Shown here: piece by piece, positions 1 to 64,000 of the stretch
Layout: each line of letters begins with the position of its first letter
Position numbering within the stretch: the stretch's first letter is position 1
Source of the DNA: Balamuthia mandrillaris
Lineage: Eukaryota
Reading direction: 5' to 3'
Length of the DNA stretch: 64,000 nucleotides
NCBI GenBank assembly: GCA_031835245.2
Contig: JAVKOQ020000043.1
Coordinates: forward strand, 62,001-126,000
Program-made: the position numbers and the translations under genes
The notes under the pieces: generated by a model
The model's input: only the letters and a program-made list of their open reading frames with translations
Told to the model about the DNA's origin: nothing
Databases searched by the model: none

Positions 1-789
1 GCGTTTGCGAAGATTATGAGTGGCAGCTTGGGTCAGCTCATCGTGTAGAGTCATTGGATTAGCGCTGTTCTTGTTGTTGTTGATTTTCTTCTTGTTAGAG
101 AGCGAAATGGTGCCATCATTTGGTGCTGGTAGGAGATCAGGAGCGAGGCTGTGGCGAAGGTGCGGCTGGGTTAACTCTAAAAGCAGCATGGCGTGCATTC
201 TAATCTCGGGCGGGTCTTCGTTGCTGGTGAGAAAGGGCAAAGTCAGAAGAAAGCAACAGAAATACATATACAACGGGCTTTGCTTTAGAAAGGACATACT
301 CAGGAGAGCAGAAACTGGCATTTGCGTCGCCAGGAGAAGAAGCAACCATGGACGTTTGGTAGGAAACCGCGGAGCTGTCGTTCTTCTCCAACCACCTAGC
401 AGCAATGAGCTTCTTCGGAGTCGGCACTACCACCGTCTTCTTGGTAACGATTGCTCTCGCTCGCTTCTGTAGGCCAGGGTCCTCTCGGAATACCTCCATT
501 TTGACTTTTTGTTGCGGTTGCCCTTGTGTAGAAACAACGAGATCCATTTTCATTCCCTCCTGCTGTTGTTGTGAAGACAGCGACGAATTGGCTTCTCTGA
601 GCGCTGTTGAGGAAGAAGGCGAAGAAGGCAATGATGACGGCGCAGTGAAGGATAAGGAGCGTCCGGAGGAACAAGTACAACTGCTACTGCTATTGCTATT
701 GGCGTGGTGGTGGTGATGACCCACAATGGCTATCGTGGCTCTTCCTCGTCCTCCTCCTTCCGAAGCAGAAGCGGTCGCTGACGATCCCT
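1..789 (-). CDS. Hypothetical protein, partial (runs off the window start); low complexity, two WH2-like motifs
   Basis: ORF 200-724(-) extends up to an AG acceptor near 790. A phase-2 intron (GTATGT ~299 to CAG ~225) joins it to an open frame DNEDPPEIRMHAMLLLELTQPHLRHS...LHDELTQAATHNLRKR reaching base 1. Upstream exons (to ~1350) are unresolved. Confidence 0.5.
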
Positions 790-2788
790 CTGAAAAAAGC
801 AGAAGAACGGAGTGTTATAGAGGTGTTATACTTGTGTTATGAGTGAAAAAGATAGGAATGAAAGCGAGAGGCAGCGAAAAAAAGAGAACGCGCTATAGCA
901 CCACGAATGCAATAACGGCCAGCACCACCTAACCGGAGATGTCAGGAGGGCGGTTGCCGCATTTTCGTGTTTCTCTTTATTAATTCTCTCCTATTACACT
1001 CCCTCCGCCAATAATTTTTTCCCTGCGCCTCTTAAAAAAAAAAAGAGAGGAAGAAAAAGAAAAGCAAAGGAAAAAGAAAGAAGATAGAACATAACAGAAG
1101 AGAGAGAGATAACAAAAAATAAAAAAGGAGCAAAAAAAAAGAAACAGGGACGAAAAAAAAAAGGCAGGAAAAATAAAAATACATACCCATGCGTACAGGC
1201 TGTTGAGGCAGGCTATGGTGGCTATGGAGGTGAGAATGGTGGTGCAAATGGAAGGCATGCTGAGGATGGTGGTTACAACATCCAAACGCGGTGGCGGCAG
1301 TCGACGTTCGTCGTGAAAATAATGTGTTCGCGGCAGTGCCGTACATCGTATCTCTCCAGAAAAAGAAACGATTTTTGTTTCAGTGGTTGTCGTTACCCCA
1401 ACAACAACAAAAAAAAAAAAAAACACAAAGGAGAGGAGGAGGAAGAGGAAGAATTTCGGTAGCAAGCGACCGGTCCTTCTTTAGTGGCAGCAGTGTATCG
1501 CTACTGTTTTTTTTAAAATAAACAAAATAAGAGAAAAAGAGAAGAGTAACAAATAAAAAAAAAATATATTCCTCAGCGGAAGAGGTAGCTGGCAGCTGGC
1601 GAAAAGAAACCTTCTAACAAGCGTGTCAAGTGATAGATACTCCGAACATGCACAGAGCCACCACCCACAGCACGCACACACAAAAAAATAATGAACAACA
1701 AACGGGTTGTTGTGAGTTGTCGAACGCTTTGAAAGAAACGCGCGGTTACACCACTTCGCATTCGTCAACGGTTGGTTCCGACGAGCGCCGCCACCGCCGC
1801 CGCGGGTGACACGTAGTGACACATCACTATGGTTTGAACCCGCAAAGAAAAAAAATTTCAAACGTTGTGAATGAGCACCTTGTATGCGTGAGGCGCGGAG
1901 GCACAGATAGGACGAAAAAAGAAAACCAAGAACAACTTCACGGGTGCCTGTCATCGTGTCTGTCATCTGCATCAGCATCCACCTCACCGTCGTCGCCCAT
2001 ATTCCCCTATGTGCTCAGGAAGGATTGCTATGAATGATGATTATTATGGAGGGGCGGAGATGATATTGATGCTATCCGCTTTTTTCGGTGTCGTGCGTAC
2101 TGCTCCGCTTTCCATCTAGCTGTTCCTTATTTGTCAGGGTTGTATTTTTTTCGTTCCCGCTACAACTTGTTTGAAAGGGAATCGGTTTATTCGGACCAAT
2201 CGGAAATCACAGAGAAAGTGGGAGATTTCGTCTGATTTTTGAGTGGTGGTGACATCAGCGCCAACGGAAAAAGCAGAAACGCGCTAAGAAAGAACGAGAG
2301 AGAGACTCTCATTCTTTCTCTTCGGCCAGCTTTTAGCGGTGCTGCGCTACAACCTCCACATCGTCAGCTGCTGTTCCGCACAACTCTAAGCGTCCGAGTT
2401 CGCCGCGGTGGAGGCCTCTCCCGACCAAACCCCACGGCTTCCAAGCCAGCAAGTCTTCCATCGCGCTGCTGACTTCTTGTTAGTGGAAATATTGCAGCTT
2501 AGGCTTGGCTCCAACTGGAGACGCAGAGGGACGCCCTCGATGGAGGTGATCGACACCGAGAGCCTCAGAGCAAGTCCAACCTTCTCAGTTCAAGATCCCT
2601 CCGGTAAGAGGTCTCCTACCTTACCTTGTTGGTTTTCTATCTCCCATAGAAGGACTGCCCTCTGTGGCCATCATCACTACGCACCTCTTCCCCTCCCGCT
2701 GCATTGTCGAGAAGGGCATCCCCTCCCACTCTGTCGGCATCTTTGGCGACCAGCGCCTGGTCGTCGTTTTCTGAGACTGAGAAAGCAA

Positions 2789-2789
<1 letters not shown>

Positions 2790-2838
<49 letters not shown>
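2790..2838. repeat. (GA)n microsatellite
   Basis: Perfect GA dinucleotide run; one of many in the window. Confidence 0.95.
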
Positions 2839-2843
<5 letters not shown>

Positions 2844-2931
2844 GAAGAAGCACTTCTATACAACGTTCTTTTATGTTTTTCTCCTTCCTTCAACTTATGG
2901 AGGGCTTCTTCTAGCTCTTTTCTTGTCCTAT

Positions 2932-4281
2932 TTAGCACTGCTCTTCCAAAAGAGCTCGGTCCTTGGCAATGAAATCAAGCGTCCACTTATCCAAAGGACA
3001 TCCGTTCTCTCTCGCCCATTTCAACAACTCCAAATGTCCCTGCTGGGCAGCCCAAAAGCCGACACTATCATCCCAAGGACATCGATTGGCCCTTGCCCAT
3101 TTCAGCACTTCCAGGTGACCCTTCTGAGCCGCTCGTACACAAACCTGTTCGTTCCAAGGACATCGATTGGCCCTTGCCCATTTCAGCACTTCCAGGTGGC
3201 CTTTCTCTGCAGCCAAGGCACATATCTCCTTGTTCCTGGGAAAGCATCCCTTTTCACGCATCCACTCCAGCACATCCAAACGTCCTTGCTCCGCAGCGGC
3301 TTTGGCGCAAGCCTTCTTTTTCATCGGGCAGCCGTTCTCCTGTGCCCATCTCAACACCTCAAAATGTCCACTCATAGCAGCAAGCGTGCAGACCTCCTCG
3401 TCCCAAGACAGCCCGTTCTCTCTTACCCATTTCAACACCTCCAAATGTCCGTTCTCTGCAGCAAATGATGCCATTTCTTCTTCCCAAGTGCCTCCGTTGT
3501 CTAGGACCCACTTCAACAATTCCAAATGACCCCGCTCTGCAGCAAAGGAACAAGCGTATGCTTCGTCCCACGGACAGCCATTCGCTCTGGCCCATTGCAA
3601 GACTTCCAATTGTCCATGCTTTGCAGCTCCGGTGCAAGTGTCCTCATCCCAAGGACAATCGTTCGCTTGTGCCCACTTTAACAATTGCCCATTCTTTGCG
3701 GCCTTCATGCAAGTGTTCTCGTCCCAAGGACATCCATTCTCTCTTGCCCATTTTAGCACGTTCAAATGCCCTCCTGAAGCAGTCAAGCTACAAGTCCTCT
3801 CGTCCCAAGGGCACCCGTTTGCTCTTGCCCATTGCAGAACTTCCAAGTGACCGTTCTGTGCAGCCCATTCACAAGTCAAACTATTCCAAGGACACCATTG
3901 CAACACCTCCAAGTGTCCACCCCGTGCGGCAAAGGCGCAAGTACCACAGTCCAAAGGACTCCCGTTCTCTATGGCCCACTTGAGCACTTGCAGGTTGCCC
4001 TGCTCAGCCATCAAGGCAGCCATCTTCTCATCCAGAGGACAGCCGTTCTCCTCCACCGCCCATTGCAACAAAGTTACGGAGCCGCACACCGCTCGTTTGG
4101 ACAGACGGTTTCGAAGGAGAGGTGGAGCACAGGCGAACCAGGTGGAGCATGTCCTGGCCGCAACGCCCACAAACAAAGGGTCCACAGCGGCAAGCGTGGA
4201 GCAAAGCAATTCTTGCGGTAAAGCTGCCCACGACCAAGAGGCGCACTTGTTGATTTGTTGCTGTTGGTCCTGTCGTTCCAT
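2932..4281 (-). CDS. Ankyrin-repeat protein (CPW/GHLEVLKWAR type) with an N-terminal F-box-like segment; intronless
   Basis: About 13 tandem ~27-aa repeats of the form CPWDExTCxxAAxxGHLEVLxWARxNG. N-terminal WAALPQELL...VAARTCSTW is F-box-like. ATG at 4281 (MERQDQQQQ), TAA at 2932-2934. Confidence 0.9.
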   Translation of the reverse strand: MERQDQQQQINKCASWSWAALPQELLCSTLAAVDPLFVGVAARTCSTWFACAPPLLRNRLSKRAVCGSVTLLQWAVEENGCPLDEKMAALMAEQGNLQVLKWAIENGSPLDCGTCAFAARGGHLEVLQWCPWNSLTCEWAAQNGHLEVLQWARANGCPWDERTCSLTASGGHLNVLKWARENGCPWDENTCMKAAKNGQLLKWAQANDCPWDEDTCTGAAKHGQLEVLQWARANGCPWDEAYACSFAAERGHLELLKWVLDNGGTWEEEMASFAAENGHLEVLKWVRENGLSWDEEVCTLAAMSGHFEVLRWAQENGCPMKKKACAKAAAEQGRLDVLEWMREKGCFPRNKEICALAAEKGHLEVLKWARANRCPWNEQVCVRAAQKGHLEVLKWARANRCPWDDSVGFWAAQQGHLELLKWARENGCPLDKWTLDFIAKDRALLEEQC

Positions 4282-4768
4282 GGAGGTTGTGGTGGTTTTG
4301 CTGTTTGTTCTGGTTGTTCGTGTCCGCGCTTCCTTTGAATAACCAGCAGTATGCGAATGAAGTGTGTGATTGTAAAACTTCAATGAAACAAGCCCAACGA
4401 ACCGGCTGGCTTGTTGTTGTTGGTGCAGAGTAAGTAAGGGAGCCTAAGGAGTCTCAGCATGGTTCGTGTCTAGAGCGAAGGGGCGGCCAGCGATGGCCTA
4501 TATCGTGGGGGATGGCAGGGGCGGCCGTCTCTTGTTTCGGTCCATGCCTGGCCTCCACCAACGCACCTTCACATTTGGCGCTTGTGAAGCAACTAGGAGA
4601 AAGCTGCTCAGAAGGAAGATATGAAGGACAAAAAGAAGGAAGGAAACCTGGTGCGAAAGGGAGCAAAGGCATGCCACTTGGTTGCCATATGGTTCTGCTC
4701 TCGTGTCTACTCTACAGCAAAAAAAATAAAATAAATAAATATAAAATAAAAGTAAAACATTCAGAAGG

Positions 4769-6129
4769 ATGAGAGATACCGATAGCGCAGATAACGGTGC
4801 CGCCTCCGCCACCCAACGGGAACGCTTGCGGTCAGGCTTGGCTGGTACTCGCGCCGACGGAGGAGCAAGAGACCTTCTGCCTTTTTTTGCTTCTACCGCG
4901 TTGCGGTGGCCGTCGTTGGTGATCGCCCTGGTGGCCGTCGTTCTCTATTTCGGCCTCTATGAGCACAACCGATCTCGCGACGAGCTTCTGGGTTGATCTC
5001 TTCTCTTCTCTTTTTTTTTTTCTGTCTTTCGTTCTTTCGTCTTCTAAACAAAACGTTTCGTCCAAACAAAAGAGGATTGCGGAGATGATTCTCTCCAACG
5101 GATCAGACCCACGTTGCTTGTTCCTGTGGATAAAGTGCTCTCTTCTTCTTCCTCTTCTTCTTCTTCTTTCGATAAAGTCTATCAACAACTTTGGAACAGC
5201 AAACAACGGTTCTTAAAGTATCAACTTGTTGTTCCTCCTTCACACCAAGAAGAAGGCAACGATACAAGCAGCAGTCATGGCGATGGATCCGCATATCTGC
5301 GACGAAAAGTGATCCCTTCTTCTCCCGGAGGACTTGAGTTCTTGCTTCAGTTCGTTCCTGGTCGAGCCACTCGCCCTCAATTCGCTCCTTCTCCTTCTTC
5401 TTCATGTTCTTCTTGTTCTTCTTCTTCAAAGAGCATTAAAGCGGAAGACGAGAAGCAACTTCAACAGCAACAACAACAAGAGGAGTTTGTTGTGGTCCAA
5501 CCGTTTGATGAAACACAGTTCAACTTCAACAAAGTTGCAGACCCAAGAGAGATACTCTTTGTCATCCGTTTGTTGGAAGAGGAAACAAAAGGAGGCGAAG
5601 CATTTCGGTGTCTTCATCAACAGAAGGAAGTAGATAAAAAGCAGACTCCAATGGATTGGAGAGAAGAATGGGGAGTGGTTGTGGCCAACAAACACCCGTT
5701 TGACTATGGGTGCACGGTAATTGTTTATCGACCGGAGATGCGGCTGCCGCAGCTCATCACCAAGGACAGCTTACGCCTTGCCTTTCTATTGTCGTTGAGG
5801 ACAGAGGAGGGGCTGCGCATCGGATATAATAGTCTAGAAGGTGAAAATCTTCCTCTTCTTTCTCTTCGTTCTCTTGTCCTTCTGCTTCTTCTGCTGCTTC
5901 TTCTTCTTCTTCTTCTTCTTCTTCTCCTTCGTCTTTGTCTTCGTCTTCTTCTGCTTCTTCTTCTTCTTCTTCTTCTTCTTCTTCTTCTTCTTCTTCTTCT
6001 TCTTCTTCTTCTTCTTCTTCTTCTTCTTCTTCTTCTTCTTCTTTTTCTTGTTGTTGTCTTATGTTGTTGTTGTCTTATGTTGTCTTATGTTGTCTTATGT
6101 TGTTGTCTTATGTTGTTGTTGTTGTCTTA

Positions 6130-6206
<77 letters not shown>

Positions 6207-7139
6207 GTTGTTATTGTTGTTCTTCTTCTTCTTCTTCTTCTTTTTCTTCTTCTTCTTTTTCTTCTTCTTCTTCTTCTTTCTCTTCTTGCTACCTGTGCCT
6301 AATGGAAACGCTGCATCATCGTAAATGTAGGTGGCGCTTCTGTTAATCATCTGCACTTTCAGGGCTGGTACCTTACGCCTGGTTCACCACCAAGATTTCA
6401 ACCTGGTGACGCACCACCACTTGCCATAGAGCAAGCCCCCACCCGCGTTCTTCAAAAGCATCCGTCTGGTGTAGAATTGCACGAAACAGAAGGTATTAAA
6501 CTTTAACATGTCGTTTTATTATTTTATAAATTTTATGGAATGACGATGCTCCCGAAGATTATCCTTTACGTACGCTAGTTTACGCTTCACATAACACCTC
6601 TACTGGTGCTTCGGCAATATTGTTGGATGCCTTATTCAAATGTATGGACTTTTTGGTAAAGGAGAATGTGCCTCACAACCTTATTTTCTCACCTCAGGCT
6701 CAACGGTATTGTTTTCGCTTTCTTTCGTTCTCTTCATTCGACCTCTCTCTCTCTCTCTGTCCTTCCATTCTGTACGTTCCTTTTGCTTTGTGTCGCCATT
6801 CTGCCTAACTGTCACAACAAACAGCATATTCTTGGTTCCTCGTTTAGCTTTATCGAAAATAAATAGCCCTTATCAACAACGATTTGGATTTCCTGAAGTG
6901 GCCGGCCACATTATAATAGTGCGTTCATGGCTTTACCCATACTTGCCCTTTTCACTAACCAAGTTGTGATTTCTCTCTCTCTCTCTCTTCTCTCTCTCCT
7001 CTTCATAAAGGTCAGCGAGCATTTGTACGATGAGTTAAACGATTGGCGTGCAGTGTGGGCGTTATTAGAGAGCATTGCTTTGCCAGAGGAGCTGTTTGCT
7101 CGCCTGTCCAACACCTGCGCTTGGTTCTTAAATAATTAA
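4769..7139 (+). CDS. GDP-D-glucose/GDP-L-galactose phosphorylase (GDPGP1/VTC2 HIT family) with an N-terminal transmembrane segment; multi-exon
   Basis: Motifs QPFDETQFNFNKV, NKHPFDYG, LPQLIT and LRIGYNSLEG, then after intron 5841-6330 GASVNHLHFQGWY (HIT-like HLHFQ); later VPHNLIF and FGFPEVAGHII. Intron 4992-5072 joins exon 1 in frame. Confidence 0.85.
5880..6290. repeat. Compound (CTT)n/(GTT)n/(CTT)n microsatellite filling an intron
   Basis: Long CTT and GTT triplet runs plus a few GTCTTATGTT units inside intron 5841-6330. Confidence 0.95.
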
Positions 7140-7466
7140 ACAACACCCAATGGGCTAACGATAGTGTAAATGGTACAATGTTTATGAAAACCCTTTTTAG
7201 GCGAGCAGCAGCGATGGAAAGTGAAAAAAGGAGAGGGAAAGATGTTTGACTCAGGGTTTAAAAGGAATGGGTCTCCTGGAAACCAGGAGGCTTAAATGGA
7301 ACATCTCTGCGGAAGTGCTGGAGTGAACCAGTGATGCAATCCAAGGTTGCACGGAATTGAATTCCCTGTAACCCTATTTATCAATAACAAAAAACATTCA
7401 TAACAGCCCACAAAACAGAGCACAACAGAACACCCACAACCTTGTGACATACTGCGCTGGCCGGTA

Positions 7467-7581
7467 ATGCAGAGCCCCAAAAAGAGAAAGAGAATTGCAG
7501 AAGAAGAGGAAGACAATAATATCTCCTGGTGGAGTCCCATTCTTCACCTTTATTGACGGTCCCAATTGTTTAACGTTCTTT

Positions 7582-7625
<44 letters not shown>

Positions 7626-8849
7626 CTCTCGCTCTCTCGCTATAGCCCTAAAGTGTCCAACGATGAGATCTTGCAGGAGTTCGTGGCGCATGTGCGTGAA
7701 AAGACCGCCGAGGAACCCATCCACATCGGCGTCTACATTCACAAAGGAGGGGCCGGCAAGACCACCACGACCACCACGCTTGGTTGTCTGTTAGCGAATG
7801 CCGGTCTTAGAGTGCTTCTGGTGGACTGTGACCCACAGTGCAACCTCACTCAGTTCTTCTTTGATGAATTGATTCAGGCCAACTACGACGGCGACTATCT
7901 GGCCTTTGTCAACGACGTCGAAGGCGAAAAGGATGAGCAAGGGCTGCTTCCTTCCCCCACCCTCTACGACATGCTGGGCGTTGTGCGTGACGCCCGACTC
8001 CTGCGCATGGGGGAGGTAGCTCTCAAGTTGCCTGCCCACAACTACGGTGGACGCCTTGCTGTTTGGGCTGGCCATCCGGACCTGGTGGATTTTGATGCTC
8101 ACCTTGCCTCCGCCGAAGCCACCTGGAAGGAGTTCAGCCCAAAACTGAATCAGCTGGGGGCTCCCTTCCACGCCATACGTCGTGCTGCCAACACCTTCAA
8201 GGCCAACGTTGTTCTCCTGGACCTTGGTCCCAGCGCGGGCGTGCTCAACCATTTTCTCCTGATGTCAAGCCACTACTTCTTCATCCCCTGCTTCCCTGAC
8301 TTCTTCTCCCTTCAGGCCGTGCGCTCCATGGCCACCAAGCTGCCCGAGTGGTACTATAGGAAGATGCAACGAGCGGAGGATATTCAAAGGCAACGCGTGA
8401 ACAGCCTGTATCCTATTCCCAACCACGCCCCAAAGTTTCTTGGCTCCCTCTTCAGCCGCTTTGCCTCCACGAAGAAAGGGCGGGTGAGCGACAGCGGGTT
8501 GACCACCGACCGCGCCGCCAGGAACATTGAAAGCTGGATGAAGAAGATAGTGACGGCAGTTGAGGAGCTCAATAAGTCGTTAAAGGAGAAGGCTCCAGCG
8601 ATGTGGCTGTCCGACGATAAGCTTTGCATCCAAAAGATCAGGGATTTTCACACGCTGGGAGCCCTCTCTCACTACTACGGCGTGCCCGTTCCTTTGCTCC
8701 GTGATGAGCACTTCAATCGAGCCGACGGCAATGGGAACATGAAGCCGATGCAAGAGCGTGACAAAAAGGCGCAAAGAAAGCAGGTGAAGAGCTTTCGCGA
8801 GTTGTTTGAAGCTGTCGTAAAAACAGTGTTAGAAAAGATGAGTCAATGA
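7467..8849 (+). CDS. ParA/Soj-family (deviant Walker A) ATPase with a short spliced N-terminal exon carrying a putative NLS
   Basis: HKGGAGKTT (deviant Walker A), VLLVDCDPQCNLT (A'), VVLLDLGPSAG (Walker B), FFIPCFPDFFSLQA. Putative exon 1 at 7467-7528 (MQSPKKRKRIAEEEEDNNIS) splices in phase 2 across intron 7529-7645. Confidence 0.85.
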
Positions 8850-8981
8850 ACAAACTCCTTTCTATTTGTATTTCATGGTTCCCCCCTTTCTCTCCCCTCT
8901 TCGCCTATTGCTGCTTTTCATGTTTAAACGTTAGAAATAGATAGAAATCAAAAATAAAAGCTTTTAACAAACCAGGTTCAT

Positions 8982-10530
8982 TTATGTCTGCTGCTGCGTT
9001 TTGTTTGAAGTGGTGGTCGTTCCAAAGTATCTATCTCCAAAGTTGCCAATGCCCGGAATGATAAAATAGTTCTCGTTGAGAGCCTCGTCCATCGCTCCCG
9101 CAACAATCTGCACTTTGGGAAAAGCATAAGAGATGGACTGAAGGCCCTGTGGAGAGGCCACCAGGGTGACCACGATGAGGTTCTCCTCTGGTACGTTATG
9201 GTCCATCAGCACGCGTAACGCCATCTTCATACTCTCTCCAGTGCCTAAAGTGGGGTCCAGGACTAAAACAGTGTGGTCTTCTAACTTCTTCGGCATTTTG
9301 TAATAAAAGAGCTGTTTTTTTTTTTATTTGCCAGACAAAAGGTCAGTATGAAGAAGAAAGGGGGAAGACGAAAGCATAACGATAAAAACAAGACCTCTGG
9401 TTTTTTCTTTCCGTGAGACTGAATCAAAATCTTTCCAACTTTGGCGTTCCGGACCACCTCCCTCGCTGCCTCTTCCATAGCTTCGCCAGCTCGCATCACC
9501 GAAATGAAAACCAACTGATGTGTGTGTAACGATGTGAGAATGCGACAATTGAACAAAAAAAGCTCAAGAAAAGAGGGAGAAAGGAGAGTAACTCACGTAC
9601 ATTACTTATGTTATTCAATATATCAATGCCATGATAGGTAGCACCCGTGGGAGTAGTAATAACTTTCTCCTCTCCCTTCACTGGCAGATAGTTGAGTGCC
9701 TCCTCGATGACGAGCCTCGACAACCGATTGGAAAAGAAGACAAAGTCGTTGAGGTCCGTGTTCTCATCGCGAACAATGGTGTGAAGAGATCGGATGTGGG
9801 GTGTTTGTTCCAAGATGTGAATGTTCTGCGGCGTTTGGGTCCATTTGGGAGGTTCTCGGCTGAGTTGAGGATAGAAGCCGCGTTGTTGCAGGGTGCTCTC
9901 GATGTGTTTGGCGATGAGGTCGATGGCGACCTCGTTGCGAGCACCTTTTGGTATTATGAGATCTGCAAACTCCATAGTCTTGACGCACACGGGAAAGAAA
10001 GACAGTAAGAGGGAAGAAAAAGCAAAGAGAACGAGGGGGAGAGAGAGGGGGAGAGAGAGAGAGAGAGAGAGAGAGAAGCATTACCGGAGCAACAAAGTCA
10101 TCATGAGCAGGCTTGACAAACTTTTCGTACTGGCGTATAACACCCATCACATCTCTTCCACGCTCCCGAATATCACGTTTGACTGTATTGTTTCGCACGG
10201 TCAGACACGAAAAAAGAAAGAAAGAAAGAAAGAAAGAAAGGAGGTGACTTACTCCTCCGAGAAAGACGAATGTCGGCGTCAGTGTGGACAAAGATCTTGA
10301 TGTCCAGCAGCTCTCTTATCTTCTTGTCGTGCAAGGCCAAGATACCCTCAAACAGGATGACGTCGGCGCCGTAGATGGTCTTCGTGTGCGCAGAACGCTG
10401 GTGCGTCTTAAAGTCGTAGATCGGCACCTCCACTCTCTTCCCTTTCTTCAGCAGCACCAACGTCTCGTACACCAATCCCCAATCGAAAGCGTCTTTTCGT
10501 CATCAAAGTTGAAAGAAAAATAATTAAGTG

Positions 10531-10571
<41 letters not shown>

Positions 10572-10880
10572 AAGCAAACCTGGATGATCAAAGTTATATT
10601 CGTGAGGGTCGTGCTCGGGCGTCAACCCCTTGTAAAAGTAGTCCAGGCTCAGGTGCGAGATCCACTGCACGTTGAGGCGCTTCACGATGCTGGTGCACAC
10701 GCTGGTCTTGCCGGAGGCCGTGCCTCCGGCCACTCCGATCACCAACGTCCTTTGCTTGGTCGACTTCACTCCGGCGGTGGTGGCGGCGGGGCCGCTCTCA
10801 TACCACGGCGGCCTGCCTTGCGTGAACGTGAACTTTTTGATGGGGCTGGACTGGGAGGGAGATACAAGGGTTGGTTCCAT
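8982..10880 (-). CDS. UCKL1: Uridine-cytidine kinase-like protein (uridine kinase + UPRT domain fusion); multi-exon
   Basis: Kinase domain: [61 protein letters not shown] domain: [52 protein letters not shown]. Confidence 0.92.
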
Positions 10881-11228
10881 TGTTTTTTTTTTAAGTTATT
10901 TATACCACCACATTAAAACACAAAGGGTCGAAGCAAGGGAAGAAAGGAATAAAGCGAGAGATAGAAAGGGAGGAGAGAGGAGGCCTCTCCTTTTTTTCTT
11001 TTGCTTTCTTCTTCTTTTCTTCTTTTTTTTTGTTTATATTGGTATTGATTCGGGTCGACATGATTTATTTGTCGACAGAAATAGGGAGCTGCGATTGGTC
11101 GGTCGTTGTCTACAAAATTTCGCTGAGCACGTGATTTTATTTCGTGTCGTCACGAATCTCTTCTCTAATTTCACCCGCAGAAGAAAAAGTGCAGCAAAGA
11201 AGAAGACTAGCCCTCGCCAACGCCGACG

Positions 11229-12884
11229 ATGCCCGCCAGCTATGATATGAGAGCAGAAGGTAACCTACCCTCTCTCGTTTGTCTTTCTTCCCTCTCCTGC
11301 TCTTAAATAATTGTTAAAATAAATAAATTGGAAAGGGCTGGGCACTCTGGCCGTTCTGCCGGACCGCATCTTGGTCAAGATCTTCACCTGCCTGCTGAAG
11401 ACCGATGCCAAGCTGTTGCTCCCTCTCTCCCCCGTGAGCAAGGCCTTCTGCGCCTTTGTGGAGGAGGAGACCCTCTGGAAGGACCTCGTCATCCGGCGCT
11501 GCGCCGGGGACTTCACCTTCAAGGGCAGCTGGAAGCTCACCCACTTTCTCCCCAGGAACGTGTTTCCTCCGGAACCTCTGAAGCGCATCGACGTTCACGT
11601 ATGTTAACAACAACACAACAAGCTCCTGCGTTCGTTTGTTCTTTTGTTTTTTTTTTCTCGTTCTTCGTAACTTTTTTCTTGCCTTTTTTTATATTTATTT
11701 TCTGTTTTTCTGTTTTTTGTTTTTTTCTGTTTTTTTGTTTTTCGTTTTTTTTTTTGGGTTTTCTTTTAAATGTTTTAGTTTTTTTTATTTTTATTCGTTT
11801 ATTCATATTTATTGGTTTATTACTATGGCCGAACTCACTTTATTCATATATATATTTGTAAGGACCTCAACTCGGACTACTTGCAACGCAAGTGGAAGAT
11901 CAGCAACGCGCCTATAGGGGACTATGAGGCGCTGCCAGAGCTTTCGCCGGGAGAGGCTTCCTTCTTTCGTGTCGACAGACGCGCCAACCTTTCCCTCGAA
12001 GAGTTCGAGAGGGAGTACGCCGCCAAGAACCGGCCCGTCATCATCACGGATGCCATCCAGCATTGGCCGGCGTGGACTTCTTGGACCGAGAAAAACCTGT
12101 TAAAGAAGTTGGAAGGTTCTTTCTTCTCTCTTCTTTTTTTTCGCTTGCCTTGTTTGTCGCGGTAATTGATACAATGTGTACTCATGATACTGTTTCAATA
12201 GGAGTGAGCTGCAGAATGGACGAAGTGGGTCCTGATGGCACAAAGATTCACATGACCTTTTCAGACTACCTTCAATACGCCCACAACTATCATGATGATG
12301 ATCCTATCTACTATTTCGACCCTAATTTTGCTGATAAGACGCCTTCTCTTTTGGACGACTATGAGGTAAACCTCTCCTTCTATCCTTTCTTCTCTTCGTT
12401 CGTCTGATGTTCGTTATCACCTATTTCCTGTTTCTATTAGATACCAGAATATTTTGCAGATGATGCCTTCTCTCTTCTGGACCTGGACGACCGACCTTAC
12501 TTTCGTTGGATCGTAATTGGCCCCAAACGCAGCGGCTCGCCCTTTCATGTTGACCCATTCTTCACCAGTGCGTGGAATGCCCTCTTCAAAGGCACCAAAC
12601 GCTGGGCCTTATATCCTCCAGAAGCCATTCCACCCGGCGTAAAAGGTTATTGGGGAAAGAGAGGCAACTGGAAGACTATCAACCCTCCCGACCCGATGGA
12701 ATGGTACTTGTTCACCTATCCTGCAATCCAGGACACTCCGTTGCGTCCCATAGAGTGCATTCAACATCCTGGTGATCTTATTTTTATTCCTTCTGGGTGG
12801 TGGTATGTTCATTCATTTTTGTTGCCCCAATTACCAACAAACTACAAAACCCTTAACGCTCGCTGGTCTTCTTTATTCTCTCTC

Positions 12885-12918
<34 letters not shown>

Positions 12919-13273
12919 GCTCTCTTCCTTGTCCTTGATCTTACACAGGCACTTGGTGCTGAACATAGAAGATACACAAATCGCAGTAACCCAAAACTTT
13001 TGCAACCGTTTCAACTTCAAGAACGTCTATCGGGACATGCACAGCGACCAAGGTCTCTTAACTCTATTCACAGAGACGCTCCTGATGGAACGGCCAGACT
13101 TAATGCAGATGGTCAACATTCCTGATTTCTACTATGAGCGACTGAGAAAGAAGCGAAAGAAGGAAGAGAAGAAGCGGATCAAACAGTTGTTGAAACAACA
13201 AGGAGCGAATGGTAATGGCCATCAACCAAAGTTGCCATGTTTGGACTTATCCAACGTTTCTAGGGACAAGTAG
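11229..13273 (+). CDS. F-box + JmjC domain protein (JMJD6-like subfamily); multi-exon
   Basis: N-terminal GLGTLAVLPDRILVKIF...LWKDLV is F-box-like. JmjC motifs LSLEEFEREY..NRPVIITD, WIVIGPKRSGSPFHVDP, AWNAL..GTKRWALYPP, QHPGDLIFIPSGWW|HLVLN, IAVTQNF give the HxD...H Fe triad. Confidence 0.9.
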
Positions 13274-13502
13274 CTGATGTACTTCTGCTTATTTATAATA
13301 GTACTTTTTTTGTTTTTCTCTAGTACTCTTCTCTTCTCTCGTCTTCTCTCTTCGCTCTCTCTCTCGTTCCTCTCTCTCTCTCTCTCTTCCTCTCTTTCTG
13401 CAAACAAACATTGTTTTTGTTGGGTGAGCGAGAACGCTCTATTTATAAGTTTGCTTTCTTTTCTCTCTCTTCTCTCCATTTTGTTTTAACTTTGTTGTTG
13501 TC

Positions 13503-14312
13503 TTATGTTGTTGTCGTTCGATATTGTTGGTTGTTGTAGCTATCAACCTCCTCTTCTCCTTGATACTGCGGAGGTGAGGATGACATGGACGTGGACGGAA
13601 GTTTCCATTGAAGCTCGAAGGGTCCTTGTTTTTCGTAGGCTTTGCGCGGCCGCAACCCCTTATCCCTTCTTTGCTGCATCTGTCGCTGTCTTTCACGATC
13701 AAAAACTGTCATGGGCTCTGGTGCTTGCAGCTGTTCCTTCTGTTGTTGTTTTTGCTCCTCCTCTGCCTGTTGTTGAGGAGGAGGAGGAGAAGAATACAGT
13801 TGGGCTGACAGGTGAGGAGGTGGAGCTTGGAAATAAGGAGGCTGTGATTCGTCTCTTGTGGTGGTTGTTGTTGTGTGGTAGCCGTTATGCTGTGAGGGTA
13901 TGGTTGTGGTAGGATAGTCAGAGGAGTGGAAGAAAGGGGTGTCTTGAACGCCCTTCATCAGGGAGGGCGTGGAGGGGCCCATCTCTTCGGCTTTCACTTT
14001 GGGAGGTCTTGGAGCAGGCACGGCAAAGGAGGAGGTGGAAGAAGAGGGATGGGAAGGAGGGGTGGAAGGAGGCATGGGCGAAGAGGGGTCTGGGGAGGAA
14101 GAGAGCAGAGCAGAGGCGGCGTCAGGGTGGGAGGGATAAATAGAGGCGGAAGAAAGGCCAAACTCCTGCTCAAAGGAAGAGAGGCTGTCCTGGACGGAGC
14201 GGATGAACCGTGGCGAAAAGGAGGCCTTGCCTAGTCTTTGGTTTGAGGGAGAGGTCGACGACGTTGGGATATCGCTAGGGGCAGAGGAGGTATCTTGCGG
14301 CGGAGAACTCAT
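13503..14312 (-). CDS. Hypothetical S/P/Q-rich, probably disordered protein
   Basis: Single ~270-codon ORF with coding-like composition and no recognised domain; start uncertain. Confidence 0.5.
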   Translation of the reverse strand: MSSPPQDTSSAPSDIPTSSTSPSNQRLGKASFSPRFIRSVQDSLSSFEQEFGLSSASIYPSHPDAASALLSSSPDPSSPMPPSTPPSHPSSSTSSFAVPAPRPPKVKAEEMGPSTPSLMKGVQDTPFFHSSDYPTTTIPSQHNGYHTTTTTTRDESQPPYFQAPPPHLSAQLYSSPPPPQQQAEEEQKQQQKEQLQAPEPMTVFDRERQRQMQQRRDKGLRPRKAYEKQGPFELQWKLPSTSMSSSPPQYQGEEEVDSYNNQQYRTTTT

Positions 14313-14468
14313 GGTCCTCTGTGGGCTAAACACATCGTTCCCGTTCACGTGCAGCGCAATGTCTAACAACGGTGCGTTCCTGCTATGGGCGGTGTTGGTG
14401 TTGGTGTTGGTGTGTGTGTGTGTTTGTCGTTGTCTGTTTTTCTTATGTTATGCTTTTATTTTGCTGAG

Positions 14469-14501
<33 letters not shown>

Positions 14502-14868
14502 GCTGGCCAGTTATGGCGATGGCGAAATGCAAGGGGGAGCAGATCAACGATGCGCCGCCCAATTGGAAAGCCTGTCCTTAAATGCGTCATCTGCGGGAAA
14601 TGTCTATAACGCGGCCTTTCTCACTTTCTTAGGAAACGCATGGATTTGAGTTAAATTTCCCAAAAATGTCCGTTAGACGCAACCAACGATCAACCTGGCG
14701 TGACGCTACCTGTTTTTTGTAGTGGTGAACCGTTCCGCGAGAATTCTTCCACACCATGAGGGTGCGCCCAAATCGAGCAGCAAAACTGAAGAAGGTGAGC
14801 AAGGATGCACCACTATCTCCGATTTAAATTACTCTAAATTAATTTCCAGGAAATTTTTCAAAAAATGA

Positions 14869-15290
14869 ATGAAAGAAATAAGAGTAACATTTTTGAAGGC
14901 GGCGAGTGTTGCCCGTATGGAGAACTACACCAGCACTGCCGCCGGCGGCGGAGGTTCGTGCGGCCCCTCCAACTATGACACTCCATTTGAAGAAACGGAG
15001 CAACAAAGTCCGAGCGACGAGGACGGGGTCGCTGAGGCTGAGGCCGAGGAAACGCGGCACCATTATGCGGCTATAGAGGCGTGCTGCTATTTTGTGGAGC
15101 ATGAAGAAAGGGAAGAAGAGCCGCTCGTTTCTTCTTGCCGTGGTCTGGTCTATGAGGAAGAAGAGGCAGCGCTTGGTATGAATGTAAGAGGCAAAGGTTC
15201 CATTAGTTCCATGGAAGAACTTCGGTTCTTTGGTAAAGCTATTCATTCCATTTTTTTCAAATATTTATTTGTTCTTATTCTTTCTTGTCG

Positions 15291-15321
<31 letters not shown>

Positions 15322-16079
15322 TTCTCAAAACAAAAAGGAGGGTACAATAGCCCAGATCTATCTTATGGTCGTTATGCCTCTCCACGAGAGAAACGCACAA
15401 ATAGGACGACGCCAAAACGTAAGGAAAAGAAGGACAAGGAGATGACCACAAAGCACCGGTACAGTGCCCATTCTCCTTCGTATGCTGACTCCAGAACTGC
15501 AGCTTCTTCGTCGTCTGCTTCTTCTTCGTCCGATGATGACGATTCCTTTTTCTCTTTTTGTGGAGAAGAAGACAAAGAGAAAAAGGAACGTTTACTTTCG
15601 CCAACGACTAAAACTCAGAGGAGCCGCCGAACCAAACGAAGCAAAAGCGACTTGGCAAAGTTGGAACGTTTGTTCGACAAGTCTTCTCCTCATTGGAACG
15701 AATTGCTTCAAAACGCACTCGACCATCATCTTGCTTCTGCTCCTATTCAGAAAGACGATGAAAGTTCAACAACTATTTCAAGAATGGAGCGATTGAGTCG
15801 AGCTCTTCGTTTGGATGTGGTGCAGAGACGGTTTGAAGATTGTGTGAGACAATACGTTCGCGTGATCGTGGAAGAGACGTTGCATGACACTCCGCCCGAG
15901 AAAAGAATTATTCCTCCGTTGTCTTCTCAGCTGGGCATTGGTTTGTTTTGCTTCTTGCTTCTCCCTCTCTCTCTCTCTTCTTGAATTTCTCACTTTGTCA
16001 TCATTCACAGCTGGCGGCTTAAAGTTTTTGTGGAAGAATGTGTTCATTAAGTTTTCAAAAGACGAACATGGTGTCTCTT

Positions 16080-16117
<38 letters not shown>

Positions 16118-19100
16118 CGCGCGCGCGCCAAGAGCGAAACTGACGAAATGGTAACGCAAAAGGAATATATGGCGGAGATGAGTTCAGCTCGAAAGCTACA
16201 GCATTGGAACTCAATCATCTTCGTAGTATTTTGCTCCAACATGTGCCTAATATCAATGTGCCACTGATGACGGTGCTTGATTACTTTGTTCGTTTCTTCC
16301 TCATCTCCTCCTTCATCTTTTTCTTCATCAACTTTTAACGGGGCAATGACTGAGTAGGGCTTTCGTCTTATTTGCTTGTCACTACTGCCTGTTAGTGATG
16401 AAACTTTGGTCTATGGCTCCGCTGATGGTGGCATCAACATTATTGGTGGCCGTGATCCTAACGGTTCTCTCTCTATGAACCTCTTTCTCATCTTGATATG
16501 GACTTCTTACTCTCTTGCTGTTTGAAAAGGACGAGTAAGAGGAGATGGAGTGGTTTGTACGAAAATTGAAGAGTTGGCTAGAAAGCTGAATCTCAAACCG
16601 CATAGCTGTGGGCAAGGAGGAAGCAGAGCCATACTTTGTCTGCCTGCGGATGTTGAATGCCATGTAGGTTTTGATGGGCGTATCTATTGCCTTGGTCAGT
16701 GCTTCTTCTTATCCTTCTTCTCTTTCTCATTGTGTACCAACACCTCATAACAACGATAGATCTTGCCCGATTGATGCCTCCAGAATATCCACAGTCACGG
16801 ATTCCTGTTGTACTCCTCAAAGCTGACAGCAATACAGGTTATTCTTTCTTCTCTCCTTGCATCCTTTCGCATTGTTGATTCTTACTGGGAGAAAAAAACA
16901 GGAATTTTAGAGTGTGCTATAAGGAAGAGGGATTGGGAAAAAGAACTGGCAAAGCTTTTGTTGGTGGGTAGCCCCGATGAGCTGCATGCCATTGAATGGA
17001 ATGGCGTCAAATGCTTTCACATCAACGGAAGAACCGCCCACAAACACGATATGATGCTGAACAGCCGTGCCACCGCAATGCTTGGCACCACTATCCACGG
17101 AGACGTTATCTTTATCAAAGGGTAAGATACGCTCTTTCTCTCCCTTTTCTATGCTCTTTATTTTTTCTCCCTGCTTTCTAACCGCTTTCAAAAGGACGCG
17201 AGGCCACTTGTTTTATAACTTGTTGCGACCGAACCACGTCGCTTCCAATCCTCACCCACTCTCGTACGATATTCATCCTCCCCTTCTCCTTCTCCTTCTT
17301 CTCACTCTTCTATGCAGGCCAGATGCATGCAGTGGCTTTGAAAGCAACTCATCCCAAAAGGAAGGTAACATCGCTGAAGTTCGGGCCGCCACTCATCGCC
17401 TCCAATTCCAGGTCCTTCCAACATTGGTTGAGGACATTGCCAAGGGTCTTGTTCTGGTAGACAACGAAGCTCAGCTCTCTCCCTTGCTTCATCAACAAGG
17501 AGTGAACATGCGATACCTGGGTTTGTTGTTGGCTCTTCTCCTGTCCAAAGAGAAGGAGAGTCGTAGCAACCCGGCTGTTGCCGCTGCCTCTTCCATCGTT
17601 CTCACCGAAATGATATCTCGCGTCGCGAAAGTATTATTTTTTTTCCTGTTCTCTTTCTTGTTCTGTATCAAGTTTGAGCTAACGGATTGTTGTTTGATAG
17701 AACGAGCTGAGAGAAATACTTCGTTCCGTGGATCTGAAGAAAGGAATGGAAAAAGCCCAACAGGCAATCGTTTCATACTTCAACATGATACTTGGCGAGG
17801 AGGGCTCTCGCTCTGAGGTTTGGTGGAAGACTCAAGGTTATCTTTTTCTCCTTCTCCTTAAAAGTTTGTCCTTTCACTTAGAGTTTTCTTATCTACCAAC
17901 TTTAGTTAAAGTGCAAGCTATGTTGAAATATGGTTACTATGGCTTTAGCTTCACTCCCGATATCACAGCTGCTCACTTTGATCTGCGTCAGAAGATATCT
18001 AAACTACATCTTTTCCAAAGCTTACAAGTACTCCATGCTCCTCTTTCTTCTTTCTTTTCTGTCGGTCTCATTTCTCTCTTTGTTTGAAAGAGAAATACTG
18101 GAGTTAAGTTCAACCTAGATACCCAACTTCGATCTATTATTCATGTGGACTTCTTCGAGAATGACAACGGCTATAGAGCCCCTTTTACCATCAACGACTT
18201 TGAAGAAGTGCAAGTGAGAAGCTACAGAATACAAACAGACGAAGATCTCATTGAACACATCAAAGCAGTGACGGAAGAGTACCAAAGCAATTCAAAAGAA
18301 GAGAAACGAAAACAAGAGCGAAGGACTCAAGAAAAAATTGCTTTTCTTCTACAAAGAATCCTTCATTCAAGAACAATCGGAAGGGAAGAAGACCACAAAG
18401 CAGAGCAAGAAGAGTGCAACATTGACGTCATGCTGAAAGACTTCATGCAAAATGAAGAGGAACAATGGGAAGTAAATAATAAGGAGAAATCGTTAACCTT
18501 GAAGAGAGATGACGCTTCGCTTTGCTGCGAATTAGCAGCGACTTACATCTCTCTTGTTCGTATCTACGATGCTACGTTCAACTCCGCTTCAACGGGCGAT
18601 AACGAGGACAAAGTTACCATGGTGGAACGTATGAACCATTTCGTGGAAGCGATATGGCTTCTGTTGAATGCTTTGGGAGAGAATTGTCCCATTGAACTTC
18701 TTGTGGAAGCTCATTATGTTGCTGGTTTAACTCGCTTTCGGTAGATCTTCACTTTCTTCCTCATTCCTTTATCGTTCCTCTTGCTTTAACTATTTCTATT
18801 TTGGCTTTTTGTAAAAACAGAGAAAACAACCTGGATAAAGCTAGAGAACACTTTTGGCTTGCTCTCAAAGGAATGGAACTGAGAGGAGGTGGTGAATTAC
18901 TGACTACCGCCAATCCAGGCCATCCCTTCGTGCTCTTACTATGCAACCATCTGTTGGCACTGTCTCTAGCCAATGGGGACCTTGCATTCGTTTCGCCATC
19001 TCAACTACAAGAACAACAAAGCAGCTCTCAAGAAGAAGGAGAAGACAAACCAACAACTTTACAAGTGATGAACGAAGAACAAGCGGCTTGTTTGCTTCGC

Positions 19101-22100
19101 TATTCTGAAATCTTTTTCCACGTGTGGCATCGTTTTCCATTTCCCGGAGACGCTGCTCATCGTTGCGATGTCTTTGGCCATGAACTTCCGTTACCGTTTC
19201 TACTTTTGCTTCACCATCCGTTAGGCCCTCTCTCTCTCTCTCTCTCTCTCTCTCCCCTTTTTTTATTTCTTTCTAACGTTGAATGTATTGAAGAATGATA
19301 CAACTGCAACGCAACGAAATAAAGTTAACAGACGCGGTTTCGCCTTTAGACAAACAACTTCTCAAAGCGTGGAAGCAATCTACTCATCTTTCTTATCAAC
19401 ACGCATGTTCAACCTTAAAGCTCCCAACCTCGGTGTTGTCAGCAGATGATGCTGGATCCTTTGAATTTAAACTTAAAACGAATGGCTCCGATGAATTTTC
19501 ATCTCCTTCAACCAGGAGAAGAAAACTTACTTTATATGCTTGGGGTTGTTCTCATTATGGTTTGGATTTTCTTGCTTCTTCTTCTTCTTCCTCTTCAGTT
19601 TGTCTGCTTCTTCACTCTTTCTTCTTTGGTCCTTTATAATATTCAATAACAACTTTAAAAAGGTCAATGCGGAATGTTGCATGTAACAACAGCATCAATA
19701 CCGCAAGCGGTCGATACTTTACAAGCACCAACCTTACCTTTACGTCACATTAAGCAGTTGTGTTGTTCTTCACGTGGATCCTATGCTCTCACCGGTGCGT
19801 GCTATCATTCTTTTCCTTCCTCTTCTTTTCTGTTTATTCACTCTTCTCTTTGTTGGTCTGATAACTAGAAATGGGTGAAGTTTTCAAGTGGGGAGAAGGC
19901 ATAGCGCAGCCTACGAATCTTGAGCTTCAAAATATCATTCAGATGGATTGTGGCTCCGAACATTGCATAGCCCTTAATAGTACGTTCTTTTCTTGTATTT
20001 GTGGTCGTTCTTCTGCTTCTTCTTCTTGTTCTTGTTCTTGTTCTTCTTCTCCTTCTTCTTCTTGTTCTTGTTCTTGTTCTTCTTCCTCTTCTTCATCTCC
20101 TTCTTCTTCTTGTTCTTCTTCTGCTTCTTCTTCCTCTTCTTCATCTTATTTTTTTTGTTGGTGTGTGTTGGTCTCTTCTTCTTCATCTTATATTTGTTCT
20201 CTTCTTCTTCTTCTTCTTCTTCTTCTTCTGTCTTCCATTCCCTTTCAATCTACGAGTTTTTATTATTGGCTTATCCTTGTTATTCGCTTTTTAGATGAAG
20301 GAGAAGTATTTACATGGGGTAGCAGTGAGAATGGACGATTAGGCCATTGCTTTGCCCCGAGCAGCTCCAACAATAACTCTTCTTCAACATTTATAGACAC
20401 ACCAACCAAAGTGGGAGCTCTTTCTGGCATTCCAGTAGTGGCGGTTGCTGCTGGCGGCATGCGTCATGGTCCCGGAAGGCATAGTATTTATGGGGGTACG
20501 TAGAGAACTTGTCTTGTTCTTATTCGCTTTTGTTTTACTCTTTGTTTCTGCTTTCCTTTATGCAACAAAGGAGGTCACAGTTTGGCTCTAAGTGCTGACG
20601 GAAATGTTTACGGATGGGGTTATGCGGCCAGAGTAGGCACAGCCCCACCGCAGGACACGGATGTGCCACAGCTTATCACTGCCTTAGAAAATAAAGAGGT
20701 GGTTAGCATTTGTTGTGGTGGAAGCCATTCTTTGGCACTCACCCGTACGTGCCTCTTCTCTCTTCTCTCTTCTCTATCTGTCATAGTTTCTAATGGAGAC
20801 ACAATCAATGCAATAGGTTCGGGATTGGTGTATTCATGGGGAACCGATAACCTTGTATAATCCTCTTTACTTTTTTTTTTTGTGTTCGTTTTTCTTTGTG
20901 CAACTGACGCTATATCATCATTGTCATAAACAACAAGGGTCGTGCAAGAATGGGGCAGTTAGGTTTTGGCAACGGAGAGGCAGCCAAGGAACCTACCTTG
21001 GTGGAAGCCTTAGCAGGTAAAAAAGTGGCTAAAGTGGCTGCAGGCATCTGGAGTTCTTACGCCATCACCGGTTTGTACTATTACTCTTCCCTTCCTCCTT
21101 CCCTTCTTGCTTTATTCTTCACGTTTAACACGAGAACAACAGAGGATGGTGAAGTATTTGGATGGGGAAGCAAAGAAGACTTGGGACTAGGCCCACTTCG
21201 TGGGCCTTGCTTCCGCCCACGTCTGTTAACCTCTCTGCTTGGTAAACCTATAGAGCGGATCCTCTGTGGCGACCACTTCGCTGTTGCTCTTCTAAGTACA
21301 GTTACATCCTTCCTTTCTCTCCTCCTCTTCTTCACTTCTCTTTTATTGAGAATGTGCCTATATTGCAGAAGATGGGAAGTTGTTATCGTGGGGAGAAAAC
21401 TTCAACGGCCAAATAGGAAAGGGAACGATCGATGCTCGTCAACCTCTTCCTTTTCTGATAGCTGCACTTTATAGCAAAAGAGTACTCCATATGGCTTGTG
21501 GCGAAAGGCATTGCATTTGTATTGCAGGTTACTCCCCTTCCTTCTTTCGTTGATACTCTATTTTCACATTCACTTCAGAGAGCGAGGAAGAGCTAGAGGA
21601 GTGCAATGCCATTTCCGCAACGAACATGAGTGAAAAGGAAAAAGAACAAGAACCGAACGGAGAACTGGGGGAGGTTGAAGAACAGGGCACATCGACGGAC
21701 CATCAATATCGTCAACGAGCTGAAATGGAGCAGCGTTACTTGGCTCGCGGAGTGAACATGTATGCTTCGACTTCATATGCTGTCTCCACCGTTCAAGTCT
21801 ACGATGAAAACCCGCTGCAAGACACTGCGACCGAAGAGGAGGAAGAAGCAGAAGAGAACCCAAAGCCTCGGTCAAATTCTCGAAAAGGCCAAGTGTAAGT
21901 CTTTCTTTTTATTATCTTCTTCTTGTGAAGTTGTTAGAGTTCTTCTCCTTCTGCTTCTTCGTCGTCTGCTTGCTTCTTGTTCCTCTTCTGTCTTCTTGCC
22001 GTGATGGTAAGGACTAAAAATGAGGAGTTACAGGTATGGATGGGGCTACAATTCAAACGGTGAATGTGGAACAGGTGATGTTGAAACATGTTTATCGCCA

Positions 22101-23694
22101 ACATTGATACAATCGCTATGCCACGTCCACGTTAACAAAATCGTCACCAACATGTGCTCTGTCTTTGCTCTCTCAGGTTTCTTCCTCTTCTTCTTCTACT
22201 GCTTCCTCTTTCCATCTTACATCATACATAAACTTAAAACAAACGCAGATGAAGGGGAGCTTTGGGTGTGGGGCGGCAACGAAGCAGCTTTAGCAGGGCT
22301 AGGTTTCGCTGACAGTTGCAGTCGTGGCACACCAAGACAACTTCGCTTCTGGTCCGACCCAACCTCGTCCTCTCCTCTTCCAATTAGAGACGTTGCTGCT
22401 GGGACTTGCACAGTCTTTGTGCGAACGGGTGACGGAAAGGTATATAGCTGGGGACGAGCGGCTGATGGTTCTTTGCACAAAGAACCTGTGTTATTGAAGC
22501 AACTCTCGGAGGTAGCGTCCATTTCGTTCATGACTTGTGCAGACTCTCTTGGAGTGTTTGTGATTGGTAAAGTTGCCCTCTGCCTTGCTTCTTCCTTCTC
22601 CTATATACAAGGCCTAATATTACGACGAATGCGAAGAGGGAAGAGTGTATATATTGGGGAGTCTGAACATGTGGCCACAAACAAGATTTCTGCAACCTAC
22701 TGAAGTGCAGAGCATGGCACACAAGACGGTCATTTCGGTATATGTGGTCGGCAGAGTGGCCAGCATGGGCACTGCCTCCGCCGGCCATTTGCTTGTGTTA
22801 ACAGGTATCTTCCTGTGTCTCTTTTCATTTTGTATTTATTTATTTTAACATGCTATGTCTTTGTTGCTTGCATAGCGGATGGGGAAGTTTGGATGGTCAA
22901 CGAGAACCTTCAAGCATCGCAAGTGCAAGAGTTGGCCGGTCGAAAAACTGTACAAATAGTAGCCGCATTCGACAGTAATTACTCTTTTGCATTGGCCTTG
23001 CAAGGCACGTACTTCATATATTTTGTTCTCGTTTTTTGTTTTTGTTTAGAACAACGAACTCATGCATGTGTGCGTGTGCAACCACTTAAACTGTAACAGA
23101 AAATGGAAAAGTGTTCAGTTGGGGCTCAAACGCAAAAGGCCAACTTGGAATTTATCGGTCGGAGAGTGAACAACAGCAGCAGGCACCGCATTCAGCTGCC
23201 TTTGTGGAGGTTGTGACGCTAGCTAACAAAGGCATTATTTTCATCGCTTGTGGAACTTCTCATGCTGTTGCTCTCTCTGGTTATTATCTTTTTCTCTCTC
23301 TTTCTCTCTTCTCTTTGTGATGCTGATGGCAGCCACTTTTTTTTCTTCGTGCTTGATTATTTGCTTCTTTTTGTGCAACTTAGAAACTGGGGCTGTTTAT
23401 ACTTGGGGAAACGGCGGAGAGGGCCTCGTTGGGTATTTTATTTTATTTTTCTCCTTTTCCTTCTTTCTTTCTTGCTTTCACTTCAACTTACTTCTTCGTG
23501 TGCTTTTTTTTTTTTGAAAAAACAAAAGACGCGGTGCACTGGGCCACGGGCAAGTGCAGAACGAATGGCAACCGCGGCTGGTGGAAGCTCTACGGCACAC
23601 GTTCATTCGTAGCGTGGCCGCTTCTGCCAACCACACCTTTGCAGTGACGGCACCCTCCGCTTTTGTCACTCGCCTCTGCTCCTTGCAGGACTAA
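14869..23694 (+). CDS. Large Clu (CLU-central/eIF3 p135-like) domain protein with C-terminal RCC1 repeats; many exons
   Basis: Clu motifs GGLKFLWKNVFIKFSKDEHG, PLMTVLDY..GFRLICLSLLP, LVYGSADGG, LNLKPH, DVECHVGFDGRIYCLDLARLMPPE, LHQQGVNMRYLG, EMISRVAK. Many RCC1 repeats (GEVFTWGSSENGRLG, CCGGSHSLAL, VFSWGSNAKGQLG, IACGTSHAVAL). Last exon ends ...LCSLQD TAA at 23692-23694. Start may be 14869 or 14917. Confidence 0.8.
20010..20232. repeat. Intronic (TCT)/(TGTTCT) low-complexity microsatellite
   Basis: Degenerate TCT/TGT triplet array inside an intron of the Clu-RCC1 gene. Confidence 0.85.
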
Positions 23695-23961
23695 ATTCGT
23701 TGCCGAAGAGGCAAAAAAATTTTCCTAATGCGATATGTCGACAATAATTTATTTCCTTTTAAACTCCTGTGTGATGTCATAATTTCTTTTTAAAACAAGG
23801 GCTGACGTAAGTTTATAAAATGGGAGTAGCAAAAAAGAAGAAGAGGGAAGAAAGAGAGCCAACTTTTCGTAATGTCTCTTGCCTTGGGGATGATGAGAGA
23901 GAGCTTTACAATAAATAAATAAAACACATACACGCCGGTTGTGTTCGCTGCTACAAATAAC

Positions 23962-25242
23962 ATGGAGACAAAGGAAGAAGAGTTGGGAATTGGGGCTCGC
24001 AAGAAGAGAAGCCGAGAGGAGGCATTGGCTGGTGCTGCTGACCCACCAGAAAGCGGACAGCATGCTCACGATGAAGAGTTTTGGCGCAAGCTGCAACGTC
24101 AGCTGCCAGAGGAGGTGAGGCGGTTGAGCAAAGAGGAACAGCTTCGCTACTTTCACAAGCTCGTGCGTCAATTCGCAAAGCAGCAAAAGCTGGACGAGCA
24201 AAAACAAGAAGAAGCCAAGCGCCTTCACCAAGACTACAAAACATTCATACAGCAAAACTACCAACCTCTTCACCCTGACATCTACGACCTCTCTACGTGG
24301 GGAATTCACCCTTCTCTCAAACGCCTCTTCTCAGAGGGAGAAGAAAGCAACGCCTCTCCCACTGCAGAACAAATTCTCTCGTTGCTCACACCTGTCTCAC
24401 CATCCACTCCTCAGGAGGAACAAGCAAAAGAAGAAGAAAGAGGAAAAGGAGGTGATGAAACAGCACTTCGAGTTGATTCTCCTTGGTTGTACACGCTGGA
24501 AATGTTTGAGGGATGGTGGACTGAACGTCTCCTGGAAGAGCTGCAACACTTTGAGAGTTGGTGCCAAAGCAAAGACCTCTCTCCTCCTCGCCCCAACAGC
24601 ATGAACCGTTATGGCGTTATCCTGGATGACCTCTCCTTCACCACAACGCCAGCTGCTCCAAGTGACTCTCAAATCAAAGGCAAAGAGAGCCTCAGCCTTC
24701 GCCTCTACGATACTCTCCAACAGTTTATCCAACAATACATCAACCCACTGGTGGCTGTGGTGTACCCTCACATCGGTGCCTCATTGGACAGCCACCACAG
24801 CTTCGTGGTGGAGTATGCCATGGGCAAGGATGAGCGGTTGGACCACCATGTGGATAGTGCGGATGTCACGCTGAACGTTTGTCTGGGAAGGCGGTTTGAG
24901 GGAGGAGAGTTGGTGTTCAGAGGCGTTCGCTGCTGCCGGCACCTTAACACTGCCGTTTCTACCAACGAGACGGTTGTGTTGCAACATTCTGTTGGAAGAG
25001 GTTCGTTGTTTGCCTTTCGGTCCTTTCTTTCTGTCTTTGCTTTCCCGGTTTGCTAACTGTTCCGTTGGTTGTTTCTATCATCACCAGGCATATTGCATTT
25101 GGGCAAACACAGACATCTGGCGAGAGCGATACGCAGCGGGGAGAGAACAAACCTGATACTGTGGTGCCGGTCCTCCTCCTTTGGCAACCAGTGTGGTTGC
25201 GACGGAACTTGTCCCAATTGGTGTGGGGCAAACTACTTGTAG
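23962..25242 (+). CDS. 2-oxoglutarate/Fe(II)-dependent oxygenase (OGFOD2 / plant CP2-ICU11-like); 2 exons
   Basis: RPNSMNRYGVILDD and LDSHHSFVVEY..GKDERLDHHVDSADVTLNVCLGRRFEGGELVF; after the intron, GILHLGKHRHLARAIRSGERTNLILWCRS (HxD...H plus 2OG-binding R). TAG at 25240-25242. Confidence 0.88.
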
Positions 25243-25694
25243 CACAAAGTAGGAGCTCAGTTGTGAGTGTGTTTTTTTTTTTCTTTTGGTTTTTGGGCGT
25301 GAAGAAACACGTGTTGGCCCTCGGGCATACCCTCACTCCATCCTAAAAGTAGAAGCAAGGATATATTACAAGAGTCATTGTTTTTTAAACTTTTTTTTCT
25401 CGCACCGCTTCAAAAGCCTAAGGACATGACGATCTTCCTCCGATTTAGGGTAAAGAGAAAGATGGTGCTATCCACGACCTCAGATCGATGCTTCCTTGGA
25501 TAAATTTCATTCCTTCTTCCTCCTTTCTTTTTGTAGTGGTGGAATTTCTCGTTTAATTTATGGGACACAGAATAATTATTACTGATATATTTGAAAATTT
25601 TAAATTATTCGATAGTATTTAGCTCAATCAATAATTGGCCAAAATAATAAAAATAGTTGCGAATACTTAATAATTATTTTGGAGAAATGTTGGG

Positions 25695-27293
25695 TTACTC
25701 TTTGGCGGAAGGTTCATGGGTGTAGCCTTTCGGCAACCCCGAACGACCTTCAACGGCAAGCGCCACAGGCGTCTCTCCCAGCTTTTGCTCCAGCCCTTTC
25801 CACTCTCTCGTGCTGAGGTGATAGGCAGCACTTTTCACTTGAACAAGACCTCTTTCTGTGCTGACGTTTGCCAGCTCTTTGCCTTGTGTTGCTTCAGCTT
25901 CTTGGGCCTTGCTGGCTTTCAGCTTGCCATCGATCAACGAGAAACGTGGGCTGTCCTCTCCCTCTGAGTCTTCTTCCTCTTCTTCTTGCTCTTTATCCGT
26001 AGCTGCAAGGCCCGGAAGCACGTGACGAAAGTCGGTCACAAAGTCCCCTGTCCATTTTTTACCTCTGCGAAACAAGATTGCATTTCAAAAGAGATCTTCG
26101 TTAGGAAAGGAGGAAAAACGTGAGAAGGGAAGGACATACTTAACGAGGGCGACTTCGAGCTCAAAGGGAGTGACGATAGGCTTGTAAAAATCTTTGGAGT
26201 CGACGAGCGAATTTTCAGGGCATGCCACAAGTACAAAGATGTCAACATGCTCAAAGTTGGCTAACTTGGCAGGATTCAGCTTCCCAACTGCCAATAAATA
26301 GTGTTTCTTGCCAGCATCCTTTATCACTAGTTTCAAATGCTCTATTATATCCAAGTATTTATCTTTTGGTTCAAAGCAAGTACCAGTTAATAGAAAGTAC
26401 ATAAATACAAGAGATGAAATCTTACCAACACCAAGAGTGCCAACAACGATGCCAATGATGTCGGCGTCTTTAGTCTTCTCAACAAGAAAGTAACGTTTGG
26501 AAAGGGTACGATTCACTTGCAACGTCTCTTTGTCCAACTTTGATGTCTTGGGAGAGAAACGAAGAAACTGTTGCACAAAAACAACAAGAACGATAGTTAA
26601 CAAATGAAGCCCAAAGACCAAGGAGAAAACGAAGAGTAAGAGTGAGAGTGAGAGTGAGGGAGGGAAAAGTACCTCATTATGATTGAAATGGATGACAAGG
26701 TTGGTAAGAGTACGGCCTTCCTCTCCTATATAAATAATAGTATAATCCTTAACGCTAGTTCCAGCCTGCAATTTGAACTTTCGCCCAAATACAATTCTTT
26801 CTTCTGCTCTTGTTTCATCGGCTCCTTCTACTGAACCAGAAGACATTGTTCCTGATGAAACAGATGTTGTATGCGTGGAACTCGTAGAAGAACAGCTACA
26901 GCCAGAACAATCCCCACAGCTCTCGCTTTCTTCCTTCTTTTCTTCTTCGCTCTTAGGAAGAGTGCGTGTTGGAGGTTGATAAAACTTATCAACAGCAGTA
27001 AAGGAAGCGACTTCCTCCACGTAGCCAAAGATACGCAGCAATACCTCCAACTCAGCAACGAGGTGATGGTACCCCACGTCGTAGAAAAAGAGGTACCTCC
27101 GCTCTTTGTCTGTTTCGGGGTTGGTTCCAGGCGCTCCCATCAGAGGGCACTTGCTGCGAAACTCAGCAAAGAACTGGCTAGAGTCCAACTTCTTGCGGCC
27201 AAAGACAAAGTATACTGGCAGTCGTGAAGTTCTATTTTGAAAAGAAAGAGAGGGTGAATGTGTGGGAAGAAAGGAGCGCATCGCTGTCATCAC

Positions 27294-27330
<37 letters not shown>

Positions 27331-28052
27331 AGAGAGAGACAGGAAGGACCATAATGTACGATGAGATCAGCACGAATGTGTTCGGCAGCTACTTCGTCGA
27401 CGCAGCAAGCGCCGTACGATGTATCACCCAAAATGAAGAACTGCACTGAAAAAGAAACCAATACGTCAGCTTGTGGAAATAAAGCAAAAGGAGAGCGAGA
27501 GCGATCGAAAAGAGAAGCAAAGAAGCAGAAAGAGAGAGAAGCCGAGAGCGAGAAGAGAGAAAGCAAAACAGAGACGACAACACCAGCTTATTTGCCGACG
27601 AAAAGAGAGAGAGAGAGAGAGAGAGCAAAGCGAAGGGAAGAGAGAGAGAGAGAGAAGAAGAGAACCCTCTGGGGCAAGCTGCTTAAGTTTTTCGTAGACA
27701 GTGGAGGACTTGGGCAAAAGGCGATCCGGAAACTGGAGGGCGACCTTCTTGAAGCCATGCTTGGAAATGATCTGCACTGTTTCTTTTATCTCAAAGTCTT
27801 CCTCCTTTTCAAAGCCGGCATCGTAATCTATTTTTTTTTAAGACACCAAACGAAAAAGTTTAGAAAGAATGAAACCAAAGGAAGGGAAAAAAAAAGAAAC
27901 AGAAACAGAAAATAATTGCCAGAATCAGTTCTGTCTTCAGTGTCCTTTTGGATGACAACCTGAGCATCGGAAGACAGCGGTACAGCCGACCTTGGGGCTT
28001 CCTCTTGCAGCTGTTGTTGTTGGCTTGGCTCTGCTGCTGTCCTCGCTTCCAT
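25695..28052 (-). CDS. DPH2: Diphthamide biosynthesis protein 2; multi-exon
   Basis: [68 protein letters not shown]...[13 protein letters not shown], and the DPH2-type C-terminus REWKGLE...[14 protein letters not shown]. Confidence 0.92.
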
Positions 28053-28389
28053 CGTTTGTTGTTTGTTCTTTTATTATATTTGTCGACACTCCTCAGAAAT
28101 ATGCAAGATATTCAAAAAACGACGAGAATGTTACGGTCTTTGCATTCTCCGAATTGTTTTGGAAGGAAGCAGCAAGAAGAAGGAATCGAAACCGTCGCTT
28201 CATGCACTTTCTCTCTCTCTCTCTCTCTCCTCTTTGGCGTTGGGTTGTCGGGAGGCAAAGGAAAGGGATGGAAAAACAACACATGAATGTATTTCACGGT
28301 CGAGCAGCAGCTTCTTAAACAAAATAACAAACATAAAACCAGAAGGAAGAAATAAAAGAAGAAAGCCTGTGGTAAAGAAAGAAAAACAC

Positions 28390-30153
28390 TCACTGGCCAG
28401 TGGTGCCAGCACTCTGCCTCCTTCTGGCAATGCAATACAAAGCTGGTGCAGCGGACAAGGAACGAGCGCGTCCTTGATGCTGTTGTTGGGGTTGTTGAGG
28501 TCTCGGCGGAGTCCTTGCCTGTTGAGGTGGTCTCTGCTGCGACATCACTAAGCTCTCCACTTCTTCCTCCAAACGTTTCCAAAACTCTTCCTCTCCTTCT
28601 TGTTGCAACTGCAAAAGAATGCGTTCCACGGAAGAAGGCTCATCTATCTTCTTTCGGCAGAGCAAGCTCGCGATCTGATAGAGCGTGAGCCCATAGTCAG
28701 CGCCCATTTTCAAGACAGTGGTGCAAACCCTCTGCACGCGCACGGCGCGCTCGCAGAGTCCCAACGCACGCATGCGGCGGGCATCCTCCTCGGCGTCAAT
28801 GCGGTGGAGGATGTAGTCGAGGACCTCGGGGGTGAAAGGCTTCCTGGCCTGTGGCCAGTACATCCATTCAAAGTAGGAGAGGTCCTCTAGGGAGGTAGGG
28901 AAGGCGAAGCCATGGTCGATCGGGTACAATTTGTACTTGCCGCCATTGTTGTTGGAAGAGGTGTGGTTGGAAGACTTGCTTCGGAACCTCCTTCGTCGGA
29001 TGGTGTTGGGAGTGGCTTTGGCGTCACCCTCATCATCGTCAGCGTTGTTCTCTTCCTCGTTTTCATTGTTGACGGGGACGGCAAGGATGTTGCCGCCGTG
29101 TCTGTCTGTGTTGACAGCGCGCAGGTCGAAAACGGCGATGCGTTGGACGTCCTCCACATCGAAGAAGTGAGGAGGGAGGTCCCATGACGCTGTGCCGTTC
29201 GCTATAAATCTCTGCAACGAGCCAACCTTGGTAGAAGTTTCTTCTTCCTCCTCTTCACCATTGGTAAAGCAAGGGTGAGAGAGTTCCACCAAGAGCGTTT
29301 GTGGCACGTTGGCAAAGCGTTGTCGCTCGTCCAGCACAAAAGCGGCCACTTCCCTGATGGCAGTGCCCCCCGCTGGAATAGACAGTCGTAACTTGTCACC
29401 TCCTTCTCCACTTTCGCCTCCGGTGGAACTATCAGGAGAAGAACAGTTTGATCCTCCTCCTTCGCTTCCTCGTTGCTTCTCCTTGCGTTTGGGGTTGTTG
29501 AGGGCCTGCGGATCCTCGTCGCGAGGCTTGAAGACAGCAACCTTGTCACCGCGGCCGTTTCGAAGAAAGTAGGTGCCTCCTTCGCCTTCGGCGCAAAGCT
29601 CCGGTGCATGTCCCACCAACAGTCCTTCCTCCACTTCCTTCAATAGCTGTAACTCCTCATTGCCGCTCCTTTTGCCTTCGCTTTCCGCAGCGATCGGAAC
29701 CAGACGCACAAACGGTCGAGAAGGAGCCACACGGGTCGCTTTGGTTTCGTCGACATCGTTGTCATTCAGTGGTTGCTGTTGCTCGTTGTCGAGAGAAGAA
29801 GCGGTGGAGAGAGCCTTTGAGAGAATCTCACGAGAAGGCTCCGATGGGAAGAAAAGACTCCTCCTGGTGGCCGAAGGTGAGGCAGAAGGTGACGAACCCT
29901 TTTTGGCGTGGTTCCACGAAATAAGAAGACGGGGCGCGGCGGCCGTCACATTATTTCGACCGTTGGCGGAACCACCGGCTACAAACTGGAGGAAGCTCCA
30001 CAGAGGCAACGACAGCTGCATCTGCACAAAGAGCACCGAGAGGAACGAGTTCGTCGATGAAGAGGAGGGGGTAGGCGACGAAGCAGTGGAGGAGTGGGTG
30101 GCGTTGGAGGTGAAGACAGCGACCGTAACGTTGAACTTGACTTCGTGAAGCAT
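28390..30153 (-). CDS. Type II phosphatidylinositol 4-kinase gamma-like (PI3/PI4-kinase fold); apparently intronless
   Basis: GEGGTYFL...VAVFKPRDEDP, REVAAFVLD, KVGSLQRFI, DVQRIAVFDLRAVNTDRHGGNIL, PIDHGFAFP, FEWMYWPQARKPF. Start codon uncertain. Confidence 0.88.
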   Translation of the reverse strand: MLHEVKFNVTVAVFTSNATHSSTASSPTPSSSSTNSFLSVLFVQMQLSLPLWSFLQFVAGGSANGRNNVTAAAPRLLISWNHAKKGSSPSASPSATRRSLFFPSEPSREILSKALSTASSLDNEQQQPLNDNDVDETKATRVAPSRPFVRLVPIAAESEGKRSGNEELQLLKEVEEGLLVGHAPELCAEGEGGTYFLRNGRGDKVAVFKPRDEDPQALNNPKRKEKQRGSEGGGSNCSSPDSSTGGESGEGGDKLRLSIPAGGTAIREVAAFVLDERQRFANVPQTLLVELSHPCFTNGEEEEEETSTKVGSLQRFIANGTASWDLPPHFFDVEDVQRIAVFDLRAVNTDRHGGNILAVPVNNENEEENNADDDEGDAKATPNTIRRRRFRSKSSNHTSSNNNGGKYKLYPIDHGFAFPTSLEDLSYFEWMYWPQARKPFTPEVLDYILHRIDAEEDARRMRALGLCERAVRVQRVCTTVLKMGADYGLTLYQIASLLCRKKIDEPSSVERILLQLQQEGEEEFWKRLEEEVESLVMSQQRPPQQARTPPRPQQPQQQHQGRARSLSAAPALYCIARRRQSAGTTGQ

Positions 30154-31566
30154 CGGAAAAGAGAGAGTTACCGCAAGAGACGATTGGATCGAGCCTCAAT
30201 TATTGAGGAGAAGTAGAAGAATATACAAAGGAGAGTTGGAGTGTACAAAAAAAAGATGGAAAGTAGTAGATGCGTGTTTTTTACAGTGGGCTTATTTTGG
30301 TTTGTTTGGGTGATGGTTTTACGAGGATAGTGATGCTTAGATCTTTAAGGTTGTATGTAGGCGCATAGCATTCTACGTTGGGGAGGCAGTTTTAAAAAAA
30401 ATAATAAGATGATGATGATCAAACGAGTAGTAGTGTCGTCGATAAGACAATAGAGCAACTATTGCTACCAAACAAAAAAATAGGGGAAAAAAGGAGGGGA
30501 ATTTTAAAAAAATAATATCAACGGGTGATGATGATGATTATCGAGAGATGATTTTGATTTTTAGCAACAAGTATTTACCGCATCATTGTGAAAGGATGGA
30601 GTTGTTGTTGATGAGAACAATGGTTGGAGAAAAGGAGGGGGGGAAAAAAAATAACGTTGCTGGGGGAAAAAAAAAAACGAAAGTTCTATTTAGAACTGCA
30701 TTTTGGCGGCGCGCGTACGAGACGAGTAAAGCTTGTATTTTAGGTGTGTCTTTTTTTCTCGTTGTGGTCGTCAAAGTGAAAAATACAAAAAAAAAAATAA
30801 AAGGGGGGGAAGAGGAAGAAGAAAGTTTTTTCGTTTCGGGAGGGACGTGTCACATAGCAGCAGAAAACTCAAGCGAAAGGTGTAATTCGCGGAAATGAAC
30901 CGTCGGAGTTCGAAAGGGCCAATGGCGGGGGGACACGTAAGCGCACCGCTTTTCCTAACTTGTTTGGTTTTCGTTCGGTTTGCTATTCTTTTTCTGGAAA
31001 ATTTCTGATATTACCCTCAAGCACAGGCGGTCTCCGATCGGAATAGATTAGATTAACGTCTGAATTATCATTGGATGAAATAATATTAAATGTCTTGCTC
31101 CGCTTTATTTCAGTTCTCTGTGTTAGCCTTCACCAAGCCATTGTTTTTCTTATGATAACATTGGTGCGGTAGAGAGGGCCAGCGTTTATAGATACCTGTA
31201 AAGTTATTTTTTCGCTTCCACCCATTCTTTTGGAGTGTTGTTATGGTAACGCTCACCTAAATTTTATTTGGGCTCATACTCTTGCAACAGTAAAATTGTC
31301 TATGTAATTTATTGCAAATATTGCAGGGAAGCTCGCTCTCCCCCCTCTTCCTGTGGCTGGACACAGAGGCGAGGGAGACGAGCCAGGACATGAGATCGCA
31401 ATATATTACGTCTGTTACAACAGATAACTATTTTTTTCGTGGTGTTGTTTTGGTTTGTTCGAACAAAGCAAAAAAAAAAAGCTTTTGCTTTACCCCTCTT
31501 CGCCCCTGCGCAGAAGAAAACAAAACTTAAACAAATCACACACACCACTCAAAAAAAAAAACAAAG

Positions 31567-31836
31567 ATGGCCACCACCAAGAAAGATTTGGAACAAGGCG
31601 TTAGCAAGAGACGCGAGGTCTTCAAGCACGAAGAGGCCGATGACGACGACCAAGCCCTTCTCGACGACCACACCAAGAAGGAAGACAAGACCATGCCTGG
31701 CGGCGAGAGGTTGAAGCAGGAGGAGAAGAAGGCCGAAAAGTTTGGAGAGGCAGTGTTTGCGCACGCAAAGAAGTTCAACACTCCCGCTCCCGATGACGAC
31801 GACATCCAACGCGACGAAAACGAGTGGAACGACTAA
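31567..31836 (+). CDS. Small (89 aa) highly charged hydrophilic protein, function unknown
   Basis: ATG preceded by an A-rich leader (AAAAAAAACAAAG ATG); strongly GC3-biased codons in an AT-rich context; K/D/E-rich with no Cys. Confidence 0.65.
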   Translation: MATTKKDLEQGVSKRREVFKHEEADDDDQALLDDHTKKEDKTMPGGERLKQEEKKAEKFGEAVFAHAKKFNTPAPDDDDIQRDENEWND

Positions 31837-32057
31837 GCAAACAAAAAAAAAAGTTGCCGCCGCTGTTTTTTTTCATCCAGCAATTATTTGTACCTTTTTT
31901 TTTTCACTCATTTGCGAGCGATCATTTTGTCCTATAGAAGAAGACCTCACCCAAAACAGTGTTAGTTTGTTTACCGACAGAAACAATATAGCAATACCAA
32001 TAAATAATAAAAAAAGAATAATGTACATTGACAAACTTTTCTTTATGCCTAAATGGT

Positions 32058-34002
32058 TTACAAATGCTCATCTCCAATGGCGTCCGAAGCTTCACCCCAC
32101 TCTCCCTCCTTGGCACTCGTCGGCACTTTTGTCTTGCGAAGAGGAGAATGGTGTTGCTGTATGCCGGTGCCAAATGATGCAGTATCCGGTGAGCTCACTC
32201 TCCGCCTGTCCAAAGCGGTTGTTGCGGGGGTTGTTGGAGAAGAAGTGGACCGAGCCGTCTGTGAACCTTCTTCCCTGTTTCCTTCTTCGTTTGCTTCGTG
32301 AACAGGAGGAAGAACGAGCTTCTTGGCAGGATTCTTTGTCAACTGCTTGCGTTTCTTTGGGAGGTAAGAAGTTCTAAGAGCAGATGATGGCGAACCTCGA
32401 GCTCCTTTGACAACGCCCAGCACTTCTTCCTCATCCTCTTCCCCTTCTTCTTCTTCATTCTCTTCATCATCCTCATGCAAGGCAGCCAGAGATGAGGCAC
32501 TACCAACCACTCCATAGGATCCTCGTCTACGCGGCGCAAACTTTTGTCTAAGATTGACCAACGCATCCACTACAGACGTTCGTCGCGAGGAAGCACCGCT
32601 CTTGTATTCCGTAACCTCTTCTTTCTCCTCTCCCTCCTCCTTCTCCTCCTCCTTCTCCTTCTCCTTCTCCTTCTCCATGGCCCTTGGTAGTCTAGGTCGT
32701 TTGCCTAGTCTTGCTTCACCTTCTGCTCCTTCCTCCATATCAGCTTCTTCTGCGTCAGGATAACGTGGCAACCTCCCCAGAGAAGCAACGGACAAGCGAG
32801 GAGTGTTCAGGCGGAACATCGGCATACTTGGTCGCCTATTGCGGTTATGAGGACCGCCTTTTCCAGGGCCAGTACCAGTCACAGTATTCGGCATGAGATT
32901 GCCATCCACATCCAACATCAAGGCAAGGTCCGTGTGGCCAAAGAGCTGAAGGTGGTGATGAATGTCCCTCTCCTCGATGCCATCATAGAGAGGATTGCCT
33001 CTCACTTCAGGTTCAGAGTAAAGAGGATTAGTCTGAGTGACATCTCTGGGTCCCGTGGTGGTCAATGGCGGCACCGCTGTGGTCCTTCTCTTCACTCGAT
33101 GCTCGTGGATGCGCCGTTTGAAGGAGAACTTGGAGTGCTGACGGGAGGAAGAGGAGGCGCCAGCCACTTCCCTGTCTTTTGTTGCTCGTTTGGCGTCCTC
33201 CTCTAGCTTAGTTTTGGTCTCGGGAGATTGGAACGCGGCCGCCTCTTGGGCAACAACTTCCTCGCCATGTGCGCCCAGCTCCTTATTGATGGACTTGCGG
33301 TTGTAGTGCGGCACCATCAGTCGTTTGATTTCCACATCGCCAGTCTCCTCCTCGTCGATGCAAAATGTAAATGTGAGGAAGCGACGTTGGGCGTGGTAGA
33401 GGCAAGGCAACAAGGTCAGCAGGAAATAGCCTATCATAACGCAGACGTGGATCCAGAGGACGAGCACACAGAAGAAGCCACCTCCGTCGTCACTCTCCTT
33501 CTCCACAATGAACACCACTAATAGTATGAAGAGGACGACCGGAGCGGAGAGCAAGCACCACAACTCCGTCCAGAAGGACCAACGCACTCGCAAGAAGCTC
33601 GGTTTGTGATGACAGTTAAGCGTGTAGGCGATGTACCAGCCATGCCCCCACTTGATGTAGTTGTAAGGGCGGAAGAAGCAGAGCAACAGCATGTAGGTGG
33701 CGTAGATGAGGAAGAGCAAGACCACTGCTGCAATAGGCACCTGCCAGAGCAGGCCGACAACTGCTCCTGTAAGGAACTTGCGCAGCAGTACCAGCAGATA
33801 GTACCAGTTGAAGTGTTGTTGGTAGTCAGCAAAGAAGGCGCCGTAGAGGTGACGCACCAAACGGGCGTGATGCTCCAACCATTTGGGAGTGCTGTGCAAC
33901 ACGAATCGCCAAAACAAGAGTATACAAATTGGTACCGCTATCACGAACAGTGCTTGTTTCGCCGATTATCATAAAGAAACAATGTTGGTGATATGGAACA
34001 AA

Positions 34003-34040
<38 letters not shown>

Positions 34041-37000
34041 GACGAGTAAAGAGGAACGGGAGAGAAGAAAGAATACATACGGTAATGAAACCCAGAACAA
34101 TCGACAGCGTTGGCACAGACCAACCTCCGCATAGGAGATAGATAGTAAGACAAGCGTTGAGAACAGCTGGTAGATAGGCAACATCGCCCAACCTCAACAG
34201 CGCAGAACACAGCAACACAATGCACTTCTCTAAAAAGGTGGAAGTCCAGTAGTAGCTATTGGGAGGAGGCGATCTACCTCCTCAACATCAGCCCATTTCC
34301 TCATCTGTTCCAACTCTCGTTTAAGATCTTTCTTGGTGCGAATACTGCGCTTGCTCTCAGGATCGTGCGTGTGGCTTTGTTCTCGTTCTCTCATCGTGAC
34401 ATCTAATTCGCCGTGACTTCCTTGAGCCTCTTTCTGATCTTCCATAGCGAGGTAGAGAGAATAAAGGTTGTCCAACATTTTGTCGCCCTCTTGTCTGTTG
34501 GGCTGATGCATCTGGGAACTGATGCCATCGCCATAGCTCTCGCCATAGCAGCAGCAAAGGAAGAGAGAGAGCAATTTGAGCACCACTAGCACCAAGCATA
34601 TGAGCAGCACCAACGCCACTGCCACAAGACACAAGTAGAACACAAATGAGGTGATGAGAGAGTGCAACTTCACTGTAACTTCCCTGCTGTACTCCTCCGC
34701 TCCATAGTTGTCTGCTTCATCATCGTCATTTCCACCGCCAATGTGAACGACATCATCTGGTTCTCTGTGCCGATGGTCGTTGTCAGGCCATCGAAGATAG
34801 TCCGCTCGTTCCACAAGTAGCTCTGTGCCTCTCTTCGCCTCTATCCAGTCCCAAGGCAACGGCAGGTGGAACAACGTCCAGGAGTAACACTGACTCCACC
34901 CTAACACGTTCCAACAGCCGAGCTCATCCCAGCCGGGACTCAGCATGGCGCTCAGCGCGATGAACTGCATATAGTCCACTAGAAAGAAGCCGTCATTGGC
35001 GTAAACGCCTCCTCTCCAACCGGTCACAAGGGCGGCGGTTGCGATAATCATTCCTCCAATGCAGAATGTGCCTTCTCCTGTTTGGGAAGGAGGATAGACG
35101 CTAAGCGTGATGGAGGTGGCGCCAAAGTTTTGATTCATCAAGTAGGTGCTTTCCTCCAAACGAAGTTCTATTCCTGGAAGACTGCTCCATTGCAACGTTG
35201 GACTGAAAGTTCTCTATTCAAGGCCATCGTCCGATGCTGATGACGAAGGCAAGGAGTTGTCCAAAGAAGAAGAGGAATCTGGGAGCTCTTTGGGATTAGG
35301 CGGCACAATTTTCAGAGAGAAGCGGAACTGGCTTTGCTGTCCAGGAGCGAGAGTTGGGAACGAGGCCACAACAGTGCGATTAGGAGGTAGACTGGCATTC
35401 TGAGAAATGTAGAAATGCGCGGGCGCCACACCAGACAAGTGAAGAAGGCTTCCATCCACGAGAGTGACGCCTGTCGGGAAATGCTCCTCAAAGACCACGT
35501 CGAAAGCAGTGCTGTCACTCGCTTGGTCATGGAAGATGGTCACGATGAGATCTATGACATCATTGTATTTCAGAGTGGCGTTTGTGCTGAGCTGTTGGGA
35601 GAGGGAGAGAATGGGTTCATGCACGACCAGCTCTGGGGCAGCCGCCGAGAGCGGCTCCAGGAGAGTAGGTAGTGCTGGAAAGGATGTGATCCGGGTTGAA
35701 CACAAGTGTTGTTTGTGGAGAGAGGCGAACTTCTGGTTGGTGTTGGTGGCCGATTCCCAGTCTCCTGATTGAAGGACCCGGGCCAAGCAATTGGAAGTTG
35801 CTCATCCAGAAGCATCGGTTGGAAATACCTTTTCCGTGATAGTTAAGAGATGCGTTGTTGACGACGAATACAGTGTATTCCACCTCCAACCAATCTGGAG
35901 AGTTGTTGTCTCTGTTCCAGTTCCACACCGTACCAAAGTCGAACACTAACAACCGTTCTTTGTGCTGAATAACATTGTCGTCGAGGTTTTGGTTGGGTAC
36001 ACCAGCTCTATCTTCTTCTTCCGTCTCCCCTGTCACTGTTTCATTGGTGAGCAAAACGCGCGCGAGGTGCTTCACTTGCGAGCAATGAACAGTGATCCAA
36101 CTATTCTGTTCGCTCGCACTCTCTTCAGCAGGGGATGAACAGAGGATGTCATCGGAGGAGGTGGCGATGGTATATGCCAAGAAAACATCCTCTGGAAGAC
36201 TCAGCGCAGGGTCTAACAAAGCAGCCACCGCAACCACCGCTGAGGTACGGCCCTCAGGTAGCGTCACTCTCATACGATAGTTCACCTGCTCTCCAAATGT
36301 GACTCCCCAACTGTCCACTGCTGCTCCTTCTTCCTCTTTCAACGTTGTGCCATCCACAAAGAGAGAGAGGAAAGAGTCCGAAATGGCGATGATGCTGGAT
36401 TTTTCTTCAGCGATGCCTGGCTTGCCTCCGGTCGCTATCTCCATGACGTGCTCCGCGGTGAAGAAGTCAGCCTCCACCAGGACGAAGGAGTTGGAGGGGC
36501 TTGAGTCCCACGTCAACAAAGCCCGTTGAGATACGTTGCTCGAAGGCTCCACTTGATCGGCAAGTCGTATCGAAAAGTGAATGGAAGCCACTTGTCCCAC
36601 TGGCAGAACGGGAATAGTGATCAACATCTGGGGATGAATGGTGCTCTCGTCCTCTTGCTCTCTACGAGTCGTATTTGCTGAAGTGGTTGCCCTGGAGGTG
36701 AAGCTAAGGAAGGTGATACTTGGGTTAAGGGCGCTGGCGGGTTCCACACGAACACTGTCTGGCAGGATGACGCCTTGGCGATAATCCACAAAGTTGTGGA
36801 GAAGAACATCAAAGGCAGCAGAAGTACTTTCCTCTTGAACGTGTCCAACTCGATAGACGTAATTGACCATGTCACCAGCGTCACCCACCGACAAATCTTT
36901 GGAGTTGTCGAGGATAACCAACTGAGGCTCCACGATTCGTACCTGCAAAGAGCGCTGCTTCATGTTGAGAGTAAAGTCGAGAGTGCTGCGAATCGTGATG

Positions 37001-40000
37001 ACAACGCCATCCTTGTTCTCTGGAACATCAGGTACAATGGCGGTGACGCGAACGATGATAAAGTCCTGCTCGTCCGTCACTCCATCTTGGGAATGTTGAT
37101 AGCTGCCAAAGTCAAAAATGGCCGTGTCATTGTGGCCGTCTCCATTGGCGTCCGAGTGCACAGCATAGTCACCAACTGAAAGCAAAGGAGAGGTAATGGC
37201 TTGTCCGAGAGAGACCACACGGGAAGAAAGAACGCTCAGTTTGCCCCCTGCCAATGGATTGGTTTCCACGGTCAAGACTAATTTCTCGGTGGCTTTACGT
37301 AGAAGCTTTTCTGGCAGCTTCACCAAGGCCTGGAAGGTTACAGCTTCTCCCACGTTCAGTAGTGCCTCCGCTATGGATGCTGGTGTTTCCTGGATAGAAG
37401 TGCCGACGATTTCAAAGCTGGATAATTGTGGCAAGTTCAGCAGAAGCTCCGCGTCATTCGAGAGCAGGTTGTAGAGTCTTCCTCCCTTGGGCATGCTGTT
37501 AAACTGCAGCGAGGCATAGTTGTGGATGCCTACTCCAGGATGAACTGTGGTCGAAACAGCACAAGTAAAATTGATGGCGATGGATTCTTCTTGTTTTGGC
37601 AAGAACGGGAAGTGCACACGAATGTAATTGTCGTTCACGCCATTGCCAGTCACAATGCTAAAAGGAGAGGTATTTCCAGAAGCAGCCAAGGAAGAAGTGA
37701 CCATAACAGAGCCAGCCTTGAGCGTGAGGGCAGTATCAGGTATTCTGTCCTCAATGACTAGGTTATAGGCAGGAGAGGCAGAGAGGAGGGGATCATGATG
37801 AAGGAGAAGCCTGTAAAAGATGTCGTTGGTGCCTTGCGGATTTACATAGCCAGACTTGACAAGGGTGATGATAGGCTCCACGATTATGGTTCGGTAGACA
37901 GCAACGTTGGAGGCTCTCGCTGGAGCATCAGGAATGATGACTATAGCGATGTCAGTCAGGTCAGCTGCTTCTGATGCTGGTACTGCCGTTTCATCGTAAT
38001 CGTAGCTCAACATGGAACTTGCTCTCAACGGCGTGTCTCTGGAGTTGGTCGTGGCGAGATTGGGTACCATCATCCATACCCGAAGCTGCAGGTCGTCGTT
38101 GGCGTCCACCACATTATCCGGTTGGTTAATGCAAGTGCCGAACGCGAATCGAATGCCATCAAAGAAACCGTCTCCGTCTTGATCAACCAATACCGTCTCG
38201 TTTACACCCTCTTGTACTCGAACAGAGCCACCCAACAAGATCAAACTGCCGGAAAGTACTTGCAATTTCCCAGCTGCATCGCCATCAAAAGTGTCAGCAA
38301 TTCCATTGACGTAAACAGCACAGTCATTGAGAGTGCCTTCGGGAAGCGTTGCAGTGACGGTGAAGGATACCGATTGTCCAATCGTCAAACCGTCGGCAGA
38401 AGGAAGACCGTCGCTTTGGGCTTGAGCGTCAACGTCCCGCTTCAGAGTAATGAGAGGGCGTGGCAGTTGCAGCTCGGTGGTGCCAGAGACAGTGGAGAAT
38501 TTTCTTGAGGGTAGCTGCTCGCCATCCGCAAAGCTAGAAGTGCTGCTAAAGTAACGCAGGGTGGCTCGTCCGGTTCGCAGAATGGTTTCAATTTGAGCGC
38601 TCTCCTCCATTTGCACCTGGTATTTCACAAAGAGGCGTTGATGTCGTGATGGTTCAGCGAGATAAGGGTTGGGAAAGTTGTCAATTCTAACGAGGAGGAT
38701 AGAGTCGCTATCGGCCACCACTTCCACATGACCAGGATACTCCTCCACCTTTCCATCGGTGGTTGTACCATTGGAGAAAGAAGGCAAGGAGCCATCGTTG
38801 GTGTAGACCACGGATGTACTGTCAGCCATCACTTTCATGCTAGGATGCAGCACATCCATGACTTCCAATCTGTATGCTGCGGAGCTGCTGGGGCGTAGGT
38901 CCATCACGTGAGCCACTTCCAATACATAACCTATAATATCGCCGGCATCCACTGTAGGTCGTTCTTCTTTGGTGCTTCTTTCGTTGTTGACGCTGCTCGC
39001 GAGGACTTGTTGGTACCTAAAGAGTTGAAGAGAAGGTTCCGCGACTTGCACGTATGGATTGGTGTTCATTGGGTACTCGATGAACTCTCCAGCCTCACCA
39101 TATGTAAATCCAAAGAGAAGGCTGGGCCGCAGCTCTGTTCCGGGTTGGTTGGGTGGCTCGTCCAAGATAACAGCTCTCACAATGATGCGTATCTGTTGTG
39201 ATTGGAGCTGATTATTGGGATGTGCTGCAAAGATAGCATCCCCGAAGTCAAACTTGAACGCATCCTCTATTCCGTCTCCTCCGCTGCTGTCCACAGCCAT
39301 CGATGCACCGTCTCCATGTCGAACAGGACCAGAAGTAGTTACTCTAGCAGACATTCTAGCGACGGCAGAGAGCAGCTTCATCTTTCCCAGCGATGGGTTC
39401 TCTACTCGCGAGGAGTCTCCGCTGGGAAGGAAGAGTCTCGCTGTGAGGTTGTGGGTGGTACCCTCCGTTAAGTTAATGTTGATGTGGAAGGTAGCCACTT
39501 CGCCAACGTTCATTAAGGACAAGGGTCCCGTTTCTGACAGTGAGGAGGAGACCAGGTCGAAGCTGATGGAAGGGCTGTTGATGGAGAAGACGAGGATGGC
39601 AGGTTGAACGGTATTCACTCGTGGAATAGGAATGAAATTACTGCTGTCTCCACCTACTGGCAGGGTTTGGGTCTCGTTCGGGGGACTGCTGTAGAAAGTG
39701 AGGAGCGGTTGAGTGGGTATGATACCGCTAGCCGGAGCACTATCCAACACAACGGTGCTATAAGTGATGACCACTTCTTCACTGTCTAACGGGTAGACAG
39801 GAATACGCAGCTTCAATCCGCCTCCATCTTCGTTTGACAGAAGAACATAGTTAGGGTAGGAGCTTGTCACGCTGTCTTCGATCAACCCCAAGTGGACATG
39901 AAGAGGGTCTACCAGTTCCACCTTGTAGGCAGCGGAGGTAGAAGTCTGCGATTGATGCTTGATGCGAACAGTGAAGTTAATGGTATCGCCAGCATCACCC

Positions 40001-43000
40001 TTCTTTTTGTCACTGGTGTAGCTGATGCTGAGCTTAGGTTCCACAATGGCAACATGAGAAGAGGTTTCCTTTCGTAAGCCAGTACCAGTGGCCAACGTGG
40101 CCTTGCTCTCCAAAGCCAATCCGTTCTGGTTGATTAGGTCACTCTCCGCCACCGCCATCACAATCAACTTTACGGTATCACCTGCATCGTTCGTATTGTC
40201 TGGGCGATTGACCAAAGTGCCCAACGAGAACAACACGCTGTCCTGGATGCCATCTCCGTCAGCATCTCCAACCTGTGATTGAGGTGAGGGAGTTGTAGGG
40301 GTCGTTGTGATGCTGGCACCCAACACCACTCCGGCGTGGATCAAACGAAGTTTGCCAGGAATGTTGCTCATGCTGTTGGTCAAAACGTCAGTTACTTGCA
40401 GATCGGGGGTAGTTCCTTCGGGAAGGACCACTGTAATCTCGAAAGTCACGATCTCTCCGATATTCACCACCTCGCCGCTAGTCTCCGTAAGAGAAGTGTT
40501 GACGACCCTGTGGAAGTAGGTGATTGGGGGAGTGCTGACGGAAAGGGAAGAGGAGGAGAGGATGCGTTTTCTTGGGCTGATGCTATGGTGGGTAACAGTG
40601 TCTACGCTGGGGCTGCTATCATAGCTCAGGGAGGTGGAGGTAGAGAAGCCCATATCAGTATAAGCAGATTCTGATATAACGCAATCATAGCTGATGGTGC
40701 AAAGTCCGGAGGTAAACGTTGAGATATGTGTCTCCACATGTGAGTCTCCAGCAGCATTGCCGCTCACAACGGTAGAAGAGCTACAGGAGAGCTGGACGCT
40801 CCCAACCACCAACACCAACTGACTCGAGAGGAGAGGTTGCTGGAATCGGACGTTGTAGGCGGTAGAAGTGGAGGCCGTCGTGTGCCTAAAGGCTGCTGTA
40901 AATCTAATCGCATCGCCAGCATCTCCCACCGTTACGTTGCTCTGGTAGTTGGTGATCTCTAAGAGAGGTTCCCTCAATGAGATACCTACCGAGCTTTGCT
41001 TCAGAGAGGCAGCACGGATGGTGTCATGCGTCATGGAAGCAGGGCTAGTGAGAGAGATACCGGCCATGTTGGCGGCTACATCCAAGACGATGGCTCGAAG
41101 CACCACTATCACGTTGTCAGCAGAGCTAAGTACATTGTCAAAGTGATTCACGATAGTGCCGAAACGGAAGGTAACTTGGTCTAGAACGCCATCCGTGTTG
41201 CTGTCAGTGGTGAAGATAGTGACAGTGGCAGGAACAGCAGAGGCGGTATCCAAAGAGCCACGAACGTTATCTCCGTACTCAACCGAAGCGGCTATAAAAG
41301 CAAGCTTTCCAGGAGAGATGGGCAAGGAGTCGGTCACCACCAAGCCAGTGGTGGTGCCTTCTGGCAGACCAATGACTGTTTGGAAGGTCACAAGCTCCCC
41401 AATGTTGAGGAAGGAGCCTGGCGTCTCGCTAAGCGAAGTGTTGCGAAGGGACCTGAGGATGGTAGCAGCTGGTGTGCTGAATGTTCTTGTCGTAGATAAG
41501 AGAGTAGAGACTCTGCCTATACCCGTTGTTGTTGCTTGGGGAGCAGATCTGTACTCCAACAACATGCGAGAGCTGAGGGAGGAGTCTATTTTGGCGACGT
41601 TGGACACCTGGCAATCGAATGTGACCACCAGAGTAGCAGAAGGGAGAAAGCTGCCTAGTTGAACGCGAACATCCCCGTTAGCAGAGCTAGCACTGTTAAC
41701 TGTAGCAGCAGTCACTCCAATGCCAGCGATGGTAATAGTAGCAGGTAAAAGCGTCAGCGCATCATCCAGTTGGTCGCTCAGCACGAGATCATAGGCTGTG
41801 GAAGATGAACCCGAATGAGAGATCGTGGTGGTGAAGCGTATCAGATCACCACTGTCGCCGCTGCTCTTACTGGCGGTGAAGCTCATAGCCAGCAACGGCT
41901 CCGCTACTGACAAGAGTTCCGTCACTGGTCCCACCGTCTGCATGGAAATTGTGGTGGCTCCAAACGCAGTATTGTCATAGGTAACAGCAGCGTTGCTCTT
42001 CAGACTCACCCCTACGATGTTGGTGGCGTGGTCAAGAACGAGAGCTTGAATGGAGAAGACCAGCTGGCTGCCCTGAAGATTTGCATCTTCCTGAACATCA
42101 ATGCTATTCAGGATAGAAGCGAAGGCAAAGACAACAGTGTCAAAGATTCCATCCCCGTTGCTGTCGCTGTTAGTTTGGGTCATGCCGTTGAGAGTCAGTT
42201 TGTTCCCTTTAGAAGCTAGCTCGGCGGAGAGTAGGCGTAATGCGCCAGTGTTGGTCGACGTTGCGTTTGGCAGAGTGTAGGTAAAAGCAAGCCGGTTGGT
42301 GGTACCCGGTGGGCAGCGAATAGTCACGTTGAACCGAACGGTCTCTCCCACGTTAACGATGTTGCCACTGGTCTCGGCTAGATCCGAGTACACCATTTGG
42401 TTGCTGACGAGAGTAGGGGCGTTCATGCGAAAGGCATACATGGAAGAGATAGAGGCTGCTCTTCCAGTTGCAAACAGACCGCTGCCACTGGTAGTTTCTT
42501 GCTGGTTGGGGCTGGAATCCCATCGCATGGTGGCTTGATTGTCCACAAGAGAACCAACAACAGCTGCGTTGGTGGCCATCGCCTCATACATCAACTCCAA
42601 TGCGCTTTGTTGCAATAAGAAAGTGCTGATATTGATTTGAACATCCTGATCATTGGCTCCATTTCCCTTCTGAATGGTAACGGGGGCGTTGTTCTGGTTG
42701 AGCTTCACTCTCACCGAACCGGGCACAAGACGAACATCGCCAGCAGTGCTTATGTTATCCACAAGTTGAAGGTCATAGGCAGCAGCAGAACTGGTGGCGG
42801 CTGAATGAGCCAGAGAGAGGGTGTAGAGAATGACGTCTCCAGCTTCAACGTTGGCACTTCGATTGCCGACCTTGTTGAGGGTGAGGTTGGGTTCTACCAC
42901 CTCCATCAAGACCGAGCGTGAGATGAGTCTTGTACCAGAGGGAAAGGAGACAACAAGCGTGTCCTTCAAGCCACGTTCATTGATGTTTGCTGTGTCATCT

Positions 43001-46000
43001 TCCACCAACGCTACAGTTTCCAGCTCCAGTTGCACTTGGGCCTGATTGACGAATGGCTCGAGCTGAATGAGCAAGCGGTAGGTAGAGCTCTGGCTGCTTA
43101 GCACACGCACGTTAGGGTCTTGGTTGATGATTCTCCAGTTCAACAAACGGAGCTTGCCCATGCCCGCCGTTCCATCCGTGAACGTCCAGTCAAGCGAGAT
43201 CTCGTTGGTGCCTTTGGGGAACAAAAGGACGGCACGAGTGGTGACCGTCTCGCCCACTGCCAGATCCTCCACGCTAGTGCTCTTGCCTTTATCCGCGGTT
43301 GTGGCGGCGATGGAGGTGCTCGCGATGGCCATAGATAGTACGGCAGGCTCCTTGGTTGAGAAGCTGGCTGATGAGCTGGTGGTATAGCCCCTGGCCCCTG
43401 TAGTGCAAGTGGCGGTAGTGCAGCTCTTGTGTGAACCAGAAATGGTGTTGGAGATGAGAGCTCCTACGATAGTGCTCTGGGCTACCTTGGCGTCGTATTG
43501 GAGAGTGTACACGCCAGGTGCAGCCATGTCAGCAGTCACCTGTAGTGTGTTGGAGGCAGCGTTATATGTGATGGCCTGTCCTTGAAGAGGAGGAGTGACA
43601 AGAACGCTGCCCTCCACTAACAAGAGGGAACGGTGAAGCCCGTCTGTGATGACGAGGGAGGAAGCTGCCATAACGCTTGCCACAGAAATGGTCGCCGTGT
43701 AACGAACAGACTCCCCAGCCTCCGGAGGAGAAGTGGTGCGGTTGTGAGCTTTAGTAAGCACCACAACAGGTTCAATGATGATGTACGTGATGTCGTTGGC
43801 AGTGGTATCAGTGGCAGTACCAAGCGTTGCGCCGGTACCAAGGACGCGAGAGGTAACCCTGCCCGTCACAGCAGGAATCACAAAACCTTCCTTGTTGGCG
43901 GTGACATCGGTCACTCGGGCCTTAAAACGAAGAGTGATGAGATCCGCTGTGTTTTGAACGTTGTCAGGGAGATTTGTGATAGAAGGAAAGTTCATGGCGA
44001 ATGTAGTGGTGGATGTCTGTTGGATGGTGAACTCGTTGCCGCCAATGAGAGCTCCGTAGGAAACGAGCTCTATGCTGCTGCCCGCCACATAAGCCAGAGT
44101 ATTGCCACCGCTGGTGGTAGGTAATATGGTCTCTACGAGGAGGCTAGCTCTGCCCTCGGGTACGCGCACCACTACTTGGTAGGTGATCTCCTCTCCGATG
44201 GTGACCCTCGGGTCGGTGGTGGTACTAAGTGAGGTGGCATAGCCATCGGTGGTGATGGTTGGGCTTCGTAAGGTCACAACCACGCTCTTGGAGCCAGAGT
44301 AAGAGCGAGCCTTGTTGGCAGTGCGGTCTCTAGCGGATCGCCATGACAGGCTGGCAAGGTTGGTTATCTTGGAGGACACTTGAACATCATTCACGATGTT
44401 GGCCTTGAGAACCACGGTTACTGTTTCGCCCAGCACGATCTTGTCCAGTTCGAGAGAAAGGATGTTGTTGGTGACGCTGGCCGCTGCTGTCGCGGAGGTA
44501 GAAGTCACACTCAAGCTGCCAGGAACATAAGCGAGAGAGGTTGGCAAAGGGTCGGAGAGTACGATGCCAAAAGCGGCTGAGTTGGAGGCAGTCTGGTGAG
44601 TGATGGTGATGGTAAAGATCAGCTCATCGCCGGCATCCTTGTTGCTGGTGGCGCTGGCTGCATGGGCGATGTTCAGAAGGGGCTCTACAATCTCTGTGTT
44701 GAGACTCTTGGTCCATGTTCCAGCAGAACCTTCCGTCACGGCAGCAAAGAGAAGGGAAGCGGTGGTACTGAGCCCTACAGCAGCTTTGTTGCTGGTAACG
44801 TCTGGAACAAACGTATCCACTTGAAAAACTAAAGTGTTGTTGCTGCCAAGTATGTTGCATGTACCAAACGAAAAACGTGCCAAGTCGTTCATTCCATCTG
44901 AGTTGGTGTCGGAGAAGACAGCAACACCAGCGCTGTTTGAGGCGAGTGTTATGTCTGCTCCTTTGGAAATAAGGCTAGCAGCGGTGACTTGCAGCTTGCC
45001 TGGAGCAAGGGGCATTTTGGCCAGGAAGCCGCAGCTGGAGGCCACGCCCTTGGGAAAAGTAGCAGTGCCGCGGAAGGAAGCATCCTCCCCTACTCCTAAA
45101 TCGGGCGTGATGGAGGTCAGTTGTGTTAGGCTAGTCTCGGGAAGAGAGGTGGAGTAGAGCTCCCAGTCCAAGACCGGGTATTTGAGGGTGAGCGAGCTAG
45201 AATCGAAGAGGGCGAGGTTGAGGCTGGAAATGTAGTTCCTGCCGCCCTCCATGGCAGCATAGCTGAGCAGAGTGGCTGAGGACTCTACGGTACTTCCTAT
45301 CTCAGCAGAGCTGCTGTCTACCTCCAGATAGTAGGTGATGAGAATGATGTTCTTTCCGGCTCTGCTTGAGTCTGCCGAGTCGTAGTTGGAAACTGCGGCA
45401 AGAGAAACAGAGGAGTCTGTCAATTGTATACCCGCATTGCTGAATAGGTTGCCTGAGTAGGGCACAGGAACGCGATCGCCAGTACTCACGCACAAACCGA
45501 GGCCGCTCGCAGGAACCTTCATTCCAATTGGAATTACATCCTTTACAGCCACATCAAAGGCTTGACTGCTGCCCGTGTTCTCCAACAGGATGACAAACTT
45601 GAGGACGACTCCTCCCTCAACCTCTTTCGCTCTACTGTTGACAACGGAGGAGGAAGCGGCCAAGAGCTCGCTGGTAAGAGTAGTACCACTGAGACGCGGG
45701 CAAGAAGAAGTGGAGGTGTCCACGGGAAAGGTGGGGATGGAATCAAAGATTGTGTCAGTCTGGGAACTGGCCACGATGCCTTTTTGGACGTTAAGATAGG
45801 GTTGACGGATCCATATGCCACGAGAGCTTACTCCAGCGTAGGTGCCTTCCTGACTGAAACCTGAACAGCAAAGGAATGAAGTTATAAAGAGAAATGAGAC
45901 ACACAAGAGAGAGTTCAGATAGGGTAGCTTACCTACAGCAGAGAACGCATAATATATGCCTCTATAAGGTGCATCGTCTACGGTGACGGTGTACAGAATG

Positions 46001-48293
46001 TCTATTTTGGTGGTCACACTTTGTGGCTCACTGTGCAGGCCATAGTCTAGCCGTAGGGTGTCAGCATCATTGGAGAAGATTGGAATGTTAGGGTTAGTGG
46101 CCACCGTTAAGTAAGTGTCAGAGGGACCCCGTTGTGCCGTCCCAGCAGCAGGAAGAGCGGCCGTTGGGTTGGCATTGAATGAGGTGATGGGTTCCACGCG
46201 AGGAGGGTTGTACAGCGTGAATTTGAGCGGCTCGTAATCGGTCGAAGGCAGACTGTACTCCATTCGGAAGGTGAGCTTGCTGCCGGCTCCCACGAGGAGC
46301 TGGTTGCACGGCAGCGGAGAGCATACCTGCCCATCAATGGCGTAGAGGGTGAATGTCATCGAAGGAGGAGTAATGGCCACCAAGGCTTGGGCAGAGTCAG
46401 AGTCTGGTTGCGGCTGATTAAGCTGCAAAGGCACCACGGCGTTGACGACCTTGTGGTCTACGATCTGAGCGCGAAGCACCTTCATGTGCAAAAGGAAACA
46501 AAGAAGGGAGAAGGGAGAGTAAGTGATAGCCACACAGTCAGACTGGAGTTTTCCTTGTTCTTACTTACCGTGTTACTGTTCAGTGTTTGTCCTTGACTAA
46601 CCGCCTTTTGAGGGCGAGAGCCTTGCACGAAATAGTCCTCCAGAACGACCGTCCTGTACTTTACTTGCAAGGAGGTGATCGGCCCTCTCAACGTGCCATC
46701 TCCCGAGGGCACCACGCCCAACGTCTGGAAGGTGAGCTGTGTGCTCCCGTCCATCGGTTGCTTGGTGGTATCCACCACCAGGTCCCTCCCCTCCAAGAAG
46801 CTGGCCGAGTAGGTGCCCCGCGTGAGCGTGGGTGCATAGGTTCGGTCCAAGACCTGTCCATCCTCTATCTTGCTTTGCAGCACCATGTTGTGAAAGCTAA
46901 AGTAGTCCGAGACCTGCACGGTGAGAGCGTGCTCCAAGGTGTCTTTGGCCGAGACGCCGTTGTTGCCGTGATCTTTACCGGCCACCAGCGCCACGTCCTC
47001 CCAGATCAGGATGGAGTGCAGGACTAGGGTGTCACTCAGGCTTATCGATGAAGGTGCAGAAGAGGAAGAAGAAGAGGAGGGAGCCGTTTCGTCGAGGTAG
47101 CCGCTCACCGTCACTACTTGCGCTTGAGTGCGCGAGTTGCCCGTTTGCACGCTCAACACAGGAGCACCGACGCTGTCCACTTGTGGCACGTAGAACCTCA
47201 CTTCGACTTCCACCTCGTTGCCCGCGGCAGCGCCGCCGCTCACCGCATCGTAGAGGAGGGCAAGGGTTCGGTTGGAGGCGGAGGGAAGGGTGACCTGGGA
47301 GGGGGTTGGCCCCTTGGTGGGCGTCACGCTGAGCACGGCGAAGGCGGTGGGCACGGAGGAGGAGAGGACCACGTGGCGCAGGGTGGAGCCTTTGCTGACA
47401 TCGAGCTTGATGGTGCCGACCACCGGAAAGGAGGGTCCCGTTGCTGTCTTTTCTTTGTTGAACTCGAACTCGGCCTTTTTTTTGTTGGTTGTAACGTTCA
47501 TAGAGAGGAGAGAGGATAGGAGAGACAGCAACTTTTAGCAGAGAAGGAGAGGAGATAGGAGCGGACAGCCACAGAGAATGAAGAGGGAGAGAGGAATAGG
47601 GAGGAGAGCAACCTTGAAAACCGAAACGATGACCGCTCGGGCTCCCAACGACCATTCGGCAGGGCGCGGGCTTGGAGTGGGCACGACCGAAGGGTCCTCC
47701 AAGGGGTTGATCTTGGAATCCCGACCTCCCCAAAAGCCAGCCCTGAGATAAAGCGGCAGCTCTGCACCTTGCTTGGCCGACTCGGGCACCGTCACGATCA
47801 ACTTGGCCTGCACCTTCAAGTCCTGCGGCTTGAGGACAGGAAAGGGCAGCGACACGGACAACCACAGGTCTCCATGCCGGCCGCAAACCATCAGGTCCGC
47901 TTCAGCGCTGTCAGCGTATTTGTGGGCTTTGCAGCTCTCTTCGATCACTGTGGTGGTGCTGTCGACAGGGTTGACGATGACCTGCGGGGCGGGAAAGGTG
48001 TGGAGAGTGTGCTCAACGGTGGAGAGAGGGAGCCCAAAGATGGTGAGTGACTGGTAGGCGAGAAGGGGCTGGCCGTTGGGCCCGGCGTGGAGGAAGACGT
48101 CGAGAAAAGGATAGTATCCGCCCTGGTCCCCTGTGTTGGAGAGCAAGAGGTCGACGATGAGAGTGTCACCGGGACGGTACACGTTGTTGCTGGCGGTTTC
48201 AGAGAGCGAGAGTTCTAACGAAGGAAACGGAGCTCCTGCTTTTACCACAAATATTCATTTGCTTCGGTCAATCCAAAGGAGAGAGAGAAAGAG

Positions 48294-48334
<41 letters not shown>

Positions 48335-48427
48335 GAATAGGAGACCTGCCGCACGAAGCGCACAACTACATGAGAAGAGAAGGTACAGCGCAAAAATTGA
48401 TTTTTCCGTGAGGATGAACGAGGCCAT
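32058..48427 (-). CDS. Giant (~5,000 aa) cell-surface protein: signal peptide, bacterial fimbrial/isopeptide-D2 (DUF11-like) Ig-fold repeats, TRP-like multi-TM domain, cytoplasmic tail with NPxY motifs
   Basis: Signal-peptide exon from ATG 48427 (MASFILTEKSIFALYLLFSCSCALRAA). ORFs 47535-48248, 46482-47531, 35617-46533, 35214-35786, 34230-35195 and 32058-33944 read as one co-linear protein. Ten A+B repeat pairs (GExVxFxxxxxLPEG / EPxL...DAGDxIxYT). TM region has DYMQFIALSAML and YGAFFADY..WYYLLVLLRKFL. Three frame interruptions near the 3' end are described in the findings. Confidence 0.8.
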
Positions 48428-48740
48428 CAGCCACTACGGTAACGGCCTTCACCTGGTCGATAGTGTAGCCAGAAAGTGACCTTAAGAAAAAACTAAAACC
48501 CCCGCTCTTTTGGTCCTATGCTCCCCTGCCCTGCCGTCCTTTGATCATCAACGATGGCGGGGGTACCTTCCAGCAAAGATCTCGCATTTGACCCAAAAGA
48601 CACACATTCCCTTTTAAAGCATGACTTCAAGGCAACCGTTTCCTAGCGACATCGTAGGCAACCGGCTAACGACGCGAGGATAGCATCACCCCCCTTGCTT
48701 CTTACTTGCTCTTCGTTTCTTTGTGTTTATTGTTGCTTTC

Positions 48741-50559
48741 TCAGTGTGCTCTGAGCTCCTCTTCCTCGTCCTCCTCCTCCTCGCCCTCAATGGAGTCGTT
48801 GGTGAGGGTGGTGAGCGGAGTCCAGGTGCTTCGTTTGCGGTCCCGGAGTTTGCTCCGTTTGCGCATGACGGCATACGTGATCCACACTCCTGCGAACATC
48901 AGCACTAACAATATCACCACCGCTGTCAAAACTGTAGGGAGTGGGAAAAAAAAAGTGGGATCAGAGCAACAGCCGAGATAGAAGAGGAGAGAGGCAATAA
49001 GCATGAGAAGAGAGTTGACAAGAGTGGACAACGGAGGGCAGCGAGAAGAAAGAACGGGATCGACGATAGAAGAGAGAGAACGTACAAACTAAAAGAACGT
49101 GAGAGACAAGTGTCCGCTGTTCTGCTATGACCTCTTGCTCGGCTTCCTTGTAAGAAGGACATTCGGGAGTGCCAGCATACATAAAGTAATCGTTCATGGA
49201 TACTGGATACAATTGTTGATGCGCTCTAAAGCGATGAGGATCAGTTATGTATCCCCTGTTCATAGGTGATAGTTTTACGTTAGACCAATGTTGAGATTGT
49301 TACTGTATAACGTACTTTTCTTCATCGCCAGAGGAAGGTTTTTTGTACTGAGCACCAGAAATTTGAACGCTCAACTTCTTGCGTGCCACCCCTGAGAACA
49401 AGTACCTCTCGCAAAAGTCCACAAACTCCTCCACATCCAGATTACTAAACTGCTTCAGTTGCTTTTGCACTCTGTCAAACACGTACAGCTGCGACTCAAT
49501 CTCTGCGAAATAGGCGTTCGTCTGTTCTGCCAAAGTTCGAGGCTTGCTTTCCTCTTTCTTCAGAGATTCCAGAGCGGCCACGTACTCGTTAAAGCTGGTC
49601 TGCTGGAAGTTGCGAGACAAGAGTTCCGGCTTCCAAACTTCCTGCAAGAAGCTCTCAACGCGAAGGTCAAGGTGATGGGGATCCTTCACATCGGACTGAA
49701 TGAGGATGGCGAAGCCTCCAACAAAGAGCTTGATAGGCAGTTGAAAGGCCCAAACGATGTATCCGAGCTGCTCTTTTGTGCGCAGCTGGTCAAAAGCCTT
49801 CTGTCCAAGGATTGTCTCTAATAGTTCCACGTAGAGAGAGTGGCGAACATAGGGATTGTTGAACTTGGTGGGAATGTTTTGAGAAGAGGGTACCCTCTTT
49901 TCTTCTTCGAGAAGGAAGGTAGAAGTTGTGTTTTCAGATCTTTCACCACTGCTGTGGTGCGTACTATCTTGGAAGAAGGCAGGCAACGAGAATATGTCGG
50001 TCTGGTAGTAGTTCAACACGACAGAGTTTTGTTCTTCGTTGAACTTGACTTTCTCCTGGAAGAGGTAGTGCTTGCCCGGATGCAGCTTCACCACTCGCTG
50101 AGTGCCCAAAGTGCGAGCCTGGGACGGAGATACTGGCTTAGAGCCACGGAACCACTTGTTCTCGATGGCGTCATGGATGATGTCTTGCAAAAAGTTGGAG
50201 CTTTTGATGTTGCCATTGACCAAGCACTCCACTTTCATCCTCCGGAAGAGAGAGGGCACAAAGCGCTCGCTAAACTCTTGGAAGAAGCGATTCTTTGCAT
50301 CACTATCTCTTTCTTTGGGGAAAGCAGCAATGATCTCTTCAGTGGTGTAGGATGGGTCATGAAGAAGAGAATAGAAAAGGGAGATAGCACTTCGGTAAGG
50401 TGCTTGGTACATGAGATCCTGATAGTCTGATAGTGTGATCTCGTATATCATGTCAAACTGCTCTCGTTTGCTCTCGAATTGTTGCGTGGAGAAGATAGCA
50501 AGGAGCTTATCCAGAAAGACGTTCAACTTGTCGCTGTAGCCTTGAACCGTGAGCTTGGG

Positions 50560-50595
<36 letters not shown>

Positions 50596-52068
50596 TTGAA
50601 GTGAGGCTTTTGCCCTAGATATCATGAAATGAGTTGTTAATCAAACCTTAAGTCCTTGGTGAATGGTACCAAGAGAGAAGTCGATTCCAGCCAAGTTAGC
50701 ATCATAACTGAAATTTTTGGCCTGGTAATGAACCATTGAAAGGAAGATCTGGCTCATGATGAACGACTCGGGAGTCTCTGACACCACTGGTGTTTTGAAC
50801 AAGAAGCGCATGTCCGCTTTGGGTTGCTTGAACTTAGTTTCATGTTTGTGCCACGCCGTTATCATTTCAGAGTTGTAAAGCTGGAACGGATAGCCGTTCT
50901 GTTGTTATTCACCCATGAATAAAAATGTTTAATGAGTAATAGACCAACGAAATAAAACAATAAAAGTGACTAAACGAAAGACTAAACCAAAAGCAAAAGA
51001 ATGGTGCACTTGAAGTTGGAAAGGGTACCGATTTCTGAGATAACATGGAAAGATTTTCAGGGATGAAGGGATTGGGTTGTGGAAGAAACAGGCTCTTGTC
51101 AGGTGTCCCAGGCTCTACCCATTCTTGAAGGGTCGACGCAGGGATGGGGGTCACTTTATAGGCAGTACCGTACCATTTTTCTTCCTGGTCCGTTTTGCCT
51201 TCAAACTTTTTGCTGGTGATATGTAACCTTTTTTTTTTTTTGATACAAACTGAGAAGATAAGCATGACGAAAAGGAACAACAAACACTTTACCTCATGTT
51301 GTGAGGTTTAAGAAGCAGAAGCAATTCGTGAATGATAGTGCTGTTGAAGTGTTGCGGAACTCCTGCTTTCAAACAATCCTCAAGTTCGAACTCCTGTTTT
51401 GTTTAATGAATGTTAGGACAGCAAAGGTGTAATAATTGGCCAAGTGTAAGCGGACCTGAAGTCGGTCCGCAAGAGAGGAAACCAAGTTGTAGGGATTTTC
51501 TTTGTTTTTGAAAGAGAACTCCATTTCGGCGAGCTGCTTCATCTGTAATGAAAGAAAAGAAACTAGTTAGTACAACAACAAAAGGACAACAGATAACAAA
51601 AAAACAAAAAAGAAACAACAAAACAAAATACCTCATCAAAGGTTGTGCTCTTTACCCCTTCCGCTTCAATGAGCTGAATGTATTGGAATATTATTTTGAC
51701 AATATCGTGAACATGTTCTGTTTGGTCAAATGACTAGTGTGAGCCAAAAGAAAAAAAAAATAGCGGAACAAACAAAGTACCTAATCCTTCTTCAGTAAGA
51801 GAAATGCTCACAGCAAAGAGAGAATAGTCCATTCCAGACTCGCCCATACCAGCGCTGAGTTGATCTGCCCAGCCTTTTTCCTTGAGAAGGGCCAAAGGAC
51901 TGCCAGCTCCCTCATAGCCCAATAGATGGGAGATATATGCTGAAGGAGCCTCTTTGTAACGAGACATAAGTGCTGGCATTGGGAAAAACATTTCCATTCG
52001 TTTCATGTTCGTTACAGGTACAATAGCTAGCTCCAACTGTATACATTTTGAGCCAATTAGTCAACAAC

Positions 52069-52105
<37 letters not shown>

Positions 52106-53272
52106 ACCTTGAGATCCTCTGGACGAAAAGGAGTACCAGTGAACTTAGGAAGAGGAGTATTGATGTTTCGCAAATCTTTGAACAAGGCGCGTACCCACAC
52201 CTCCAATTGGTCCAATGATTCTGCATTGGATACACGTTGGTTCACGACGTGCCAGGAAAGCAAATGAAGACAAACAAAACAACAAAAACCTACCTTGTCC
52301 AATGACAGCAAACCGCATCAGATTTGCGGAGTAGTATTTCTTATGGAAGGCATGCAACTCTTTGACGACGTCAATGCCCTTTTGTTTTGGCCCTTCTTTC
52401 AATGTTTGCAAAGAACCTTTTATATTTACAGTGAGCTAGTTGGTAGAAGAGAAGGAAAAAAGGGGGTAAAGCGCAAAGGACACGAGATATTTTACCTGTG
52501 CCAAAGTACGAGAATGGGTGAACAGGATTGGCGGTGCTTCTAAGTACCATGTCGAGTCTCCATTCGTCATTGAGCAAGTTCTTTTCGTGCTCCGAGTTCA
52601 CAGCGTTCATCTCCCTGTCAGTACTGTTGGGAGAGAGCAACGGTCCCAGGAAGAAAGCGCTGAACCTATCCAAGGCTTCGTGAAGATGGTCTTTGTCTAC
52701 GTTGAAAAAGTAGTTGGTATGCTCGTTGGCTGTGTAAGCATTTGAGCTCCCTCCATGGGAAGCCAAGAAAGCTCCAAAGCTTCATGTTTGAAGAAGAAGA
52801 AGAAGAACAAGAAGAACAAGAAGAACCAGAACAAGAAAAAGAGTGAGACAACAAGAAGAGACAGAGAAGAGAAGCAAAGACAAGAAGAGAACAGCCGGAG
52901 CAGTTACCCATCTTCGTCTGGATACTTTTCGGTGCCAAGAAACAGCATGTGCTCCAAGAAGTGGGCAAGGCCAGGCAGGTCAACCGGGTCGGAGAAGTGA
53001 CCCACGTGGACGTCCATGGCGGCAGCGCTGACCTCCGTTTCTGGGTCGCTGACCAGGATGGCGATCAGGCCGTTCTTCTCCAGTTGGATGATGCGGTAGC
53101 TGCGCTCATCGAGCTCTGATTTGGTGGGCATCACAGGAAAGCTGGCTCGTGTGGCGTTTGCCTCCACCACCAGGGACAACCGCAGCAAACAACAACAGCT
53201 GAAGGCAAGCAAAAACAAGAACGCTGGCCATGATGCCGTCGTTCGTTTGCTGCTACTTCTGTTAGCAACCAT
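48741..53272 (-). CDS. Insulysin/IDE-family M16A metallopeptidase with signal peptide and C-terminal TM anchor; multi-exon
   Basis: KSELDERSYR, VHVGHFSDP..LPGLAHFLEHMLFLGTEKYP (HxxEH), HGGSSNAYT, REMNAVNSEHEKNL, HPFSYFGTG, YISHLLGYEG, FDQLRTKEQLGYIV. Hydrophobic N-terminus; last exon LTAVVILLVLMFAGVWITYAVMRKR. Confidence 0.9.
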
Positions 53273-53555
53273 TCTTTTTTTTTCTTCTTGGAGGATTTAA
53301 ACAACAACAAAAAAAGGGGGGGAAAGGGAAAGGGTCAAGCTTGGTTTTTTTTTCCTTCCCTCTTCTCTCTTCTCTCTTCTCTCTGCTCTGCTTTTCTTCT
53401 TTCCTTTCACCTTTGTCTTTTTTGCTTTGACGTCTGTTGTGTACATGTTGTGCTGGTGGTGTTCAGAATATTTCGGGACGACATGAAAATTATAATGTCG
53501 ACACGAGACGTTTTTTTTGTTGTGTTTGTTTCCCGCTTTGCTTTTATCATTCTCA

Positions 53556-54722
53556 TCATTGCTCGGCAAGACTCTTCAGAGGAACGCAGGCTCGGTGGTC
53601 TTCCATCATCTTTGCCAACAGCTTGATGCACGCGTAGACGCTGTTCACATGCGGGGTGGCAACACCGGTCAACCGCCCGAGCTCCACCACGCTGCCTATC
53701 ACCGCATCGATCTCTGGCTGCCTGCCAGCCTCCACGTCCTGCAGGGTGGAGGTCTTGTGCTTGCCAACCCTCTCCGCCCCGGCGATCCGCCGCTCCAAGG
53801 GCACTCTCATGCGAGCTCCCAACCGTTGGGCTATGCTCTGGACCTCCTCCATCATCGCCACAGCTAGCTGTCTGGTCAGGGGATACTGACAGAGCTCCTC
53901 CAGGGTGGCGTGGCACAAGGCAGAGACCGGGTTGAAGCAAACACTCCCCCAGAGCTTCAACCACAGCTCAGCCCTAATGTCCTCCAGCACAGGTGCCTTG
54001 AACCCTGCCCTCTCCAAAAGGGAGGACAGGGCGCGGACGCGCTCTGAAGTGGTGCTATGGTCCAGCTCGCCCACTGGGAAGCGGTCCCCCTCCACATGGT
54101 GGATGAGGCCTGGCTGCTCCATCTCTGCTGCCGGATAGACCACACAGCCAATGACTTGTTTGGGGTTGATGGTTTGGGAGATGATGCCCGTGGGATCCAC
54201 TGCACGTATGAAGTAGTCCTGGTTCTTGTACAGGTCGTTGCTGGCGCTTGTTCCTCCTCCCTCTCCTTCTTTTTCTCCTTCTTCTGTCTTTGTAGTTTGC
54301 GGTGAAGAGGGAGGAAGGTTCTGGAAGTACCACCAAGGGATGCCGTTTTGTAGGGTGACAAGGACGCAGTGAGGGTTGCGCTGGAGGAGTTGCTGCAGCT
54401 CCTCCACTATGGGTTCCACCTGGTGAGCCTTCACGCCCAGAAAGATCACGTCGTAGCTTGCGCTTGACCCTGCCTCATCGTCGCCAAGCAAACGGTCGGT
54501 GGCGCGCACGCGGTCGGGCGAGAGGGTGGCCTTCCATTGCTGCTTCTTGTTCGGGCTCTCCAAAAGAAGGCCGCCCTGTTGGCGGATGGCCTCCAGATGG
54601 GCTCCACGAGCCACCAGGGTCACCTCGACGTCATCCAGTTGGGCCAGCTTCACCCCGAGAAGGCCGCCTATCGCTCCAGCTCCCACCACCAAAACTCTTT
54701 TCCTGCTCACCTCCTCCTCCAT
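53556..54722 (-). CDS. 2-dehydropantoate 2-reductase family (ApbA/PanE), PanE2/oxalyl-CoA-reductase-like subtype; intronless
   Basis: Rossmann VVGAGAIGG, ARGAHLEAI, LGVKAHQ, LQNGIPWWYF, VDPTG, VIGCVVYPAAE, EGDRFPVGELD, AGFKAPV..DIRAELWLKLWG..FNPVSAL, HKTSTLQDVEAGRQPEIDAVIGSV. Confidence 0.9.
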   Translation of the reverse strand: MEEEVSRKRVLVVGAGAIGGLLGVKLAQLDDVEVTLVARGAHLEAIRQQGGLLLESPNKKQQWKATLSPDRVRATDRLLGDDEAGSSASYDVIFLGVKAHQVEPIVEELQQLLQRNPHCVLVTLQNGIPWWYFQNLPPSSPQTTKTEEGEKEGEGGGTSASNDLYKNQDYFIRAVDPTGIISQTINPKQVIGCVVYPAAEMEQPGLIHHVEGDRFPVGELDHSTTSERVRALSSLLERAGFKAPVLEDIRAELWLKLWGSVCFNPVSALCHATLEELCQYPLTRQLAVAMMEEVQSIAQRLGARMRVPLERRIAGAERVGKHKTSTLQDVEAGRQPEIDAVIGSVVELGRLTGVATPHVNSVYACIKLLAKMMEDHRACVPLKSLAEQ

Positions 54723-54939
54723 TCCTCTCTCTTTTTTGTTGTGCTTGTTTCATCGAGTCTCATCTCCTGGCTCTTATCCTGTCTCCTGTCCACCCACACA
54801 GCACGCGAATAAATTTCGTTGAAAAGAGGGAGCAAAAATGACGTAAATTTCGGTACCGAAGGTTTTGCTTCTCTCATGTCCTCTCTCACGTCCATGAAAC
54901 GGTAAAACAAAAAAATAGTGAGAGAGAGAGCGAAAGAAG
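54723..54939. promoter_or_regulatory. Putative bidirectional promoter between the reductase and the oxalate-CoA ligase
   Basis: 217 bp between two divergent ATGs; contains TGACGTAA (54839-54846, CRE/bZIP-like). Function inferred from geometry only. Confidence 0.4.
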
Positions 54940-56777
54940 ATGACTTCCTCCCACCAGACGTTGTACGAGTTGCTCAAAAACTCTGCTGACAGAGATCCCT
55001 CTCACACAGCCGTGGTTCACCCTTACCCTCACGTCTCGTGGACCTACGCTGCCCTCCTGAACACCGTCCACGCCTTGGCCAACACCATCTCTCACCACCT
55101 AGGACAATTGGAGAGCGACAAGGCAGTGCACCATGTGGCGCTCGTGGCCCCCAACGGCTTTCCCTGCTTGGCCTCCTTCCTGGCCATCACCTCTGCCAGG
55201 GCTGTGGCCATGCCCTTGAACCCCGCCTTGGCCCTCAACGAGTTCCTCTTCTTCCTGGAGGACGTCTCTGCCTCCGCCCTGATCTTCCTCCAACAGGAAG
55301 ACGGAGAGGAGGAGGACTCACACGCCTCCTGCCGCGCTGCCACGCAGTTGGGCGTTCCCATTTGGAAGCTCTCCCCTTCTTCCATGGAACTTCAGGTCCC
55401 TTCTTCCTCGGCTGCGGAACCTCCAGCCGCTGGGGAGACGTCTCTCTCCCTCCCACCGCAACCGCAGGACCCGGCGATGGTGCTGCACACGAGCGGCACT
55501 ACCGGCAGGCCAAAGGCCGTCCCGTTGACGCACCTCAACCTTTGTACGTCAGCGGCCAACATCGCAGGGACCTACCATTTGGCTCCGCAGGACACCGCTC
55601 TCGTCGTAATGCCGCTTTTCCACGTTCATGGCTTGATAGGTACTTTCGAGAGAAGAAGGAGAGAGGGAGAGGGAGAGGGGGAGAGAGAGGGAGTGAGAGA
55701 GAGAGGGAGAGAGGGAGAGAGACCGAGAGATAGCGTTGTTAGCAACAAAGACTGATGAGCTGACTGATAATGGCATAAACAGGTGTGGCCTTGTCAACGC
55801 TTTCCACGGGAGGAACTCTGGTAATTCCTCCTCGCTTCTCGGCTTCGCAGTTTTGGGAGACCGCTGCCAAGCACCACGTCACTTGGTACAGTGCTGTGCC
55901 GACCATTCATCAGGTCCTGCTTCAATGCGCACAACAAAAACAACAAGAAGGCTCTGAACATCATCTTCGATTCATTCGCTCCTGCAGTAGCTCTCTCGCT
56001 CCTTCCATCCTCAAAAAGTTGGAGCAAACCTTCGAAGCTCCAGTGTTGGAAGCGTATGGCATGACGGAAGCATCCCATCAGATGGCCTCCAATCCTCTTC
56101 CAGAGGAAGGCGAGCATCGAGCAGGCACCGTTGGTAGGCCTACCAGGGGCGTGGAAGTGGCCATTCTGGATGAGGAAGGAAAGGTCCATGGGCCAGATGA
56201 TGCAGGAGTAGTTGGAGAAGTCGTTATTAGAGGCAAGAATGTTACTCTTGGGTATTGCTTCTTCCTTTTACTTATTGCTGTGCATTGTTGTATATTTCAA
56301 TAATTGTCCTCACATCTTTCGTTTCTCAGATATGTCAACAATCCGAGCGCCAACGCAAGCAGCTTCACCAAGGAAGGTTGGTTCCGTACGGGAGATCAAG
56401 GCCTCTTCCAAGAAGGCGGCTACCTACAGCTGACTGGCCGCCTCAAAGAACTCATCAATCGCGGGGGCGAGAAGATCTCTCCCGTCGAACTGGACTCTGT
56501 GCTTCTCTCTCACCCTTCCATCTCCGTTGCGGTCGCTTTCGGCGTTCCCGATCCTAAATATGGCGAGGAGGTCAACGCAGCAGTTGTGCCAAAGAAGAGC
56601 GATGGAGAACAAGAGGAGTTGACGGAGGAGGAGGTCGTTCGACATTGCAAAACTCAGTTGGCGGAGTTCAAGGTGCCGAAACGGGTGTTTGTGGTTGAGT
56701 CGCTTCCTCAATCGGCCACCGGCAAATTGCAACGGAAGGCCATCGCCTCTCATTTCCTCTCTCTCATTCAACACTAA
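54940..56777 (+). CDS. Oxalate--CoA ligase (AAE3/Pcs60-type acyl-activating enzyme); 3 exons
   Basis: LHTSGTTGRPKAVPLTHLNL, VMPLFHVHGLIG, RFSASQFW, TWYSAVPTIHQVLL, LRFIRSCSSSLAP, APVLEAYGMTEASHQMASNPLP, GYVNNPSAN, GWFRTGDQG, GRLKELINRGGEKISP. Introns 55640-55782 and 56252-56329. Confidence 0.9.
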
Positions 56778-56866
56778 TTGCAGATGCCTCACGCTCTGCT
56801 CCTTTCTTCGCTTTTCGCTCTATTCTCTCCGCTTCCTTTCTCGTTCTCTCTCACTGTCCCTGTGCT

Positions 56867-56922
<56 letters not shown>

Positions 56923-57020
56923 CTCAGACATTGAAAAGCAAAAGATAGCGTTACATTCGTTCTCTTTTTCTCCTCATCCCAGAGGGAAAAAACAGCAACT
57001 AGTTTCACTTGGTAGTTCTT

Positions 57021-57266
57021 TTAGTTCTTTCTGAGAGGGAAGGAGTCATCCTGCTGGTGGTTGGGACCCCAGGGGAATGGCGTGTCGTGTCCAAAGGCAG
57101 AGAGGTCGATCTGCCAGGGTTGTCCTCCCCAGAGAGCCCAAGTGGTGTGGTCCTCGATCTCGCAGCCGCTGTTGGGGTGCACCAAAATATCAAACTCTCC
57201 TCTGTTTTGCATCATCCATGTCACCGCTATTTGATTTTATTTTTGTTAAGAAAGTTAGAAGGGTTT

Positions 57267-57305
<39 letters not shown>

Positions 57306-57774
57306 ATACTTCGCTTGAAGTCGGGAGGAAGAACGTAGACAGCCCATTGAGCAACCACGAAAGGACCAGCGGGCTCCATGTCAGGCTATTTTTTGTTGTT
57401 CAACAAGCGTTAGGCTCTCATCGTAGATGAAACAGAAGAGCAGAGAAGAGAACGAAAGGGGGTGGAGAGTGGTTGAGCCGGGTTACCTCAAACATGCAGA
57501 GACGGTCTTGGTGGAAGAGGTTGGTGCAGGCAGGGCCGGGGCGGAAGGCCTCGATGAACTTTTGGCGGAGCTGCAGGGCTCCGGCGGTGTGGTTCTTGTT
57601 GTTCTGCCAGAAGAGGACGTGGATGTGGTAGCTCTGAAAGTCCACGCCCTGGTCGCAGGAGGCATTGTGCGGGGGGAGGTAGTAGGTCGGGTGAGCCTCC
57701 GCCTCGAGGATGACTCCTCCAAAACAGAGGACAAAGGCAGCAATGGTAAGCGCAAAGATGGTGGTGGAAGCCAT
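57021..57774 (-). CDS. DOPA 4,5-dioxygenase family protein with a signal peptide; 3 exons
   Basis: SYHIHVLFW, (exon 2) EPAGPFVVAQWAVY, and WMMQNRGEFDILVHPNSGCEIEDHTTWALWGGQPWQIDLSAF. N-terminus MASTTIFALTIAAFVLCFGGVILEAEA. Confidence 0.8.
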
Positions 57775-58119
57775 TTTTTTTTTTTTTTTGTGGATGGTCC
57801 GGGTTTGTATAAAACAAAAACAAAAACAAGAAGAGGTTATGTTGAATAAGGTTTTAGATGAACAGAAAGAAAGGACTTTAAAAGCACCTCGTCCCCCAGC
57901 AGTGGAGAGAATGTTCGTCACCCTTCTCGCCCGTTGGGGGCATATATTGTTTGATAACCACCAATCAGAAGGCGTGATCTGCTGGTGACATCAGCTAATC
58001 TCACGAAGAAGCAAAAGAAAAATATTTGGCGCACACACGCCATCCAACGAAGCGCGCCAAGTTTTGCTGTTTATGGTACTGAAGAAAGGAAGGAAGAAAG
58101 AACGTTCGTTTGCTTCTTC

Positions 58120-58217
<98 letters not shown>
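58120..58217. repeat. (CTTT)n tetranucleotide microsatellite
   Basis: Perfect CTTT run downstream of TMEM256. Confidence 0.95.
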
Positions 58218-58218
<1 letters not shown>

Positions 58219-58262
58219 TTTTGCTTGATCGAGAAACACGTGTTTTGTTTTTATTTTATTTT

Positions 58263-58707
58263 TTACAATCTTTTTTTGGCTAAAGCGAGCACCAACCAGC
58301 CGGCAATGTAGCAAGAGCCACCCACGGGAGCCAGTTTGATGAAGCGGCGATCCTCGGTGAGTGCTGTGTAGCAAAGCCCTCCCGAGAACATCGTCACACC
58401 TGTTTTTTTAAACAAAAAAAGAGGTAGTGTTCATAAGCGAAGCGGTTGTTTGCTTTTTGGGATGCATGACGGAGGGGTAACCTCCAAGAAACAGGAGCCC
58501 AGCGACGTGAGAGAAAGGAGGCGCAAGGAAAGCACAGGCCACCATGGGCGCAGAGTGGATGAGCTGATATTCCACACCCAACCTCCAGTTTTTGAGCCTT
58601 GACTTGTCGCTCACGTGCTTCACCAAACCGTGGCTGCCGTAGGCACCGGCCGCCACGCCGGACGCGCCCACCAGCCCCCCAAGGACCAACCATGGACTTC
58701 TGCTCAT
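58263..58707 (-). CDS. TMEM256: TMEM256/DUF423 small membrane protein; 2 exons
   Basis: GLVGASGVAAGAYGSHGL, WRLGVEYQLIHS, AGLLFLG|GVTMFSGGLCY...LAPVGGSCYIAGWLVL; TAA at 58263-58265. Confidence 0.85.
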
Positions 58708-59029
58708 CCTCTTTTGTTTTTATTTTTTGTTTTGGTTCTTTCGGACGTGAGAGAAGACGTGAGATATTTGTCCGCAATAATATTGAAGTTCTTTCATCTA
58801 AGGCAAAATACTGTCCGAACATGGGTGGGTCGCGGTGCTCCTCCTGCAAAACTAAAGAGGCCTCTCTTAAAATGGAAGGCGAAATTTCGGATCCTTCCAG
58901 CGTCTACAAAAAATACTACGGGGGGAAAGACTCGGTGGAGGATCAAGCAGGCCGCAAGATTCCACCTTTCTTTGCGCTGCGCCGTGTTCCGGCACTTGCA
59001 TCGCGCACCGCCAAACAGCTCGAGTCGAC

Positions 59030-61583
59030 ATGAAACTTTATGACCAGAGGAAAAACCGGATGCGAAAGAGAAGCGGTCAAACTGTCGCCAAAGCGCTTCC
59101 GCAGGGTTTGTTCCAGGACCTCCCGATCCTGTTGGTCCACAAAGGCATTGGCAGAGTCCAGTATGACATCCTTCGCAACCACATCATCGAGAAAGGTTTT
59201 TGTTTTTTTTTTAAAAAAAAAGATATGATGCTCTTCTTGGCTTACTGGATTTTTTTGTTACGTTCAATGTGTGAAGGAGGCCTCTTTTTTTCCGACTGGA
59301 AGGAAGTGGATGAGGGCTGCGCCGACTTGCTTGGTAAACTCGTCGTTATCACCAAACTTGGCAATGCAGAAGAGGCTCTCAACGCGCTTGGTGTTGTTGC
59401 TCCTGTATGTACTTCTCTCTTCGTCTTTTCTCTTTGTTCTTCTCCTCGTCTTTTTTTTTCTCTTTCTTCCTTTTGTTGTCTCTTTCGTCTTTCTTTCATT
59501 GCTGTTCTGTTCTCTCACACTTTTGGTATTTTTTAAAACAAAAAAAAAAGTTGAACGTTCGAATGCAACAGCTGGAATGGTTAACGGAGAGCCTTCGCCG
59601 GGGTCATCGCTTGCCCAGCACCGACTTTAAACTTCCTTCTTCCTCTCCTTTGTTTTCTTCTGCTTTCACCTTCTCTCAACGCCTTTCTGCTGCCAGTCAC
59701 GCTTCATTCACTGCTCCTTCTTGTTCTACCTCCCCACCCTCTTCTTGTTCTTGTTCTTCTTCTTCTTCTTCTTCTTGTTCTTCTTCTTCTTCTTCTTCTT
59801 CTTCTTCTTCTTCTCCTCCTCCTCCTCCTCCTCCTCCTTCGTCATCGTCCCATATTGGAACAAAGAAGAGAAAGAGACAACTTACATTCAACAAGCAGAA
59901 CGACGAAGAAACAGAAACAGCAAGAAAGGCAACTACACAAAGCGAACACACAGCAAGAGATGGCACCGGACAAAGTAACAAGAAAACAGAAAGCAAGCTT
60001 AATGGAGTGCAAGCAATTGAAGAACAGAAGAAGCTACCCAAAAAGAGAATGAAAGCAACCACAAAGGAAGAAGATTTGAAACAGCGAGCATCATCATCCT
60101 TCTTTAAAATACAGAACGATTGGCTCACTTTTTCCGACAGTGATGATGATGATGAATACCAACAAGAAGATAACGGAGAGAAAGAAGGCAAAGAAAACGA
60201 AGAACCGAATTTGCCATCACCATCCTCTTCTTTTTCTTCTTCTAAAGAACGGGTAAACCAGAAGAAGGAAGAAGAGTGGTCTCCTGAATTTTCTGTTCAT
60301 CTGGAATATTCTTCGTTGGATTCTTCTCTCTCTCCTGTTCTATCAGAACAAGAAGATGAGGATAAAGACGCAAACGAAGAACCTGGAGAAGCAGAAGAAG
60401 ACGAAGATGCCGTTCTCCTTTCGAGCAATCCGTTTTTTTTCCAATTGCAACCAAAGTCGTTTTCTTCTCCTTCCGCTTCTTCTTGTTCTTCTTCAGTAGC
60501 TACTGCTTCATCATCTTCTTCTGATCCAGCTTCTCCTCCTTCTTCTACTCCTGCTTCCTCTTCTTCTTCGTTATCACCTTCTGCTGCCGATTACTCTCCT
60601 CCAAGAGAGGTTGTGGAGTTGTTGGACTCTGAGAGCCAGTCATTAACCTTGGATAGCTCTCAATTCTCTTGTTCAGATCAAGACGATAAGGACCCCAAAG
60701 TGTCTCCTGTTATTCCGCGAAAGGTTCATTCTTACTTTCTTGTTGTTTGTTGTTGTTGTTAGTTTTTTAAATGCGATTGCTTTCATTTAAATGAAGAAAT
60801 GGCTTCAATCCCGGAAGAAACATTTCGCCTGCCAAAGCGGTGGTGATCCCTCTTCGCAGCGACCAAACTATAACAAAAATATCACTGTACTATGTCTCTT
60901 ACGTCTTCTTCTTGATCATTTCGAATTTGCTTCATCTGACCTATTCTATTTATGTTTTGTTTTAAAAACAAAGGACGCATTGGAGGTATTACTCAACCAG
61001 AGTACAGCGGAGGGAGACAAATGGAGAACATTTGCATATCGCAAAGCCATCACCGCACTCAAAGCCCATCCAAACCAGATTACAAGCGTCGAACAAGCTA
61101 AACAATTACGCGGCATTGGACCCAAAACTCTCCAAAAGGTGTTCCGTTCCCTCTTCGTCGTTCTATTCATCGTTGCTTTATCTTCACTCTTATTCTCCTT
61201 TCTTCATGTTATCTCTCTGTATCTTCTACGTTTTCTCTTTTCTATTTATTTTCTTCTCACAAAAGTTGATGGAGTTAGATAGGCGAAATATTAGCCACTG
61301 GCCAGTTGAGGAGAGCACAAGTTACAGACGAACGTTCTCAAACATTACTTCTGTTTTCGAAGGTTTGGGGTATGTATATTTTTTGGCAACGGAGTGCGTT
61401 ATTTCCGTTCATTTCGTTGTACTTACTTTTAAAAAGGGGCGGGAGCTGCAACTGCGTCAAAATGGTATGCAAAAGGGTACCGAACATTGTCAGATCTTGC
61501 TGCAAATGCTGACACCTGCTTAAATAAGTTCGTTGAACCATCCTGCACTAGTTTGGTGCTTGTGCCCTTACATGTTTACTTCT

Positions 61584-61614
<31 letters not shown>

Positions 61615-62148
61615 TCTTCAAAAGGCAAACAAGCATTGGGCTGAAGTACTATCATGTACGGACATTCTTTTTTATTTGGTTTGTTGCTCATCCCTGATTC
61701 GTGTCTTTACAACAGGAATTCCAGCAACGCATTCCAAGGAAAGAAGTAAAGGCAATGGAAGCAGTGATCAAGCAAACCTGTAGTTCTATGTCACCTCATC
61801 TCAAGGTTTGTCTTTCAACCTCCATATTTGCTTCAACGAATATCCAAAGCTGCTTTTTTTCTCGTTGTTATTGAATTTTTAACAAATATGCTCGGAATAG
61901 GTGGTAACGTGTGGTTCCTATCGACGTGGAAGAGTAACGTGTTTACTCGCTCTGCTCTGCTCTGCTCTCTGCATCTCTCTCTCTCTCTCTCTCTCTCCTC
62001 TCTTCTGTATTCTCATTAATACGCGCTCGTAAGAATAGGCTGACTGTGGTGATATCGATTGTCTGATCACTGACTCGTCAGGTGGGCTTCTGGACGGAGT
62101 GTTGGAGGCGTTAGTGGCGGAGCTACACCGTATCGGATTCTTAACCGG

Positions 62149-62183
<35 letters not shown>

Positions 62184-62714
62184 TGTTTTGTAACTTAAAC
62201 TGTTATTGCAGATGACCTATCTATGGGGAGGAAAGGAGACGTATACATGGGTTTGTGGATGTTCTTTCCAGTCTCTCTGATACTCAACAGCCATTTACAA
62301 CCGTTCTTTACTTCTTTTATCAAAAGGAGTGGCACAGCTTAGAGGGAAGGGTGAGGAAGCAGAAGGGAAACAGGGACTCCATCGGCGTATCGATCTCCGA
62401 GTTATTCCACGAGATTGTTGGGGTTGTGCCCTCCTTTACTTTACAGGCTCAGATCACTTCAACAGGTTTGCCAAGCGCTCATCTCAATCTTTCCGTAGTT
62501 TCTTTCTTTTCGCTCCGTCTCATCTTTCTTTCCTTTGCAAAGATCGATGAGGCTATGGGCACGGAAGCACGGGTTTTCGTTGAGTGAGAAAGCGCTGGTG
62601 CGACGACACACTGAAGATGTGAAAGGAGAGCCCATTCCTGGTTTACATACGGAAAAGGATGTATTCGATGCACTTAGTTTGGAGTACAAAGCACCACATG
62701 AACGTGATGTGTAA
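59030..62714 (+). CDS. POLL: DNA polymerase X family, Pol lambda-like (BRCT, long S/E-rich linker, 8-kDa lyase and catalytic domains); multi-exon
   Basis: BRCT-like N-terminus (EWLTESL); [91 protein letters not shown] at 62712-62714. The true start may be upstream (ATG 58872). Confidence 0.88.
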
Positions 62715-62751
62715 AGAATAGTTGGTTTTGGTTTTGTTTTAATTGTAAAGT

Positions 62752-63989
62752 TCAAGTGGAGGAAGAAGACGAAGAAGACGAGGAAGAAGGGCTTCCTTTG
62801 CTGTTGTTAAAGGAGAAAGCTTGTTTGCCAGGTTTTGGATCGCTCACGTGTGGATTGCCTTTGATGGAGAAGCGAAGCGGTTTTGTCGCCCATTCTTCCG
62901 CATAGTCAATGTTGATGCGAGGCGAAGCTACTATATTTTTCTCCGGTACTGGAGGTCCTTCTTCCAAAAATAAATCCTTTTTGTAGTTTTGTTTGAGAAG
63001 AAACGGAAGAAGGGAGAATGAGAAGAGGACAAACCTCATGAGTAGGAAGATCAACACCGTCGTAAGCAAGGTCCAGAAGCATAGCTTGACAAATCTTTCC
63101 AGGCCCACTGCAAAGATTGGTATCTTTCATAGGGGTACCTGCTTTGGCGCCGTTGGCGCTCTGCCTGTGTTTTCGCATCCATGTCAACCCTTCCATGGGC
63201 TCCAATGCCCGAACAAGAGTGGCAGCTCCCTCTCCCTCCGATGAGATGTTGAAGCAATGATGAATCCTGTAAATCCTGTTGTTCAATAGGATCGGTTAAC
63301 TATCTAAAAAAGAGAATATAGAGAAAGAAAACAAGAAAAGAGAAAGAGAAAGAGAAAGAGAAAGAGAAAGAGAAAGAGAAAGAGAAAGGGAAGAAAGAAC
63401 TGAAAACACAAATACGAAAAAGAACGGCATACCGATAGATGTAGGCAGTGCCAGGTGGCATGAACATGCTCTTATTCTTCTTCGTCACTTTGCCACCGTA
63501 GGAATGGGCTCCTTTGTCGTCCCCTCCGCAGTAGGCCTCCACCTCCACGATCCTCCCTGCCAACCGTCTCACCACGCCATCGATGGTGACCCTGCGGACG
63601 AGGATCTGCCCCAGCAGCGCCTTGGAGAGAGCGACGATGTCCCTCTCGTAGAAGCTTTTGTCCAGCCGGTTCCTTTGTTGCGGGTTGGCAGAGAACAAAC
63701 GAAGGAAGGAACGAGCGGCTGGAGAAGAAGAACCCGTTAAAGTGGTGTCTTCGGCTTTTGGCTTTTTGTGGGGAGAAGGTTGAATGGCGAGAGTGTTTGT
63801 GGTTTCTCCTTCTCCTTCTGCTTCCTCTTTCTCTTTCTCTTTTGCTTCAGCCTTTTCTGTCTCGTGTGCGTCTTCTTGTTTTGCTTTCTCTGGTGTGCTG
63901 TGTGCTTCTTGTTCTGGCGTTTTTCGTTTTGCGCCCACTTCCGTCTTCCGTTGCGGTGATGGCGAGGTATCTTCCTTCTTCGAAAGCAT
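62752..63989 (-). CDS. MPG: DNA-3-methyladenine glycosylase (MPG/AAG family); 3 exons
   Basis: ALLGQILVRR, GRIVEVEAYCGGDDKGAHSY, NKSMFMPPGTAYIY, HCFNISSEGEGAATLVRALEP, LCSGPGKICQAM, VASPRINI..AEEWATKPLRF. The start may lie at or beyond the window edge. Confidence 0.92.
63338..63388. repeat. (GAGAAA)n hexanucleotide repeat in an MPG intron
   Basis: Tandem AGAAAG units. Confidence 0.85.
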
Positions 63990-64000
63990 CCATCCAGACA

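What the first reader, a model, noticed from the sequence alone, without database searches (positions are those of the whole stretch)
32058..48427. ~5,000-aa chimeric receptor: bacterial fimbrial/isopeptide adhesin ectodomain fused to a eukaryotic TRP-like multi-pass domain
Seen: signal peptide, an N-terminal region (NTGDQGGYYPFLD, TGPSFP, FYVP, QVSDYFSF, PAAGT..GPSDT, IDILYTVTV, ENTGSSQAFD, GKNIILITY, YAAMEGGRNY), ten ~300-aa A+B repeat pairs, a multi-TM region and a long cytoplasmic tail. About 10 kb of the ectodomain is one exon in an otherwise intron-dense genome. From memory, the N-terminal motif series and repeats match bacterial isopeptide-forming-domain fimbrial/DUF11 surface proteins, and the TM motifs (YMQFIALSAML; YGAFF.DY...W...LLRK) match the fungal/protist TRP-like (Flc/Pkd2-type) domain. 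Inference: a horizontally acquired bacterial adhesin was grafted onto a eukaryotic membrane module, giving a polycystin- or adhesion-GPCR-like adhesion or mechanosensing receptor.
Basis: partly seen in the sequence, partly recalled or inferred. Interest (0 to 1): 0.82.

Follow-up and report, generated by a model that had tools for sequence, protein, structure and literature searches.

The report
Amoeba receptor with bacterial adhesin stalk
A gene of the brain-infecting amoeba Balamuthia, broken in this assembly but open in reads from other samples, joins a long bacterial-type adhesin stalk to a eukaryotic multi-pass membrane domain, and likely encodes a surface adhesion receptor of bacterial ancestry that current annotation splits into pieces.

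Summary
A six-exon minus-strand gene of Balamuthia mandrillaris (about 5,280 codons) encodes a likely signal peptide, an N-terminal region, ten A and eleven B Ig-like repeats (DUF11/CLIPPER, CnaA fold), a PF06011 (Flc/Pkd2-like) membrane domain and a cytoplasmic tail. The ectodomain is colinear with giant bacterial adhesins at 24-28% identity.

Other samples read open there, and NCBI splits the gene.

The fusion is older than Balamuthia. Two environmental eukaryotes carry a B repeat upstream of the same membrane domain, and Capsaspora has the same N-terminal module. The isopeptide Lys-Asp-Asn triad is near-invariant in bacteria but survives in only 3 of 21 amoebal domains. The tail has two tandem NPxY motifs, echoed as NPxF in an orthologue.

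Best reading: an adhesion or capture receptor linked to the actin cortex, working like Dictyostelium SadA/SibA. It has no GAIN/GPS, REJ or PLAT domain, so it is neither an adhesion GPCR nor a polycystin-1. Function, donor and channel activity are untested.

The parts
48346..48427 (-). Exon 1, likely signal peptide
   Evidence: Hydrophobic core (11-residue mean 2.08) at the same position as the Capsaspora leader (2.63); inferred, no signal-peptide predictor run. NCBI's model starts elsewhere and joins the end of this exon.
47613..48238 (-). Exon 2, N-terminal region
   Evidence: GT-AG ends, NCBI model, homology to bacterial adhesins and Capsaspora
46569..47474 (-). Exon 3, N-terminal region, likely divergent Ig-like domains
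   Evidence: ESM Atlas neighbours include DUF11 clusters, but recognition 2146 is below the tool's threshold, so weak
45933..46479 (-). Exon 4, N-terminal region
34081..45860 (-). Exon 5 (11.8 kb): repeat stalk plus first part of the membrane domain
   Evidence: one DNA contig of run X2 spans 34045-36297 without a break
35170..45627 (-). Stalk: B0 followed by ten A+B pairs, both CnaA-like beta-sandwiches
43414..43782 (-). Repeat B2, full Lys-Asp-Asn triad
42490..42906 (-). Repeat B3, full Lys-Asp-Asn triad; modelled, matches CLIPPER 9IFR
37486..37887 (-). Repeat B8, full Lys-Asp-Asn triad
33390..35072 (-). PF06011-like membrane domain, about nine hydrophobic helices, interrupted by intron 5
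33954..34080 (-). Intron 5, spliced in a contig of run X1
   Evidence: joint (one contig, depth 4.4, 20 letters on the short side)
32058..33389 (-). Cytoplasmic tail, about 440 aa, low-complexity acidic stretches, no N-glycosylation sequons
32985..33029 (-). Two tandem NPxY motifs, 11 residues apart
   Evidence: tandem in 0 of 20,000 shuffles; orthologue P0036 has tandem NPxF (1 of 20,000). Pattern chosen after seeing it.
33950..35650 (-). Four frame breaks in the window copy: frameshift near 35646, in-frame stop at 35214-35216, frameshift near 34276, out-of-frame acceptor of intron 5

Best explanation
This gene joins a bacterial-type DUF11/CLIPPER repeat ectodomain to a PF06011-like multi-pass membrane domain with two NPxY motifs in its tail, and likely encodes a cell-surface adhesion or prey-capture receptor whose ectodomain likely came from bacteria in an old transfer. 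Shown by calls: the domain content and order, the open frame in other samples, transcription along the gene, the same repeat-to-membrane junction in a second eukaryote, and loss of most isopeptide triads. Inferred mechanism: the signal peptide sends about 4,300 residues outside the cell. Twenty-one Ig-like domains form a stalk that holds the conserved N-terminal region away from the membrane, where it would bind substrate or prey. The last B domain sits on the membrane domain, where Pkd2/Flc proteins have their Ig-like lipid-binding domain. The NPxY pair would recruit talin or another PTB/FERM adaptor, coupling binding to actin or to uptake. The window copy is a broken allele or carries assembly errors.
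For: Fusion: X2 DNA contig open across the junction; the stop is absent in 4 of 4 runs (3 samples); the frameshift near 34276 is absent in X2 and X3 (one sample; X1 and X5 do not cover it); the frameshift near 35646 is absent in X2 and X3, and the X1 contig ends at that place. Downstream of the first break, 17 of 21 differences to X2 are synonymous. L081 has a B repeat (E 3e-10) directly before the first helix (38% identity); its product P0036 matches across two of the breaks. P0029 is one ORF with a B repeat (E 2e-11), FN3-like, Big_9-like and PF06011 parts. P0042 and P0039 put Big_9/cadherin repeats on the same membrane domain. Bacterial ancestry: 79 loci from many phyla, colinear over the whole ectodomain, against 4 eukaryotes found. 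Eukaryotic neighbours and introns argue against contamination. Fold: pLDDT 91.8; CLIPPER Z 13.0, rmsd 2.1, 118 aligned. Precedent: SadA is a nine-helix adhesion receptor (PMC2173991); SibA binds talin through two NPXY motifs (PMC9453864).
Against: No read or contig spans the gene; RNA depth is about 1x or less in raw reads, and X1 is only guessed to be RNA. No ligand-binding domain was identified and the N-terminal region was not folded. NPxY is absent from P0029, P0037, P0039, P0042 and P0041, lies about 120 residues from the last helix, and is also a common endocytosis signal (own knowledge). Four disabling changes against only four other missense changes in 1.7 kb fit neither neutral decay nor random error well. 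The tree names no donor and has no root. PF06011 is below its cutoff on the window fragment. Upstream of the first break 7 of 12 differences are missense.
Confidence: 0.6

Rival explanations
1. Tethered mechanosensitive calcium channel: the stalk is a lever that gates a Pkd2-like membrane domain, and adhesion is secondary.
For: Fission yeast Pkd2 passed calcium on membrane stretch in vesicles (PMC9727806, abstract); its nine-helix domain is predicted to contact an Ig-like domain (bioRxiv 10.1101/2022.08.11.503631, passages). The window domain is homologous to PF06011. This reading is compatible with the best explanation.
Against: Homology to the fungal proteins is distant, no channel residues were identified, and the fungal lipid-binding ML domain is absent.
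Confidence: 0.2
2. Passive surface coat or endocytic cargo receptor: the protein forms a protease-resistant glycocalyx or cyst-coat filament, and the NPxY motifs only drive its recycling.
For: 28 N-glycosylation sequons in the ectodomain. The Capsaspora relative ends in mucin-like Ser/Ala repeats and has no membrane domain in its partial model. CLIPPER domains confer protease resistance (PMC12617251, passages).
Against: A conserved nine-helix domain and a 440-residue tail are more than an anchor needs. The N-terminal region is kept colinear with bacterial adhesins. Most triads that give protease resistance are lost.
Confidence: 0.12
3. In the window's strain the gene is truly split: a secreted ectodomain of about 4,100 residues is made and the membrane part is decaying or expressed apart.
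For: All four breaks lie in the 3' 1.7 kb, none in the upstream 10 kb; two are substitutions, which are less typical of assembly error; NCBI annotates separate genes.
Against: Three other samples are open where covered; differences are mostly synonymous; both frameshifts lie in simple repeats. This could hold for one strain but not for the species.
Confidence: 0.3
4. The ectodomain is an ancient eukaryotic inheritance, or came by two separate transfers, not one bacterial transfer.
For: Balamuthia and Capsaspora are long branches outside all supported bacterial clades; their union carries a long-branch warning; they are only 25% identical.
Against: Eukaryotic copies are very rare (1 named non-Balamuthia hit) and have lost catalytic residues that bacteria keep. 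The two group at 98 SH-aLRT under a mixture model.
Confidence: 0.3

Closest known systems
Bacterial DUF11/CLIPPER fibrillar adhesins (PF01345, TIGR04226; PDB 9IFR; Costa et al. 2025, PMC12617251)
   Same: Same N-terminal region and alternating A/B repeats, colinear at 24-28% identity; CnaA-like fold.
   Different: Eukaryotic, intron-containing, anchored by a multi-pass domain; full triad in 3 of 11 B and 0 of 10 A domains, against 202 of 216 bacterial B domains. That survey judged its eukaryotic isopeptide hits likely false positives or contamination.
Fungal Flc/Pkd2 'TRP-like' proteins (PF06011; S. pombe Pkd2)
   Same: Homologous membrane domain of about nine helices, an Ig-like domain just outside it, and a disordered tail.
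   Different: About 4,300-residue adhesin ectodomain in place of a 147-residue lipid-binding domain; NPxY pair in the tail; channel activity untested.
Dictyostelium SadA (PMC2173991) and SibA (PMC9453864)
   Same: Amoebozoan surface adhesion proteins. SadA has a signal peptide, an ectodomain and nine predicted helices; SibA has two talin-binding NPXY motifs.
   Different: No EGF or vWA domain here. Homology to the SadA membrane domain was not tested (no sequence on hand).
Polycystin-1 and adhesion GPCRs
   Same: Very long repeat ectodomain on a multi-pass membrane domain (own knowledge).
   Different: No GAIN/GPS, REJ or PLAT match; the last repeat runs straight into the first helix.
Capsaspora owczarzaki CAOG_08996 (hypothetical, partial model)
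   Same: Leader, N-terminal region, B0, A1 and B1 colinear, 25% identity, E 6e-44.
   Different: Continues into Ser/Ala repeats; C-terminus unknown; no triad kept.

Membership tests
DUF11/CLIPPER (PF01345) | Profile score above the curated cutoff | tested here: met
   43.4 bits against 24.6
DUF11/CLIPPER (PF01345) | CnaA-like Ig beta-sandwich | tested here: met
   Model of A3+B3 pLDDT 91.8; B3 against 9IFR Z 13.0, rmsd 2.1, 118 aligned
Isopeptide-forming fimbrial domain (TIGR04226) | Profile score above cutoff | tested here: met
   117.3 bits against 30
Isopeptide-forming fimbrial domain (TIGR04226) | Lys-Asp-Asn triad in the repeats | tested here: inconclusive
   Complete in 3 of 21 domains (B2, B3, B8); incomplete or unaligned in 18
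Isopeptide-forming fimbrial domain (TIGR04226) | Covalent bond actually formed | not testable with these tools
   Needs mass spectrometry or a structure
PF06011 Flc/Pkd2-like | Profile score above cutoff | tested here: inconclusive
   25.8 and 27.5 bits against 28.5 on C-terminal fragments only; intact relatives pass (P0029 37.8, P0042 69.2); the window's N-half matches P0042 at 38%, E 1e-13
PF06011 Flc/Pkd2-like | About nine membrane helices | tested here: met
   Hydropathy and alignment of the window pieces; model of relative P0042, pLDDT 72.5. Count is approximate.
PF06011 Flc/Pkd2-like | N-terminal ML-like lipid-binding domain of the fungal members | tested here: not met
   No ML hit; a B repeat occupies that position
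PF06011 Flc/Pkd2-like | Calcium permeation | not testable with these tools
   Experiment needed
TRP channels / polycystin-2 | Six-helix channel fold with pore loop | tested here: inconclusive
   Fold searches with a relative's model gave only generic helical matches
Polycystin-1 | REJ, GAIN/GPS and PLAT domains | tested here: not met
   No such Pfam hit in any of 8 gene pieces or in the NCBI models
Adhesion GPCRs | GAIN/GPS next to the membrane | tested here: not met
   No Pfam hit; one cysteine in the last 195 residues before the first helix
Adhesion GPCRs | Seven-helix GPCR fold | tested here: inconclusive
   no significant match
SadA-type receptor | EGF-like repeats in the ectodomain | tested here: not met
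   No EGF hit
SadA-type receptor | Homologous nine-helix domain | not tested
   SadA sequence not available from the tools

The most novel reading that the evidence does not exclude
An undescribed family of protist receptors mounts bacterial adhesin stalks (CLIPPER, Big_9, cadherin-like) on the Pkd2-like nine-helix domain. It descends from a bacterial adhesin taken up before amoebae and the relatives of animals split. The Balamuthia member is the first eukaryotic protein with spontaneous intramolecular isopeptide bonds, and it couples to talin like an integrin.
Probability: 0.25. Interest if true: 0.88.

Novelty: new variant of a known kind. Interest (0 to 1): 0.7.

Why it matters
Both halves are known families, but I found no report of their fusion or of genuine DUF11/CLIPPER stalks in eukaryotes. 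The 2025 survey set its eukaryotic hits aside as likely contamination or false positives. An intron-containing, transcribed gene with three intact triads makes 'do eukaryotes make intramolecular isopeptide bonds?' testable with one 130-residue domain. It also shows PF06011 as a platform for interchangeable adhesive ectodomains, a way to ask whether these proteins are channels, receptors or both. Finally, it gives a candidate surface antigen for a nearly always fatal pathogen (PMC10471605), hidden in databases as separate hypothetical proteins.

Tried and rejected
Contamination by a bacterial contig: rejected (introns, eukaryotic neighbours, reads from three samples). An intron that skips the stop, or an alternative genetic code: rejected, since all four runs have a sense codon there. 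A recent, Balamuthia-only transfer: rejected. No whole genome was held, so paralogues were not searched directly; searches showed no second Balamuthia copy. No indexed holder of the stretch was on record as RNA, which is no evidence either way. The fold of the membrane domain, modelled on relative P0042 from 16 rows: Foldseek gave no match at E<=0.001, VIA best Z 8.8 to unrelated helical bundles, sequence profile best E 0.3; none of this shows a new fold. Foldseek's top E-values for the repeat pair were integrin alpha legs at TM 0.31-0.38; I read these as generic tandem Ig matches, the best TM (0.49-0.54) being to BspA, AspA and PrgB. Viral route: 1 locus of 98 candidates in IMG/VR, not followed. 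Trees: the 77-row mixture tree did not finish; only one of two leave-one-out trees finished; no AU test was run. ESM Atlas hits were leads only. Earlier findings: none bore on this gene. The N-terminal region was not folded (both jobs used). L080 begins inside the membrane domain, so its upstream part is unseen.
Full report
The gene. The finding lies on the minus strand. Translation and splice signals give six exons: 48427-48346, 48238-47613, 47474-46569, 46479-45933, 45860-34081 and about 33953-32058, some 5,280 codons in all. A homology search identifies the organism: the ectodomain is identical to a 4,237-aa Balamuthia mandrillaris hypothetical protein, and the last exon matches a separate 645-aa one. 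NCBI therefore splits the locus. Neighbours include a PI3/4-kinase, a diphthamide enzyme, an eIF3-p135-like protein and an RCC1 protein (12 of 18 ORF pieces had a Pfam hit), so the context is a eukaryotic chromosome.

Breaks in the window copy. The frame is interrupted four times between about 35650 and 33950: two frameshifts, an in-frame stop and an out-of-frame acceptor. Laying four public runs on 33850-36300 shows an open frame elsewhere. The stop is absent in all four runs (three samples; 3 of 3 raw RNA reads of X5). Both frameshifts are absent in contigs of X2 and X3, which are one sample. At the upstream frameshift the X1 contig ends at the site, and neither it nor the 2 X5 reads there are listed as showing the change; the downstream one is not covered by X1 or X5. 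The acceptor differs in X2, and an X1 contig splices the intron in frame (depth 4.4, 20 letters on the short side). One X2 contig runs unbroken from the last repeats into the membrane domain. Of 33 differences to X2 (7 of 40 rows dropped: two break sites, one intronic, four not in X2), 17 of 21 downstream of the first break are synonymous, against 5 of 12 upstream. The membrane part has thus been under selection. Whether the window holds a null allele or assembly errors is open. Raw RNA reads fall along the whole gene at low depth (91, 148 and 48 reads on 18 kb from 3-5% of each run). No read or contig spans it, so one transcript is inferred, not shown.

Ectodomain. It passes the DUF11, TIGR04226 and TIGR01451 cutoffs. 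Of 26 hits among 2,396 scored candidates, 25 are non-Balamuthia proteins at 23-28% identity, and those with an organism name are bacterial. The best are colinear from the N-terminus through about 3,700-3,900 residues. A scan of prokaryotic genomes kept 79 loci from 232 relatives, across Chloroflexota, Pseudomonadota, Planctomycetota and others. The N-terminal 770 residues match these at 23-30%. Profiles find 10 A and 11 B domains. A model of pair 3 (95 rows, pLDDT 91.8) has two beta-sandwiches. B3 matches pilin domains and CLIPPER 9IFR (Z 13.0, rmsd 2.1, 118 aligned), A3 matches LrpA (Z 12.1), and the pair matches antigen I/II (Z 13.3, 251 aligned). In 216 full bacterial pairs (of 302 hits) Lys, Asp and Asn are 92-99% conserved in both domains. 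In Balamuthia the triad is complete in B2, B3 and B8 only: 3 of 11 B and 0 of 10 A, against 202 of 216 bacterial B domains. Costa et al. (PMC12617251; passages read, one supplement searched without hits for Balamuthia or Capsaspora) solved the CLIPPER bond and judged their eukaryotic hits likely false.

Membrane domain and tail. The last exon hits PF06011 at E 5.9e-6, just under the cutoff, on part of the domain. A full scan of 1.84 billion representatives gave 19 hits; 13 of the 14 new ones I scanned match PF06011 (three short ones were not scanned). The window's first helices match P0042 at 38%, and the pieces between breaks match the orthologue P0036. Hydropathy and alignment suggest about nine helices, as predicted for S. 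pombe Pkd2 (bioRxiv 10.1101/2022.08.11.503631, passages). A model of P0042's domain (pLDDT 72.5, 16 rows) found no clear solved relative, which is inconclusive. No GAIN/GPS, REJ, PLAT, EGF or ML domain was detected. The tail holds two NPxY motifs 11 residues apart (tandem in 0 of 20,000 shuffles). P0036 has two NPxF motifs 13 apart (1 of 20,000). Five more distant relatives have none. I chose this pattern after seeing it.

The fusion elsewhere. Locus L081, from another eukaryote of unknown lineage (2 loci of 76 candidates), encodes a B repeat directly before the first helix. P0029, one N-truncated ORF, has a B repeat, weak FN3 and Big_9 hits and PF06011. P0042 and P0039 carry Big_9/cadherin-like repeats on the same domain. 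Capsaspora CAOG_08996 shares the leader, N-terminal region, B0, A1 and B1 at 25% identity, then Ser/Ala repeats in a partial model (1 of 3 hits among 7,990 candidates). Eukaryotic homologues are therefore few but not confined to Balamuthia. These searches are word-limited, so the range is a lower bound.

Origin. In trees of the N-terminal region the two named eukaryotes group together (77 rows, FastTree, 99; 26 of those rows, mixture model, SH-aLRT 98), both with a long-branch warning (15 hits dropped as short or duplicate). Without Capsaspora, Balamuthia has no supported home. Breadth in bacteria, rarity in eukaryotes and loss of catalytic residues favour a bacterial source (my estimate 0.8). 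One old transfer is favoured but not shown, and no donor is named.

Mechanism. My best reading is an adhesion or capture receptor: leader, distal binding region, 21-domain stalk, nine-helix anchor and an NPxY-coupled tail. It would work like Dictyostelium SadA, a nine-helix protein needed for adhesion and phagocytosis (PMC2173991, passages), and SibA, which binds talin through two NPXY motifs (PMC9453864, passages). Stretch-gated calcium entry, shown for Pkd2 (PMC9727806, abstract), is a compatible rival. All functional steps are inferred.

Novelty. Ten literature searches and the first two of five parts of a Balamuthia genome paper (PMC10471605; a search of its main text found no 'adhes' or 'fimbri') showed no description of this protein, of CAOG_08996 or of the fusion. 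The library lacks most subscription papers, bioRxiv supplements are closed, and I did not search that paper's supplements. Verdict: real at the species level, a new variant of known kinds, interest 0.7.

Noticed in passing
window 7557-8849 (+): Single long ORF with a ParA/AAA_31-type ATPase (E 9e-19), a family typical of bacteria, plasmids and large viruses; possibly another transferred gene.
   Followed up: partly
window 31549-31839 (+): Short acidic ORF of about 90 aa, convergent with the gene's 3' end, no Pfam hit; far higher contig depth in X1 (175) than the receptor gene.
   Followed up: no
window 53556-54749 (-): Ketopantoate reductase (ApbA + ApbA_C) in one long ORF.
   Followed up: no
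window 48741-50640 (-): Insulysin-like M16 peptidase just upstream on the same strand; two introns confirmed by joints at 48931-49086 and 49254-49315.
   Followed up: no
window 36394-45168 (-): Six A repeats carry a DxDGDG-like acidic loop that could bind calcium; the calcium role is recalled, not tested.
   Followed up: no
proteins P0042, P0039 (JGI): Big_9/cadherin-like repeat ectodomains on the same PF06011 domain; P0050 has ephrin-receptor-like Cys repeats on it. Suggests repeated ectodomain swapping in protists.
   Followed up: partly
P0060 (Capsaspora CAOG_08996): Uncharacterised secreted-looking protein with the bacterial adhesin N-terminal module; no paper names it in the library.
   Followed up: partly
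L082:712-1890: One IMG/VR contig encodes the N-terminal part of the bacterial family at 34% identity to the bacterial query.
   Followed up: no
L080:8299-9581 (-): Two adjacent Rab-like small GTPase ORFs downstream of the orthologue, read by eye.
   Followed up: no

What the first reader, a model, noticed from the sequence alone, without database searches (positions are those of the whole stretch)
53556..56777. Candidate eukaryotic oxalate-assimilation module: oxalate-CoA ligase head-to-head with a PanE2-like (oxalyl-CoA reductase) gene
Seen: an AAE3/Pcs60-type oxalate-CoA ligase (+) and an intronless ApbA/PanE-family reductase (-) start 217 bp apart. The reductase carries QNGIPWWYF, IGCVVYPAAE, EGDRF and WLKLWG..FNP, which I recognise from the PanE subtype in proteobacterial oxalate gene clusters rather than from canonical pantothenate PanE. 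Established: in Methylorubrum (Methylobacterium) extorquens, oxalate is activated by oxalyl-CoA synthetase and reduced to glyoxylate by the panE2 product, whereas plant AAE3 and yeast Pcs60 are linked to the oxalyl-CoA decarboxylation (detoxification) route. Inference: this co-regulated pair lets the organism convert oxalate to glyoxylate, a route I am not aware of being described in eukaryotes, with the reductase probably acquired horizontally. Neither C-terminus (SLIQH, SLAEQ) is a PTS1, suggesting both act in the cytosol.
Basis: partly seen in the sequence, partly recalled or inferred. Interest (0 to 1): 0.88.

Follow-up and report, generated by a model that had tools for sequence, protein, structure and literature searches.

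The report
Amoeba gene pair for recycling oxalate
The amoeba Balamuthia carries, back to back and both transcribed, a gene for an enzyme predicted to activate oxalate and one for an enzyme that likely reduces the activated oxalate to glyoxylate, which would give a eukaryote a way to reuse oxalate carbon that we found described only in bacteria and engineered yeast.

Summary
In Balamuthia mandrillaris a 538-aa ligase (two introns, spliced in RNA) and an intronless 388-aa PanE-family reductase start 217 bp apart, head to head. The ligase matches solved oxalate-CoA ligases (E 1e-141) and keeps their oxalate-binding Ser, His and Lys. The reductase belongs to subfamily NF005089 and is 48% identical to the Methylobacterium panE2 orthologue, which itself lies next to an oxalate-CoA ligase. 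In 121 alphaproteobacterial genomes all 32 with this reductase type also carry an oxalate-activating enzyme; in 23 the two genes are adjacent. Most likely function (0.75): oxalate to oxalyl-CoA to glyoxylate in the cytosol; no activity was measured. It also occurs in red algae, ichthyosporeans, a dinoflagellate and Paulinella, some with peroxisomal signals; its donor is unresolved. Linkage in other eukaryotes could not be shown. The scan had noted the bacterial module before on other DNA. Verdict: a known bacterial module, apparently rebuilt in a eukaryote. Interest 0.6.

The parts
53556..54722 (-). PanE2-type (NF005089) reductase, 388 aa, intronless; predicted NADPH-dependent oxalyl-CoA reductase / CoA-acylating glyoxylate dehydrogenase
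   Evidence: 363.7 bits, cut-off 223; 48% to the Methylobacterium panE2 orthologue; transcribed; ketopantoate-reductase fold
54219..54308 (-). Low-complexity acidic/Gly insertion (residues about 139-168) inside the subfamily's PWWYF...VDP insert; predicted disordered
   Evidence: longer than in all aligned homologues; pLDDT below 50
54723..54939 (.). 217-bp spacer between the two start codons; inferred shared bidirectional promoter and both 5' UTRs
   Evidence: function not tested
54940..55639 (+). Oxalate-CoA ligase exon 1 (P-loop HTSGTTGRPK, FHVHG)
55640..55782 (+). Intron 1 (143 nt, GT-AG)
55783..56251 (+). Ligase exon 2 (RSCSSS with the Ser289 equivalent; EAYGMTEASH with the His319 equivalent)
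56252..56329 (+). Intron 2 (78 nt, GT-AG)
56330..56777 (+). Ligase exon 3 (C-terminal domain, Lys500 equivalent in TGKLQR; ends SLIQH)

Best explanation
The two divergent, transcribed genes encode an AAE3-type ligase predicted to turn oxalate, ATP and CoA into oxalyl-CoA and a PanE2-type reductase that likely reduces oxalyl-CoA with NADPH to glyoxylate and CoA, which would form a cytosolic oxalate-assimilation module. Shown: gene structure, transcription, family and subfamily, conserved residues, and the tight pairing of the same two families in bacteria. Inferred: the activities of these two proteins; the chemistry (hydride from NADPH to the C2 carbonyl of oxalyl-CoA as in ketopantoate reduction, Lys256 as acid, collapse of the hemithioacetal to glyoxylate and CoA; no Cys is invariant in the subfamily, so no acyl-enzyme); the direction, driven by the ATP-consuming first step; shared control from the 217-bp spacer; and the fate of glyoxylate (malate synthase, transamination to glycine or reduction to glycolate). 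The pairing arose in the eukaryote from a native ligase and a reductase of bacterial type whose donor is not resolved.
For: Ligase: the 4 best of 19 PDB hits are oxalate-CoA ligases (E 1.5e-141 to 8e-89; next best 2e-63); equivalents of Ser289, His319 and Lys500, named as oxalate contacts in PMC8905533 (passages), are present. Reductase: NF005089 363.7 bits against 151.5 (cut-off 252) for the next PRK06522 model; 48% identical to the Methylobacterium bullatum gene whose first 19 nt equal the published M. extorquens panE2 forward primer and which lies in oxlT-FAH-panE2-ligase. M. extorquens PanE2 interconverts oxalyl-CoA and glyoxylate with NADP(H) (PMC8411744, PMC9485241; passages); deleting the Cupriavidus necator homologue slows growth on oxalate (PMC7486775, passages). 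Context: 42 of 80 closest bacterial loci, 28 of 44 with full flanks, hold frc, oxc, oxlT or the ligase within 7 kb; 0 of 4 more distant paralogues inspected do. Of 121 alphaproteobacterial genomes, 32 have the reductase type, 29 the ligase, 25 both, 23 adjacent; the other 7 all have frc; 9 of the 89 without it have either. Transhydrogenase genes follow the reductase in 3 of 6 close plasmid loci, fitting NADPH demand. Ligase tree: Balamuthia with Ceratiomyxa and Physarum (97), eukaryotes (98), apart from the PanE-linked bacterial ligases (100), so the same pairing arose twice.
Against: No activity, flux or co-induction was measured. The enzyme is reversible and in C. necator probably also runs glyoxylate to oxalyl-CoA. 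38 of 80 bacterial loci show no oxalate gene nearby (16 of 44 with full flanks). The 121 genomes are related, so the Fisher p (1e-15) overstates independence. In 2 of 5 genomes checked this type is the only PanE-family gene found, which leaves room for ketopantoate activity. Residue 260 is Ser where 23 of 24 aligned rows have Asn, although bacterial genes beside the ligase carry Ser too. In Acanthamoeba none of 3 PanE-family gene numbers neighbours any of 5 FAT2-family gene numbers (supplement rows of PMC13632651; subtypes and number order not verified). No Balamuthia genome was held, so downstream enzymes and other PanE copies were not checked.
Confidence: 0.75

Rival explanations
1. Same enzymes, other direction: the reductase oxidises glyoxylate to oxalyl-CoA and the ligase activates free oxalate, both feeding an oxalyl-CoA decarboxylase; the pair disposes of toxic C2 acids as formate and CO2 rather than assimilating oxalate.
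For: PanE2 is reversible, Km 0.36 mM for glyoxylate (PMC9485241); C. necator uses such a route on glycolate; plants pair cytosolic AAE3 with cytosolic OXC (PMC8004701, passages); Dictyostelium has HACL1 and Acanthamoeba one gene in the same broad group. PTS1-bearing eukaryotic homologues would sit where glyoxylate is made.
Against: 24 of the 25 alphaproteobacterial genomes with both genes lack frc over its cut-off (oxc itself not searched), so the pair often stands without the CoA-transfer part of the decarboxylation route. No decarboxylase gene flanks the pair in the window. A high cytosolic NADPH/NADP+ ratio favours reduction (general knowledge).
Confidence: 0.13
2. The reductase is a ketopantoate or general 2-oxo-acid reductase and its place beside the ligase is chance in a compact genome.
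For: All databases name it 2-dehydropantoate 2-reductase and it passes TIGR00745 (173.8 bits, cut-off 141.35); it keeps the PanE catalytic residues; PanE paralogues can be broad 2-oxo-acid reductases (bioRxiv 10.1101/2024.01.05.573888, passages); Acanthamoeba has PanB and PanC, so a relative makes pantothenate; head-to-head neighbours need not be functionally linked.
Against: Only 17-20% structural-alignment identity to biochemically studied PanE enzymes (E. coli, Thermococcus, Pseudomonas) and 26-28% to canonical-type paralogues, against 48% to PanE2; canonical PanE lies far outside its clade. In Acanthamoeba PanB and one PanE are mitochondrial, whereas this protein begins MEEEV. The neighbour is exactly the partner predicted from bacteria.
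Confidence: 0.1
3. The reductase is bacterial contamination or an assembly chimera.
For: Intronless, best hits bacterial; no single laid contig spans both genes.
Against: Neighbours are intron-containing eukaryotic genes; DNA contigs of the same species cover both genes and both flanks at like depth; three RNA runs with consistent letter differences from the window, so probably another strain, carry its reads; GC3 0.73 equals ligase exon 1 at 0.76; it has a low-complexity insertion of the host's style.
Confidence: 0.01

Closest known systems
Oxs plus PanE2 of Methylorubrum (Methylobacterium) extorquens AM1 (Schneider et al. 2012, not held; seen only as cited in PMC8411744, PMC9485241, PMC7486775)
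   Same: Same two enzyme families side by side; 48% (reductase) and 43% (ligase) identity to the M. bullatum orthologues.
   Different: Here divergent, not co-directional; eukaryotic ligase with introns from a different clade; no oxlT, FAH hydrolase, frc or oxc nearby; activity untested.
ApbA2 of Cupriavidus necator (PMC7486775)
   Same: PanE2-type gene tied genetically to growth on oxalate; the C. metallidurans locus beside frc is 40% identical.
   Different: Activation there is by Frc; the Cupriavidus proteins fall in a sister subgroup.
Plant AAE3 and yeast Pcs60/Fat2 oxalate-CoA ligases with the OXC decarboxylation route (PMC8905533, PMC8004701)
   Same: Same ligase family and oxalate pocket; cytosolic like plant AAE3.
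   Different: Their described partner is a decarboxylase, not a reductase; Ala313 of the pocket is Gly here, as in Ceratiomyxa, Physarum and Methylobacterium.
Engineered yeast oxalate pathway FAT2 + panE2 (PMC10127448, PMC12686821)
   Same: Exactly this combination of a eukaryotic ligase and PanE2, working in a eukaryotic cell.
   Different: Built by hand; the amoeba pair would be a natural instance.
Canonical ketopantoate reductase PanE/Pan5
   Same: Fold and catalytic Lys, Asn, Ser, Glu (E. coli numbering recalled).
   Different: About 20% identity; lacks the PWWYF...VDP insert and the HKTS motif.

Membership tests
Oxalate-CoA ligase (AAE3/Pcs60) | Closest characterised relatives are oxalate-CoA ligases, with a clear gap to other ANL enzymes | tested here: met
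   E 1.5e-141 to 8e-89, next 2e-63
Oxalate-CoA ligase (AAE3/Pcs60) | Oxalate contacts Ser289, His319, Lys500 and pocket Val215-His216, Cys288, Met314 | tested here: met
   only Ala313 differs (Gly)
Oxalate-CoA ligase (AAE3/Pcs60) | ATP-dependent oxalyl-CoA formation with preference for oxalate | not testable with these tools
   Needs an assay
PanE2-type oxalyl-CoA reductase | Member of the subfamily that holds the M. extorquens panE2 orthologue | tested here: met
   Both score over the NF005089 cut-off; same clade of 116 rows, SH-aLRT 96; orthologue identified by primer match and gene order, not by the M. extorquens sequence itself
PanE2-type oxalyl-CoA reductase | Intact Rossmann motif, NADP Arg and catalytic Lys/Asn/Ser/Asp/Glu | tested here: met
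   GAGAIG at 14; R39, K98, N126, K256, N264, S325, D329, E337 in 24 of 24 rows; N260 is Ser, also seen in bacterial ligase-linked copies
PanE2-type oxalyl-CoA reductase | Genomic association with oxalate activation | tested here: met
   Adjacent ligase in the window; 32 of 32 bacterial carriers have ligase or frc
PanE2-type oxalyl-CoA reductase | [quoted passage not shown] | not testable with these tools
   Needs an assay
Canonical ketopantoate reductase | Groups with studied PanE enzymes and passes their equivalog models | tested here: not met
   Below cut-off on all 11 equivalog models listed; far outside in the tree; passes only the broad TIGR00745 subfamily model
Canonical ketopantoate reductase | Reduces ketopantoate | not testable with these tools
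   Side activity not excluded
Operon transferred from bacteria as a unit | Both genes group with the same bacterial donor | tested here: not met
   Ligase groups with Amoebozoa and other eukaryotes
Recent lineage-specific horizontal transfer of the reductase | Nested with support in one bacterial clade, absent from other eukaryotes | tested here: inconclusive
   Unresolved; on a eukaryote-rich side at 88/97; AU p 0.195 for that group; other eukaryotes have the type
Conserved eukaryotic gene cluster | Same linkage in other eukaryotes | tested here: inconclusive
   0 of 63 metagenome loci looked eukaryotic; Acanthamoeba gene numbers not adjacent; no eukaryotic genomes searchable
Co-regulated pair | Joint induction by oxalate | not testable with these tools
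   42, 57 and 16 reads laid on 5.2 kb show transcription only

The most novel reading that the evidence does not exclude
Many microbial eukaryotes (amoebae, red algae, ichthyosporeans, dinoflagellates, Paulinella) own an overlooked oxalyl-CoA reductase, mis-annotated as ketopantoate reductase and in some lineages sent to the peroxisome, so that oxalate is not a dead end for them but is pulled back into glyoxylate; Balamuthia shows the route by having rebuilt the bacterial two-gene module from a native ligase.
Probability: 0.5. Interest if true: 0.8.

Novelty: new variant of a known kind. Interest (0 to 1): 0.6.

Why it matters
Reviews seen here list only oxidative or decarboxylating oxalate routes for eukaryotes (PMC13409138, PMC8004701; passages). 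A reductive route would mean that some protists keep oxalate carbon, from prey, soil or their own glyoxylate oxidation, and would add eukaryotes to the oxalate-carbonate cycle. It gives a testable function to a widespread mis-annotated PanE subfamily, offers eukaryote-adapted and peroxisome-targeted enzymes for glycolate engineering, photorespiration bypasses or oxalate-lowering work, and is a case of a eukaryote re-creating a bacterial gene pair from parts of different origin.

Tried and rejected
No whole genome was held, so other PanE copies, PanB/PanC, malate synthase, oxalyl-CoA decarboxylase and formate dehydrogenase could not be checked in Balamuthia. Schneider et al. 2012 was not held. 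The Asn-to-Ser change at 260 looked like a eukaryote marker but a motif scan returned 63 loci, 62 bacterial-looking PanE2 genes and 1 chance match: rejected as a marker, and no eukaryotic synteny came of it. A single eukaryotic origin including Paulinella was rejected (AU p 0.007); the group without it was neither rejected nor shown (p 0.195; group named after seeing earlier trees). Fusions: 6 of 10 long hits join the reductase to an AMP-binding domain, but P0248, P0251 and P0252 hold garbled stretches and the two genes overlap by 4 nt in one genome, so some are probably frameshift artefacts; counted as adjacency only. A catalytic cysteine was considered: C193 is Ser in the Methylobacterium orthologue and C278 is absent from the Cupriavidus one. 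Two Atlas searches gave only bacterial PanE clusters. Runs X2 and X3 gave only scattered short pieces: no evidence. PMC2776528, PMC5116747, PMC12927642 and PMC10471605 (passages; one supplement of the last) held nothing on this pair. No complex prediction was sent, as binding is not claimed. Supplements of the bioRxiv preprint were not seen.
Full report
Observation. The window comes from Balamuthia mandrillaris, as named by the sources of two identical proteins, both on a 260,624-bp contig. The reductase is an uninterrupted 388-aa frame at 53556-54722 (-). The ligase has three exons, 54940-55639, 55783-56251 and 56330-56777, giving 538 aa identical to KAL6071153.1. The start codons are 217 bp apart. 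Three RNA-seq runs (42, 57 and 16 reads on 5.2 kb, 3-5% of each run read) and one contig set show both genes transcribed and both introns spliced at GT-AG. DNA contigs cover both genes and both flanks at like depth, though none spans the pair. The neighbours are an insulysin-type peptidase, a DOPA-dioxygenase-like gene, DUF423, a helix-hairpin-helix protein and a DNA glycosylase, so the unit is two genes. Neither protein has PTS1 or a PTS2 pattern. The public reductase model lacks the GxGxxG region; RNA favours the full frame.

The ligase. Of 19 PDB sequences at E below 1e-50 the best four are oxalate-CoA ligases, with a gap of more than 25 orders to the next. PMC8905533 (passages) names Ser289, His319 and Lys500 as oxalate contacts, the first two specific to the family; all are present, and only Ala313 is Gly. 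In a 44-row tree (quick, LG+G4; about a third of the long hits plus 8 named eukaryotes and 8 PanE-linked bacterial ligases) it joins Ceratiomyxa and Physarum (97) within eukaryotes (98), apart from the PanE-linked bacterial ligases (100). It is a native gene.

The reductase. It scores 363.7 bits on NF005089 (cut-off 223) and fails all 11 equivalog models listed. The best 119 database hits besides itself are 49-55% identical; the five with an organism name are bacterial. M. extorquens PanE2 reduces oxalyl-CoA with NADPH and runs in reverse with glyoxylate (PMC8411744 passages and supplement passages; PMC9485241 passages). The C. necator homologue, 51% identical to it, is needed for fast growth on oxalate (PMC7486775 passages). 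A model (pLDDT 79) has the ketopantoate-reductase fold, best match 3ghy at 32%, studied PanE enzymes at 17-20%. Catalytic positions are kept in 24 of 24 aligned rows except Asn260, which is Ser; bacterial copies beside the ligase share that change.

Context in bacteria. 42 of 80 closest loci (28 of 44 with full flanks) have frc (33), oxc (17), oxlT (14) or the ligase (2) within 7 kb; the scan read 5 of 64 parts of the collection. I opened 10 of 54 plasmid records: 5 of 6 close ones have such genes, 0 of 4 distant ones (one has hpxZ at its edge). In 121 alphaproteobacterial genomes, 32 have the reductase type at E 1e-50, 29 the ligase at E 1e-90, 25 both and 23 within 1 kb; the other 7 all have frc; 9 of the remaining 89 have either. 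Two of the four ligase-only genomes have an adjacent copy just under the threshold. Kinship inflates the p-values, but not one carrier lacks an oxalate-activating enzyme. Against: in 2 of 5 genomes it is the only PanE found.

Other eukaryotes and origin. I looked up 20 of 150 representatives; five are named eukaryotic: Porphyridium, Creolimax, dinoflagellate MGD, Paulinella and Timspurckia. Transcriptome entries may be contaminants, but Porphyridium lies on a 5.7-Mb scaffold and the two ichthyosporeans are sisters (100/100). Seven of 150 end in a PTS1 against 0.48 expected; two of the seven are named eukaryotes, five unnamed. Trees disagree on Balamuthia: unresolved among bacteria (136 rows, 5 duplicates and 1 fragment left out); in a eukaryote-rich group at 91 or 88/97 (54 rows); unresolved under the mixture model (19 rows dropped). 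That group is not rejected (p 0.195); adding Paulinella is (p 0.007). So at least two acquisitions, and no donor for Balamuthia. GC3 is not foreign. Linkage elsewhere was not shown. Supplement rows of PMC13632651 give Acanthamoeba PanB, PanC and three PanE-family genes, one mitochondrial, none numbered next to a FAT2-family gene.

Mechanism. Inferred: oxalate + ATP + CoA gives oxalyl-CoA; NADPH then reduces the C2 thioester carbonyl, which sits like the keto group of ketopantoate, and CoA leaves. The ATP step favours this direction. Acanthamoeba has a malate synthase-isocitrate lyase fusion in mitochondria (PMC13632651 passages); the sink in Balamuthia is unknown. The reverse, disposal reading (0.13) and the chance-neighbour reading (0.10) remain.

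Novelty. Both enzymes and their pairing are known in bacteria, and the eukaryotic-ligase-plus-panE2 combination was engineered in yeast (PMC10127448, PMC12686821; passages). Nine literature searches (up to 20 titles each seen as listings, open-licence papers only) showed no natural eukaryotic oxalyl-CoA reductase; PMC13409138 (passages) lists only decarboxylase and oxidase for lower eukaryotes. Class: new variant of a known kind. Interest 0.6; 0.8 if the route proves general among protists.

Noticed in passing
window 35617-46485 (-), continuing at 46482-47501 and probably 32058-35801: A 3622-aa open frame of repeated beta-rich domains with a DUF11 hit (E 1.5e-10), resembling large bacterial surface proteins, apparently followed by a membrane-spanning part.
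   Followed up: partly
window 7557-8849 (+): Uninterrupted ORF with a ParA/Soj-like Walker A (HKGGAGKT; label recalled), unusual in an amoeba.
   Followed up: no
window 2932-4443 (-): Ankyrin-like repeat protein with CPW repeats of the kind seen in giant viruses and amoebae (resemblance recalled).
   Followed up: no
window 57418-57774 (-) and downstream exons: Secreted-looking protein with a weak DOPA 4,5-dioxygenase hit below cut-off, transcribed; right-hand neighbour of the ligase.
   Followed up: partly
window 54464-54634 (-): The public 305-aa model of the reductase treats the NADP-binding region as an intron; RNA does not support that.
   Followed up: yes
window 54839-54846: TGACGTAA, a CRE-like bZIP site (label recalled), in the middle of the spacer; chance not assessed.
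   Followed up: no
G007-G126: 24 of 121 alphaproteobacterial genomes hold ligase plus reductase without frc over its cut-off, so frc-based surveys would miss them; oxc was not searched.
   Followed up: partly
L081:7104-7880; P0259 cluster; L106:11287-12060: A fumarylacetoacetate-hydrolase-family gene lies beside or is fused to the PanE2-type reductase in several bacteria; role unexplained.
   Followed up: no
P0246 (Sphaeroforma SARC_11877): The reductase is joined to a reprolysin/EGF protein, probably a merged gene model, since the Creolimax relative is a stand-alone 355-aa protein.
   Followed up: partly
P0273 (dinoflagellate MGD): Reductase with a 230-aa C-terminal extension that looks like ACT domains (recalled) and ends in SRL.
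   Followed up: no
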